NCBI GenBank assembly: GCA_950097015.1
Contig: CATNEN010000007.1
Span: forward strand, 10,416,001-10,480,000
Reading direction: 5' to 3'
Length of the DNA stretch: 64,000 nt
Source of the DNA: Macrostomum hystrix
Lineage: Eukaryota > Animalia > Platyhelminthes
Shown: piece by piece, positions 1 through 64,000 of the stretch
Position numbering within the stretch: the first letter of the stretch is position 1
Layout of the letters: each line of letters opens with the position of its first letter
Made by a program: the position numbers and the translations under genes
The notes under the pieces: model-generated
What the model was told of the DNA's origin: nothing
Database searches by the model: none
What the model saw: the letters and a program-made list of their open reading frames with translations, nothing else

Positions 1-710
1 CCGCTCTCTCCGCGACCCATCCGCTCTCTCTGCGACCCATCCGCTCTCTCCGCGACCCCATCCGCTCTCCATGCGACCCATCCACTCTCCATGCGACCCA
101 TCCACTCTCCATGCGACCCTTCCACTCTCTATGCGACCCTTCCACTCTCTATGCGACCCTTCCACTCTCTATGCGACCCTTCCACTCTCCATGCGACCCA
201 TCCACTCTCCATGCGACCCATTCACTCTCCATGCGACCCTTCCACTCTCCATGCGACCCATCCGCTCTCCATGCGACCCTTCCACTCTCCATGCGACCCT
301 TCCACTCTCTATGCGACCCTTCCACTCTCCATGCGACCCTTCCACTCTCCATGCGACCCTTCCACTCTCCATGCGACCCTTCCACTCTCTATGCGACCCT
401 TCCACTCTCTATGCGACCCTTCCACTCTCTATGCGACCCTTCCACTCTCTATGCGACCCTTCCACTCTCCATGCGACCCTTCCACTCTCCATGCGACCCT
501 TCCACTCTCCATGCGACCCTTCCACTCTCCATGCGACCCTTCCACTCTCCATGCGACCCTTCCACTCTCTATGCGACCCTTCCACTCTCTATGCGACCCT
601 TCCACTCTCTATGCGACCCTTCCACTCTCTATGCGACCCTTCCACTCTCCATGCGACCCTTCCACTCTCTCTGCGACCCTTCCGCTTTCTCTGCGACCCT
701 TCCGCTCTCA
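1..710. repeat. 20-bp minisatellite (TCCACTCTC[C/T]ATGCGACCCT-like) in an EXOC8 intron
   Basis: Direct 20-bp periodicity; ends ~55 bp from the EXOC8 donor at 764-765. Confidence 0.97.
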
Positions 711-765
711 ACGCCGCCTTCCAGGCCAAAATCGCCGGGGCCAACCAGAGGAGGCCATCACATAC

Positions 766-3700
766 CCAGTGTCCGGTCGGTGGCGTCAGGGTTGAACTGG
801 CGTACAAAGGCGAGGAACTCCTCTGTCTCCTTGCGAGTGCCCCGCTTCAGCACCACCCATTTCTCCTCGGCGGCGCGTGACGTGGCAGCGTCGATGAGCT
901 TCCGCGCCTGCCGCTCGATGCCAGCCTGCCAGGCCTCCAGGCAGGCGGCCTCCAGCATGAAGGCGGCCTGCACGCGCTCCGAGTCGTTGACGGACTTGGC
1001 AGCCTGCTTGGCGGCGGCCCAGCCGTTGGCAAACTCAGCGAAGCTGGCAGGGGCCAGCACTCTGTGCAGCCGCTCCGCCAGCTGCTCCACCTGCGCAGGT
1101 GTGGGGCGAGCAGTAATTATCCCCAGGATGTGAGGAGGATTTTAGCGCCTAAAGCCATTTGGATGCGGCTTGACTCAAACCCACCTCATGCCGGCACCAG
1201 CGCAGTAGGGCGCTGTTGGCCTCGCGGCCGAAGCCGGCCAGGCCGAACTCTTTTAGCGACTCGACCAGCGTCTTGAAGAAGGCGGCCGCGATGCGCTTAG
1301 CGTAGAGAGCCTGCGAGTCCTCCAGCTTGACGTTGTCAACCAGGTGCCGCCGGATGCTGGAGCGCAGGTGCAGAAAGTACTCTGCAGCTTCGGCCGCTTT
1401 GCCTAGCCGGACCAGCTCGCGCACCGCCTTGCGGGAGGACTTCGGGCCGCCGCGCAGGGACACGTGAGGCGGGATCTGCAGCTCCCTGGAGGCAAGGGGT
1501 GGCAGTGCGCCGGCTATCCACGAGTATTCCTAGGCGATAATTTGTTTGTTGCTCCCTACACTACTACAGGGAAATTTTTTAACTGGGCGCCTAGTTTTTA
1601 CAATTGGCCAACTGGGGAAAGCTTTAACAGATTTGAGACTCGGCCAACTAAGATAAGAATGCTATTTATAACTGAGGGATATACCTGGTTTATTTTATTT
1701 TCCTCGCTATGCAGTGAGGGAAGTTTTTACTAAACTAGCAATTGCACAAGTTGTGATTTACTATACTCGCATATGTAGGAAACCTAAGAAGCTAGAAGGA
1801 ATTAAAAAGAATCGGCTGTGCTCACTGATTAGCAGTCTAACTACAGCTCTGAGCAGTGCTCACCAGATCAGCAGTCTAATCCGAGCTCTGAGCAGTGCTC
1901 ACCAGATCAGCAGTCTAATCCGAGCTCTGAGCAGAGCTCACCCGATCAGCAGTCTAATCCGAGCTCTGAGCAGAGCTCACCCGATCAGCAGTCTAATCAT
2001 AGCTCTGAGCAGTGCTCACCCGATCAGCAGTCTAACCACAGCTCTGAGCAGTGCTCACCCGATCAGCAGTCTAATCCGAGCTCTGAGCAGTGCTCACCAG
2101 ATCAGCAGTCTAATCCGAGCTCTGAGCAGAGCTCACCCGATCAGCAGTCTAATCATAGCTCTGAGCAGTGCTCACCCGATCAGCAGTCTAATCACAGCGC
2201 CCTTGCGCAGATCGATGCGGCCCTTGAGCACTCGCAAATGCGGCCGGGCCTCCAGGCGTTTGTAGCACTCCAGCAGCAAGTCCACCGCCTTCTCAAAGCG
2301 TCGCTCAGCAATGAGAACGTCCAAGTCGTCGGGCTTGTCTTCAAACCAGGCCGCCTCGGTGTCCTCCGGGCTTCGCGAAGCAGCAGGCGATGGCGGCGTC
2401 GTAGCGGCAAAGCCGGGTCGGGCGCTAGTTGTGCCCGAGTGCAGCAGCGTCGGTTGGCGCTTGGCCGAGTCCAAAATGGCCTTCGCCAGCTTCGCCGAGC
2501 GGACCTTCTCTATCTGTGAAGTTGAAGGGGCGACATGTGTTAGTAAACCCATGAAACAGCTGCGCATAATTCCCGAGTTAAATCAATCTCTCACCCAAGC
2601 CGTCGCCTCGTCCGCCGAGCCCACGCTGAAGACTCGAGTCTCCGGGAAGACGCGAATCTTCACCAAGTTGCCAAACTGCGCCGCCCCGGAGGAGCCGCCG
2701 CCTCCAGCGCCAGCTGCAGAGTTAACTCCTTCGGGCGATGTTGATGCAGCCGCGGAGGTCGGGTGGAAACTCTCGATGTCGTGCCTGGAGGCCACGCCGC
2801 TAAATGAGACGGTGTCCAGCTCGATGAGCTCCAGCAGCGTCAGCTTCCTACTGGCGGCATCGGGACCGCCAACAGAGGCCAGGAGGACGCAGTCGTTGAG
2901 CAGGAACAGGTAGAACTCGCCGATTGGATGCAGGCCGGCGGGGCTGACCTCGGTGCAGTCGCCGTGGTGCAGCATGACGCGGTTGGGGACGTCGGCGACG
3001 TCAGAGCTGCCCTCCACGCGCTCCAAGATGTAGGAGAGAGCCTTGCGAGAGTCGGTCTCGGTGGCTGCTGCGGTGGACGCACCGAGCGAAGCGGACGAGG
3101 CGGCGGAGTCGGAGCGCGGCTTGCCATCGGCGCCGACCAAATCGCTGAGGCGAAAGTCGGTGAGCACCTCCAGCAGGTGGCGCTGGTCCTTCAGCATGCC
3201 GCTCATGACCTGCATCTCAGCCTCCAGCAAGGCCACCTCCTTTGCTGCCTCGATGAACAGCTGATAGTTCTGGTACACCGCCTTCTTGATGTTGCCGTCC
3301 GTCTCCTCAATGATCTGCTGCACCATGGCTTCGATGTCGCCCGTGTTGTGCTCACCTCGTTGCACCAGGTCCTTCACGACTACAGATAAACAAACAAATG
3401 GTGGGAGGGGCTGCAGAATAAAGAAATGAAAATACGAAGCGATATCTAAGTAGAGGGTCAACAAGTTTTGCAACTTTCTCCAGAATTTTTGTTCATAACA
3501 TGCATGATGGAAAAACAAGGGCTTGGCCTTGTCCTTTTTACTAATACTTTTTACTCCTTTTTACTACGTCCTTTTTTACTCGTACATGCAGAGCTTTTCT
3601 TCCCAATTCTAATTGTTTTTTTTAGTAGAGTAGATCATAGAGGGTCCTAGTAAAGTAGTGGCCATGAAATCCAAGATAGTTAACTCAGATTTAAAATGTC

Positions 3701-4476
3701 TTATCTACTGACATTACCTGTTAAGAGATACAAAATTTTATAGTACAATACTTATATTATGCTATCTCTCAACAATTTCTTGCTTAAGACTTTGCAATAG
3801 ACAAAAAAATAAAATACAAAAAGTTCACTTGATTTCAGTTAGAACTACCTAAACACCTATGCCTCTGGTTTGCTAAAAATCAACAAAATTCATATATTAT
3901 ATACAATTAGAAGTTGGGCATAATTTCTCTTTTCTGAACCTGCCAGAGCATAAAACTTCTGTACATTGTCAACAGTGTTATAAAAAATTGCCTGCTGATA
4001 CAGTATATATATGCTACATCTTTTTCAAAAGGACATAGTTCAGTATCTAGATAAAAAACTAACATGTCATCTGACAAGACTAATTTAATAAATATTATAT
4101 TTTTATAAAAAGAATATTTAAATTTATTTCAAATAAATTCATTTATTTTTAAAGCAAGTGTTACAAGCTGACAGAAATGTATTGACTAAAACAATATTCA
4201 TTGTTGACAAAAGGTATACAAATGAAGCTATCAGATCATTTCAATCAATGTGATTGAATTTTTGACGAATTTATTTTCCTATAAAATATACGATACAATC
4301 ATTGTGATCATTTTTACATTTAGAAATTCATAAACTACAAAGTAAAAAATCTAGCTCCCTTAAAAAAGTATATCCTTACAATCCAAAGGATTATCCTTTG
4401 CTCGGAGAATGCGTTTTAATCCGGTACTCGCAGTAGAGTGGGACACATCTTTTCTTTCAGTTACATCAGTAGCCAT
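766..4476 (-). CDS. EXOC8: Exocyst complex component 8 (Exo84), 3'-partial; exons 4476-4380, 3379-2595, 2513-2176, 1485-1185, 1090-766, continuing past the left edge
   Basis: All junctions are GT-AG and phase-consistent (615 codons so far). Translation MATDVTERK...NPLDFVKDLVQRGE...NIKKAVYQNYQLFIEAAKEVALLEAEM (Vps51/Exo84 N-terminal motif), a PH domain (FYLFLLNDCVLLA), WFEDKPDDLDVLIAERRFEKAVDLL and SLRGGPKSSRKAVRELVRLG all match recalled EXOC8 motifs. Confidence 0.92.
1819..2195. repeat. 39-bp minisatellite (~10 copies) that includes the EXOC8 exon 3 end and donor
   Basis: CTCAC recurs at 1859, 1898 ... 2171 (period 39), plus a degenerate copy at 1821. Confidence 0.95.
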
Positions 4477-5952
4477 GACAAATGTAAACTAATTAGATAA
4501 TAGATGCACTAGAAACCAAAGCAGCTGAAAGAAACAAAGCTCACAAAAAGCTAAATTACTATGTTCTTCGACTATTTAAAAAAATTCACTTATTAAGCTT
4601 TTCTTTATTGGTTAATCGCCCTCAGATGCAGAGAGCAAAGGTTTTTTAAGGAAGGTGTCTTTTATATAAAGATCTTGAATTTCTATTAAATCTTCAATTT
4701 TAAATTGTTGCATAAATTGAAAAAAATAAATACAGAGAACCATTTACATACGATTATTTTTTCCTCTAAGTTTAGGTATTTTTTCTTATTTAAAAGGCTT
4801 GGTTTTTTACATACTAAATTCGATTTGATTAACTGTTATTTTAGTTATCACATTTAACTTGCACGACTTTTCTAAGATATACATCCGATAATAAAATTTT
4901 TTATGGATCTGCATCTGCAACGGTGGAAATAGTTTAGGTTCTTAGGGATTATTAAACATTTGCATGCTAGTTAGTATACTTTCATGACACCAAACAAGCA
5001 TGTCTTGATCAATTCCATATTTGATTTAGGGTAGATGAATCTACCCTACATGTTATATTCAATTTAATAATAATATTTTAATTAACATATTTCCTATTAT
5101 GGCTTACTAAATGAAATAAATATTGTAATGGCCTACAATTAATGAGTTACGATTTTTCTACCTAGGACAGTCTAGGAAAGTTTTTCATCGTGAAAAAAAT
5201 AGGAATTTTTGCTTTTAAAATCAATTGTTTTGGATAGGTCATTAAAGCTTATAGCTAAATAATAGCTACTTCAGGCAATATTTTTATTTATACTTTGTTT
5301 GATTCACCAATTAAAGTGCATTTAAATCTACTGAGAAGAAAATGTGTATTATTGCAAGTAAAAAACTAAGGCACTAGAAAAATTAGTAAAAAATGGACAT
5401 TTTTATTATAGAAAATGTTGAGTGGTATCACATGATTATCTGAATTATTAGACATGTCTGATTCTAATAAGTATATATCGCTGGCATTATATGTTGCATC
5501 GGAATTGTATAAGTATTCAAAATATTTTGTATTTATTTACTATATTTTTTACAGATTTTTGTTACTTAAAGCTTTTCTATTCTGTTTGTATTAAAAAATT
5601 CAAGATTTTTGTTGACAGAATGTCATTGAATTCTAAGGTCATCATTTTTATATAATTTTTTAGAAAACTTAAGTTTCTTTACTGTAAGATTTTGAGACAA
5701 AAATATTTATTTTCAGCGCTACACTCAAGAATGAGATTTTTTTACTTTGAATAAATATTCTTCAGTTTTCTCCATCTCCCTGCCTCCCACAGAGGCACAT
5801 GGTCTAGATTGGCCAAGTGGCGCTGCGCCCCTCAACATCTGAGCCCATCGTTTCCCTTTCCTCGGCTTGCACTGGCCCGACATCGTCCCGTCTCCATTGC
5901 GAGCCTCGAACCTTTGAAAGGCAAGCAGATTGCAAGACAGTGAGAGACGATC
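4477..5952. promoter_or_regulatory. AT-rich divergent (candidate bidirectional) promoter region
   Basis: Lies between opposite-strand start codons at 4476 (-) and 5953 (+). Visibly AT-rich from ~3500 to ~5760 compared with the GC-rich flanks. Confidence 0.5.
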
Positions 5953-8900
5953 ATGTCTGATTGGCTGGTACCTGCGGCTGCAGTTGGAGCCTCCGCCACT
6001 AGCCCGCTGCTGCCCACCACCACCTTCGGCGTCAGCGGCATCAGCACTAGCGGCCTTGGCGCTGGCATTGTCGACCATCTGGACGTCATCAATGGCGGCG
6101 GTGATGGCTGCCTTCTGATGGACAACGTTGGCATCGCCGACGAGCCGGAGGTCCTCGGCCTGGAGGCAGCTGCTCTGCCGGCCTCGGAGGCCTCGGAGAA
6201 TCAGTGCCTGCTCAGCGAAGACCTCTATAGGCTGTCAAGCGTGCGCCGCACCTGGAAGAAAGAGAGCCTGGAGCTCTGGGCGTTAAAAGACGACGCCGGC
6301 TACGTGTTGGAGAGCCGCGGCGGCTCCTTCAGTCGGCAGTTTCAGCGGGCTCAGGTGCGCCGCTTTCTGTTTAAATGTGGTTGGCCGCACTCTTTGGCAG
6401 GTAGATTGATACAATATGACTTTCTACTCTTAGCAGTACTGTCACTAAAATTCATCTTTTTACTGAAGGTTCGCGCCTGGGTCGAGCTGACGGGAAGCGG
6501 TACCGGCGCCGGTGTCAGTTTGACCATCCCAGCCGGTCGGCTAAAAGACCGCCTGGTGTTCGGTGTGCGCTTCATCTCCGACTCCGCGGCCGACACTGGG
6601 CTGGAACTCCCGTCGCCAAGCCCCGGCGGCGCGAAATGGCAGCGATTCAGAGCGGTGTCGGTGCACCAGATGTACCGCTGGATGCTGGTGCTGCGGCGGC
6701 TGTTTCCTGATCCGGCCTGCCCCGAGCCGCGGCCTGGCCTGGACTTTGTTTCCCATGGCAACGAGGTTTGTACTGCGTGGCTGTGTACTCAAGTCGGCTC
6801 GGCTCAAAGACAGCGTTTTAAGCTTAGAAGAAGAAGTGGAACAGTGATACCCGCGATGCCGACTTGGCCAATTTCGCCGGTCATTATTTGGCTGTTGGCT
6901 TCGGCTCTCTTCCAGATAGGCTTCCGCCTGGCTAACGCCAAATGCTTCATCTCTCTAGCGCTGTGTTTGGGCTGCCTGTCTTCCTCAAGTGCCGCCGGGG
7001 TCACCCGCTTCTTGTTTTCCCTCGCTGCCAAGAGGCGCCGGTCGGGGTCGGACATTACCAAAACACGCCCCAGGCAGAAAAATCCTTCAGTGTCTGCCAC
7101 GCCCACCGTGCCAAAAGTAATACTCGTAATTTATTACCTGCGCCCAGGTGCACCGGGTGGCTGGAGGCCTAATTAAAAAATATGTTACTGTCTTGGCAGC
7201 CAAGGAGACATGACAGTCATAAATAAGCGGTTGGTCCACATTCTCGAGCACGGGATCACCAAGGTTTTAATTTTAACTGTCAGGTGACCACGAATAAAGG
7301 GGAGCTGTAGGAGGCAGCTGTACTAGGGGAGATAGATGGAGGCAGCTGTACTAGGGGAGATAGATGGAGGAAGCTGTAGGAGGCAGCTGTACTAGGGGAG
7401 ATGGTTGGAGGCAGCTGTAGGAGGCAGCTGTACTAGGGGAGATGGATGGAGGCAGCTGTACTAGGGGAGATGGATGGAGGCAGCTGTACTAGGGGAGATG
7501 GATGGAGGCAGCTGTACTAGGGGAGATCGATGGAGGCAGCTGTACTAGGGGAGATGGATGGAGGCAGCTGTACTAGGGGAGATGGATGGAGGCAGCTGTA
7601 CTAGGGGAGATGGATGGAGGCAGCTGTACTAGGGGAGATGGATGGAGGCAGCTGTACTAGGGGAGATGGATGGAGGCAGCTGTACTAGGGGAGATGGATG
7701 GAGGCAGCTGTACTAGGGGAGATGGATGGAGGCAGCTGTACTAGGGGAGATGGATGGAGGCAGCTGTACTAGGGGAGATGGATGGAGGCAGCTGTACTAG
7801 GGGAGATGGATGGAGGCAGCTGTACTAGGGGAGATGGATGGAGGCAGCTGTACTAGGGGAGATGGTTGGAGGCAGCTGTACTAGGGGAGATGGATGGAGG
7901 CAGCTGTACTAGGGGAGATGGATGGAGGCAGCTGTACTAGGGGAGATGGTTGGAGGCAGCTGTACTAGGGGAGATGGTTGGAGGCAGCTGTACTAGGGGA
8001 GATGGTTGGAGGCAGCTGTACTAGGGGAGATGGTTGGAGGCAGCTGTACTAGGGGAGATGGATGGAGGCAGCTGTACTAGGGGAGATCGATGGAGGCAGC
8101 TGTACTAGGGGAGATGGATGGAGGCAGCTGTACTAGGGGAGATGGTTGGAGGCAGCTGTACTAGGGGAGATGGATGGAGGCAGCTGTAGGAGGCAGCTGT
8201 ACTAGGGGAGATGGATGGAGGCAGCTGTACTAGGGGAGATCGATGGAGGCAGCTGTAGGAGGGAGCTGTACTAGGGGAGATGGTTGGAGGCAGCTGTACT
8301 AGGGGAGATGGTTGGAGGCAGCTGTACTAGGGGAGATGGTTGGAGGCAGCTGTACTAGGGGAGATGGATGGAGGCAGCTGTACTAGGGGAGATGGTTGGA
8401 GGCAGCTGTACTAGGGGAGATGGATGGAGGCAGCTGTAGGAGGCAGCTGTACTAGGGGAGATGGATGGAGGCAGCTGTACTAGGGGAGATCGATGGAGGC
8501 AGCTGTACTAGGGGAGATGGATGGAGGCAGCTGTACTAGGGGAGATGGATGGAGGCAGCTGTACTAGGGGAGATGGATGGAGGCAGCTGTACTAGGGGAG
8601 ATGGATGGAGGCAGCTGTACTAGGGGAGATGGATGGAGGCAGCTGTACTAGGGGAGATGGATGGAGGCAGCTGTACTAGGGGAGATGGATGGAGGCAGCT
8701 GTACTAGGGGAGATGGATGGAGGCAGCTGTACTAGGGGAGATGGATGGAGGCAGCTGTACTAGGGGAGATCGATGGAGGCAGCTGTACTAGGGGAGATGG
8801 ATGGAGGCAGCTGTACTAGGGGAGATGGATGGAGGCAGCTGTACTAGGGGAGATCGATGGAGGCAGCTGTACTAGGGGAGATGGATGGAGGCAGCTGTAC

Positions 8901-11900
8901 TAGGGGAGATGGATGGAGGCAGCTGTACTAGGGGAGATGGTTGGAGGCAGCTGTAGGAGGGAGCTGTACTAGGGGAGATGGATGGAGGCAGCTGTACTAG
9001 GGGAGATGGTTGGAGGCAGCTGTACTAGGGGAGATGGTTGGAGGCAGCTGTACTAGGGGAGATGGATGGAGGCAGCTGTACTAGGGGAGATGGATGGAGG
9101 CAGCTGTACTAGGGGAGATGGTTGGAGGCAGCTGTACTAGGGGAGATGGTTGGAGGCAGCTGTAGGAGGGAGCTGTACTAGGGGAGATGGATGGAGGAAG
9201 CTGCAGGAGGCAGCTGTACTAGGGGAGATCGATGGAGGCAGCTGTACTAGGGGAGATGGATGGAGGCAGCTGTACTAGGGGAGATGGATGGAGGCAGCTG
9301 TACTAGGGGAGATGGTTGGAGGCAGCTGTACTAGGGGAGATGGTTGGAGGCAGCTGTACTAGGGGAGATGGTTGGAGGCAGCTGTAGGAGGGAGCTGTAC
9401 TAGGGGAGATGGATGGAGGCAGCTGTACTAGGGGAGATGGTTGGAGGCAGCTGTACTAGGGGAGATGGTTGGAGGCAGCTGTAGGAGGGAGCTGTACTAG
9501 GGGAGATGGATGGAGGAAGCTGCAGGAGGCAGCTGTACTAGGGGAGATGGATGGAGGCAGCTGTAGGAGGGAGCTGTACTAGGGAAGAGGGTAACTGAGG
9601 GGGAATCTCAGCCTTGTAAGAAGTACTCAAGCCAGCCCATCACTATTCTCAGTGCCCCTGAGTTGATCTGAACTCGCCGCCAATTTGCGCAGGAGTTCCA
9701 GGGCCGCTGGGACAAGTGCCACCCCAGCATGCTGGACGCGCAGCTGTCCCACGAAGCTGCGGCGGCGCACGGCGGCGAGTCTCGCAGCCCGGACGCCGGC
9801 CAGCCCGCTGCCCGGCATCAGCAGGGCCAGCAGCCACCGCCCAGCTATGAGGCCATCATGACCCAGATGAAGTCCTGCCAGGTGCCAGCTGTGGTGAGTG
9901 GAGATTGTACACGGACTTTGGATTCCAACTCCGGTCCTTGTTGCCCGAGCTGCTTCTTCGGTCACTGCGTCACGTGACCGCTTGAGGCTTTCTAGAATAA
10001 ACAGTCTGAAATCTCAAGCGCATGATGGCGTACTGTAGGATGCTTCACGGAGTTTCGCTACTGGCTTTGTAGCTCGGCCGTCCTCTCCGCTTCCGTCTCC
10101 TCTGCTTGCTTATCTGCGCCCTGCTGTCTGGCCTGAGACCCAAGCGGTTATTTCTCTATTTTAACTGCGAGCCTTGTAAATCGCAGATTTTAGCAAAGCT
10201 AATTTATAGCGAACTCATTCTTGGACCTCTCCCAGCCTCACTAGTATCCGCGTGCTTCTGAATTATGCAGTTTTGCCTCGGTGCAAACATGCTTTCTTTG
10301 TGCTGCTTGTGCCATTTCGTATTCATAATTTGCTCGGTGCGAGATCCCAGTTGTACTTTTATGCCTGACTGCCAGCCCTAAGTCAGCTGGGCTGGTGAAT
10401 TGTTCTGCAACCGATCCGTGGGGGTGGGGGTTCTGTGGAGACAGTCCCAGATAGGCCTTTGTTAATCTATGAACAGCGGCTCATGCTGCTAATTAGCTTC
10501 TGTTTCTATTGTTTCTGCAGTTGGCCAGAGAGAAGTTGGGCCCAAGAGATTTGCGCCTACTAATCTAACTGGCCTACGATGTACTTTTAAGATAAGCAAG
10601 TGTGGAAATCCAAGATTCGTGCGAGATTAATTGGCATTAAATAGCTAGCGTCTGACCGGAGAGTGCGTTGAGTGCGTCTGACAGGATGAGCACATAGTAG
10701 ATGGTGTCTGTCAGGATGAGCCCACAGTAGAGAGTGTCTGACAGGATGAGCACACAGTAGAGAGTGTCTGACAGGATGAGCACACAGTAGAGAGTGTCTG
10801 ACAGGATGAGCACACAGTAGAGAGTGTCTGACAGGATGAGCACACAGTAGAGAGTGTCTGACAGGATGAGCACACAGTAGAGAGTGTCTGACAGGATGAG
10901 CACACAGTAGAGAGTGTCTGACAAAATGAGTACACAGTAGAGTGTCTGACAGGATGAGCACACAGTTGTGTGTGTATGATGAGCACACAGTTGAGTGTGT
11001 ATGATGAGCACACAGTCGAGTGTGTATGATGAGCACACAGTCGAGTGTGTATGATGAGCACACAGTCGAGTGTGTATGATGAGCACACAGTCGAGTGTGT
11101 ATGATGAGCACACAGTCGAGTGTGTATGATGAGCACACAGTCGAGTGTGTATGATGAGCACACAGTTGAGTGTGTATGATGAGCACACAGTCGAGTGTGT
11201 ATGATGAGCACACAGTCGAGTGTGTATGATGAGCACACCACTGTATACTTACCAAACGCTCCTCACTGCTCCCTTGCCCGCCAGTTCCGGCAGCAGGAGC
11301 ACACGCCGCCTCCTCTGCAGGCTGTTGGAGCCGACGGAGCCTCTGCGCAATGCCGTAGGCGCCGTCGTCAGGAAGACGACACCTTCCTGCCGCCGCACGG
11401 CCCACCGGTGCGGTGGCCGCTGAACCTCGGCCAGGGCGAGGAGTTCGGCCTGCCAGAGCACGTGCAGCACCTTTGGGATTTCAACCTCGACCGGGCCGTG
11501 TTCGTCGACCACGTCAACAAAACGGTGTTCTACGAAGATCCTCGCGGCGTGGACCGGAACGCGGCCAGCGATCAGCTGCAGCAGCCGTGCCAGCAGCCAA
11601 CCAAGTACATCATCTACCGGGAGCCGGAGGGCCGGCAGAGCTCCACAGCTGATATTCTGCTGTCGCCGGAGAATCTCAACGTTTTGGAGGCCGAGAAGAT
11701 GGCCGAGGCCGCCAGGTCTAAGGTACGGGCGGCCATACGAGCTATTATGGTTGAGCCGGAGTGGAAAAGTGCTGCCATATTCTCATTGATAAAACGAGAT
11801 TTGGGTGAGGGTCAAGTTTAGATTTAGTATCTCACTGTTCTCAAGATTAGGGTGAGGCTCTCATTGTTCTTAAGGTCAGGGTGAGGCATCACTATTCTCA

Positions 11901-14900
11901 AGATCAGGTGAGAATCTCATCATTCTCAAGGTCAGGGTGGGGCTCTCACCATTCTCAAGGTCAGGTGAGAATCTCACCATTCTCAAGGTCAGGTGAGAAT
12001 CTCACCATTCTCAAGGTCAGGGTGAGGCTCTCACCATTCTCAAGGTCAGGTGAGGCTCTCACCATTCTCAAGGTCAGGTGAGAATCTCATCATTCTCAAG
12101 GTCAGGGTGGGGCTCTCACCATTCTCAAGGTCAGGTGAGAATCTCACCATTCTCAAGGTCAGGTGAGAATCTCATCATTCTCAAGGTCAGGGTGGGGCTC
12201 TCACCATTCTCAAGGTCAGGTGAGAATCTCACCATTCTCAAGGTCAGGTGAGGCTCTCACCATTCTCAAGGTCAGGTGAGAATCTCACCATTATCAAGGT
12301 CAGGTGAGGCTCTCACCATTCTCAAGGTCAGGTGAGAATCTCACCATTCTCAAGGTCAGGTGAGGCTCTCACCATTCTCAAGGTCAGGTGAGAATCTCAC
12401 CATTATCAAGGTCAGGGTGGGGCTCTCACCATTCTCAAGGTCAGGTGAGAATCTCACCATTCTCAAGGTCAGGTGAGAATCTCACCATTCTCAAGGTCAG
12501 GGTGAGGCTCTCACCATTCTCAAGGTCAGGTGAGGCTCTCACCATTCTCAAGGTCAGGTGAGAATCTCATCATTCTCAAGGTCAGGGTGGGGCTCTCACC
12601 ATTCTCAAGGTCAGGTGAGAATCTCACCATTCTCAAGGTCAGGTGAGAATCTCATCATTCTCAAGGTCAGGGTGGGGCTCTCACCATTCTCAAGGTCAGG
12701 TGAGAATCTCACCATTCTCAAGGTCAGGTGAGGCTCTCACCATTCTCAAGGTCAGGTGAGAATCTCACCATTATCAAGGTCAGGTGAGGCTCTCACCATT
12801 CTCAAGGTCAGGTGAGAATCTCACCATTCTCAAGGTCAGGTGAGGCTCTCACCATTCTCAAGGTCAGGTGAGAATCTCACCATTATCAAGGTCAGGGTGG
12901 GGCTCTCACCATTCTCAAGATCAGGTGAGAATCTCATCATTCTCAAGGTCAGGGTGGGGCTCTCACCATTCTCAAGGTCAGGTGAGAATCTCACCATTCT
13001 CAAGGTCAGGTGAGGCTCTCACCATTCTCAAGGTCAGGTGAGAATCTCACCATTATCAAGGTCAGGTGAGGCTCTCACCATTCTCAAGGTCAGGTGAGAA
13101 TCTCACCATTCTCAAGGTCAGGTGAGAATCTCACCATTATCAAGGTCAGGGTGGGGCTCTCACCATTCTCAAGGTCAGGTGAGAATCTCACCATTCTCAA
13201 GGTCAGGTGAGAATCTCACCATTCTCAAGGTCAGGGTGAGGCTCTCACCATTCTCCAATAGACTTGGATCTGTCTATTGGCTATTGGAAAGCCAGGCAAG
13301 CCACAGCCCTCAGATCTCTGCTGATTGCTAGTCAAAAAGTACTAGGCTAAGCTGGCTTCTGCTTGCTCTGTTTAAAGCAATTGTCCCTGTTTGCCCGGTG
13401 GAAGGTTAACAGTGTCCGAGGCTTTGCTAGTGCGGAGAATGCGGGAACAGCTGGCTTGGCCAAGGCACAAACTGCCAGTGACCTGCTAGCCATGTAAGCC
13501 GTGGGAACTCGTGGGAGGCACTGGTGCTTGGGGGCTGCCAAGCGTGAAGGATCTGTCCCAGGCCGCTGTGGACCGAATCCAGTTCCGCACTCAACTCAGG
13601 GCGCGAATGAGACAGAGAGAGCGCCGAAGGATGGGATGTGGCACAGTTTCTCCGGCGCAGAAATTTCCCAAGTTTCCTTTCGCTTTGAGTAAAGTTTTCG
13701 GATTGCTCTTCGGTCTCCAGAATCAGGTTCAGTTTGGCTGGCGGCTGTGGAGCCACTGAAATGGGAGAAAGTTTTGAGGATTTGTACTTATACTGTCCGT
13801 TTGGCTGGAGTTTTACTGGCCCCATTGATTAGGCTGGCCAGACACCACCAGGTGCATCGCGACCTTCTGTTTCCTCTCCTCCTTCATCTTGCATGCTGTA
13901 TACTAGAAACTGGTTACCCTTCTCTACCTTTTCTGCGAAATGGGAGAGCGCATCTTAAAGATGGGATATTTATCACCGCAGTTCATTTTCTGCCTGGCCA
14001 TCTACCTGAGCAGTGTCTCATCCTTTAATGTGTGTTTTGGAGGCCTGGGATAGGGCGGAAGCACGGTGGGCCTAGAGCCCAAGCAAAGTTGGCTCGATTC
14101 TCTGTTCTATTTTTAGCTTCAGTGCGCGGCCAGCGTGCGCGTGCACTATTTGGCGGGGATCAGGCCACCGGCCCAGCTGCGCATGCTGCCTGCACTGCAT
14201 GAGATAAAATATACTCAGTGCGCTTCCGCATCAAGCAGAAAATCTGATAGTGCAAAATAGGGCATTTTCCTAATCCTTCGTGATTTCTCATTAAAAATCT
14301 CATATGCGCTTGAGTACACTTGAGTACGACTACCGACTGCTTTATTTGCCTACTCAGAATCCGTAGGTTATGACCATTGAGAATACGTAGGTTATGACCA
14401 TTGAGAATACGTAGGTTATGACCATTGAGAATACGTAGGTTATGACCATTGAGAATACGTAGGTTATGACCATTGAGAATACGTAGGTTATGACCATTGA
14501 GAATACGTAGGTTATGACCATTGAGAATACGTAGGTTATGACCATTGAGAATACGTAGGTTATGACCATTGAGAATACGTAGGTTATGACCATTGAGAAT
14601 CTGTTGGGTATGACCATTGAGAATCTGTTGGGTATGACTATTGAGAATCCGTAGGTTATGACCATTGAGAATCTGTTGGGTATGACCATTGAGAATCTGT
14701 TGGGTATGACCATTGAGAATCTGTTGGGTATGACCATTGAGAATCTGTTGGGTATGACCATTGAGAATCTGTTGGGTATGACCATTGAGAATCTGTTGGG
14801 TATGACCATTGAGAATCTGTTGGGTATGACCATTGAGAATCTGTAGGTTATGACCATTGAGAATCCGTAGGTTATGACCATTGAGAATCTGTAGGTTATG

Positions 14901-16517
14901 AACATTGAGAATCTGTAGGTTATGACCATTGAGAATCTGTAGGGTATGACCATTGAGAATCTGTAGGTTATGACCATTGAGAATCTGTAGGTTATGACCA
15001 TAGAGGTTATGACTGATAATATTGCATTTTCAAAGCGTTTTCAAAAGTGCCTTCTTCGCCTGCCTGCAGCCGCAGCTCATTGTCATCTCGTCTTGCGGCC
15101 TCAACGGAGTCGACGGACTGAAGGGCGAGGACGGCCGGGACGGCCACCCTGGCGAGGAGGGCATGCCGGCCTGTGTCGGTGAGTCTCATGTGTACTGCTC
15201 ATGTGAGTCCGTGAGCAGACCTGCATTGAAATGATTCTCCCCCCGGTGCTTTGAAATGATTCTTCCTCCGGTGCATTAAAATGATTCTCCCCCGGTGCAT
15301 TGAAATGATTCTCCCTCAGTGCATTGAAATGATTCTCCCCCGGTGCATTGAAATGATTCTCCCCCGGTGCATTGAAATGATTCTCCCCCGGTGCATTGAA
15401 ATGATTCTCCCCCGGTGCATTGAAATGATTCTCCCCCGGTGCATTGAAATGATTCTCCCCCGGTGCATTGAAATGATTCTCCCCCGGTGCATTAAAATGA
15501 TTCTCCCCCGGTGCATTGAAATGATTCTCCCCCGGTGCATTGAAATACTAATTAGTAATTTGATTTGTACTTCTGTTTATCCTTTGAATCTATTGGGCTC
15601 GGCTGACCGTAATGAGAAGACTGCGGCAATAAATAAATGCAATGATGCTTTGGGATGAGCCGAGCTCACAGATTTATCCCCTGGGATAGAAGTAGATTTT
15701 GCATTCGGAATAGATAAGGCCCGAGCCGCTATGGCCAGTTTTTATTAATGAATGGCGTGGATTAAAAATGGGGAAAAGGGAAGTGGCGGGAGGCGCCGGT
15801 GACTGACGGGCGCGGCCCGCTGACCTCCCGGGAGCTCCGAGCTGAGCTCTCGCCTCGGGGACCGCATAAAAATTTACAGCCCAAGCATTCAGTGACCGGG
15901 AGATAGATGGGGAGCCGCTAGGCCAGAATTCAACACTTCCCCGGGGCATTGCGACATTCTTCCTCCTGCCGTTCATTCGGTCAGTGCAGCCGGGATCCGC
16001 GATTTGGGAGGCTGGGATTGAGGCGGGCGTCAGAAGGAGCCACTTGGCTCGAGCACTTTCGCCCAGGCCAGGCCGCGGATTCCGAGTGCCCTCGTCGTTT
16101 CGTACTGGCTGCTCCGCCACTGCTGGCTGCGGGGTGGCTGCTCTGCGCACTTTTGTCTCTCCCATTCACAATGACGGGCGTTGGACATGGCATGGGCGGG
16201 CGGAGAGGCTCAGGCGCCAGCTTCGAGTCCGCCTATCCGCAGCTCGCTCAGCTCTGTCTGCCCTTGGCTTGGCTCAGCCAGGGCTCCGGGCTATCGATTG
16301 TAGACAACACGCGAGGAGGAGGCAATTTCGTCTACTCCCTCCATCTCTCATATTGGATTATCAGCCCCAGTTCCCAAGGCAGAATTCCCACGGGAGAGCA
16401 GACCAAAAAATAACTGATAAAGAAAGACCTGCCCAGCTTCACCGTTGATTTGTCCATAAATTCCTCACTGGAGGCCCCTTGCCCAATTTGCAATTTCATC
16501 ACTTCTGTAACTTTGTG

Positions 16518-16554
<37 letters not shown>

Positions 16555-19500
16555 TCTTCTCCACCATTGGCACCTCTTTGTTGTTTGCCGCCTTGATTAC
16601 ACACACACACATGCGCCCAATGTCCTGGGAGGGGCGGGTGGCTTGGCAGGCGGGCAGGTGTGAATTTCCTGGCATTTATCTCTACCAATCGGCTTATTTG
16701 ATGCGCATTTGTGCCACAATGTCTTCTCCTTTACCGCTGCCGCCTTGCTTCATTCTCAAGTCCGTTGCGCTCCCCACTCGCTGATCCCCACTTCCAGTCC
16801 CGGCATGCGCCTCGTTTCCCTTCGCGATCGCTGAGCTGCCGCCATCCATCAGTGCCGCCGCTGCTGCTGCTGAATTATTAATTTACTGCGCCTCTGTTTC
16901 CATCCCCCCTAGCGGGGCAGCCTAACTCGGGAATGCGAGGCGGCTGGCGAAGTCCTCGGTAACTTTCGCCCCCTTGAACTCCGGATGATACGAGTAATCC
17001 GCCCCCAGCAGGCACTCGATAGCAATGTTGTTGTGCTTATCTTTCTCCAACTTGACAACAATAGGCTTTACCAACTGGGGTGATTTCCCCAATTTTCCAT
17101 TGGGGAAGCGATTTGCCAAATGTGGGAATAATTTTACTGCTAAGGATGATATACCGATTGCGGTGAGAGGTTAGCCAACTTGAGGGATAATTTGGCAACT
17201 GGGGGGGGGTAATTCGGGGATTCGGGTATAATTTGCCAGCCTAGGGATAATTAGGCCAATTCGGGGATAATTTGCCAGCCTAGGGATAATTAGGCCAATT
17301 CGGGGATAATTTGCCAGCCAAAGGATCATTTCGCAACTGTAGGGATAATTTGCCAGCCTAGGGATAATTAGGCCAATTCGGGGATAATTTGCCAACCTGG
17401 GATAATTTCGCAACTGTAGGGATAATTTGCCAATCGCAGGGATAATTTTCCAACTGTTGTGATAATTTTATTACTGGAGCAATACTTTCCCAACTGAAGA
17501 GATAATTTGCCAATCAGGGGATAATTTGCCAACTGGAAGGATTAAGTAGCCTATAGAGAGGGGGTCAGTCGATTGTCTGTTAGATCTCACTTCTCTAATT
17601 CAGCTCATTTTTTTTAAATAATAACAGCTGGCGGTCGGGGCGAGGACGGCGGTCGTGGCGGCGATGGCGGCCGCGGCCTCAGTGGTGAAGACGGCGAGGC
17701 GGGCGAAGACGGGCACTCGTTTCACCTGCTGCTGTCCGGCAACCCGGCCTCGCTGCGCGTGTCTGGCGGCGGCCTGGAGGAGGACTGCGTGGACATGGGC
17801 CGCGAGGCCATCATCTTCGCCGACTTGCACGGCGGTCGGGGCGGCCGCGGCGGCGCTGGTGGCCACGGCGGACACGGCGGTCGCGGCGGTGGCGGCGGCC
17901 CCGGCGGACGCGGCGAAGAGAGCCGCTCCGGCGAAGGCGGCCGCGGCGGCGACGGCGGGTGCGGTGGCAACGGCGGAACGGTGAGCTGCTGTTTTATAGA
18001 GGCTCAGAGAATATTGCCTCGGAGCCAAGGGTGCCCGCAGCCAATTCACGGGTTCAGGGTGAGTCAGAAGGTCACGAGGACCTCGAACCGGCATAGCAAT
18101 GGTTCACAGTTCAGTTCAGTTTAGGGCTAGGTACTTTCAAGCTTTGCACCGCAGCAGCCAAAGCAGCCTCCTCAATTCCTGCGCTAACCTCAGAAAGAAT
18201 GCGAGCTATGCGGTCGCGGTGTGCTCTTTGTTCGTGCAGCCCGACTGAGGGGATCCCTTTGCGCTGAGTCACAGCGGAGCCTGACCCGCGCAGTAACTGA
18301 TGAGGCAATTATTATAAAAACACGGCTTGTCTTGCAATGGGAGAGAGATTAAGGTGGAGGGCGTGGTGGGCCGGCCAGTGATGGGTCGCGGTCATGTGTT
18401 ATTGTTGATTCAGATTATTGGCCGAACTGGCGGCAACCCACCAGAGTTCCATTGAATGATGTAGTCTAAGTTGCTACTTTTTTTCATTATCAGGCTACTG
18501 CCGGATAGTAGCGCGCTTTGATTCTTGACGTTTTTCATCTACGAACGTTGAAACTGCTGCCAAGGCAAAATTCCTGCGTAATCGGGTCGCAATTCTAATT
18601 TGCTTTCAGATCTAAAGTATGCAAAATGCTAAGGCTGACGATTCTAAGTAAACCAGAGGAGTAAACGGCGGGAGTAACCATAGCTTTATTTTCTTATTAA
18701 AATACTTCGTCATCTAATTTGTTGCGTGACGGCATTGATAGTGCGCTGGACGCAGTCCTCACAGATATCCCTAACTCCAGAGCTTACTCACAATAGGCGA
18801 CTGGCATAGAAGGATGCAAGCTGTGAATAAATGAAGCCGCAGGGGCAGCTGGAGATGGGTGGGGGAGACACAGGGCTTGAAGTCGATTGTCCTAGTCTAA
18901 GCTTTCACCATTGCCTGGACTAGTCCAAATGCCTAAATACTGCGGCCATTATGCTCTACAACAATGTAAATACTCCGTTCTGGGATATTTTGCCCACTGG
19001 CACTTGGGCATATCCCAGTGGATTTGCGCTCTGAGGTCTGGGGGAGAAAGCAGCGGCCCTTGTCAGGCGAAACACTAAACTGCCCCGAGTCCTGGCGCCC
19101 CCCCCAAGTGCTGTTCGTCAGTGGCAGATGGAGCTGGAAAAATGGCAGTCCGAGAGGAAATCGAACCTCTGTTTAGGAGGCGGGGAGCGTCTTCACAGCC
19201 CGCCACCGCCCCTGTTTTCTCCGCATGGGCTGATGATCCATGCCTGAACACCAGCCCGCCTCTCCGTCTCCGCATATCCCAACGAGTTTTCGCCGTCGGT
19301 GCACATCCCGCATCTTTATCCCCTCTGGCCTCGCAGTTTCCCTCTCTCTGCCCCAAGTGGGTGGCGCTGGAATGCCCCGACTGCCCCTGCCTGCCAGCTG
19401 CCTCTCTGGCTCGCCTTCGCTTCATCCGAGCCTGTCGCTCGATATTTCAGCCGCTGAGCCCCCGCCCTGCTGTCCCCCCCAATGGCAAGCGGTTTTACCT

Positions 19501-20206
19501 GGTTCATGCAGCGGCTTCGGAGTGCCGGCTCCAGCGCGCTGCCCCCGCTTATTGCGGCTGTCGGGTGCGTGTGGGGATTGGGGAGGGTTCCTGCACTCTC
19601 TGTCCCGTCCAGCGGCGCACCCCGCGCCCAAACCTCGGCAATTTATTGCAGGGCGCATTTCGTGCGCCAGCCCCAGCCCCGTCTCCACTTTTCTGTTTGG
19701 CCGCCAGGGGTTACTGCGGGGTATCTCCGGACCGGCGGAAATCGGCATCACAGCTTTATCGCTAACGGCGCAATGGCCACCAAGCTGCACCCGCAGTTTC
19801 AGCAGCATCACCAGCAGGCGCATCCACATCATCAGCACGACAAGACGGACAGCAACGTGGCCTCCTTCGGCGGCACCGTAACCACCACTGTGTCGGCCGC
19901 CGAGGGCTCCGGTCTGCGCTCCGTCGAGAAGAGCGCCGTGCTGACCGAGCAGCTCGGCAACCACCATCACCAGCAGCACCAGCTCCTGCTGCTCAGCGCC
20001 GGATCCGACGCCGCCTCCGGCGCCAGCAGCGGTGGCACCGGGGATTCCGGCAGCGTCGACGACGACGCCCTGTCTGCCGCCTCTGTCAGCAGCGGCGTCT
20101 CCACAGACTCGGCGGAGGTTCTCGAGCAGCGGCTTCTGCTTCAACGACAGCAGCTTCTGCTACAACAGCAGCAGCAACTCCAGCAACAGCTACTGCAGCA
20201 GCAACT

Positions 20207-20237
<31 letters not shown>

Positions 20238-21348
20238 AAGGAGCGGTTCGCCAGTCTGCTCACGGTTGAGCGGGGCCCGGAGACGTGGACGAGCCACGCT
20301 CACGTGACCTACCGATACCGCAGCGATAGACTTTACTACCTAGACAGCGCGAGCCGCCTACACGGCCCAATGGACCAGCGCGAGCTGTGCCAGGTGGCCT
20401 CTGTGCGCCGCCATGTCACTCGCGGCGGCAGCTTCAGCCAGCCGCCCGTGGCCACGCGCAGCCACCAGCGTACCTTGCACACCGTCCAAACTGCAGTCGC
20501 ACCACCAGCAGTCAACTCGAGCGGCTACGTCAGCAGCACCGGCGGAATCGGTGGTCTCGGCGCCCTGGACGATGGCATTTTGCTGCTGGAACGGCGCTTT
20601 ACCAGCAGCTCGCACAGCCAGCATCAGCAGCAGCAGCAGCCGCATCCGCTGCCTTATTCCCGAGTGCAAGTGAACCGCTACGATGACTTAGGCTCCGGGC
20701 CGGCGCCGATGCCGCGCTCCTATAGCCAGCAGCTGGACTATGGCGTCCACCGTCGTCAGCGCAGCCATCGCGAGCCCCAGCACCATGCCCAGCACCGCCA
20801 CCACCAGGAACAGCAGCATCAGCTGCAGTTCCGCGGCCGGCAGCACAGCAACCCGGGATTCGATGCGCGCCTCGAGCACCTGGAGCGGTCGCTTAAGGAC
20901 GCCATGGAGTCCATCCGGCGCCAGACGACCACCCAGAAGCGCCAGTCGCATCATCGGGCGCAGCCACAGAACGAGCAGCATCTGTACATCAGCAGCGAGC
21001 AGCAGGGCTCGGCGGAGATGAGCCGCCGCTTCAGCTCTGAGCCGCCGTTTGAGTTTCGGTACAGCCAGCGGACCATGACGCACGAGCCGCCGCAGGTAAC
21101 GGAGGAGGTCGAGACCACCACCCTCCAGCCCATCGGGCGTGGCATTCACGACCTGGGCAGCGGCACGCGGATTGTTGCCCCACAGATGCAGCAGCAGTTC
21201 AGCCTCACTGAGCAGCGGGGCACCGTCGGCCGGGTCAGCCGCCTGTCGGTCCGCCCGGGCCCGGCCGAGGCTGCCGCTCGCAGCCTCAGCGCCAACCGGA
21301 CCGCCACGCTTCGGGCCTCGACGCCCGTGTCGCCAAAGCCGCTGACCC

Positions 21349-21394
<46 letters not shown>

Positions 21395-24300
21395 CGGCTT
21401 TTCCAGGGGTCGCCACCAGTCGGCGAACACGCAGCAGCAGGAGTTCACCCAGGTGTACTGACTGACCTGAGCATCAACTGAGCAGATCGCTTTGGCTGAT
21501 AATCTGCCAGAGATGTCTGCCAGCCGGGCAATAGTTGCAATAGTTTAGTCCTGTTCAGACTGCAGACCGGCACTGATTTGCTTGCACAAATATAAGTATA
21601 TATAAATGCATAAACATTGTGCGCTTATACGCTGCCTGCCTAGCCGTGTGTTAACTTTAAAACAATTTTTATATTCTACTAATCGAAGCACAGCTGCTCC
21701 GTACTGGACATTTACGGTTCTACTTAGGTGTAACACTATTGCCATTTTGCCTACTGGCACCTCCCGCTCCGACCTGACTGCTGTTAGTTGCAATCTGGAA
21801 AACGAATAGACCATTTTAAATAATGTTAATTATAGCTGCCTACCTGTTGCACCTGCCTCGCCGCTTAGTGTGTTCTTTTTTTAAATAAAAATAAACAATA
21901 TAAATCAGCTCTGCTAGCGCCTGAAAACACAGCGATGAATGAAGGCCAACTGTGCTCACGCCTCACGCCTCCTGGGGGATCTTCTCTCTGGGTAATGATA
22001 ATAATGATAATAAAAATAATAATGCCAACTTCGCTGACTCCTGAGCACAGACGCACACAGGTGTGCACATCTGCCCTGACTTTCTCATCGTCAGGCAGTG
22101 TACACTTTCACTGTGCCTTGAAGGTTGGCCCTCTAGGGCGTAAATCCCAAGCCTTCTCTTCGCGGCTGCGCCCTAACTGAATGTGGCCCCACCGCAACTG
22201 CAGGGTGGCTCCGGCGGTTGCGGCGGCCGCGGCGGCTGCGGCGGCAACGGCGGTCGCCTGCTCATTACGGCAGACAATCCCTGCCTGCTCATGCTGGTGG
22301 AGGCCGACCTTCGCGGTGGCGACTCCGGCGCCGGTGGCGACCTCGGCCCGCCCGGCTCCGGCGGAATCGCCGGCGTTGGCGGCCGGCCCGGGTTTGGCGG
22401 CGGCGGAGGCGGCGTTGCTGGCCTCGGCGGCCGGGCGGATTCGGACGCCGATCTCGGCGGAGGCGGCGGTCGCCTGCGGCACGGCTGCCCCGGCTCGGCC
22501 GGCGTGCGCGGCCAGCCCGGCAAGGCGGGGTCGCCGGGCCTGCAGGGACAGGCCGGCCAGGCGGGCAAGCCGGGCTACGTGATCTGGTCCGTGATCGACC
22601 CGTCCACCGGGGAGGTCACCTGCCGGACCCAGCGTCGCTACGACGTGGTCGTTGAGCACTATGACGTGGCTTCGCTGTCGCAGGACCCGGAGTTCTTCTT
22701 CCCCAGCGCTCAGGTGGTGGTCACCAATGTCCGGCTGCGCAACCGAGGCGGCATGGCCCTGCCCTGCGGCGCCGTGCTGAGCTTCGCCTCCACTGACAAC
22801 TTGGCTATGCGCCGCTCCGAGACTTTCGTGCTGCCCAAGGTGAGCGAATGGGGTACACTGGGAGACTGGTAGTAGGAGTGAGCTGGGACGGAGTGTGGGT
22901 CAGAGGGTGGGTCATTGGGGTATGGGTCAGAGGGTGGGTCAGTGAGTGGGTGGGTCAGAGGGTGGGTCAGTGGGGTATGGGTCAGAGGGTCAGTGAGGGG
23001 TTTGTCAGAGGGCAGAACACTGGCCGCAGGTCAATAGCTATGAGGAGCCCGGGTGCGGCTATCTGAGTCTGAGAAAAGCCGGTAGCAGAATTGGGGCATA
23101 GCGCATTCAATGATGTGCATTCATGTTTAATTATTGTTTGCCGGACTCAGCTGCACTCTCATGCAGCAGGCCATTATCTGGGCCTGGATAACCGGCTTCT
23201 GCGCATGCGACTTTGGGGCACAGTCCTGTCCTGCGCACTTGGACTTTGGCCGCCTAACTGTGTCTAGCTTATTCTTGAATTTTATTTTTGGTGCAGCAGT
23301 AAGAAAAAAATACATTTTGTCCGGAGCTTCTGGCTCCGCTCACATTGTGCAGAGAAAACTGCCAGCCCAGTTTGTAGCTGAGTGTAGTTTGACTTGAGCC
23401 TAATTCTCCTGCTTGCATGCTTCAGGCTGTGGTTTTCGTGTCTATGATCCCAGTCTATGAGCTTATCGATGACAGCGGCTGAAGATTAGGGGAGTCTTAC
23501 GTTTTCTTAAGCATTTATCATTTCGGCTTCATGGCTGCTGGATATTTTCCAGCGTCTAAATCTGGCCACTTTCAACACCCCGACATTTTTTCTCAACCTC
23601 ATGCTTCTGACACCCTGACATTCCAAATCTAGCAACTTCTGACACCCTGACATTCCAAATCTAGCAACTTCTGACACCCTGACATTCCAAATCTAGCAAC
23701 TTCTGACACCCTGACATTCCAAATCTAGCAACTTCTGACACCTGACATTCCAAATCTAGCAACTTCTGACACCTGACATTCCAAATCTAGCAACTTCTGA
23801 CACCTGACATTCCAAATCTAGCAACTTCTGACACCCTGACATTCCAAATCTAGCAACTTCTTTCACACGACATTCCAAATCTAGCAACTTCTGACACACG
23901 ACATTCCAAATCTAGCAACTTCTGACACCCGATGCTCCGTCTCAACCCTAAGCTACAGACGTTACCCCCACCACCCGCAGCTGGAGCCCAACGAGCTGTA
24001 CACGGTGAACGCTCTGTTCCACGGCCGCCTGGCCGATGTGCCGACCCCAAACGAGCCGGTTCGGTACGAGGGCGAAGCTGAGATCCGGCCCACCGTCAGC
24101 CTGGTTGGCAGGCAATTCACAGGCGTGAGTGCTACCTGGCTTCACTGCTCGAATGCCTGGCAATTGTCCCTGCTCACCCAACCCTCCCCCCTACTCCAGG
24201 TGGGCTGCTCGCGCAAAGTCCGCATCCGGCACCCGGTCATCCTGTCCTCTGTCGGCCTGCCACCGCAGATGGGCCGGGGCGAGCAGTACTGCGTCAACAT

Positions 24301-26638
24301 TGATGTGCGTTTTGCTTTTTGACATATTTGAATATTGAATATTCTATGATATTAAGACCATGACGTCGTAACATTTAAGGTCAAAGTTTCTAACAAAAAC
24401 ACTCAAAGTTGACGGTATTTGGTCTATCCTCGCCGCAGGTCACCAACCAGTCGGCTTTCAACTTTGTTGCGCCCGGCCAGCAGGCGCCCGCCGTCGAGGA
24501 TTCCTCGGGCCCGTCCTGCGAGGTTGAGCTGCGGATCCGCCTGGACCGGCGCATGCTGGTGGCCGCCGAACCGTCCGGCACTGGCGGCGGCGACCTCGGC
24601 GATCCCGGATACTTGCTGAAGTTCCACCCGGATCTCAAGGACACGGTTTACGTTGGTGTGCGCAACCTGCGGGCCAAGTCCACCCTGACTGTGCGCTTTC
24701 CCATGCTGCTGGAGGACAAGGCGGAGCTGTTCGACCACGTGCTCTGCCAGGTTGAGCTGTACATGGTGAGTGAGGATGTTAGCTGGACAGTTCTCCCCCA
24801 ATTAACACGAGGCACAATATCCCTATTATCCCAATGTGCTCGCAGCACGGCAAGCTAGTGGAGTACTGCTCCAGCACGGTGCGTGTGGCTCCCTACTTCG
24901 TTGTCCGAGACCCGCCTGGAGACGCCCTGTTCGTCACCGGCCGCGGCACCACCCGCACCAGCTTCCTGCAGTGGCAGTGCCTCCTTGAGACCCTCCACCT
25001 GGATGTGGACTTCTGGGACACGGAGCGCTACGAGGGGTTCAGCTTCTTCCGCGACACCGGCCTGCGACACGAGGTGACCTGGGTTGACCGCTACGGCGAC
25101 CGCCTGCTCATTGTGCCCGACTACCGGCCCGAGCTGGTCTGCGGCCTCGACCTGGCCCGCCACTTCACACTGGCCGCCCGCCTCGGCGACTCGGCCGCCC
25201 TCCTCATCGCCGGAGACCGCGCCCCGCTGGCCCGCCTGGTGGCTTCCCTGGCTGCCGAGCCCGCCAGGCCGCGGCTGCCGTACGGCTCCTCCCGTCGGCT
25301 GCTGCACCCCCTCAGCTGCGTCGGCGCCGACCGTGAGGACGCCGTCCGCGACAAGCGAATCCGACGCATCCTGCGCGACCTCAACGACCGGCCCGTCTCC
25401 GCCCCGGCCGCCGCTTCCTCCACCACCGCGTCCGGCTCCGCGGTGTCGGCCGCTGCGGTTCTGTACCGTCGGCAGGACGCCGAAATCCGTCGTGTCGGCT
25501 GCTGCCGCTGGAGCTACGGCGAGGCCGAGTTCCGCCGGCTCGGCCTGCCCCGCGAGGCTCGCCTGGCCTACCTGGAGCTGCCGGACGGCGAGCCGCTCGA
25601 GTGCTGTCCGGCCGCCGCCTCGGTGCCCCTTGCCTCGCCCTGGGCTCAGGTATGAGAAACTGTGCAATCTGCGCCCACCTGTGTGCTTAGGGAAGTCAGC
25701 GACATGTGCCATGGCTTCCCGCCTTGTCTCAAGTGCAGTCTGTGAACAGCCGCTCCCTCCCCCTGACCTCCAGCTCTACCTGATCTGCCTGTCACTGCTG
25801 CCTAGCGGCTCCAGGCGCAAGCTCTACAACCTCAGGCCGCGAAGGACTCCGGCTGCTGATTCGGCAGACGTGGCTGGCGGCTGCGCTGGTGAGACTCGCA
25901 ACGGCACCGACGGTGACGATGGCGGCGTTTTGTTTGCGCTGCCCTGGGGCGAGACTCTGGAGCTGCCGCTGCTGGCCGCCATGTCCGTGCAAGCCTACCT
26001 CAGCGACGAGATCGGCGACTCGATGCGGGTCAGTGCGGCCTGTCTGTACCAGTCTGTCTGTACCAGTCTGTCTGTACCAGTCTGTCTGTACCAGCCTGTC
26101 TGTACCAGTCTTACTATTAAAGTTTATTTATCCAGCCTGGCTGTTTTGGCCAGTTCCTATGCCAGGTAGCAGCACTGGCTGCCAGCCGTGTCTGTCAGTG
26201 CAGCTGGTGCCTCCTGTGAAACCCGCGCTCAGACTGTTTTTAACTGATTCGGGTACAACAGATGGCCTAGCCCGCACTCGGGCAATCAATCGTTGGGTGA
26301 TCTTTGCCAAACTTTCCCGCCGAGCCTGGCAGGTCCGGGGTGCACTTTTGTCACCTTAAGAAACACCTCGTGTCACTGTCCTGTCACTCTTTCCCTGGCG
26401 TCGTGCTGGCATTCAGCCGCAATTCTAGTTGGCCTTGGTCTGCAAAATTTCGCCAGCCTTTTTTCTCGAATTTCTGCTGCAGTTAATAAAATAGCTGGCA
26501 GCAGTATCTCAGCCCACTGCCCGCCACCTCCTGGTGAATCAGCAGCCGTTGATTCACCAGGGCGCCCTCCGCATCCAAATTTGGACTCGATTGCAGCCAG
26601 TTGGAATGGGCAAATCAGCAAATTGGCGCAATAAGCGC

Positions 26639-26669
<31 letters not shown>

Positions 26670-26682
26670 ACTGCTGCTGCTG

Positions 26683-26723
<41 letters not shown>

Positions 26724-26762
26724 ACTGCTGCTACTGCTACTGCTGCTACTGCTGCTGCTGCT

Positions 26763-26802
<40 letters not shown>

Positions 26803-26803
26803 C

Positions 26804-26834
<31 letters not shown>

Positions 26835-26944
26835 ACTGCTGGTGCTGGTGCTGCTGCTGCTGCTACTGCTGCTACTGCTGGTGCTGGTGCTGCTGCTGCT
26901 GCTACTGCTGCTGCTGCTGCTGCTACTGCTGCTACTGCTGCTAC

Positions 26945-26975
<31 letters not shown>

Positions 26976-27132
26976 ACTGCTGGTGCTGGTGCTGCTGCTG
27001 CTACTGCTGCTGCTGCTACTGCTGCTGCTACTGCTGCTACTACTGGTGCTGGTGCTGCTGCTGCTACTGCTGCTGCTGCTACTGCTGCTGCTACTGCTGC
27101 TGCTACTGCTGCTGCTGCTGGTGCTGCTGCTG

Positions 27133-27221
<89 letters not shown>

Positions 27222-28610
27222 ACTGCTACTGCCACAGTTTTCCCAAACTTCCCTGGGCTCTTCCCTGCTCTGGGCAGCTCTGGGCCGGCACTGGGCAGAT
27301 ACTGTCTTACTGCCATGGACTACGCCCGTTCCCTCCCCGCCATCTCCCCTTCGCTTGTTCCTGGGTTTCCATATTTAAGTCGACTGACCTGCTGTCCTGT
27401 GGGATACTGTTATAATTGCAGTCACAGTTTCTCCACTGGCGGTGGGATACGATCGGGGGGATTAATTTCCCTGTCCCTTAAAAATGTTTTCTTCAGTACC
27501 CGTTCGCCGGCCTACCATGGGCATTAGTTTCCTAGCTTTAGGTTTCGATGGGCGAATCGTTCTATCTGTTTTGCAATGAATCGGCTTCTAAATTGCCTTG
27601 ACTGCATTTATGACTGATTTTTGCACTTCAAGTGGTCCTGTGAGACCCACTGTCAGTTCAACCCATGCTTTATGCAGGGGCCTCGAAATATCTTTTGATG
27701 GGTCCAATCAGTTCTTCTGGTATTTGAAAAAGCTGTATGTGGGTTGCAGTGCGACTGCAGTCTGTGGGTTGCAGTGTGACTGCAGTCTGTGGGTTGCAGT
27801 GTGACTGCAGTCTGTGGGTTGCAGTGTGACTGCAGTCTGTGGGTTGCAGTGTGACTGCAGTCTGTGGGTTGCAGTGTGACTGCAGTCTGTGGGCTGCAGT
27901 GTGACTACAGTCTGTCTAACATTGGCCTAACATTCGAAATGCCTACCCGGCATTCCAGGACTGTCCGAAGCTGAAGTCGCTGTGCTCAGACGTGGCCAGC
28001 CACCCGGCCAGCTACATTCGCAGCCCGGCGGTGTCGCTGAGGATTCTATTCTACCTGCGCGACTACCGCAGGCAGGCGATGCGATTCGCGCCCAAGTCAA
28101 TTCGGCCAACTGTCCGGCGAGTGGTGGCTGAGGCGCTACTGGCCATGAGGAAGGAGATGGTAAGCCGTCTCTCGCCTTCACCGTCTCCCGTCTCCATCTC
28201 TCGCCTTCCACGTCTGTCGCCTTCCCGGTTTCTCGGCTTCCCGGTTTCTCGCCTTCCCCGTCTGTCGCCTTCCCCGTCTCTCGCCTTCCACGTCTGTCGC
28301 CTTCCCCGTCTGTCGCCTACCTCCCGTATCTCGTCTTCTAACGTAATTGTTAACCCCCATCCACTCCCTGCCTGCCTGCCCGCCCCTAATTCAGGGCAGT
28401 CGCGAGTTCCGTCGCCGCGGCCACCGCAGCCGTCAGGAGCTGGCCTCGCCGGCCGCGCTGCACTTCGCCGACCTGTTGGACGCCAGCGGCGTCGCCCGGC
28501 CGGCCCGGCCTCGGCCGGACAGCGAGCTGGCCAGGCTGAGCGACCTGCTGCAGGAGCCAGACTACCAGCTGCTGGACCTCATGGCCCACCTGGCCAGCCA
28601 GCCATTCTAG
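5953..28610 (+). CDS. Uncharacterised ~1495-aa protein: PH-like, PPxY, WW-like, collagen/PGRS-like Gly-rich and probable DUF7932-like regions. Exons 5953-6354, 6469-6765, 9693-9893, 11285-11722, 15070-15178, 17628-17980, 22204-22839, 23981-24124, 24200-24304, 24439-24765, 24846-25649, 25774-26028, 27959-28159, 28395-28610
   Basis: 14 GT-AG-bounded exons join into one open frame (4488 nt, TAG at 28610). PH-like signature RRTWKK...RFRAVSVHQMYRWMLVLRRL; PPPSY; LPE...FVDHVNKTVFYEDPR; GGxGGxGG tracts; RYDVVVEHYDV...VVVTNVRLRNRGGMALP and ALFVTG...FLQWQCLLETLHLDVDFWD resemble recalled fungal DUF7932 proteins. Joining exons 1-4 to the rest is inferred from phase only. Confidence 0.75.
7300..9585. repeat. 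28-bp G-rich minisatellite (GGAGGCAGCTGTACTAGGGGAGATGG[A/T]T), ~2.3 kb
   Basis: Direct 28-bp periodicity with occasional 13-bp sub-duplications; in intron 2 of the + gene. Confidence 0.97.
10670..11238. repeat. Composite minisatellite: 30-bp units (to ~10965) then 25-bp units, sharing ATGAGCACACAGT
   Basis: Direct periodicity; ends ~46 bp before the acceptor at 11284. Confidence 0.95.
11830..13255. repeat. 28/29-bp minisatellite (CTCACCATTCTCAAGGTCAGGTGAGAAT) with a 480-bp higher-order duplication
   Basis: 11941-12420 is repeated at 12421-12900. Confidence 0.96.
14356..15012. repeat. 24-bp minisatellite (GACCATTGAGAATACGTAGGTTAT and variants)
   Basis: Direct periodicity, with variant units grouped in blocks. 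Confidence 0.96.
15225..15545. repeat. 24-bp minisatellite (TGAAATGATTCTCCCCCGGTGCAT)
   Basis: Direct periodicity; begins ~46 bp after the donor at 15179. Confidence 0.96.
17170..17535. repeat. Degenerate ~19-20-bp minisatellite (GGGATAATTTGCCA core)
   Basis: Recurrent GGGATAATT motif, partly as 39-bp dimers. Confidence 0.88.
19773..21461 (+). CDS. Q/H/S/G-rich low-complexity 562-aa ORF inside intron 6 of the host gene (nested gene or alternative exon)
   Basis: 1.98-kb open frame (19482-21461) with exon-like GC-rich codons. ATG at 19773 (MATKLHPQ), acceptor TTTTCTGTTTGGCCGCCAG ending at 19707, AT-rich 3' region with AATAAA at 21884 and 21890. Confidence 0.7.
21990..22192 (-). mobile_element. 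5'-truncated SINE copy with an (ATT)n-like tail
   Basis: The reverse complement aligns by eye with 58505-58672 (shared AAGGCACAGTGAAAGTGTACACTGCCTGACGAT, TGTGCTCAGGAGTCAGCG and TTAGGGCGCAGCCGCG). Confidence 0.8.
22880..23012. repeat. Degenerate G-rich repeat (GGGTCAGAGGGTG)
   Basis: Recurrent GGGTCA motif just after the donor at 22840. Confidence 0.75.
23605..23930. repeat. 31/32-bp minisatellite (TTCTGACACCCTGACATTCCAAATCTAGCAAC)
   Basis: Direct periodicity, ~10 copies. Confidence 0.95.
26040..26110. repeat. 14-bp minisatellite (TGTCTGTACCAGTC)
   Basis: Five copies starting ~11 bp after the donor at 26029. Confidence 0.9.
26637..27232. repeat. Interrupted (CTG)n trinucleotide tract, ~200 triplets
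   Basis: CTG runs interrupted by CTA and GTG triplets; in intron 12. Confidence 0.97.
27738..27915. repeat. 25-bp minisatellite (GTGGGTTGCAGTGTGACTGCAGTCT)
   Basis: About 7 copies, ending ~43 bp before the acceptor at 27958. Confidence 0.95.
28165..28325. repeat. Degenerate 16-bp repeat (TCGCCTTCCCCGTCTG)
   Basis: Recurrent TCGCCTTC motif directly after the donor at 28160. Confidence 0.85.
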
Positions 28611-29039
28611 CTTTGCAGCCCTCAATACTGCCAGTCAAGCGCTGCCAGCGCATGCTAGTCCAGCCTCGAGACTCGCTGCCATGTCATTTTTTGCTTATGT
28701 TTTCGTTTGACATGAAAATTCGCGCACAAGATTTTGCATTGAAATGCTCCATCGGCACTCATCTGCCTTGCTAAACCACGCATCAGTTGTGGCCTATTCG
28801 ATGCCCCCTGCACTGCTCTCCGTGTCTCGCATGGAGAATGTTCTAGACTGCCTGCATTTAGCTCTCTGCGAACTGCCCGCCTGCGCTCTGATCTCTCCGC
28901 GGCTCGCTCCCTCAGCTGTCACGCGTTGCTTTTGCAACTTTTCACAGACTGCTGCTGCTGCTGCTGCTGCTGCCTTCAGCGTACAATCTTGCAAGCAGCG
29001 CTTTACTCTAGACTCATTATCAGCTGAACAGGCTTCTTC

Positions 29040-29361
29040 CTTCGCCCCTCTCCCCTCTCCCTTCTCCTATCTCCCTTCTCCCATCTACCTTTACCTTCTC
29101 CCTTCTCCCTTTCCCTTCTCCTATCTCCCTTCTCCCTTTTCCCTTCTCCCCTCTCTCTTCTCCCTCTCCACTTCTCATCTCTCCCCAGTCCAGATGCCAT
29201 CTCTCCCCAGTCCAGATGCCATCTCTCCCCAGTCCAGATGCCATCTCTCCCCAGTCCAGATGCCATCTCTCCCCAATCCAGATGCCATCTCTCCCCAGTC
29301 CAGATGCCATCTCTCCCCAGTCCATATGCCATCTCTCCCCAGTCCAGATGCCATCTCTCCC
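29040..29361. repeat. Polypyrimidine tract followed by a 22-bp minisatellite (CATCTCTCCCCAGTCCAGATGC, 29176-29361)
   Basis: Direct periodicity. Confidence 0.92.
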
Positions 29362-30111
29362 AGCCCTCTACGAGCGCACAGTGGCAGCTGTTCATTCGAA
29401 AGTGCTCCGCAGCAGCCCTGCGGCCTTGTTTTGGCACTGCGGCACAGCACGCCAACTTTTCAAGCGCGCACAATGGAGAGCCCGCTCTAGTCACGTGACT
29501 TTTACTGTTTTACTCGCCCTGTCATGCCTGCACTGCCTCATCTACGGTTTTGTTCATGATCGTTTTTTCTGATCCCACATTGTATCCCCTGCCTCTCTAG
29601 TCTCTGATGCCAGAGCTGCCTTGTGATAAAGTGTTCCGAGCCTCATCTCAACTCGCGCCCTGAGCAAATATACTCGCGCCAGAGCCGGGTGATCTATCTA
29701 GTCAGCTGTCTAAGCACACCTGGCTCTGCGGGCCAGTGAGTCGTCGCCGCCGTTCAAATTCGCAGAGCTGCTGACGAATCTCTCTTGGCTTTGTTAGTGT
29801 TGGGTTTGGGAACTCAGGCCCCGCTCAAGCCTACACGCAAACGGGGACTTAATTGGACAATGAGGCTTCTGTGCTGCCTGCTTGCGTGACTTTGACATGG
29901 GCACCGTAAGAACAGTGCTGAATAATTCAACCGCTGCTCATTGGAGGCTGCTTGCCCAAACTGTCCGCCTCAGGCGACTCAAGCACTGTAGGGGAATGCA
30001 GAAAATTAAGAATGAGCACTAATTAGCTCAGCCTGGACTGCTGTGCTCAAACTGAGCCTGAATTTTATGGTAACCCAGATTTAATACTGCACTGTACTTG
30101 AATAATGGCCG

Positions 30112-30237
30112 CCTTCACTGCCCAGCATGAGATTTTTCTGCTCCCTTCACTGCCCAGCATGAGATTTTTCTGCTCCCTTCACTGCCCAGCATGAGATTTC
30201 AGAATAATCTCCCTTCACTGCCCAGCATGAGATTTCA
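30112..30237. repeat. ~32-bp repeat, 4 copies (CCTTCACTGCCCAGCATGAGATTT...)
   Basis: Direct repeats. Confidence 0.9.
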
Positions 30238-30609
30238 GTGAGATTTCTACCTACACTATAGCGGTCTGTGAGCTGCACCAAAGTCAGTTAGAAGATATTC
30301 CAGTTTGGGTACAAGTCTAGTTAATGAGCGCACAGAATGTACTTCTGCATTATCTGCATTTATATTTATCACAAACAGTGTCTGTAAAAACAAAAGCGGG
30401 TCCTCAGTGGAATACAAATTGCTGCAGTTCGCGCATGAGAATGTGGGCCGCGGGTTGCTGTCGCTTTGACAGACGGAAAATAGCAGAGAACTTTGCCGCT
30501 TCATGCACTACTCAGTAAAGCGGCGACTTGTGAAAATATTATCGATAGCGGGGTCGTTGCTGGAGACTTCCAGACTGACCTTCAATTTTCCAGCAACGAC
30601 CCGATGAAA

Positions 30610-30930
30610 TGTGGACACCTGATCTAACTGGTGGACACCCGATCTAACAAATGGGCATCCGATCTAACAAATGGACACCCGATCTAACTGGTGGACACCT
30701 GATCTAACAAGTGGACACCTGATCTAACAAGTGGACACCCGATCTAACTGGTGGACACCTGATCTAACAAGTGGACACCCGATCTATCTAACTGGTGGAC
30801 ACCTGATCTAACAAGTGGACACCCGATCTAACTGGTGGACACCTCATCTAATAGGTAGACACCTGATCTAACTGGTGGACAGCCGATCTAACAAATGGAC
30901 ACCCGATCTAACGAATGGACGCCCAATCTA
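30610..30930. repeat. 20-bp minisatellite (GATCTAACTGGTGGACACCT and variants)
   Basis: Direct periodicity. Confidence 0.93.
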
Positions 30931-31071
30931 ATTAATATTTAACCAGTATTTAACAGGTGTGCATCCAGGTTAATAGTTATAAGCATCCTAGATTTAAATA
31001 CGAAAAAGCCATCACAGATGCTCCACAAGAGTGCCCTGCCATTCAGCGCTGACAGGATCCCCTCATCGCTG

Positions 31072-34000
31072 TCACTTCTTCTCCTCCGGGTGCAGCAGTC
31101 GGTGCCAGCGGCTGATCAGCTCGCCGCGGGCCTCCAGCATCTCGTGCCAGTGCGTCGACTCCTCCTCGCCACTGCTGTTGCGGCCTGCCAGGTTGGAGGG
31201 GGTGGCGAAGGTTTCGACTGTTGGCGTTGTCTCGCTTAAGCCCATAATCAGCCACTGCATACTACTGTTGAAAATCAGTAGTACTTGCGCACTCACCGAT
31301 GGCGAACCAACCGATCATCTCGCGCCGATTAATGGACTTTTTGGCATAGATCGACAGCACAATCGTGACGTCGGTGAGCTGAAACCGGTTCACCGGGAAC
31401 ATGAAGTTCTCCTTCCAGGTGGGGTTGGGCGTGGCGTTGGCGAATGGGGTCTTGGACTTAAACAGAATCTGCGAGGTCGAGGCCATCAGGGCGAGCTTCA
31501 CGGATGTCTCTGGGGAAGGAGAGCCATTTTTTATGTTTTTAGCAACTCAGCTACAACCCTGTGACAACTCAGACACAATTCCAGTCTTGAAACTAGATTA
31601 GCCTAAAAGTGCATAAACATAGATTGAATGCCGGGTTTTCACCTGGCACCCGCGCGCTGCCGGGCATTCGGAAGCCGCTGCCTTTCATGACCTCCACAGC
31701 CAGCTGGCCAGTCTTGGCGTTGTAGCCCAGGCCCAGGAACAGCTCGGCCGAGCCCAGCACCGAGAGACAGCTGCCGGCCTGCGTGCTGGAGGCCTCCGAG
31801 AAGCCGGTGTCTGAGCCCTGCGGTTGGCGAGGAGGGACAGTGTACTTTTTGGATTTGTACTTTTTGGCGTGTACTTTTAGAGTGTGTACTCTATAGTTTG
31901 TAATTTTAGAATTGCTTAATTTCGGGTGTGTCCTATTTGTTAAGTATGTGTACCATTTATCGAATTCACTTTTTGAGCATCACGGAGGTCTCCGAGGAAT
32001 GAGAGCCACTATGATATGTACTTTTATCGTGTGTACAATAGGGTATAATTTGGCTGCACTGCTAAGGTATTTACAAGTTTAAATAGTTCCTAGCTTACTG
32101 TTTACAAATTTCACAAGTGAGAAACTAGATTTTACTGATCTTGAGAAAGAAACTAACTGTGTTTTCAGCAAGCCAATGAATACAAAAAAGTTTTAAAAAA
32201 CTACTCAGAAGCTTTTTGCACTGAAGGCTTCTCAGTCAGCTGCATCTCCAAACTGACGCGACAGTCGATGGCCCACCTGGGAAGAGCTGGAGTCGCTGAT
32301 GTCAGCTGCCGCCTGCTTTGAGCTCATTTTCCTGCTGTCAGCTGAGAGTGAGGAATTCGCTGAGACCTGCTATCTGAGCAGTGGATGAGCAGTCCCCGAG
32401 TCGACTGGAAACTGTTTATCGGCTTCGCCCATTCCGATCGGTCGCTTGCCCGGCTTGCGAGCCAATCACGTGACCCCAGCATGCTCAAGCTTTGCACTTT
32501 TATTGCGGCAACAAATTCAGTTGCTCAAAGTTTGCGCTGGTGCAAATTGATGGCAGTGGAATGCAGCGGAGGAGCTGAGTCCGATTCCCTTAGAGACAGT
32601 TGTTGCTGGGGCATATTTCAGCGATGCATGGAATGCATGGAAAAGTGCACCGATCGGGCAGCTAAACGAGTTAGCGCTGCTGCTGCTGCTGCTGCTGTTG
32701 CTGCAAACCGTCGATTTGTCATGAGACAGAAATGCAGAATGCAATTCGATCTGCATGCAAAAGTTCGTGGCCCCAATTCCCCAGACATTCAGGTCCCGCA
32801 TTCGCCACTCCGCCATCGTCAGTGAGCGCTAAATGTTGATTGCCGCGATGCAGCAGCCGTTGCGTGAATTATCGGCCAATTATCCGCCCATTTCGCTTGT
32901 CAGTTTATTACCAAAACTGTACCAAAACTGTATCGGGATCTAGTTTACCCTCCATAGGGAATATTTTACGCTATAATTTGACACTCGCTTGTACTTTTTG
33001 TTTCCAAATCGAGCTGCTTGTACTTATTTTACTTGGCTCAGTCCCTGACACTGCAGGGTGCTCAGTCCCTGACACTACAGGGTGCTCAGTCCCTGACACT
33101 GCAGGGTGCTCAGTCCCTGACACTACAGGGTGCTCAGTCCCTGACACTGCAGGGTGCTCAGTCCCTGACACTGCAGGGTGCTCAGTCCCTGACACTACAG
33201 GGTGCTCAGTCCCTGACAACTGCAGGGTGCTCAGTCCCTGACAACTGCAGGGTGCTCAGTCCCTGACACTGCAGGGTGCTCAGTCCCTGACACTGCAGGG
33301 TGCTCAGTCCCTGACACTACAGGGTGCTCAGTCCCTGACAACTGCAGGGTGCTCAGTCCCTGACACTGCAGGGTGCTCAGTCCCTGACACTGCAGGGTGC
33401 TCAGTCCCTGACACTGCAGGGTGCTCAGTCCCTGACACTGCAGGGTGCTCAGTTCCTGACAACTGCAGGGTGCTCAGTCCCTGACAACTACAGGGTGCTC
33501 AGTCCCTGACAACTGCAGGGTGCTCAGTCCCTGACAACTGCAGGGTTCACTGTTCACATAGGCTAGTCACGAAAGTCGGAGCGCTCACCACGTGAGACCT
33601 CGGCCCGCTGCAGGGCATCAGCGGCAGCTGCAGGGTCTCGTCTTGCCCGGCCAACGCCGCTGGAGCGCCGGCAGCGCCAGCAGAGTCGCTCAGCGAGGCC
33701 AGCGCCAGAGTGCACTCGCCAAGCAGCAGCTTCCTGCGTTTCCTCTCGCAGCCGTAGGCGCGGAACCTCACAGCCAGGCGGGTCAGCTCGCCTGCGGAGG
33801 GCGGGAGGCTTGTAGTCATTGGAGTGTTCTGGGAGGTTGCTGATAGTCTGTGGAGGTTGCTGGTATTCTTAGGGGTCGTTAGTATTAAGCCATTAAAATC
33901 TAAATAGTCTACTGAATTTAGGCAAAGTAGTAGTAAGCGAAGAGCAAATAAGAGCAGAGCAGATTTGAACTCTGTGTAGTTAACAGAGTTCGGCCTCTAG

Positions 34001-37000
34001 TTTGTAGTTGAGCCTGTAGTTTCATTATTTCAAGACTCTCAGCGTGAAACTGTTCTCTAGTTTTGAATTTTGCGGCCGTTTCATTGTAACAAAGCAGACT
34101 GGGAGGCTGCCCATTCTCAGCTTCATTAATTCTGGAGACTGCGAGTTGAAATGGGAACTCTAGGTAGAAAGAAACTGAATTCTAGTTGTAGTAGAAAAAC
34201 TGAAAACTGAGGTTTGAAGGGCCTGGGACTAGGGAAATGTCAAAGGATGCCTGCGTGGCAGCCGCTCACTGGAGTAGATGCCCGAGAACACGAAGCTCTC
34301 GCCGAAGGCCGGACTTTCGCCCTTGGCGGTCTCCGTGCGGTGCCGCTGTTTCCTGGCCGGCAGCAGCGCCAGCGACACCTGCACCGAGTTCCACCGGCCC
34401 GACAGGTCGATGGCGCCGCCGCCAGCGGCTGGCCGGAGGTCCAGGGTTCGAATCACCCTGATGACCACTTGACGGTCGGCGCAGTCGTAGCGAACGCCGA
34501 TCTCCAGTGCGCCGACCGGCCGGGGACCTGGCAGCGCTGCCCACGAAGGCTGCGAGGAGGGAAAGATCAGAGAAAGTGTGACAGTGGCCTTTTAACAGAA
34601 TTTAAGAACAGCCTGTCTAAAATATTCTTAGAACAGCCTGTCTAACAGATTCTTAGAACAGCCTGTCAAACATGTTTTAAGAACAGCCTTTCAAACAGGT
34701 TGTTAGAAAAGCCTGTACAACAGATTCTTAGAACAGCCTGTCTAACAGGTTCTTAGAACAGACTGTCAAACATGTTCTTAGAAAAGTCTGTCCAACAGAT
34801 TCTTAGAAAAGCCTGTCTAACAGTTTCTTAGAACAGCCTGTCTAACAGATTCTTAGAAAAGTCTGTCCAACAGATTCTTAGAAAAGCCTGTCTAACAGAT
34901 TCTTAGAACAGCCTGTCTAACAGGTTCTTAGAACAGACTGTCAAACATGTTCTTAGAACAGCCTGTCTAACAGATTCTTAGAACCTCTTTTGCCCCAGCA
35001 ACAGCCTGTCAAACATGCTTTTAGAACAGCCTTTCAAACAGGTTGTTAGAAAAGCCTGTCTAACAGATTTTTAGAACAGCCTGTCTAACAGATTCTTAGA
35101 ACAGCCTGTCTAACAGATTCTTAGAACAGCCTGTCTAACAGGTTCTTAGAATAGACTGTCAAACATGCTTTTAGAACAGCCTTTCAAACAGATTCTTAGA
35201 AAAGCCTGTCTAACAGATTTTTAGAACAGCCTGTCTAACAGATTCTTAGAACAGCCTGTCTAACAGATTCTTAGAACAGCCTGACTAACAGGTTCTTAGA
35301 ATAGACTGTCAAACATGTTCTTAGAACAGCCTGTCTAACAGATTCTTAGAAAAGCATGTCTAACAGGTTCTTAGAAAAGCCTGTCAAACATGTTTTTAGA
35401 ACAGACTTTCTATCAGATTCTTAGAACAGCCTGTCTAACAGATTCTTAGAACCTCTTTTGCCCCAGCAACAGCCTGTCAAACATGATTTTAGAACAGCCT
35501 GTCTAACAGATTCTTAGAAAAGCCTGTCTAACAGATTCTTAGAACAGCCTGTCTAACAGATTCTTAGAAAAGCATGTCTAACAGGTTCTTAGAAAAGCCT
35601 GTCTAACAGATTCTTAGAACAGCCTGTCTAACAGGTTCTTAGAACAGCCTGTCTAACAGATTCTTAGAACCTCTTTTGCCCCAGCAACAGCCTGTCAAAC
35701 ATGATTTTAGAACAGCCTGTCTAACAGATTCTTAGAACAGCCTGTCTAACAGATTCTTAGAACAGCCTGTCTAACAGGTTCTTAGAATAGACTGTCAAAC
35801 ATGTTCTTAGAACAGCCTGTCTAACAGATTCTTAGAAAAGCATGTCTAACAGGTTCTTAGAAAAGCCTGTCAAACATGTTTTTAGAACAGACTTTCTATC
35901 AGATTCTTAGAACAGCCTGTCTAACAGATTCTTAGAACCTCTTTTGCCCCAGCAACAGCCTGTCAAACATGATTTTAGAACAGCCTGTCTAACAGATTCT
36001 TAGAACCTCTTTTGCCCCAGCAACAGCCTGTCAAACAGGTTGTTAGAAAAGCCTGTCTAACAGATTCTTAGAACAGCCTGTCTAACAGATTCTTAGAACC
36101 TCTTTTGCCACAGCAACAGCCTGTCAAACATGCTTTTAGAACAGCCTTTCGAACAGGTTGTTAGAAAAGCCTGTCTAACAGATTCTTAGAAAAGCCTGTC
36201 TAACAGATTCTTAGAACAGCCTGTCTAACAGATTCTTAGAAAAGTCTGTCCAACAGATTCTTAGAAAAGCCTGTCTAACAGGTTCTTAGAACAGACTGTC
36301 AAACATGTTCTTAGAACAGCCTGTCTAACAGGTTCTTAGAAAAGACTGTCAAACATGTTCTTAGAACAGCCTGTCTAACAGATTCTTAGAACCTCTTTTG
36401 CCCCAGCAACAGCCTGTCAAACATGCTTTTAGAACAGCCTTTCAAACAGGTTGTTAGAAAAGCCTGTCTAACAGATTCTTAGAAAAGCCTGTCTAACAGA
36501 TTTTTAGAACAGCCTGTCTAACAGATTCTTAGAACAGCCTGTCTAACAGATTCTTAGAAAAGTCTGTCCAACAGATTCTTAGAAAAGCCTGTCTAACAGA
36601 TTCTTAGAACAGCCTGTCTAACAGGTTCTTAGAACAGACTGTCAAACATGTTCTTAGAACAGCCTGTCTAACAGATTCTTAGAACCTCTTTTGCCACAGC
36701 AACAGCCTGTCAAACATGCTTTTAGAACAGCCTTTCGAACAGGTTGTTAGAAAAGCCTGTCTAACAGATTCTTAGAACAGCCTGTCTAACAGATTCTTAG
36801 AACAGCCTGTCTAACAGATTCTTAGAACAGCCTGTCTAACAGGTTCTTAGAATAGACTGTCAAACATGTTCTTAGAACAGCCTGTCTAACAGACTCTTAG
36901 AAAAGCATGTCTAACAGGTTCTTAGAAAAGCCTGTCAAACATGTTTTTAGAACAGACTTTCTATCAGATTCTTAGAACAGCCTGTCTAACAGATTCTTAG

Positions 37001-40000
37001 AACCTCTTTTGCCCCAGCAACAGCCTGTCAAACATGATTTTAGAACAGCCTGTCTAACAGATTCTTAGAACCTCTTTTGCCCCAGCAACAGCCTGTCAAA
37101 CATGATTTTAGAACAGCCTTTCAAACAGGTTGTTAGAAAAGCCTGTCTAACAGATTCTTAGAACAGCCTGTCTAACAGATTCTTAGAACCTCTTTTGCCC
37201 CAGCAACAGCCTGTCAAACATGCTTTTAGAACAGCCTTTCAAACAGGTTGTTAGAAAAGCCTGTCTAACAGATTCTTAGAAAAGCCTGTCTAACAGATTT
37301 TTAGAACAGCCTGTCTAACAGATTCTTAGAACAGCCTGTCTAACAGATTCTTAGAAAAGTCTGTCCAACAGATTCTTAGAAAAGCCTGTCTAACAGATTC
37401 TTAGAACAGCCTGTCTAACAGGTTCTTAGAACAGACTGTCAAACATGTTCTTAGAACAGCCTGTCTAACAGATTCTTAGAACCTCTTTTGCCACAGCAAC
37501 AGCCTGTCAAACATGCTTTTAGAACAGCCTTTCGAACAGGTTGTTAGAAAAGCCTGTCTAACAGATTCTTAGAACAGCCTGTCTAACAGATTCTTAGAAC
37601 AGCCTGTCTAACAGATTCTTAGAACAGCCTGTCTAACAGGTTCTTAGAATAGACTGTCAAACATGTTCTTAGAACAGCCTGTCTAACAGATTCTTAGAAA
37701 AGCATGTCTAACAGGTTCTTAGAAAAGCCTGTCAAACATGTTTTTAGAACAGACTTTCTATCAGATTCTTAGAACAGCCTGTCTAACAGATTCTTAGAAC
37801 CTCTTTTGCCCCAGCAACAGCCTGTCAAACATGATTTTAGAACAGCCTGTCTAACAGATTCTTAGAACCTCTTTTGCCCCAGCAACAGCCTGTCAAACAT
37901 GATTTTAGAACAGCCTTTCAAACAGGTTGTTAGAAAAGCCTGTCTAACAGATTCTTAGAACAGCCTGTCTAACAGATTCTTAGAACCTCTTTTGCCACAG
38001 CAACAGCCTGTCAAACATGCTTTTAGAACAGCCTTTCGAACAGGTTGTTAGAAAAGCCTGTCTAACAGATTCTTAGAAAAGCCTGTCTAACAGATTCTTA
38101 GAACAGCCTGTCTAACAGATTCTTAGAAAAGCATGTCTAACAGGTTCTTAGAAAAGCCTGTCAAACATGTTTTTAGAACAGACTTTCTATCAGATTCTTA
38201 GAACAGCCTGTCTAACAGATTCTTAGAACCTCTTTTGCCCCAGCAACAGCCTGTCAAACATGATTTTAGAACAGCCTGTCTAACAGATTCTTAGAACCTC
38301 TTTTGCCCCAGCAACAGCCTGTCAAACATGATTTTAGAACAGCCTTTCAAACAGGTTGTTAGAAAAGCCTGTCTAACAGATTCTTAGAACAGCCTGTCTA
38401 ACAGATTCTTAGAACCTCTTTTGCCACAGCAACAGCCTGTCAAACATGCTTTTAGAACAGCCTTTCGAACAGGTTGTTAGAAAAGCCTGTCTAACAGATT
38501 CTTAGAAAAGCCTGTCTAACAGATTCTTAGAAAAGCCTGTCTAATAGATTCTTAGAACAGCCTGTCTAACAGATTCTTAGAAAAGTCTGTCCAACAGATT
38601 CGTAGAAAAGCCTGTCTAACAGATTCTTAGAACAGCCTGTCTAACAGGTTCTTAGAAAAGACTGTCAAACATGTTCTTAGAACAGCCTGTCTAACAGATT
38701 CTTAGAACCTCTTTTGCCCCAGCAACAGCCTGTCAAACATGCTTTTAGAACAGCCTTTCAAACAGGTTGTTAGAAAAGCCTGTCTAACAGATTCTTAGAA
38801 AAGCCTGTCTAACAGATTTTTAGAACAGCCTGTCTAACAGATTCTTAGAACAGCCTGTCTAACAGATTCTTAGAAAAGTCTGTCCAACAGATTCTTAGAA
38901 AAGCCTGTCTAATAGATTCTTAGAACAGCCTGTCTAACAGGTTCTTAGAACAAACTGTCAAACATGTTCTTAGAACAGCCTGTCTAACAGATTCTTAGAA
39001 CCTCTTTTGCCACAGCAACAGCCTGTCAAACATGCTTTTAGAACAGCCTTTCGAACAGGTTGTTAGAAAAGCCTGTCTAACAGATTCTTAGAACAGCCTG
39101 TCTAACAGATTCTTAGAACAGCCTGTCTAACAGATTCTTAGAACAGCCTGTCTAACAGGTTCTTAGAATAGACTGTCAAACATGTTCTTAGAACAGCCTG
39201 TCTAACAGATTCTTAGAAAAGCATGTCTAACAGGTTCTTAGAAAAGCCTGTCAAACATGTTTTTAGAACAGACTTTCTATCAGATTCTTAGAACAGCCTG
39301 TCTAACAGATTCTTAGAACCTCTTTTGCCCCAGCAACAGCCTGTCAAACATGATTTTAGAACAGCCTGTCTAACAGATTCTTAGAACCTCTTTTGCCCCA
39401 GCAACAGCCTGTCAAACATGATTTTAGAACAGCCTTTCAAACAGGTTGTTAGAAAAGCCTGTCTAACAGATTCTTAGAACAGCCTGTCTAACAGATTCTT
39501 AGAACCTCTTTTGCCCCAGCAACAGCCTGTCAAACATGCTTTTAGAACAGCCTTTCAAACAGGTTGTTAGAAAAGCCTGTCTAACAGATTCTTAGAAAAG
39601 CCTGTCTAACAGATTTTTAGAACAGCCTGTCTAACAGATTCTTAGAACAGCCTGTCTAACAGATTCTTAGAAAAGTCTGTCCAACAGATTCTTAGAAAAG
39701 CCTGTCTAACAGATTCTTAGAACAGCCTGTCTAACAGGTTCTTAGAACAGACTGTCAAACATGTTCTTAGAACAGCCTGTCTAACAGATTCTTAGAACCT
39801 CTTTTGCCACAGCAACAGCCTGTCAAACATGCTTTTAGAACAGCCTTTCGAACAGGTTGTTAGAAAAGCCTGTCTAACAGATTCTTAGAACAGCCTGTCT
39901 AACAGATTCTTAGAACAGCCTGTCTAACAGATTCTTAGAACAGCCTGTCTAACAGGTTCTTAGAATAGACTGTCAAACATGTTCTTAGAACAGCCTGTCT

Positions 40001-43000
40001 AACAGATTCTTAGAAAAGCATGTCTAACAGGTTCTTAGAAAAGCCTGTCAAACATGTTTTTAGAACAGACTTTCTATCAGATTCTTAGAACAGCCTGTCT
40101 AACAGATTCTTAGAACCTCTTTTGCCCCAGCAACAGCCTGTCAAACATGATTTTAGAACAGCCTGTCTAACAGATTCTTAGAACCTCTTTTGCCCCAGCA
40201 ACAGCCTGTCAAACATGATTTTAGAACAGCCTTTCAAACAGGTTGTTAGAAAAGCCTGTCTAACAGATTCTTAGAACAGCCTGTCTAACAGATTCTTAGA
40301 ACCTCTTTTGCCCCAGCAACAGCCTGTCAAACATGCTTTTAGAACAGCCTTTCAAACAGGTTGTTAGAAAAGCCTGTCTAACAGATTCTTAGAAAAGCCT
40401 GTCTAACAGATTTTTAGAACAGCCTGTCTAACAGATTCTTAGAACAGCCTGTCTAACAGATTCTTAGAAAAGTCTGTCCAACAGATTCTTAGAAAAGCCT
40501 GTCTAACAGATTCTTAGAACAGCCTGTCTAACAGGTTCTTAGAACAGACTGTCAAACATGTTCTTAGAACAGCCTGTCTAACAGATTCTTAGAACCTCTT
40601 TTGCCACAGCAACAGCCTGTCAAACATGCTTTTAGAACAGCCTTTCGAACAGGTTGTTAGAAAAGCCTGTCTAACAGATTCTTAGAACAGCCTGTCTAAC
40701 AGATTCTTAGAACAGCCTGTCTAACAGATTCTTAGAACAGCCTGTCTAACAGGTTCTTAGAATAGACTGTCAAACATGTTCTTAGAACAGCCTGTCTAAC
40801 AGATTCTTAGAAAAGCATGTCTAACAGGTTCTTAGAAAAGCCTGTCAAACATGTTTTTAGAACAGACTTTCTATCAGATTCTTAGAACAGCCTGTCTAAC
40901 AGATTCTTAGAACCTCTTTTGCCCCAGCAACAGCCTGTCAAACATGATTTTAGAACAGCCTGTCTAACAGATTCTTAGAACCTCTTTTGCCCCAGCAACA
41001 GCCTGTCAAACATGCTTTTAGAACAGCCTTTCAAACAGGTTGTTAGAAAAGCCTGTCTAACAGATTCTTAGAACAACCTGTCTAACAGATTCTTAGAACC
41101 TCTTTTGCCACAGCAACAGCCTGTCAAACATGCTTTTAGAACAGCCTTTCGAACAGGTTGTTAGAAAAGCCTGTCTAACAGATTCTTAGAAAAGCCTGTC
41201 TAACAGATTCTTAGAACAGCCTGTCTAACAGATTCTTAGAAAAGCATGTCTAACAGGTTCTTAGAAAAGCCTGTCAAACATGTTTTTAGAACAGACTTTC
41301 TATCAGATTCTTAGAACAGCCTGTCTAACAGATTCTTAGAACCTCTTTTGCCCCAGCAACAGCCTGTCAAACATGATTTTAGAACAGCCTGTCTAACAGA
41401 TTCTTAGAACCTCTTTTGCCCCAGCAACAGCCTGTCAAACATGATTTTAGAACAGCCTTTCAAACAGGTTGTTAGAAAAGCCTGTCTAACAGATTCTTAG
41501 AACAGCCTGTCTAACAGATTCTTAGAACCTCTTTTGCCACAGCAACAGCCTGTCAAACATGCTTTTAGAACAGCCTTTCGAACAGGTTGTTAGAAAAGCC
41601 TGTCTAACAGATTCTTAGAAAAGCCTGTCTAACAGATTCTTAGAAAAGCCTGTCTAATAGATTCTTAGAACAGCCTGTCTAACAGATTCTTAGAAAAGTC
41701 TGTCCAACAGATTCGTAGAAAAGCCTGTCTAACAGATTCTTAGAACAGCCTGTCTAACAGGTTCTTAGAAAAGACTGTCAAACATGTTCTTAGAACAGCC
41801 TGTCTAACAGATTCTTAGAACCTCTTTTGCCCCAGCAACAGCCTGTCAAACATGCTTTTAGAACAGCCTTTCAAACAGGTTGTTAGAAAAGCCTGTCTAA
41901 CAGATTCTTAGAAAAGCCTGTCTAACAGATTTTTAGAACAGCCTGTCTAACAGATTCTTAGAACAGCCTGTCTAACAGATTCTTAGAAAAGTCTGTCCAA
42001 CAGATTCTTAGAAAAGCCTGTCTAATAGATTCTTAGAACAGCCTGTCTAACAGGTTCTTAGAACAAACTGTCAAACATGTTCTTAGAACAGCCTGTCTAA
42101 CAGATTCTTAGAACCTCTTTTGCCCCAGCAACAGCCTGTCAAACATGCTTTTAGAACAGCCTTTCGAACAGGTTGTTAGAAAAGCCTGTCTAACAGATTC
42201 TTAGAACAGCCTGTCTAACAGATTCTTAGAACAGCCTGTCTAACAGATTCTTAGAACAGCCTGTCTAACAGGTTCTTAGAATAGACTGTCAAACATGTTC
42301 TTAAAACAGCCTGTCTAACAGATTCTTAGAACCTCTTTTGCCCCAGCAACAGCCTGTCAAACATGATTTTAGAACAGCCTGTCTAACAGATTCTTAGAAC
42401 AGCCTGTCTAACAGATTCTTAGAACAGCCTGTCTAACAGATTCTTAGAAAAGCATGTCTAACAGGTTCTTAGAAAAGCCTGTCTAACAGATTCTTAGAAC
42501 AGCCTGTCTAACAGGTTCTTAGAACAGCCTGTCTAACAGATTCTTAGAACCTCTTTTGCCCCAGCAACAGCCTGTCAAACATGATTTTAGAACAGCCTGT
42601 CTAACAGATTCTTAGAACAGCCTGTCTAACAGATTCTTAGAACAGCCTGTCTAACAGGTTCTTAGAATAGACTGTCAAACATGTTCTTAGAACAGCCTGT
42701 CTAACAGACTCTTAGAAAAGCATGTCTAACAGGTTCTTAGAAAAGCCTGTCAAACATGTTTTTAGAACAGACTTTCTATCAGATTCTTAGAACAGCCTGT
42801 CTAACAGATTCTTAGAACCTCTTTTGCCCCAGCAACAGCCTGTCAAACATGATTTTAGAACAGCCTGTCTAACAGATTCTTAGAACCTCTTTTGCCCCAG
42901 CAACAGCCTGTCAAACATGATTTTAGAACAGCCTTTCAAACAGGTTGTTAGAAAAGCCTGTCTAACAGATTCTTAGAACAGCCTGTCTAACAGATTCTTA

Positions 43001-46000
43001 GAACCTCTTTTGCCCCAGCAACAGCCTGTCAAACATGCTTTTAGAACAGCCTTTCAAACAGGTTGTTAGAAAAGCCTGTCTAACAGATTCTTAGAAAAGC
43101 CTGTCTAACAGATTTTTAGAACAGCCTGTCTAACAGATTCTTAGAAAAGTCTGTCCAACAGATTCTTAGAAAAGCCTGTCTAACAGATTCTTAGAACAGC
43201 CTGTCTAACAGGTTCTTAGAACAGACTGTCAAACATGTTCTTAGAACAGCCTGTCTAACAGATTCTTAGAACCTCTTTTGCCACAGCAACAGCCTGTCAA
43301 ACATGCTTTTAGAACAGCCTTTCGAACAGGTTGTTAGAAAAGCCTGTCTAACAGATTCTTAGAACAGCCTGTCTAACAGATTCTTAGAACAGCCTGTCTA
43401 ACAGATTCTTAGAACAGCCTGTCTAACAGGTTCTTAGAATAGACTGTCAAACATGTTCTTAGAACAGCCTGTCTAACAGATTCTTAGAAAAGCATGTCTA
43501 ACAGGTTCTTAGAAAAGCCTGTCAAACATGTTTTTAGAACAGACTTTCTATCAGATTCTTAGAACAGCCTGTCTAACAGATTCTTAGAACCTCTTTTGCC
43601 CCAGCAACAGCCTGTCAAACATGATTTTAGAACAGCCTGTCTAACAGATTCTTAGAACCTCTTTTGCCCCAGCAACAGCCTGTCAAACATGATTTTAGAA
43701 CAGCCTTTCAAACAGGTTGTTAGAAAAGCCTGTCTAACAGATTCTTAGAACAGCCTGTCTAACAGATTCTTAGAACCTCTTTTGCCACAGCAACAGCCTG
43801 TCAAACATGCTTTTAGAACAGCCTTTCGAACAGGTTGTTAGAAAAGCCTGTCTAACAGATTCTTAGAAAAGCCTGTCTAACAGATTCTTAGAACAGCCTG
43901 TCTAACAGATTCTTAGAAAAGTCTGTCCAACAGATTCTTAGAAAAGCCTGTCTAACAGGTTCTTAGAACAGACTGTCAAACATGTTCTTAAAACAGCCTG
44001 TCTAACAGATTCTTAGAACCTCTTTTGCCACAGCAACAGCCTGTCAAACATGCTTTTAGAACAGCCTTTCAAACAGGTTGTTAGAAAAGCCTGTCTAACA
44101 GATTCTTAGAACAGCCTGTCTAACAGATTCTTAGAACAGCCTGTCTAACAGGTTCTTAGAACAGCCTGTCTAACAGATTCTTAGAACAGCCTGTCTAACA
44201 GGTTCTTAGAACAGCTTGTCTAACAGATTCTTAGAACAGCCTGTCTAACAGATTCTTAGAACAGCCTGTCTAACAGGTTCTTAGAACAGCCTGTCTAACA
44301 GATTCTTAGAACAGCCTGTCTAACAGGTTCTTAGAACAGCCTGTCTAACAGATTCTTAGAACAGCCTGTCTAACAGATTCTTAGAACAGCCTGTCTAACA
44401 GGTTCTTAGAACAGCCTGTCTAACAGGTTCTTAGAACAGCCTGTCTCACAGATTCTTAGAATTTATTTTTATGTGATTTCGCTAAGAAAAAACACTGTCC
44501 AGTTCCTCACAGAGACGGAATTTTTGTCCGAGGAGCTTCCAGCGCCTCCGTCACCTCCGCCGCTAACACCGGCGCCTTCAGCATCACCGCCGCCGTGCAC
44601 TGCCGCTGGCATCGAGCCGGCGCAGCTTCCGTTCTCGTCGGCGCGAGCTAAGCAGTTGCCATCCGCCGGCAGGCTGCTCTGTCGGTGATGAGGCTGCTGC
44701 TGCTGCTGCTGCTGCTGCTTGGAGACTGGAATGAAGTGATTGGCTCTCATGAATTATTCATGCTCATTCTCAATTCTTAAGTCTCATCTGACACTGTTTT
44801 GATTAAAATGACTAGTTAATGTGAATAATCACCAGCATAGGTAGAGAACATGGACAAGATGCAGTCTCAGTAAGTGAGAGTCATTGAGAAGTCAGCTGAC
44901 TTCTCAACCCTAACCAGTTGATCTTGATGGATAAATTCTACAAATACTGCAAATATCCCATCGATCAATTGCATCCCCCTGCTCAGAGGTTGCTCAGGAG
45001 GTGCCTTGAAACTAGCTGGCTGACCACGGCATCATCGATAATTGACTCAGCACTCGATGCGAGGCTCATCGTCTCTGCTCAAAATCCACTTATCTGTCCC
45101 GTGTCCGGGCCGGCACCGAAGCCAGCCTCGGCCAGGCTCTAAAGCCCCATCAAACAGCTGAGCAGCTGGGCCAAGCCAGCTCAGGTGTCCGCACGCGCCC
45201 GCGGGTGTCGGGTTTCAGGCTTCGAATGAAGATGGCAGCGGTCCGCGGATGCGGAAATTCCGCGTTCTGCGGCCTCTCCCGGTATCTCCTTTAGGCAGCC
45301 CCGTCACCGCCCCTCAGGGCCAGACGGCCGGACCCCCCGCTGATTTAATGCAGCATCCGCGTGGCTTCGCCATCTCCGCCTCCCCACCCTCCCCCCTGGC
45401 TCGGCTGCGAATTGACTCCCCGTGGGACAGGCGGGAGCTGTCACGGTGCCGCTGGGGGGACACCCCGTTGAGCCTTGAGTCTTGTTTGCTCAGACTGGCC
45501 ACCCCAGGCCGCCACCTCCGCCGATGCCGTTTGAAGTGTCGAAGTGGGCCAGAGCCGCCTCCGTGACAGGATTATCAGGCCCACCAGATGATGCGGCTGC
45601 GACCCACAGTGACCTTAAACGCCCCGGCGAGCAGCCAAGAGTGGTCATTGTAAGTTGTGCTCCTGAGTCTATATAATGGTTACTAATGACTCACGAGCAC
45701 TTTAGGCAGCGGATTCAGCGGAGGTCGACCGACTCAAAGTCACTAATTGTGAGTTTTGCTGACACGGTTCATGAAAACCAGCAATCACCGGTGTCACAAT
45801 CTCTCACTCACAGGTGTCACAATCCCGCACTCACAGGTGTCACAATCTCTCATTCACAGGTGTCACAATCTCTCATTCACAGGTGTCACAATCTCTCATT
45901 CACAGGTGTCACAATCTCGCACTCACCGTCTTCGCCGCCTCTCCGCTTCTCCTCGCTGTCCTCGAGCGGCGGGCTCCCAGGCCGGTCATCAGGGGAGGCT

Positions 46001-46089
46001 GGCCGGCCCTGGCGGCTGCCGTAGCAGCAGGACAGGAGGCCGCGGAGGTTGGTGGCGGGCGCCTGGGTGACCCGCTGGTAGAAGGCCAT
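31072..46089 (-). CDS. SYT16: Synaptotagmin-14/16-like tandem C2 protein, ~453 aa; exons 46089-45927, 44725-44511, 34549-34270, 33791-33589, 31817-31643, 31509-31297, 31184-31072
   Basis: Phase-consistent GT-AG exons (1362 nt). C2B reads AELFLGLGYNAKTGQLAVEVMKGS...PNPTWKENFMFPVNRFQLTDVT...REMIGWFAIGRNSSGEEESTHWHEMLEARGELISRWHRLL, matching the SYT14/16 C-terminus. No transmembrane segment is seen (as in SYT16). The N-terminal exon is less certain, and the gene is probably co-orthologous to SYT14 and SYT16. Confidence 0.88.
33037..33546. repeat. 24/25-bp minisatellite (CTCAGTCCCTGACACTGCAGGGTG)
   Basis: About 21 copies, ending ~40 bp from the minus-strand donor at 33587-33588. Confidence 0.96.
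34593..44461. repeat. ~9.9-kb satellite; 25-bp monomer CAGATTCTTAGAACAGCCTGTCTAA plus a 43-bp variant, in higher-order repeats
   Basis: Direct periodicity; variant markers recur at 797-bp and 429-bp spacings. Confidence 0.98.
45790..45926. repeat. 23-bp minisatellite whose unit starts at the SYT16-like exon 1 donor
   Basis: Minus-strand unit GTGAGTGCGAGATTGTGACACCT, ~6 copies. Confidence 0.92.
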
Positions 46090-47896
46090 GTCAGTTCGGG
46101 ACTGCTAGTCTGTCGGTAAGCAGTCAGTTAGCCGCAGGTCCATGGCTCATGATCTGCCGTGGCCCCAGAGTCGCAAAGTTGTTCCGAACTCGGCCAAAGA
46201 AATGACTGATCTCGGCAATAGCGCAAACTTCTGCAGCCCAAGACCTCCTCGGCGCCCACGCCTTGCGCTTTCAAAATGAACTAACGCGGAGTGGGGTGTT
46301 CGGCGGGGGTGGCCCCGTCCTGCGTCTCAAGCGAGCACAGGGTCAACCCAGGGCCAATGCGCACAGTCCCTGCTCTCTCCCTACTGTCTCCGTGTCTGCA
46401 GCCCAAGGACAGTTCGCTCCGGCTCAGCAGAACTGCACAGATAACGGGCGCGCTTGACCTGCGGAATGCCGGTGAACAAGGGCCAGTTGAAGTCAACTCA
46501 CTGCAGTGGAGGGTGCAGTTTCACCTGGCGCAGCTAAGCTCTCTTGTAATATCTGTTCTATTCACATGCCTGAGGGCAGGCAGCGGCAGGTTGCGATGCT
46601 GCAGCTGGGCCGGTCAGTCAGGTGATATGGAAAACGTTCTGCAATGACCGGCTGGCCATTTATACCACTGCCTGGCTGCGGGATCACTGGATGGACGATG
46701 AACGCCCCCCTCCATCACGGCCATTGGAACGCGTTTCCACAATGTCCCAGAGGGTTCGCGGACGCAATGAAACCCAGCTTCCCTAAACTGCGCCTCCCCA
46801 TCTGTCTCCCCGGCTTGTCCGGCTGGGCCCGGACTGCTCAGGAATTCTCACCGCTGGCGGAGCCTTTATTGACTGCCCCGCGGGACCCGCACTGATGCGG
46901 GATGATACAATGAGGCCCCTGAGGCCGCCTCGTTTTGCACTCGCCTCTCTCAGCCTCCAACAATGCGAATCCAGCTTCTGGTGCTCGATTATGAGCTCTT
47001 CGTCGAGCAGGGCAGCTCGCGGTGCGGCGAGGCGGCACCCGAGAGCCGATAAGGCCGCGCCCATCCCCGACTGGGGCTGCATGTGCCACCGGGGCTTGTC
47101 CAGTATCAGCTTACCTCTCGCCCCAGTGCACCTGACCTCCCACCCCCCAGGCGGCAGTCTGGTATGCCCAGTCCATAAACTCAAGCCTCATGGCTGGCTC
47201 ACCTGCATCCGCTGCGGTGGCAGTGCTCGGCGTTAATGATACGGGGCTGGGTGCGGAAGGAATGATAGATCAGTGTGTGGGGGATACAAATTTGTGAAAT
47301 AAAGCATGTCATAACTCCCCACTGGCCATTGCCGTGAGTCGCATTTTGTGGGAGGTCGCGCAGGGGTGGCGGCCCCAGCCAACCCTCCCCACCCCAAGTG
47401 TCGGCGGGCATTTTGAAAGCGGAGGAGGAACTGCAGCGAAGTCAGTTTTGGCCATTGTGCGCTTCGGCTGCGCCAGGCAAATGCGTGGCAGGCTACTGAG
47501 GGGCGTGGGACTTGTTGAATAATTCAGCTTATCGATTGCTACCCCCCTGACAACCCGCTGAGCCCCCTGCCCACCCCACCGCCTCTCCCGGGCGCCTGCC
47601 GCTTCTGTCCTGAATTGGAATGATGGCCCAGTGCAGGTCGGCTCAGTTGAGGCCGACAAGTGACCGCTGCTATGAGCCTGCTCAGGGAGCGATAATTTGC
47701 CCGCTGCTGTGAAATTGAGATTATTAACAATGCGACTTGGCACTGACATGGCGAGAGCCAGGTTGCGATGCCCTCCCGCTGCCGCACTCTTGGTTATTAT
47801 TGCACCGCTTGTACTTTGACTCCTTGTTTTGCTACTTTTAGTAGGCTTGATTGCATTTTATGATAGAATTTAGTTTTCAATTCACTTCTAGATATT

Positions 47897-48146
47897 TCCG
47901 ACTGGTCACTCTGCCTCATCAGAATCACTCCGACTGGTCACTCTGCCTCATCAGAATCACTCCGACTGGTCACTCTGCCTCATCAGAATCACTCCGACTG
48001 GTCACTCTGCCTCATCAGAATCACTCCGACTGGTCACTCTGCCTCATCAGAATCACTCCGACTGGTCACTCTGCCTCATCAGAATCACTCCGACTGGTCA
48101 CTCTGCCTCATCAGAATCACTCCGACTGGTCACTCTGCCTCATCAG
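47897..48146. repeat. 32-bp minisatellite (TCCGACTGGTCACTCTGCCTCATCAGAATCAC)
   Basis: About 8 identical copies. Confidence 0.96.
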
Positions 48147-49010
48147 ACTAACTAGTTTTATGCAGTCAAGTGTTTTGAAAAGGGCAAAACACTTGACTGC
48201 ATTAGAGGGCAAGTCACGCATGCCGCGGCTTTTGTGAATCAAGTTACCAATTAGAGCGCTTGCTGATTGGCTGAGCTGAGACTCATTTTGCTGAGAAGTA
48301 CTCAGCCTGCTCAACAGACTCAGAAGCTGGCATATTCAATGCAGCCATAGTCATATCTCAAGATTGCATCAGAACAAATACAAGCCGCCTCTCATTTTAT
48401 TAGAGGCCTGATCACACCTGTGCAATATATTCTCAATTTTTTAAAGCACAGTAAAACCGTCAGAACTACAGCAGCAGCAGTTTGGTGAGCTTCTCAGAGC
48501 TCCCACGCAGATTTCCGGCGCCACGCGAGGCCTCTCTGAGTCCGCAGGTTTCATTTTAAACAAATTTGTCTCAGGGCTGAGATGAGTCTGGGTGGTCGGA
48601 CAGAAGTGGCATCTGTGTTTCCATCACCCTATGGTCCGCCAGTTTAGCTATAGAAAAGCAACAAAAGCAAGTTGCGAGCATTTGCAAGCCCCCGCAAAGT
48701 GCAGCAGGCTGCTCCCCCTCCCACTCAGTGCTCCCAATTGGCCATGGGATTGGGGCTCTGCTGCCTGTCAGAGAGGATTTAGCCAGGTAAAAGCCGGGCA
48801 GGTGTTGCGCATTGGGAAAGGAGCGCACAAGCCGCAGTGCGGGCCAAACAGCTCTGCGTGTTTGCGCAGCCCACACGGCCGCCCTCCCTCAGCCTCTGAG
48901 GCCAGGGTCGCGCGAGTTGACACTAAAATTGGGCGGTCTCTTCTTTCTCTTTTGGCATCACAAGAGCACCCAAGCACCTGACCGCTGCAGGTGTAACCGC
49001 CTGCTGAATC

Positions 49011-52000
49011 ATGGGACAATGCGCCGCTTGTTGTCATCGAGGTAAGAAGCTTGTCGAGAATTTATCCTTGGAATTTTTAAGTTTCCATTGGGGCACTCTA
49101 CGAGGATCATTGAGATGCTCTTCAGACCATATCTTCGTGAGGCTCCCTATGCATTAACAATCGAATGAGACTCTATGAGGAACACTGAACTCGTGTTGAG
49201 AGAGCATTAACACACAATTGAGGCTCCCTACGAGGAGCACATGAAAGAGATCATGGTAAGGCTCAATGCGATGGGCGTTTGAACCCTTTGAGGCTCTCTA
49301 CGAAGAGATTTAAGACCTTGAGGCTTCTATGAGGATCATTTCGATGCTCTTGAGGCTCTCTACGCGAATCATTTAGAAGGCTTCGTCCATCAGGAATATA
49401 GGTTATCTAGGTTTACCCTCGTACGCCCAGACGAATTTAGAAGTTATACTTAACCAACAGTTTTGAAAAGTCGAGTCTCTTTACGAAGAACATTTGAATT
49501 GTCCCAATGTGTGGAGTTCATTATGTTCTGCTTCTTTGGGAGAGCGTCGCCTTTTTATGATTCAAGAACTGTGCCAAAATTCTAGGAAACCACAGTAAAC
49601 TTTTACACATGAATAAACAAAGCATCGTCTTCCACCGCAGTCAAGATAGACCGGACGCGAGCTCCGCCCAGAAGGCCTCGAGTCCTATCCGCGGCCCGTA
49701 GCCTCAACAGGAACGGTCAGCAGGCCAAGTTCTACGAGGTGCCCGATGTTGCCTTCCCGTTTGGCCTGCGAAGACGGGACAGCGGAGGCGGCGGCAGCTT
49801 CCTTCGCATCAGGCGCAGCTGCTTGACGCTGCCGAACTCCCCACATGGCATGTGGCAGATCAGCGAGTCCGAGCAGGTGACGACGGAGGCGACGGCCGAG
49901 ACAGCGGAAGTGCCGCCGCTTGAAGCCGCACTTTCTTGCCCGAACGGCGAACCAAGAGAGCTCCCGGATGCCATCGGGGATTTTTTGGGAGAGGCGGTCA
50001 GCTTGCCATCGCTCAGCTGCATTGAAGCACGCCGCAAGTCAACCGGGCCGTCGCCAGCAAAGGGCTTGGCCCAGTCTCTGGACTCGGTCACGGTAAAGCC
50101 GCAGTTAGTGCGGCAGGACTCACTGGTTACCATGACAACGCTGCACTTAAAAAGCAGCGGATCGCCCAGTGCTGGCTCTGCTGATGCTGTTGACGCGGTG
50201 GGCAGTGAAGCGGACCTGGAGACCACAAAATTCGAGGTGGCGGAGACATCAAAAGCTACGCAGATACCTGAGCCAGGTGGAATGCAAGACAAGAGCTGCC
50301 AGTGGGATGCAGCGGCGGTGGACCAAGCACCGAGTCAAAGCGAGTCTCTGGAAGCCGCGGATTCCGCCGATGAAACTGCACTGAAGCAACTGATGAGGCA
50401 GACCGAGGCGCTGCTGGAGACCCTGGTCGAGGACAGCCCAGTGCGGCAGCACCGCACACAGGCCAGCGCTATCGGATACTTGTCAGTCGCTGATGGTGCT
50501 TTGAATCGCGTCACAATAGCATCCAACAGGGCCTTGCCGCCTTCAGCTGTGACAGTTAAATGCCCAGCCGCTTACTACATGATACCGACTGTCATCCCAG
50601 GTTCAAATGTTCAGACCGCGAATCACTATGTCCCAAATGTTTTGAGCCTCTCTAATTTTAGCTTTAATTTTAACTCCGAGGCCATTGATAAGCCAACCTC
50701 AGACCAGCTGATGTCTAACTCAGCCGATTTCACCGTCAAAGACTCAAAGCTTTCAACGCCGAGGCCCAGGGAGCCGATCACGATCGCATCGGGCGTACGA
50801 ATTCCCAGCATGGCTACCTGGAAACTCCCAGCAGCGAATGAAGCTTCAGACCAGAGCGCCACCGAATCGAATCCGTCAAGAGCCCATCCTTCACATCGGC
50901 GCTTCCAAGCTCCGGCCGCGTCATCCGGCGAGCCGCAGAGGACCACTAGACGCAGCTCGAACGCCAGCAGAGGCAGTTTCGGCAGTTTCGGCAGTTTCAC
51001 AGACGAGCGCAGCGCCCGCCTGGAGCTGTTCCAGGTCGAGCGGCAGCTGGCCAGGTCGCAGCTGGCGGCCCAGCAGCTCGTGGACGGCTGCCGCCGCTCT
51101 CTTCCTGCCGATGCCGCTTCGGCTTGTCGAGTCAGCGAGTACCGAAGAATGCTGGCCAATGAGCGGAGCCGACTGCTCGTGCAGACTTCCGCCGCGGTGT
51201 CGCCAGCGAGTGGCTCCCTGGAGAATGTCGGCACTGCATCGCCGGAGTCTTCTGACTTGCTGTTTTCCAGCACAATGCCCGCCGAGTTGCCATGGAGTCG
51301 TCCGGACAGCCGCAGCAGCAGTGCAACTGGTGCAGCGCGATCGCTTTCGTCTTCGTGGCGGCTGGACCGGTCGACATTCAGCGGCGACGCTGTGCGCGAT
51401 CCCGGCACTTCAGCGGCCCTGCGACAGTCGGCACGGCAGTGCCAGGTGAGTGAGCCTGGTCTGCCTTAGCAAACGTCATGAGTCACAGGTGAACTTAGTG
51501 AATGTGCAATTTAGGGAATGTGTGAATTAGAGAATGTGTGAATTAGAGAATGTGTAATTTAGGGAATGTGTAATTTAGGGAATGTGTCATTTAGGGAATG
51601 TGTAATTTAGGGAATGTGTAATTTAGGGAATGTTTAAATTAGGGAATGTGTCATTTAGGGAATGTGTAATTTAGGGAATGTGTAATTTAGGGAATGTGTA
51701 ATTTAGGGAATGTGTCATTTAGGGAATGTGTCATTTAAGGAATGTGTAAATTAGGGAACGTGTAAATTAGGGAATGTGTAAATTAGGGAATGTGTCATTT
51801 AGGGAGTGTGTAATTTAGGGAATGTGTAAATTAGGGAATGTGTAAATTAGGGAATGTGTCATTTAGGGAATGTGTAAATTAGGGAATGTGTAAATTAGCG
51901 AATTTGTAAATTAGGGAATGTGTAAATTAGGGAATGTGAAAATTATGGAATGTGTCATTTAGTGAATGTGTAAATTAGGGAATGTGTAAATTAGCGAATT

Positions 52001-52419
52001 TGTAAATTAGGGAATGTGTAAATTAGGGAATGTGTAATTTAGGGAATGTGTAATTTAGGGAATGTGTAATTTAGGGAATGTGTAATTTAGGGAATGTGTA
52101 ATTTAGGGAATGTGTAAATTAGCGAATTTGTAAATTAGGGAATGTGTAAATTAGGGAATGTGTAATTTAGGGAATGTGTAATTTAGGGAATGTGTAATTT
52201 AGGGAATGTGTAATTTAGGGAATGTGTAATTTAGGGAATGTGTAATTTAGGGAATGTGTAATTTAGGGAATGTGTAATTTAGGGAATGTGTAATTTAGGG
52301 AATGTGTAATTTATATCTTCCTGTGATTGCAATTCCAGGAAATCGACCGGGACCTGCGGCGGCTGCGAGCTCAGTACGCCGGGCTGTGGCGGGCTCCGGG
52401 CACGGGGCCAGTTTCGTAG
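49011..52419 (+). CDS. Uncharacterised 638-aa Ser/Ala-rich protein with N-terminal MGQCAACC; exons 49011-49041, 49641-51445, 52339-52419
   Basis: GT-AG exons join in frame (1917 nt, including a 1.8-kb open exon). Last exon reads EIDRDLRRLRAQYAGLW...*, and AATAAA lies at 52474. Confidence 0.72.
49090..49500. repeat. Highly degenerate tandem repeat (GAGGCTCTCTACGAGGATCATT core)
   Basis: Recurrent GAGGCTC and TACGAGGA motifs at irregular spacing. Confidence 0.6.
51495..52312. repeat. 16-bp minisatellite (ATTTAGGGAATGTGTA)
   Basis: About 50 copies filling most of intron 2 of the orphan gene. Confidence 0.97.
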
Positions 52420-53040
52420 GTCCTTGACCCGCTGTGAAATCTGATCTACTGTTTTTTTACAGTTGATATGCAAAATAAACGCGCCTGTGATAAATTAATT
52501 AGCGCCATATTTTTTTATTTTCGTTTCGGCGAAGTCAAAATCACTCTACTTTGTTGATTTAGTCAAGAACGCAAAATTCTGATTCAGCAAAAGCCCTCAG
52601 AATGAAATGACTAAGTCAAAGGACAAGAATGACTGTATATCCCGTCAGCAGCAGATGCAGTGGTTGACATGCAAGAAGGCAAGCAAGAGATATGCCATAT
52701 TCGCAACCCAGAGCAAGCCGACTGTGCTCCGCGAAAGCCGATTTGCAGTCGTACAGGCCTTATAAATTAGAACAACTTTCAACTCTTGCCATCTATTAAC
52801 GTAATTTACCTGCCCTTTTGGCTGCATATTTGCCAGACTCACTACTACAATTAGCCAGTTGTAAGGTACAGCAGCTTTTTAATCGGCCCTGAAATTGCTG
52901 TTATAATTGAGACCAACTTGTCCCATGAAAGCTACTGGGGCGCGAGCCATTCAAGCCCGCCAATCGAGAAGCAGAGCAACAGCCAATCAGCTGCCGCCCG
53001 CTAGAGCTCTCGATGCCGCCAAGACTCAAGAGCCTGGGCG

Positions 53041-56000
53041 ATGCCAGATGATGGCAGGAATCCTAAACCAGCCTGCGCAAACAGCAACGTTCTGCCGATG
53101 TTCCACGCCAGCTTCCTGACTTCCGCGCTGCTCGGCAGCCCCGCCACAATGGCAGCATCGTCATCATCCAATCCGGACATGAACAGCGGCGCCGGTGCAC
53201 TGTCAGCAGCCACGATAGCCGCGCCTCTGGTGACACCGCCGGCTCAGCCGCCGACGCCGCAGCAGTTTCCGCCGCCGCCGTTTCTTCCTCTGCCCCCCTG
53301 GCGCTTCCCTGGCGGCCCGCTAGCCCTCCTACAGTCCGGTCTGCGACTGGCCGCGGCTGCAGCCGCCGCGGCCGCCAACCCGCAGGCGCTGACGCCGCCG
53401 ATGCCACCGCTTCCTCCGGCGATGCCGTCCCATGACGATTTTCTGCTCCACTCGGTGATGCCCAGAGGAGCCTCCTTCATGATTGACGACATCCTGCAGG
53501 CACCGTGCGTAGGCAGCCTCGGCTCCTTCGCTGTCAGGCACTCCGAGGTAGCGTGCGCGGCCACACAGACGTTCAGCGACGAGGAAGAAAAGGAGCACTC
53601 GGATTCGGAAGACTCCACACCTTTTCTGGGAGTCAATGGTGAGGCTCTGAGTAGACCCTGGGTGCTGGGCTGAGACCCGTGGCTGTGAGTTAGCAGATAC
53701 AGCTTGATCTCATTGTTCAGAGTTTATGAAGTAAAACTCAGCTTCTTGGGATTCTTTTGGAGCAAGTTAGGAGTTTGGCGAGGATTTCCTGAGATAAGAC
53801 AGGATTTCAGGTATCAGAGAGGACTTCAGGATATCGGTGAGGATTTCAGGGTATCAGGGAGGATTTCAGGGTATCAGTGAGGACTTCAGGATATCAGTGA
53901 GGACTTCAGGATATCAGTTAGGACTTCAGGTATCAGAGAGGTCTTCAGGATATCGGTGAGGATTTCAGGGTATCAGTGATGACTTCAGGATATCAGTGAG
54001 GATTTCAGGGTATCAGTGAGGATTTCAGGGTATCAGTGAGGACTTCAGGATATCAATGAGAATTTCAGGATATCAGTGAGGACTTCAGGATATCAGTAAG
54101 GACTTAAGGATATAAGCGAGGACTTCAGTGGAACAGACAGGATTTCCTGAAGTTCCTGGACCTGAATTTGAGTAGGATTTCAATTCGGTCTGCGAACGCA
54201 GTTCTGTACTACTTGGAATTCAACGGTGTCAGGTGGGCCACAGCCGTAATAGTTGGCTGTTTGTCTTAAGCCCGGCCACAGAGCCAGTAAAAGCTTCGCA
54301 GCTTCCCATGTTGAAAGCATGAACTTGCCAGGTGAAAGCGAGTGAAGCTGCAGCAGTGCCTCAATGTTTCCCATCTGAGCCGCAATTGCCGCGAGCCGCA
54401 CGGGTCAAGAGTTTAAGAGGGCCAAGTCGCTTTTTAATGACTCCACAAGCCGCTTGTCGCCTCAGTGAGCAGGGGCGCTGAGTGCCCCCCCGACTGGCCA
54501 AGGCTTCATCGCTGGAGCATTCCGCTGAAAGCCCAATTGTCCTGGGTTCTGCTGACACTTGTGCGGCTTGACCACTTGCCGCCTCCCATCCCAGAGTCAA
54601 GGCTGCTTCAATGTTGAGTCAAATAAGTGGGCCTCTCTACCCCGCAGTCCGTTGCTCAGCCTAGGGGCGTCAAGCATGGAGGGTCATCATGGCCGACCGG
54701 GCGGCCAAATGCCGGCATTATTTCCTGTTTTCCCACCCTCCCAACGGCCCGTCTAGTCTTCCCAGGGATCTCAGGGATCGAACCGAAGTTTGGCCGGGAA
54801 AATCCGATCAGAGACCGGGCTGCGTCGGCGGAGTCTGCTCCAGCGGTCGGATGAGCCCCGGGCTCGAAACCTGGGGCGCTTTTAGCCAGGAGAAGCAATT
54901 TCTGCCGAATTACCTTGCCTGATGAGCGGTCCCACCCGGCGGCGGTGGCGGCAACCCCAGTGTCTTAGCTGCCTACCATTCGCTTGGCCGATTAATTCCC
55001 GGCTTTGGCAATAATTTACCGCCCGTCGATTTGGCAAATTGTGTGTAATTGCGCCTCGTTGCTGACTCCTTGCCGGCTCATCTTGCGCCGATTCTCTCCC
55101 ATAGCAGCAGCGGGAGCCACTGATACAGTAATTGGCGCCCGGACAATGCTGCTAAAAGCTTCGTCCAGGCCTCCAGCCTAATTCCCAGGACGAATTCGGG
55201 GCATTACAGGACAGCACCTGGACTCAGGGGGGTGCTCTGGTAGGCAGGACTGGTCACAAAACTTGTCTTCACCAGGAAGGGGATGATAAGTCAGTGGGAT
55301 GGGAAGTCTAAGATCATAGCGCCGGACTGCTACTTAAGAATTACTGAAACACCAGGAAGGGGATGATAAGTCAGTGGGATGGGAAGTCTAAGATCATAGC
55401 GCCGGACTGCTACTTAAGAATTGCTGAAACACCAGGAAGGGGATGATAAGTCAGTGGGATGGGAAGTCTAAGATCATAGCGCCGGACTGCTACTTAAGAA
55501 TTACTGAAACACCAGGAAGGGGATGATAAGTCAGTGGGATGGGAAGTCTAAGATCATAGCGCCGGACTGCTACTTAAGAATTACTGAAACAAACCTTAAT
55601 TTTAGAAACTCAGCCACGCCCGCCTGAAATTTCTGCGAAGCTCAAGCGACCGCCGCCCCCGCCACACCTGCATCACCCGACACTGCCGAAGCCACAAGTG
55701 TCACTTCCATTGCCGGGACTTCCGCCGATAACAGCTCAGGCCGATGGCGGTGTCGATGCGTCGGCAGCTGGAGCGGCGGCCGCGGCCGGTGACGCCGCCG
55801 TCAGGAAGAAGAAGTGTCGGACCACATTCTCCGGCAGGCAAATCTACGAGCTGGAGAAGCAGTTCGAGTCCAAGAAGTACCTGTCCTCGTCTGAGCGCTC
55901 CGAGATGGCGACTTCGTTGAATGTAACGGAAACGCAGGTGGGCTTGACAGATGTACGAGACGGTGTGACTGACTGGAATGAGACGGTGTGACTGACTGGA

Positions 56001-57852
56001 ATGAGACGGTGTGACTGACTGGAATGAGACGGTGTGACTGACTGGAATGAGACGGTGCGCAAGAGGGCTTGATGGTGTGATAGAGTGGTGATTTGGTGTG
56101 ATTTATTGTGAGGATGTTGATACACTGAAATAAGATGCCACGAAAGAGCTGGAAATGAAACGCATTAGTGGTCCCTGATAGACGGACAAGTCCCGCTCAC
56201 AAGCTAGAAATTCTCTTGAGCACTGCGATCAGGCCAAATCGAAGTCATCATCATCATCATCATCATGGTGATCATCTTGATGAGCGCATATTGATTGGCA
56301 GCGCCATGTCTTATTGAGCTGGGGCCGGGCTAGATGGCCAGATAATAAGGATCAAACGCGAGCCAATGGAGGCTCCGGGCAGCTCGTCTACTCGATGGCC
56401 GCATTTTAAATCAGAAGGCAAATCCAGAGCTTGTTGTAGAACTGCCTGCTGGGAAGATGGGAGCAGAGTGGGTGGGATGAAATGACAAAACTCTGTCCCC
56501 AAAGTTGCTGCCAGCATTGCCAGCATTGCCTGGTAGGGGCTTTCGGGTGCTGCTGGCCCCGAAGGCGAGTTAATACCTAGCAATAATGATGCCGGTAATG
56601 ACTTCATCATCGGCACCGCCCCGCCAGTCGCGTGGCGCATGATATTTTGTCAAATGAGCGAATAAATGTTTGCCGCGCCGCGGAGAAAAACTCCAACTCG
56701 GCCATCTCGGCAGCCACCGCCATCCCCTCAGGACACGATCGAGAGCTCTAAGCTGCCAACTCGGCTATCCGACCGCCTCCCAATGAACTGCCAGATTCCC
56801 TGCGACGACTCACCCGCCGCCCCAAACCGCTTTCTCTCCTCCACATCTTCCGTCTCCTCAAATGCCCGCCAATCTGAGGTAATTAGCCGCAGAGATTAGT
56901 GCCGCAAATTATGGCTTGAAAGCCACCGCTCCCCAGCCGGCCCCAATGCCGCGGCACGTCCCTTCGGCCTACGCGGAGCCATAAGGCGGCCCCAATTAAG
57001 GCTGCGGCTATCATAGATGGGTGGGGTCACCCCGGCATCTCCAGCATCATCAACAATATGATTTCTGGGACAGTTCGGGCCCTCGCTTCCTCTCAGTCCT
57101 CTGTTCCTCGGAATTACCGCTTTGCTCACGCCCAACCTCCCTCCCCTAAGGGAATGAGACGATTCCGCTACCACCCCTGCCTCCTAACTGCTCCATCAGC
57201 ACCCGCCTTGCCCCGCGGGAGGAGGCAGCGACAGAAAAACGAGAAGGGGAGAAAGAAAGTCGCCTCATTTGTGCCGGCTCGGAAACACCGGGAGGGGTCG
57301 TTCGGGCACCCCGAAGTCGCCACGCCCAGGTAGAACAAGTCAGCAGCCCATTGAGGCTCTCATTAATTGAAGCTGGACGATGAGAGCCATGGGTAGGAGA
57401 GAGTTGGCAAGAAATCGCCAATGCTTAATTTCGACCCTAGCCTAGGGGGGACGTGACCCCACTGACAGTAAGGCCGCGGAGCCCTTCCAGCTCTGAGAGA
57501 TCCGCTTCAGGAGCTGCAACGCACGCGCCGCCACTCGCTCCGTTTCCAGATAAAGATCTGGTTTCAAAACCGGCGGACCAAGTGGAAGAAGCAGGAGAAC
57601 ATCTCGAACGTGGAGGCGCAGCAGTACCGCCAGCAGGTGAGCCAGGACAAGACAGACGGAGAGGCCGACGCTGTTGGCGGTGATGAAGACAGCGGCGATC
57701 ACCAGCATCAGCAGCAGTCAGGATCTGCGTGCTTCGCGGAGACCGCAGCGGCTGCGGGCCGCCCGCTGGGTCTAGCTTGGCTGGGCGCAGCCGTCCTGGG
57801 CGACGGCGACGTCAGCAACTGCTTCGGCGGGGCCGACGTCGCCGAGAACTAA
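53041..57852 (+). CDS. NK7: NK7-family (ANTP class, NKL) homeobox transcription factor, ~410 aa; exons 53041-53638, 55606-55937, 57550-57852
   Basis: Homeodomain [44 protein letters not shown]|[17 protein letters not shown] followed by ISNVEA matches the NK7.1 signature. It has an eh1 motif (FMIDDIL) and the classic intron before helix 3. The start could instead be the ATG at 53098. Confidence 0.9.
53800..54130. repeat. 19/20-bp minisatellite (GAGGACTTCAGGATATCAGT)
   Basis: Direct periodicity in NK7 intron 1. Confidence 0.93.
55270..55590. repeat. 80-bp tandem repeat, 4 copies
   Basis: Units start at 55270, 55350, 55430 and 55510; ends ~15 bp before NK7 exon 2. Confidence 0.96.
55958..56056. 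repeat. 23-bp minisatellite (GAGACGGTGTGACTGACTGGAAT)
   Basis: About 4 copies, starting 20 bp after the donor at 55938. Confidence 0.93.
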
Positions 57853-58434
57853 CTCCAGCAGCGAGGCTACAAAATAGTCGAGTTTCCAGCTCTTTTTTCT
57901 TGTATTCTTCGTCTACTGTTGTCGTTTACAGACACAGAAGGCTGAATATGCATACACAAAAACACAAAGTTTTTGGAATTACAAACTTTTATTCATTACT
58001 CTCAAATAGCATCGCATCGCAGTTGTTTCATTATATTGAAAAATTAACCGCTTCAGGCAATTTTTGTTGCTTTCCGGCTTGCAGTTTCAGTTGTAGCAAA
58101 ATAAATCATAAATCCGAGCTAAAAGTAATCCGACTATTAGATTTCTCAGTTTTCTTAAAGCCTTACTTACCTAGTCGCAGCTCACGTCGCTTAAGTCGTA
58201 ACTTCGATTATGATAATTTCGAACTCAAAAAACGAGCTCGTAAAAGTTAAGCCTTTTGTCGGTTGACATCCGTCGTAGCCTACAAACCACGGTCTCGCCT
58301 TCTCGCCCATATTAGTGACTTCAGCTGGGTAGCACTTACCTCAATGAGGCTTACAGTCTCAACTTGGAGGTTTTACAGACGAAAAACATTTGGTAAAAGG
58401 TTAATTTTTGACCAAATGATTGGTTAAACATTTG

Positions 58435-58675
58435 GTCAAGCAGAGGGGCAATTGGTAGAGCGTTTGCCTCTCGCACCAAGGTCCTTGAGCTCGATTCCGC
58501 TGGGAGGCCACATTAATTTAGGGCGCAGCCGCGGAGAGAAGGCTTGGGAGCTTGTTGTGCAATTCGCGCCAACCTCCAAGGCACAGTGAAAGTGTACACT
58601 GCCTGACGATTAGTGTGTGCCTGCGTACAGTATCTGTGTGCGCGTGTGCTCAGGAGTCAGCGGAATTGGCAGAAT
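58435..58675 (+). mobile_element. tRNA-derived SINE (Pol III A/B-box-like head plus body)
   Basis: GGGCAATTGGTAGAGCG (A box/D arm-like) and GAGCTCGATTCC (B box-like), followed by a body shared with 21990-22192. Confidence 0.75.
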
Positions 58676-61600
58676 CGCCTACTCGCTCGCTGCGGGTCTA
58701 ATGTCACCAAACGATGTGCATGTACTCACTGCCCTACTGTAAATATAACTTATCAACTATAAAGGTAGTCTAGCTGCGGAGTGAAAATAAATGCAGTATG
58801 TCTCTTAATTACTACTGTGAATTTTTATGTCAGTAGTATCTATGCAGCGCTGAAAACCATAAAGCAGTGGAGAAACTCCAGCTATATTTGCCATAAGACC
58901 CGAGGCTTAAGCCTTGATCGGTCGGCTGATATAGGTGCGCACTATAGCAAGCAAAAAAATACATAATACCTACATACACAATCCCCTCTAATTCTGCTTC
59001 TCTCTCTCCTGTGACACAAATTGCTTCGTCCTATTTAAAACCTGACATCGTGAAAATGACTAAATTTAGAAAACCGATTGGCGGAGTCGAGCGGCCCCTA
59101 ATTAAAATGTGGCACGCAAATCCATGCCGCCCACGAGCCATGCACAATGCAAGCCAAGGCAATCTAGTTAAGGATACACTTATTTAATTGTAGCCAGTTG
59201 AACACCTTCAGTTGAGCAGACTGACTCACTGTTAGCCTGTAATTCACTGTGTCAGCGATGCCTGAGGTGCATCAGATTTTGGTCCATTGCGCCGCGCTGT
59301 CTATGATTAAGATTGAGCTCATGTACGACCGTATAGCCGCCTAGCACCTAGGATAGCTCTGGGGCTCAGAGGTCCCACATAACCTGAGTATGATGATCAG
59401 AAACAGCCAAGGAGTTTCCGGACTAACCCAGGCCCGGATGCTTTCACAATCCTCAAATTTCACTTCCCCCAAGCATGGAGTTTTAAATGTAGGCTCCATT
59501 TTCTAGACCAGAACAGACTGACTGCAAGGCCCACACTAGCACTGGACAGCGAGGATGCACGGTTGATGCACAGTTGGGGAAAAGCGACGATAAATTCCTT
59601 TCTCTCCAACCTATCTTTAACATAGTTGTTTCATTAGAAAACTTTATAAATTCTATAAATTTTAGTTGTTGCTTGTGAGTTTGCCTGTTTTAGCTTGTGA
59701 CTTGTGCCTAAAGAACGTTTGAAAATGACAAAATTGTCATTTTCAAGACATAAAATGGAAATATTGTAATCTAAAAATCTTTCTTAATTCAGCTCGGCTA
59801 AAAATTTGGTGGATTTGATAGGAGTTTTTTTTCAACAAGTTCTCTGCGTTAAAACCTTTTAAGGTGTGTACTCGATATGGCAGATTTTATCAACTTGAGC
59901 ACATCGCATGTTCTTTAATACGACAATCAATTTAAGCAGTTTCCACTCTATAAACAATAATCGGTGCATTCTCTTGAGCTTCATGTTCATTTGTGACGCT
60001 TGGCTGATTTTCTATAGAAAAAAATTGCTATGCTTTTCTAGGTTTGATTCTGCTGACAGAAACGAGTATTACTTCCAGCTCTCGGTACTGACTATGTGCC
60101 CAGTGTAGGGTTTCGAGCCTTCCAAGAAATTTGGTATTCCTCCGACATGGCTCGATGGCATGCATGTCGCCGGGGCTTGAGGAATCGACACAGACTCGCT
60201 GTCATCTGGAGTGCAACGCCTCATGGTGCATGGGATTAGATTCGAATTCTCATTTCTGCAAATTCGCTCCTGTTCTGATCCCATATATCTTTATTAGCCG
60301 CCCTTCTCCGTTTCACAGTCTCAAACTTTCTTTAGGCATCACTCGCACCCAACTCTCTGAGCGGGGATTTGATTGCTTCTTTACCAAGTGGAAGATTGGG
60401 CCACGAGATGCGATTGCTGGCGCCTCACTTGGAGAACGGATCCGCATGGGACTTGAGGTCTTATTGGGCAACTCAAGCTGGATCGAAATGGGAGAAAAAG
60501 GAAGCTCAGTTCAGGAGAAAGTACACGAAGAGGTCGCGATCCCTCCACTCGAAAAAGAATAATTCACTCTGATCTTTCAGCGAACCTCCGTCTCGACAAC
60601 ACCGACATGTGCATTCGCTTCTGCTCCCGCCTTCAGTTCGAGTCCGGTGCTGCACGCGCCAGCTGGGAGCGCTCTGAAAGAGATGGGTAAGTGAAAGATA
60701 GGGAAGGGCGGTGGTTGAGAACCGCTGGATGGTGACTGCGACAGACAGTCAGACAGACAGCGCAGGCAGACATGCTAGATGGGTGGGGCAGATTGTCTGA
60801 GGCCCAGAAAAAAACTGATATTCAAAGATGCGGGAATTCACTGAAACAGACAAATAAGAAGACAAAAGGTCGAAGCAGGAATTTCAATAGTTTAGCCATC
60901 TTATGGAGGCCGAATTTCAGAGCTTTTGCGACCCAAGGCCTCACGATTTCAGTCGTAAAGGCTTTGGAGAAATAAACGTACAGCAACGAATCGAAGATTT
61001 AGTAGTGGCGGCGTGCCGTCACTTTGCTTTACTCGAAGCGGAATTTATTTAATAGCGGACTATGCATGTTTATATAGCAGCAGGGCGTAATAGTGCGTGT
61101 CGCGTGCTCGAACTCAAGTGCGTGTTTTTGTGTAGCAAATCTCGCCTCAAAAACTCTTTTTCTCTAGAAGCAGAACTGACATCTCCGAGGCGTGCAGCCT
61201 GCTCGTGACGGCGGGCTCCTTGAACTTTCCAACGGAGGATTTGGAGTACACGAGAGCACAGAGCACAGAGACAGAGAAATCGATGGGCCGAGTAGCGGCG
61301 TATAACAACAATTTTAAGGTCATTTTGAGTTGGGGACGAGCGAAAGCGAATGCAGCTGGTGGATGGAGCGGGAGCCAGGAGACTGCTCACTGCCCAGGAT
61401 GGCTGAGACGGGTGAAGAGGTGCGAGGCTTGAAGACTCGTCAAGAGCTCCGTCGCACAGTTTGTCTGGCTCGTCTTTTGTGTGCTGCACATTGGCTAAAG
61501 GGGCTGCCGCGATGAGAACGAATTGAGACATCGGGGACACTGGTCGGCGATGACGGGCGACTGGCGCGATGAGGTTGGAGAGGAGTCTGGAGGGGCTCCA

Positions 61601-61912
61601 ACCTGAACAATCATATTTTAGGCATGATAAAAACACGCTGTGCAGTAATAAACTTTTGACAATATCCTAGCAACAACTGACAGCGGAAAAGCGAGACATG
61701 GGAAAGAGCCTTCTTTTACAGCGGAGAGTCCGCGATTCGGCTCGAATAGGTTGCAAAGAGGCCTTGGATACTATGGCATATCAGAATCGACTTCAGATGG
61801 AAGAGAGAAGACAATATTGCACTATAGACTCGCTCGCAGTGCAAGGAGTCAAATAGACGAAGAAATCGAGTGAGAGAACAAAGTAGAGAATCAAGAGACA
61901 CGTGCGCGAATG

Positions 61913-62953
61913 TCACTTGGCAGTCCAAATGAAGCTGTTGTTGTCCCAGGCGCCAGTGGCCACCGCCAGGCCGCTGGGGCTGATGCCCAGGCAGGAGATC
62001 CGGTTGTCGTGGCCCAGCATGATGCCGACCCGCTCCTCCAGCAGGGTGTCCCAAACGTGGCAGTTGTAGTCGTCGTAGCCGGCAATGAGGAGGCGGCCGC
62101 TGCGGGACACGGCTAGGCAGGTGCTGCCGCACTGAATAAATTCGTCGCTGAAGTTGGCGAGCATCTGGTCGGCGCGGATGTCCCACATTCGGCAGCTGCC
62201 GTCGTCAGAGGAGGTGGCAAAGGCGTAATCGCACTGCGGAAAGTAGTCAACACCGTTGACGTCCATCTCGTGGCCTTCGTAAGTGGCTCGGCAGTGGCGC
62301 TCGCGCAAGTCCCACAGCTTGGCAGTGTGGTCACTAGAGGCGCTGACAAAGTGCCGGTGATTTTCGGCTAATGCAAGTGCATTCACGTCGTTCTCATGAC
62401 CTTCGAAGCGGTGAACAATCTTGCCAGTTTCCAAATCCCAGAAGGCGCAGGACTTGTCGCCTGATGAGGTGACGCAATGCTTGGAGTCGGTGAAACGGAT
62501 GCAGGCCAGGTAGCCCTCGTGACCAGTGAGTTCCACAGGCTCTGCCTCCGTGTCGTCAAGGTTGTGTATGGACAGCAGGTTGTCAAGTCCACCGCTGGCC
62601 ACCCGAGTGTTGTCCGGGTTGAACCGGCAGGACATGACCCAGGCGGTCTTCAGGAAGATGGCGTTCAGCTTGGCGCACGAGAACGCATCCCACAGGAAGA
62701 TTTTGCCGTCCTGGCCGGCCGTGATGAGGTTGGTCGACTCGCTGCCCCACTGCAGGTCGGTCAGCTTGGCGAGGTGGCCATGCAGCTCCTTGCGTACCTT
62801 GAACTTGAGTCGACCCAGCGGCTGCTGATTCTCAGTGGCCGTCACGTAGTCGGCGTCAGCCACCTCTTTTCGCGCCACTTTGATCTTCGCCTTCATTTCT
62901 TTGATCTCCTCCATCAGCTTCTGCTCCTCCTCGCACGGCTGATCGTCGTCCAT
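61913..62953 (-). CDS. Heterotrimeric G-protein beta subunit, divergent, CDS intronless, 346 aa
   Basis: N-terminal coiled coil plus 7 WD40 repeats with G-beta motifs LHGHLAK, QDGK, WVMSC, ASGGLDN, TSSGDKSCAFWD, SDDGSCRMWDIRADQ, SRSGRLLIAGYDDYNCHVWD and GHDNRISCLG...ATGAWD. The ATG at 62953 gives a canonical length. Confidence 0.93.
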   Translation of the reverse strand: MDDDQPCEEEQKLMEEIKEMKAKIKVARKEVADADYVTATENQQPLGRLKFKVRKELHGHLAKLTDLQWGSESTNLITAGQDGKIFLWDAFSCAKLNAIFLKTAWVMSCRFNPDNTRVASGGLDNLLSIHNLDDTEAEPVELTGHEGYLACIRFTDSKHCVTSSGDKSCAFWDLETGKIVHRFEGHENDVNALALAENHRHFVSASSDHTAKLWDLRERHCRATYEGHEMDVNGVDYFPQCDYAFATSSDDGSCRMWDIRADQMLANFSDEFIQCGSTCLAVSRSGRLLIAGYDDYNCHVWDTLLEERVGIMLGHDNRISCLGISPSGLAVATGAWDNNSFIWTAK

Positions 62954-64000
62954 GCCTGCGCCTTGGCTTCTATTTTGCTGCCTGATCTGCTTCTTCTTCT
63001 TTGTTCTGCGATTGCTGGAACTTGGCTGCCTTGTCCCAAAGGCCGGGCTCCAGTTGATACGGGCTTTAGCAGTAGTTAAGCAGGCAGCGGAAAGTATCGC
63101 AGTGTCAGATTCTTCCCTCCCTGCCTTGCTTTCTTGAACTCTCCAGTCCCTCCCGGTCTCTTGTGTGTATGTGAGCTGTTTCCCCACTCGCCTTGAGAAG
63201 TCGGCTAACGCTAGGGGAAGAGAGAGAGGGAAGTCTGGGCCGATACAAAACAGTCCCAGCGAACACACACTAGACCTGAGCCCCTCTTCCCCATTTCCTT
63301 TCCACTGTCTGTCTGCCCCCGCCGCGTGCGTCCCCCCAGCCCAGCCACAATATCGCGCTGAGGTGGGCGGCGCGGAGTGCAGTCTGGCCGCCGGGGTTTG
63401 AACAGGGAGGGCGTGGGCTGGCGTGGGGCGGCAAGGCGGGCTAGGGGAGGGTTGAGGGGGGTTGCGGATGGCCTGACCAAAAGTTATCGATCGTATTCTG
63501 CAGACAGAAATGCGGGGGGGTCGCTTGGAGGGGTTGAAGGTCTGGAACGGTTAGGCCTAAATGCCCATTCCCCACGGATCAATAACTTTGCGCTCGTTAG
63601 AGCCTTTCTCCTTTTACAGCGCCGGTGCGTACACTGGGGTGGCGCCGCCTTGCGCACAGCAGAAAGCTAAACTAAGGCCCGCATTTTTTCTAATTAAGTC
63701 GTCGCCTAATACCCCACAATCTCTCTTCAGCATCCCCATCAATCTCTGCACTGTCAGATTCCCCTCCCACTCGCCTGGATCCTGCAGCCAGCCAGCCAAC
63801 CGGGGCCGCTGTGGCCAGTCGCACAGCCTGTGCATAGCTCGCGCACCAATAAATGGCTGAATATTAGTTAGAGTTATAGCCTATAGGGGAGTTTATTGGG
63901 GCGGTGGAGTGGGGGTTGCTGAACTCTCCGGCCATTCCGCCCCTCCAAGTCGTGCTGATTCCTCTAGAATTCGTGCGCGCATTAGGCTAGCGTCCTTTTC

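What the first reader, a model, noticed from the sequence alone, without database searches (positions are those of the whole stretch)
5953..28610. Uncharacterised PH-PPxY-WW-like protein fused to a Gly-rich/DUF7932-like body
Seen: 14 exons splice into one ~1495-aa frame that joins signalling modules (PH-like, PPPSY, WW-like) to a ~250-aa GGxGG-rich region and a ~700-aa globular C-terminus. Recalled: the C-terminal motifs resemble Gly-rich DUF7932 proteins that I know mainly from fungi, with no assigned function. Inference: a patchily distributed, possibly membrane-recruited protein whose architecture matches no named animal gene I know.
Basis: partly seen in the sequence, partly recalled or inferred. 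Interest (0 to 1): 0.8.

Follow-up and report, generated by a model that had tools for sequence, protein, structure and literature searches.

The report
Ancient animal PH-WW glycine-bundle protein
This is a real 14-exon flatworm gene for a 1,495-residue protein of an unstudied family (DUF7932), with the same domain layout as proteins of ribbon worms and sponges; its glycine-rich middle is predicted to fold into a rigid helix bundle rather than collagen, and it likely works as a scaffold on the inner face of cell membranes.

The parts
5717..5952 (+). 5' UTR, starting at a TTTCAG acceptor; possibly a spliced-leader trans-splice site (inferred)
   Evidence: a 976-nt contig record ends here by arithmetic
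5953..6354 (+). exon 1 CDS (aa 1-134): low-complexity extension and first strands of the PH-like domain
   Evidence: alignment to homolog PH domains
6469..6765 (+). exon 2 (aa 135-233): rest of the PH-like domain with its C-terminal helix
   Evidence: joined to exon 3 in 2 of 4 runs
9693..9893 (+). exon 3 (aa 234-300), holding PPPSY at 9834-9848
   Evidence: Tyr kept in 43 of 46 animal-clade homologs
11285..11722 (+). exon 4 (aa 301-446): conserved pre-WW segment and degenerate WW domain (about 11438-11548)
   Evidence: 32 of 32 PDB hits are WW proteins; joined to exon 5 in 4 of 4 runs
15070..15178 (+). exon 5 (aa 447-483): first strand and first Gly-X-X run of the polyproline-II bundle domain
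17628..17980 (+). exon 6 (aa 483-600): glycine runs 2-4 and connecting strands
   Evidence: start confirmed by loose ends in 4 of 4 runs
22204..22839 (+). exon 7 (aa 601-812): glycine runs 4-6 and first half of DUF7932 (Ig-like domain 1)
   Evidence: Pfam PF25560 25.7 bits; covered by spliced contigs
23981..24124 (+). exon 8 (aa 813-860): DUF7932 second half
   Evidence: record arithmetic 251 = 2+144+105; homolog alignment
24200..24304 (+). exon 9 (aa 861-895): end of DUF7932, start of Ig-like domain 2
24439..24765 (+). exon 10 (aa 896-1004): Ig-like domain 2
   Evidence: contiguous with exon 11 in contigs
24846..25649 (+). exon 11 (aa 1005-1272): alpha/beta domain with conserved W-D, then alpha+beta domain
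   Evidence: 93 hits among cluster representatives; model of a homolog
25774..26028 (+). exon 12 (aa 1273-1357)
   Evidence: contig cover 25771-26027
27959..28159 (+). exon 13 (aa 1358-1424): C-terminal helical bundle
   Evidence: record arithmetic
28395..28610 (+). exon 14 (aa 1425-1495) to the TAG stop
   Evidence: contig cover from 28394

Best explanation
The locus is one spliced gene for a DUF7932-family protein that is likely a cytosolic, non-enzymatic scaffold, recruited to anionic membranes (plasma membrane, phagosome or endosome) through its PH-like head and presenting a predicted rigid polyproline-II rod and two Ig-like domains as docking surfaces. Shown: the gene structure, family membership, the shared animal layout and the animal clade. 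Predicted on homologs: PH fold, three-stranded WW sheet, six-helix polyproline-II bundle held by a small beta core, two Ig-like sandwiches, an alpha/beta domain and a helical tail. Inferred: cytosolic location, membrane binding through basic loop residues rather than a canonical 3-phosphoinositide pocket, and regulation through the PPxY/Tyr motif, which would bind a Nedd4-type WW ligase in trans or the protein's own degenerate WW in cis. The gene is inferred to descend from the animal ancestor and to have been lost in many lineages. Confidence in identity and layout is about 0.95; the figure given is for the mechanism.
Against: No localisation, binding or knock-down data exist. The window's PH has Glu where the canonical beta-2 Arg lies; of 8 homolog records (5 distinct clusters plus isoforms) with a complete PH start, only Amphimedon keeps W-K-K-R. 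At least six full-length non-animal members (Willaertia, Vannella, two Percolomonas, P0060, P0065) and the myxobacterial proteins lack any detected targeting module, so the core works without one. The WW lacks the first Trp (not among the six commonest residues, 43 of 46 rows) and has the second in only 2 of 46. The Tyr-motif segment is low-confidence in the homolog model (pLDDT under 50). Structures are of homologs, not of this protein. The folds of the last 400 residues were barely tested. Asp1062 (28 of 28) and His1110 (26 of 28) leave an enzyme role open.
Confidence: 0.45

Rival explanations
1. The conserved body is an enzyme or ligand sensor: the alpha/beta domain, which resembles class I glutamine-amidotransferase-like modules of bacterial proteins, binds or turns over a substrate, and the PH, WW and FYVE modules only place it.
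For: W1061-D1062, G1068 and H1110 are near-invariant from myxobacteria to animals. Language-model look-alikes of this region include GATase1_like, LBP_M and DMFA2_C at 0.84-0.90, leads only. Bare core proteins are kept in bacteria and protists.
Against: No conserved Cys or Ser nucleophile in that domain; no PDB sequence match to a profile of the C-terminal part (3 hits, all E of 0.6 or more); no NCBIfam enzyme hit in 11 of 11 proteins.
Confidence: 0.2
2. It is a cell-autonomous defence or prey-handling factor of phagotrophs and predators. The polyproline-II bundle would bind a foreign surface (as the phage S16 adhesin or ALK glycine domains bind partners) and the helical tail would act as effector.
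For: Named carriers are sponges, amoebae, heteroloboseans, Dictyostelium, Myxococcota (17 loci) and two worms; many divergent paralogs in the sponge-containing clade; a giant-virus member; FYVE domains point to endosomes or phagosomes.
Against: No PADLOC hit in 7 of 7 proteins; myxobacterial neighbours vary, with no conserved operon; the range is drawn from few named rows.
Confidence: 0.2
3. It is a collagen-like protein that trimerises through its Gly-X-Y runs.
For: Weak Pfam Collagen hits in exon 5 (22.1 bits, cut-off 27.2) and in many homologs; the Amphimedon record is named collagen-like.
Against: Runs are only 7-11 triplets; the central ones are Gly-Gly-X; Pro is 13 of 300 residues in aa 451-750; conserved beta strands separate the runs; there is no signal peptide by hydropathy; a single chain folds confidently as a bundle.
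Confidence: 0.05
4. The locus is two genes (exons 1-6 and 7-14), or exons 1-6 splice into the nested ORF in intron 6.
For: The 6-7 junction was not seen; a transcribed same-strand ORF lies in intron 6; an automatic M. lignano model (P0002) fuses the nested ORF to exon 7.
Against: Homologs in Lineus and sponges are single collinear chains; a glycine run crosses the junction in register; the nested transcript is covered from upstream of its own ATG to its own AATAAA signals.
Confidence: 0.04

Closest known systems
Pfam DUF7932 (PF25560) proteins, animal clade: Lineus longissimus LOC135493433 and LOC135501411 (XP_064649595.1), Oopsacas minuta KAI6661803.1, Amphimedon 'collagen alpha-1(XXVII) chain-like', Ephydatia EMCRGX_G020158
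   Same: Collinear PH-like, Tyr motif, WW-like, six glycine runs, DUF7932, second Ig-like domain and long tail; about 30-34% identity over 870-1,260 aa for Lineus and Amphimedon.
   Different: All are uncharacterised or misnamed database entries; the Macrostomum protein has an 80-aa N-terminal extension, a full PPPSY and a long terminal branch.
Protist DUF7932 proteins (Paradermamoeba levis, Mastigamoeba balamuthi, Willaertia magna, Vannella, Percolomonas) and the Dictyostelium/Myxococcota subfamily; Terrestrivirus A0A3G4ZNF8
   Same: Glycine-bundle, DUF7932, Ig-like and alpha/beta core.
   Different: They carry FYVE, SAM, SPRY, C2/SH3/WWE, an internal PH or no module; the WW-like segment was seen only in the animal clade in the alignments viewed.
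Glycine-rich polyproline-II bundle domains: snow-flea antifreeze protein (2pne), Obg GTPase N-terminal domain, ALK/LTK glycine-rich domain, phage S16 adhesin, acetophenone carboxylase (list as in PMC12227593 and 10.1101/2023.11.25.568672)
   Same: Gly-X-X edge helices and Gly-Gly-X core helices; six helices as in Obg and the short antifreeze protein; one strand-helix-strand connector resembles that of E. coli ObgE.
   Different: Helices are 7-12 triplets, about twice those of 2pne by aligned length; the bundle is embedded in a large multidomain cytosolic protein; homology to any of these is not shown.
Group I WW domains and PPxY motifs (Nedd4 family, KIBRA, MAGI)
   Same: D-H and D-P-R of the WW signature; PPPSY followed by an acidic-hydrophobic tail.
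   Different: Both Trp are replaced (Val, Tyr); no Pfam WW hit at E of 1 or below.

Membership tests
DUF7932 (PF25560) | Score above the Pfam gathering cut-off (27 bits) | tested here: inconclusive
   Exon 7 alone gives 25.7 bits over profile 4-66 of 130; the domain is split over exons 7-9 and the spliced protein was not scanned against Pfam.
DUF7932 (PF25560) | Collinear homology across the domain to proteins above cut-off | tested here: met
   30 of 30 homologs scanned hit PF25560, 29 above cut-off; aa 697-1125 align at E down to 1e-70.
PH domain | Seven-stranded sandwich plus C-terminal helix | tested here: met
Phosphoinositide-specific PH domain | K-Xn-(K/R)-X-R signature in strands 1-2 (recalled definition) | tested here: not met
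   W-K-K-E in the window; Arg present only in Amphimedon among 8 records listed.
WW domain | Three-stranded sheet with D/N-H and D-P-R | tested here: met
   32 of 32 PDB hits are WW proteins; three strands at 246-268 of P0006, pLDDT 76-91; D 44 of 46, H 44 of 46.
WW domain | Two signature Trp and Pfam WW score | tested here: not met
   Val and Tyr in the window; second Trp in 2 of 46 homologs; no Pfam WW hit.
Glycine-rich polyproline-II bundle | Several Gly-X-X / Gly-Gly-X runs packed in one chain | tested here: met
Collagen | Long Pro-rich Gly-X-Y run and signal peptide | tested here: not met
   Longest run 11 triplets, Pro 13 of 300, no hydrophobic N-terminus by a crude hydropathy scan.
Obg fold (GTP1_OBG) | Sequence or structure match over the domain | tested here: inconclusive
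   One 46-residue connector aligns to ObgE, 17.2 bits; reached by 0 of 298 plain and 1 of 300 Gly-fixed shuffles. No Pfam GTP1_OBG hit; Obg is not among the 50 rows shown.
Class I glutamine amidotransferase-like | Flavodoxin-like alpha/beta fold | tested here: inconclusive
   Alternating strands and helices in the model, feature hits at 0.84-0.90; the domain was not folded or searched alone.
Class I glutamine amidotransferase-like | Conserved Cys nucleophile with His-Glu (recalled definition) | tested here: not met
   No Cys column conserved at 80% among 28 members.

The most novel reading that the evidence does not exclude
DUF7932 proteins are an undescribed, cross-kingdom class of polyproline-II bundle proteins, perhaps sharing a module with the Obg fold, that act at phagosome or endosome membranes of cells that eat or fight microbes. 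Animals inherited a version with a PH domain and a self-latching Tyr-WW switch, expanded it in sponges, kept it in a few spiralians and lost it elsewhere. Macrostomum would be the first genetically tractable animal in which to test it.
Probability: 0.15. Interest if true: 0.8.

Novelty: new variant of a known kind. Interest (0 to 1): 0.45.

Why it matters
Only about six natural protein types with glycine-rich polyproline-II bundles are listed in the two papers consulted (PMC12227593, 10.1101/2023.11.25.568672). This family would add a widespread cytosolic one, now misfiled as collagen-like. The animal subfamily looks like an ancestral animal gene missed because common model animals gave no named hit, and Macrostomum has transgenesis (PMC5730564, search listing), so function can be tested directly. 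The limits: function is inferred only, and the family and its fold reading were already noted by this scan in Naegleria.

Tried and rejected
No genome is held for this window, so copy number and paralogs were not checked. No run is on record as RNA; the four holders were used because their contigs are spliced. The joint table was filled by GC-rich repeat artefacts and was not used. A complex prediction of the WW segment with the PPPSY segment gave no verdict (0.24, mark 0.34; alignments not used). Foldseek and second-look lists were filled by Ig-like matches, so Obg, ALK and any match to the C-terminal 400 residues were neither shown nor excluded. A PDB profile search with the body gave mostly collagens through glycine bias. 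Three viral-contig scans found no relative. PF25560 rang in none of 15 genomes (E. coli plus 14 controls), which shows nothing about absence. Myxobacterial neighbours (Ser/Thr-kinase-type ORFs within the loci of 9 of 15 parsed, M3 peptidase upstream in 4) did not form a conserved operon; ORF parsing failed on 2 of 17 loci. Two phmmer hits (P0038, P0087) were low-complexity false positives. The AU test rejected Macrostomum + Paradermamoeba + P0028 (p 0.018) but not Macrostomum + Dictyostelium + myxobacteria (p 0.051; long branches, LG+G4 only), so transfer is disfavoured but not excluded. The M. lignano UniRef names ('protein kinase domain-containing') were rejected: no Pfam domain is on record and the sequences are frameshifted fragments. 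Rfam gave only two sub-threshold matches on the CAG repeat. Paper searches: DUF7932 0 hits; PF25560 and four gene identifiers 0; polyproline II/helical bundle/glycine-rich/AlphaFold database/new families 0; a sponge/pleckstrin/glycine-rich search listed nothing on this family by title. Supplements were not searched and subscription papers are not held.
Full report
Observation. Reading the window gave 14 candidate exons. Introns are filled with minisatellites. Neighbours are ordinary animal genes: Exo84 head-to-head upstream, a homeobox fragment and a G-protein beta subunit downstream. The nearest proteins are frameshifted Macrostomum lignano fragments (91% over 38% of exon 11), so the host is inferred to be another Macrostomum species.

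Transcript evidence. Four runs of one study hold the locus; their kind is not on record, but their contigs cover exons and skip introns. Loose ends equal the last bases of exon 2 in 2 of 4 runs and the first 30 bases of exon 6 in 4 of 4. One 795-base record runs from exon 3 through exon 5 into exon 6. A 976-base record fits exons 1-2 plus a 237-base leader beginning at a TTTCAG acceptor at 5716. Spliced-leader trans-splicing is reported in this genus (PMC8629364, search listing), so this may be such a site. A 1,669-base record covers exons 7 to 11, with exon 10-11 contiguous and exactly the 251 bases needed for exons 8-9. Exons 6-7 and 11-12 were not seen joined. The 6-7 junction falls inside an 11-triplet glycine run that stays in register and aligns without a gap to homologs.

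Family. Exon 7 hits Pfam DUF7932 just under cut-off on half of the profile. A phmmer search with exon 11 gave 93 cluster representatives (two were false); 30 of 30 long ones scanned hit DUF7932, 29 above cut-off. A profile search added 105 rows. Named members with the N-terminal head are Lineus longissimus (two paralogs), Oopsacas minuta and Amphimedon queenslandica; Ephydatia muelleri is a partial record in the same clade. A profile of 46 animal-clade N-termini (of 58 clade rows; short rows and one with a long insert dropped), built without this protein, matches its aa 189-453 at E 5e-36. The head-plus-body layout is therefore old, not a local fusion. Other named members are Paradermamoeba, Mastigamoeba, Vannella, Willaertia, Percolomonas and Dictyostelium citrinum, a Terrestrivirus protein, and 17 loci in metagenome-assembled genomes, 15 titled as Myxococcota-type taxa. 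No named vertebrate, arthropod, nematode, cnidarian or fungal hit appeared. Most rows are unnamed and only 30 clusters were looked up, so absence is not shown.

Descent. A quick tree of 91 core sequences and an IQ-TREE LG+G4 tree of 35 of them (most sponge-clade rows left out) both recover a clade of all named animal sequences (100/99), with Macrostomum sister to the Lineus pair (99/94). AU tests rejected grouping it with two protist-type members (p 0.018) but not with the long Dictyostelium/myxobacterial branch (p 0.051). Inheritance from early animals with loss is the simplest reading; an old transfer into the animal stem is not excluded.

Modules. The WW-like stretch hits 32 WW proteins and nothing else. 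It keeps D-H (44 of 46) but not the Trp pair, so by recalled WW anatomy the Tyr pocket is kept and the proline groove is weakened. Upstream, the Tyr of PPPSY is kept in 43 of 46 and the full [LP]PxY in 15 of 46. The PH has a basic loop but Glu at the canonical Arg. No transmembrane or signal segment was found by hydropathy. Invariant residues of the body are mostly structural.

Mechanism. Seven non-animal clusters in the trees carry FYVE, PH, C2 or SH3 domains, with PH at different positions in different branches, while others and the bacterial proteins carry none. I infer a soluble core that eukaryotes repeatedly tethered to membranes. The best-supported reading is a non-enzymatic scaffold on anionic membranes, likely endosomal or phagosomal, with the PPxY motif as a handle for a WW ligase or for its own WW (0.45). 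An enzyme or sensor (0.2) and a defence or prey-handling factor (0.2) remain open; collagen (0.05) and split genes (0.04) are unlikely.

Novelty. No held paper names the family or these genes. Earlier notes of this scan describe DUF7932 genes in Naegleria with the same polyproline-II reading; I reached that reading, before seeing them, and they are not independent support. A sequence look-up found no look-alike window. What is new here is the animal subfamily with a PH-WW head and its presence in a tractable bilaterian. Verdict: real, new variant of a known but uncharacterised kind, interest 0.45.

Noticed in passing
window 19773-21461 (+): Single-exon 562-aa Gln/Ser/Gly/His-rich ORF nested on the same strand in intron 6; covered by contigs from about 19646 to 21954, with AATAAA at 21884 and 21890; no Pfam hit; 64% identical over 165 aa to the front of M. 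lignano model P0002, so the nesting seems shared between the two species. It ends in a possible PDZ-type tail (recalled motif).
   Followed up: partly
window about 850-3560 (-): Exocyst component Exo84 gene, head-to-head with the DUF7932 gene across an AT-rich 2-kb gap.
   Followed up: partly
window 5716-5717: A transcript contig appears to start exactly at a TTTCAG acceptor upstream of the ATG, as at a spliced-leader trans-splice site.
   Followed up: partly
window 7300-9590, 10670-11240, 11830-13255, 14360-15000, 15230-15545, 23600-23930, 26635-27230: Large intronic minisatellite and CTG-type arrays in introns 2, 3, 4, 5, 7 and 12.
   Followed up: no
window about 22066-22107: Short intronic segment drawing very high contig depth in all four runs, likely a piece of an abundant repeat or RNA.
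   Followed up: no
window 49613-51469 (+): 618-aa stop-to-stop ORF with no Pfam hit.
   Followed up: no
window about 53005-57850 (+) and 61916-63550 (-): A split homeobox gene (homeodomain fragment at 57472-57849) and a G-protein beta subunit ORF without introns over its WD40 part.
   Followed up: no
L003-L019: Myxococcota-type genomes (Kofleriaceae, Polyangiaceae) carry full-length DUF7932 proteins of about 1,030-1,075 aa with no evident signal peptide by eye; closest to the Dictyostelium protein; no conserved operon.
   Followed up: partly
P0217 residues 910-1006 and P0075 residues 808-911: PH domains inserted after the alpha/beta domain in two distant branches, separate from the N-terminal PH of animals.
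   Followed up: partly
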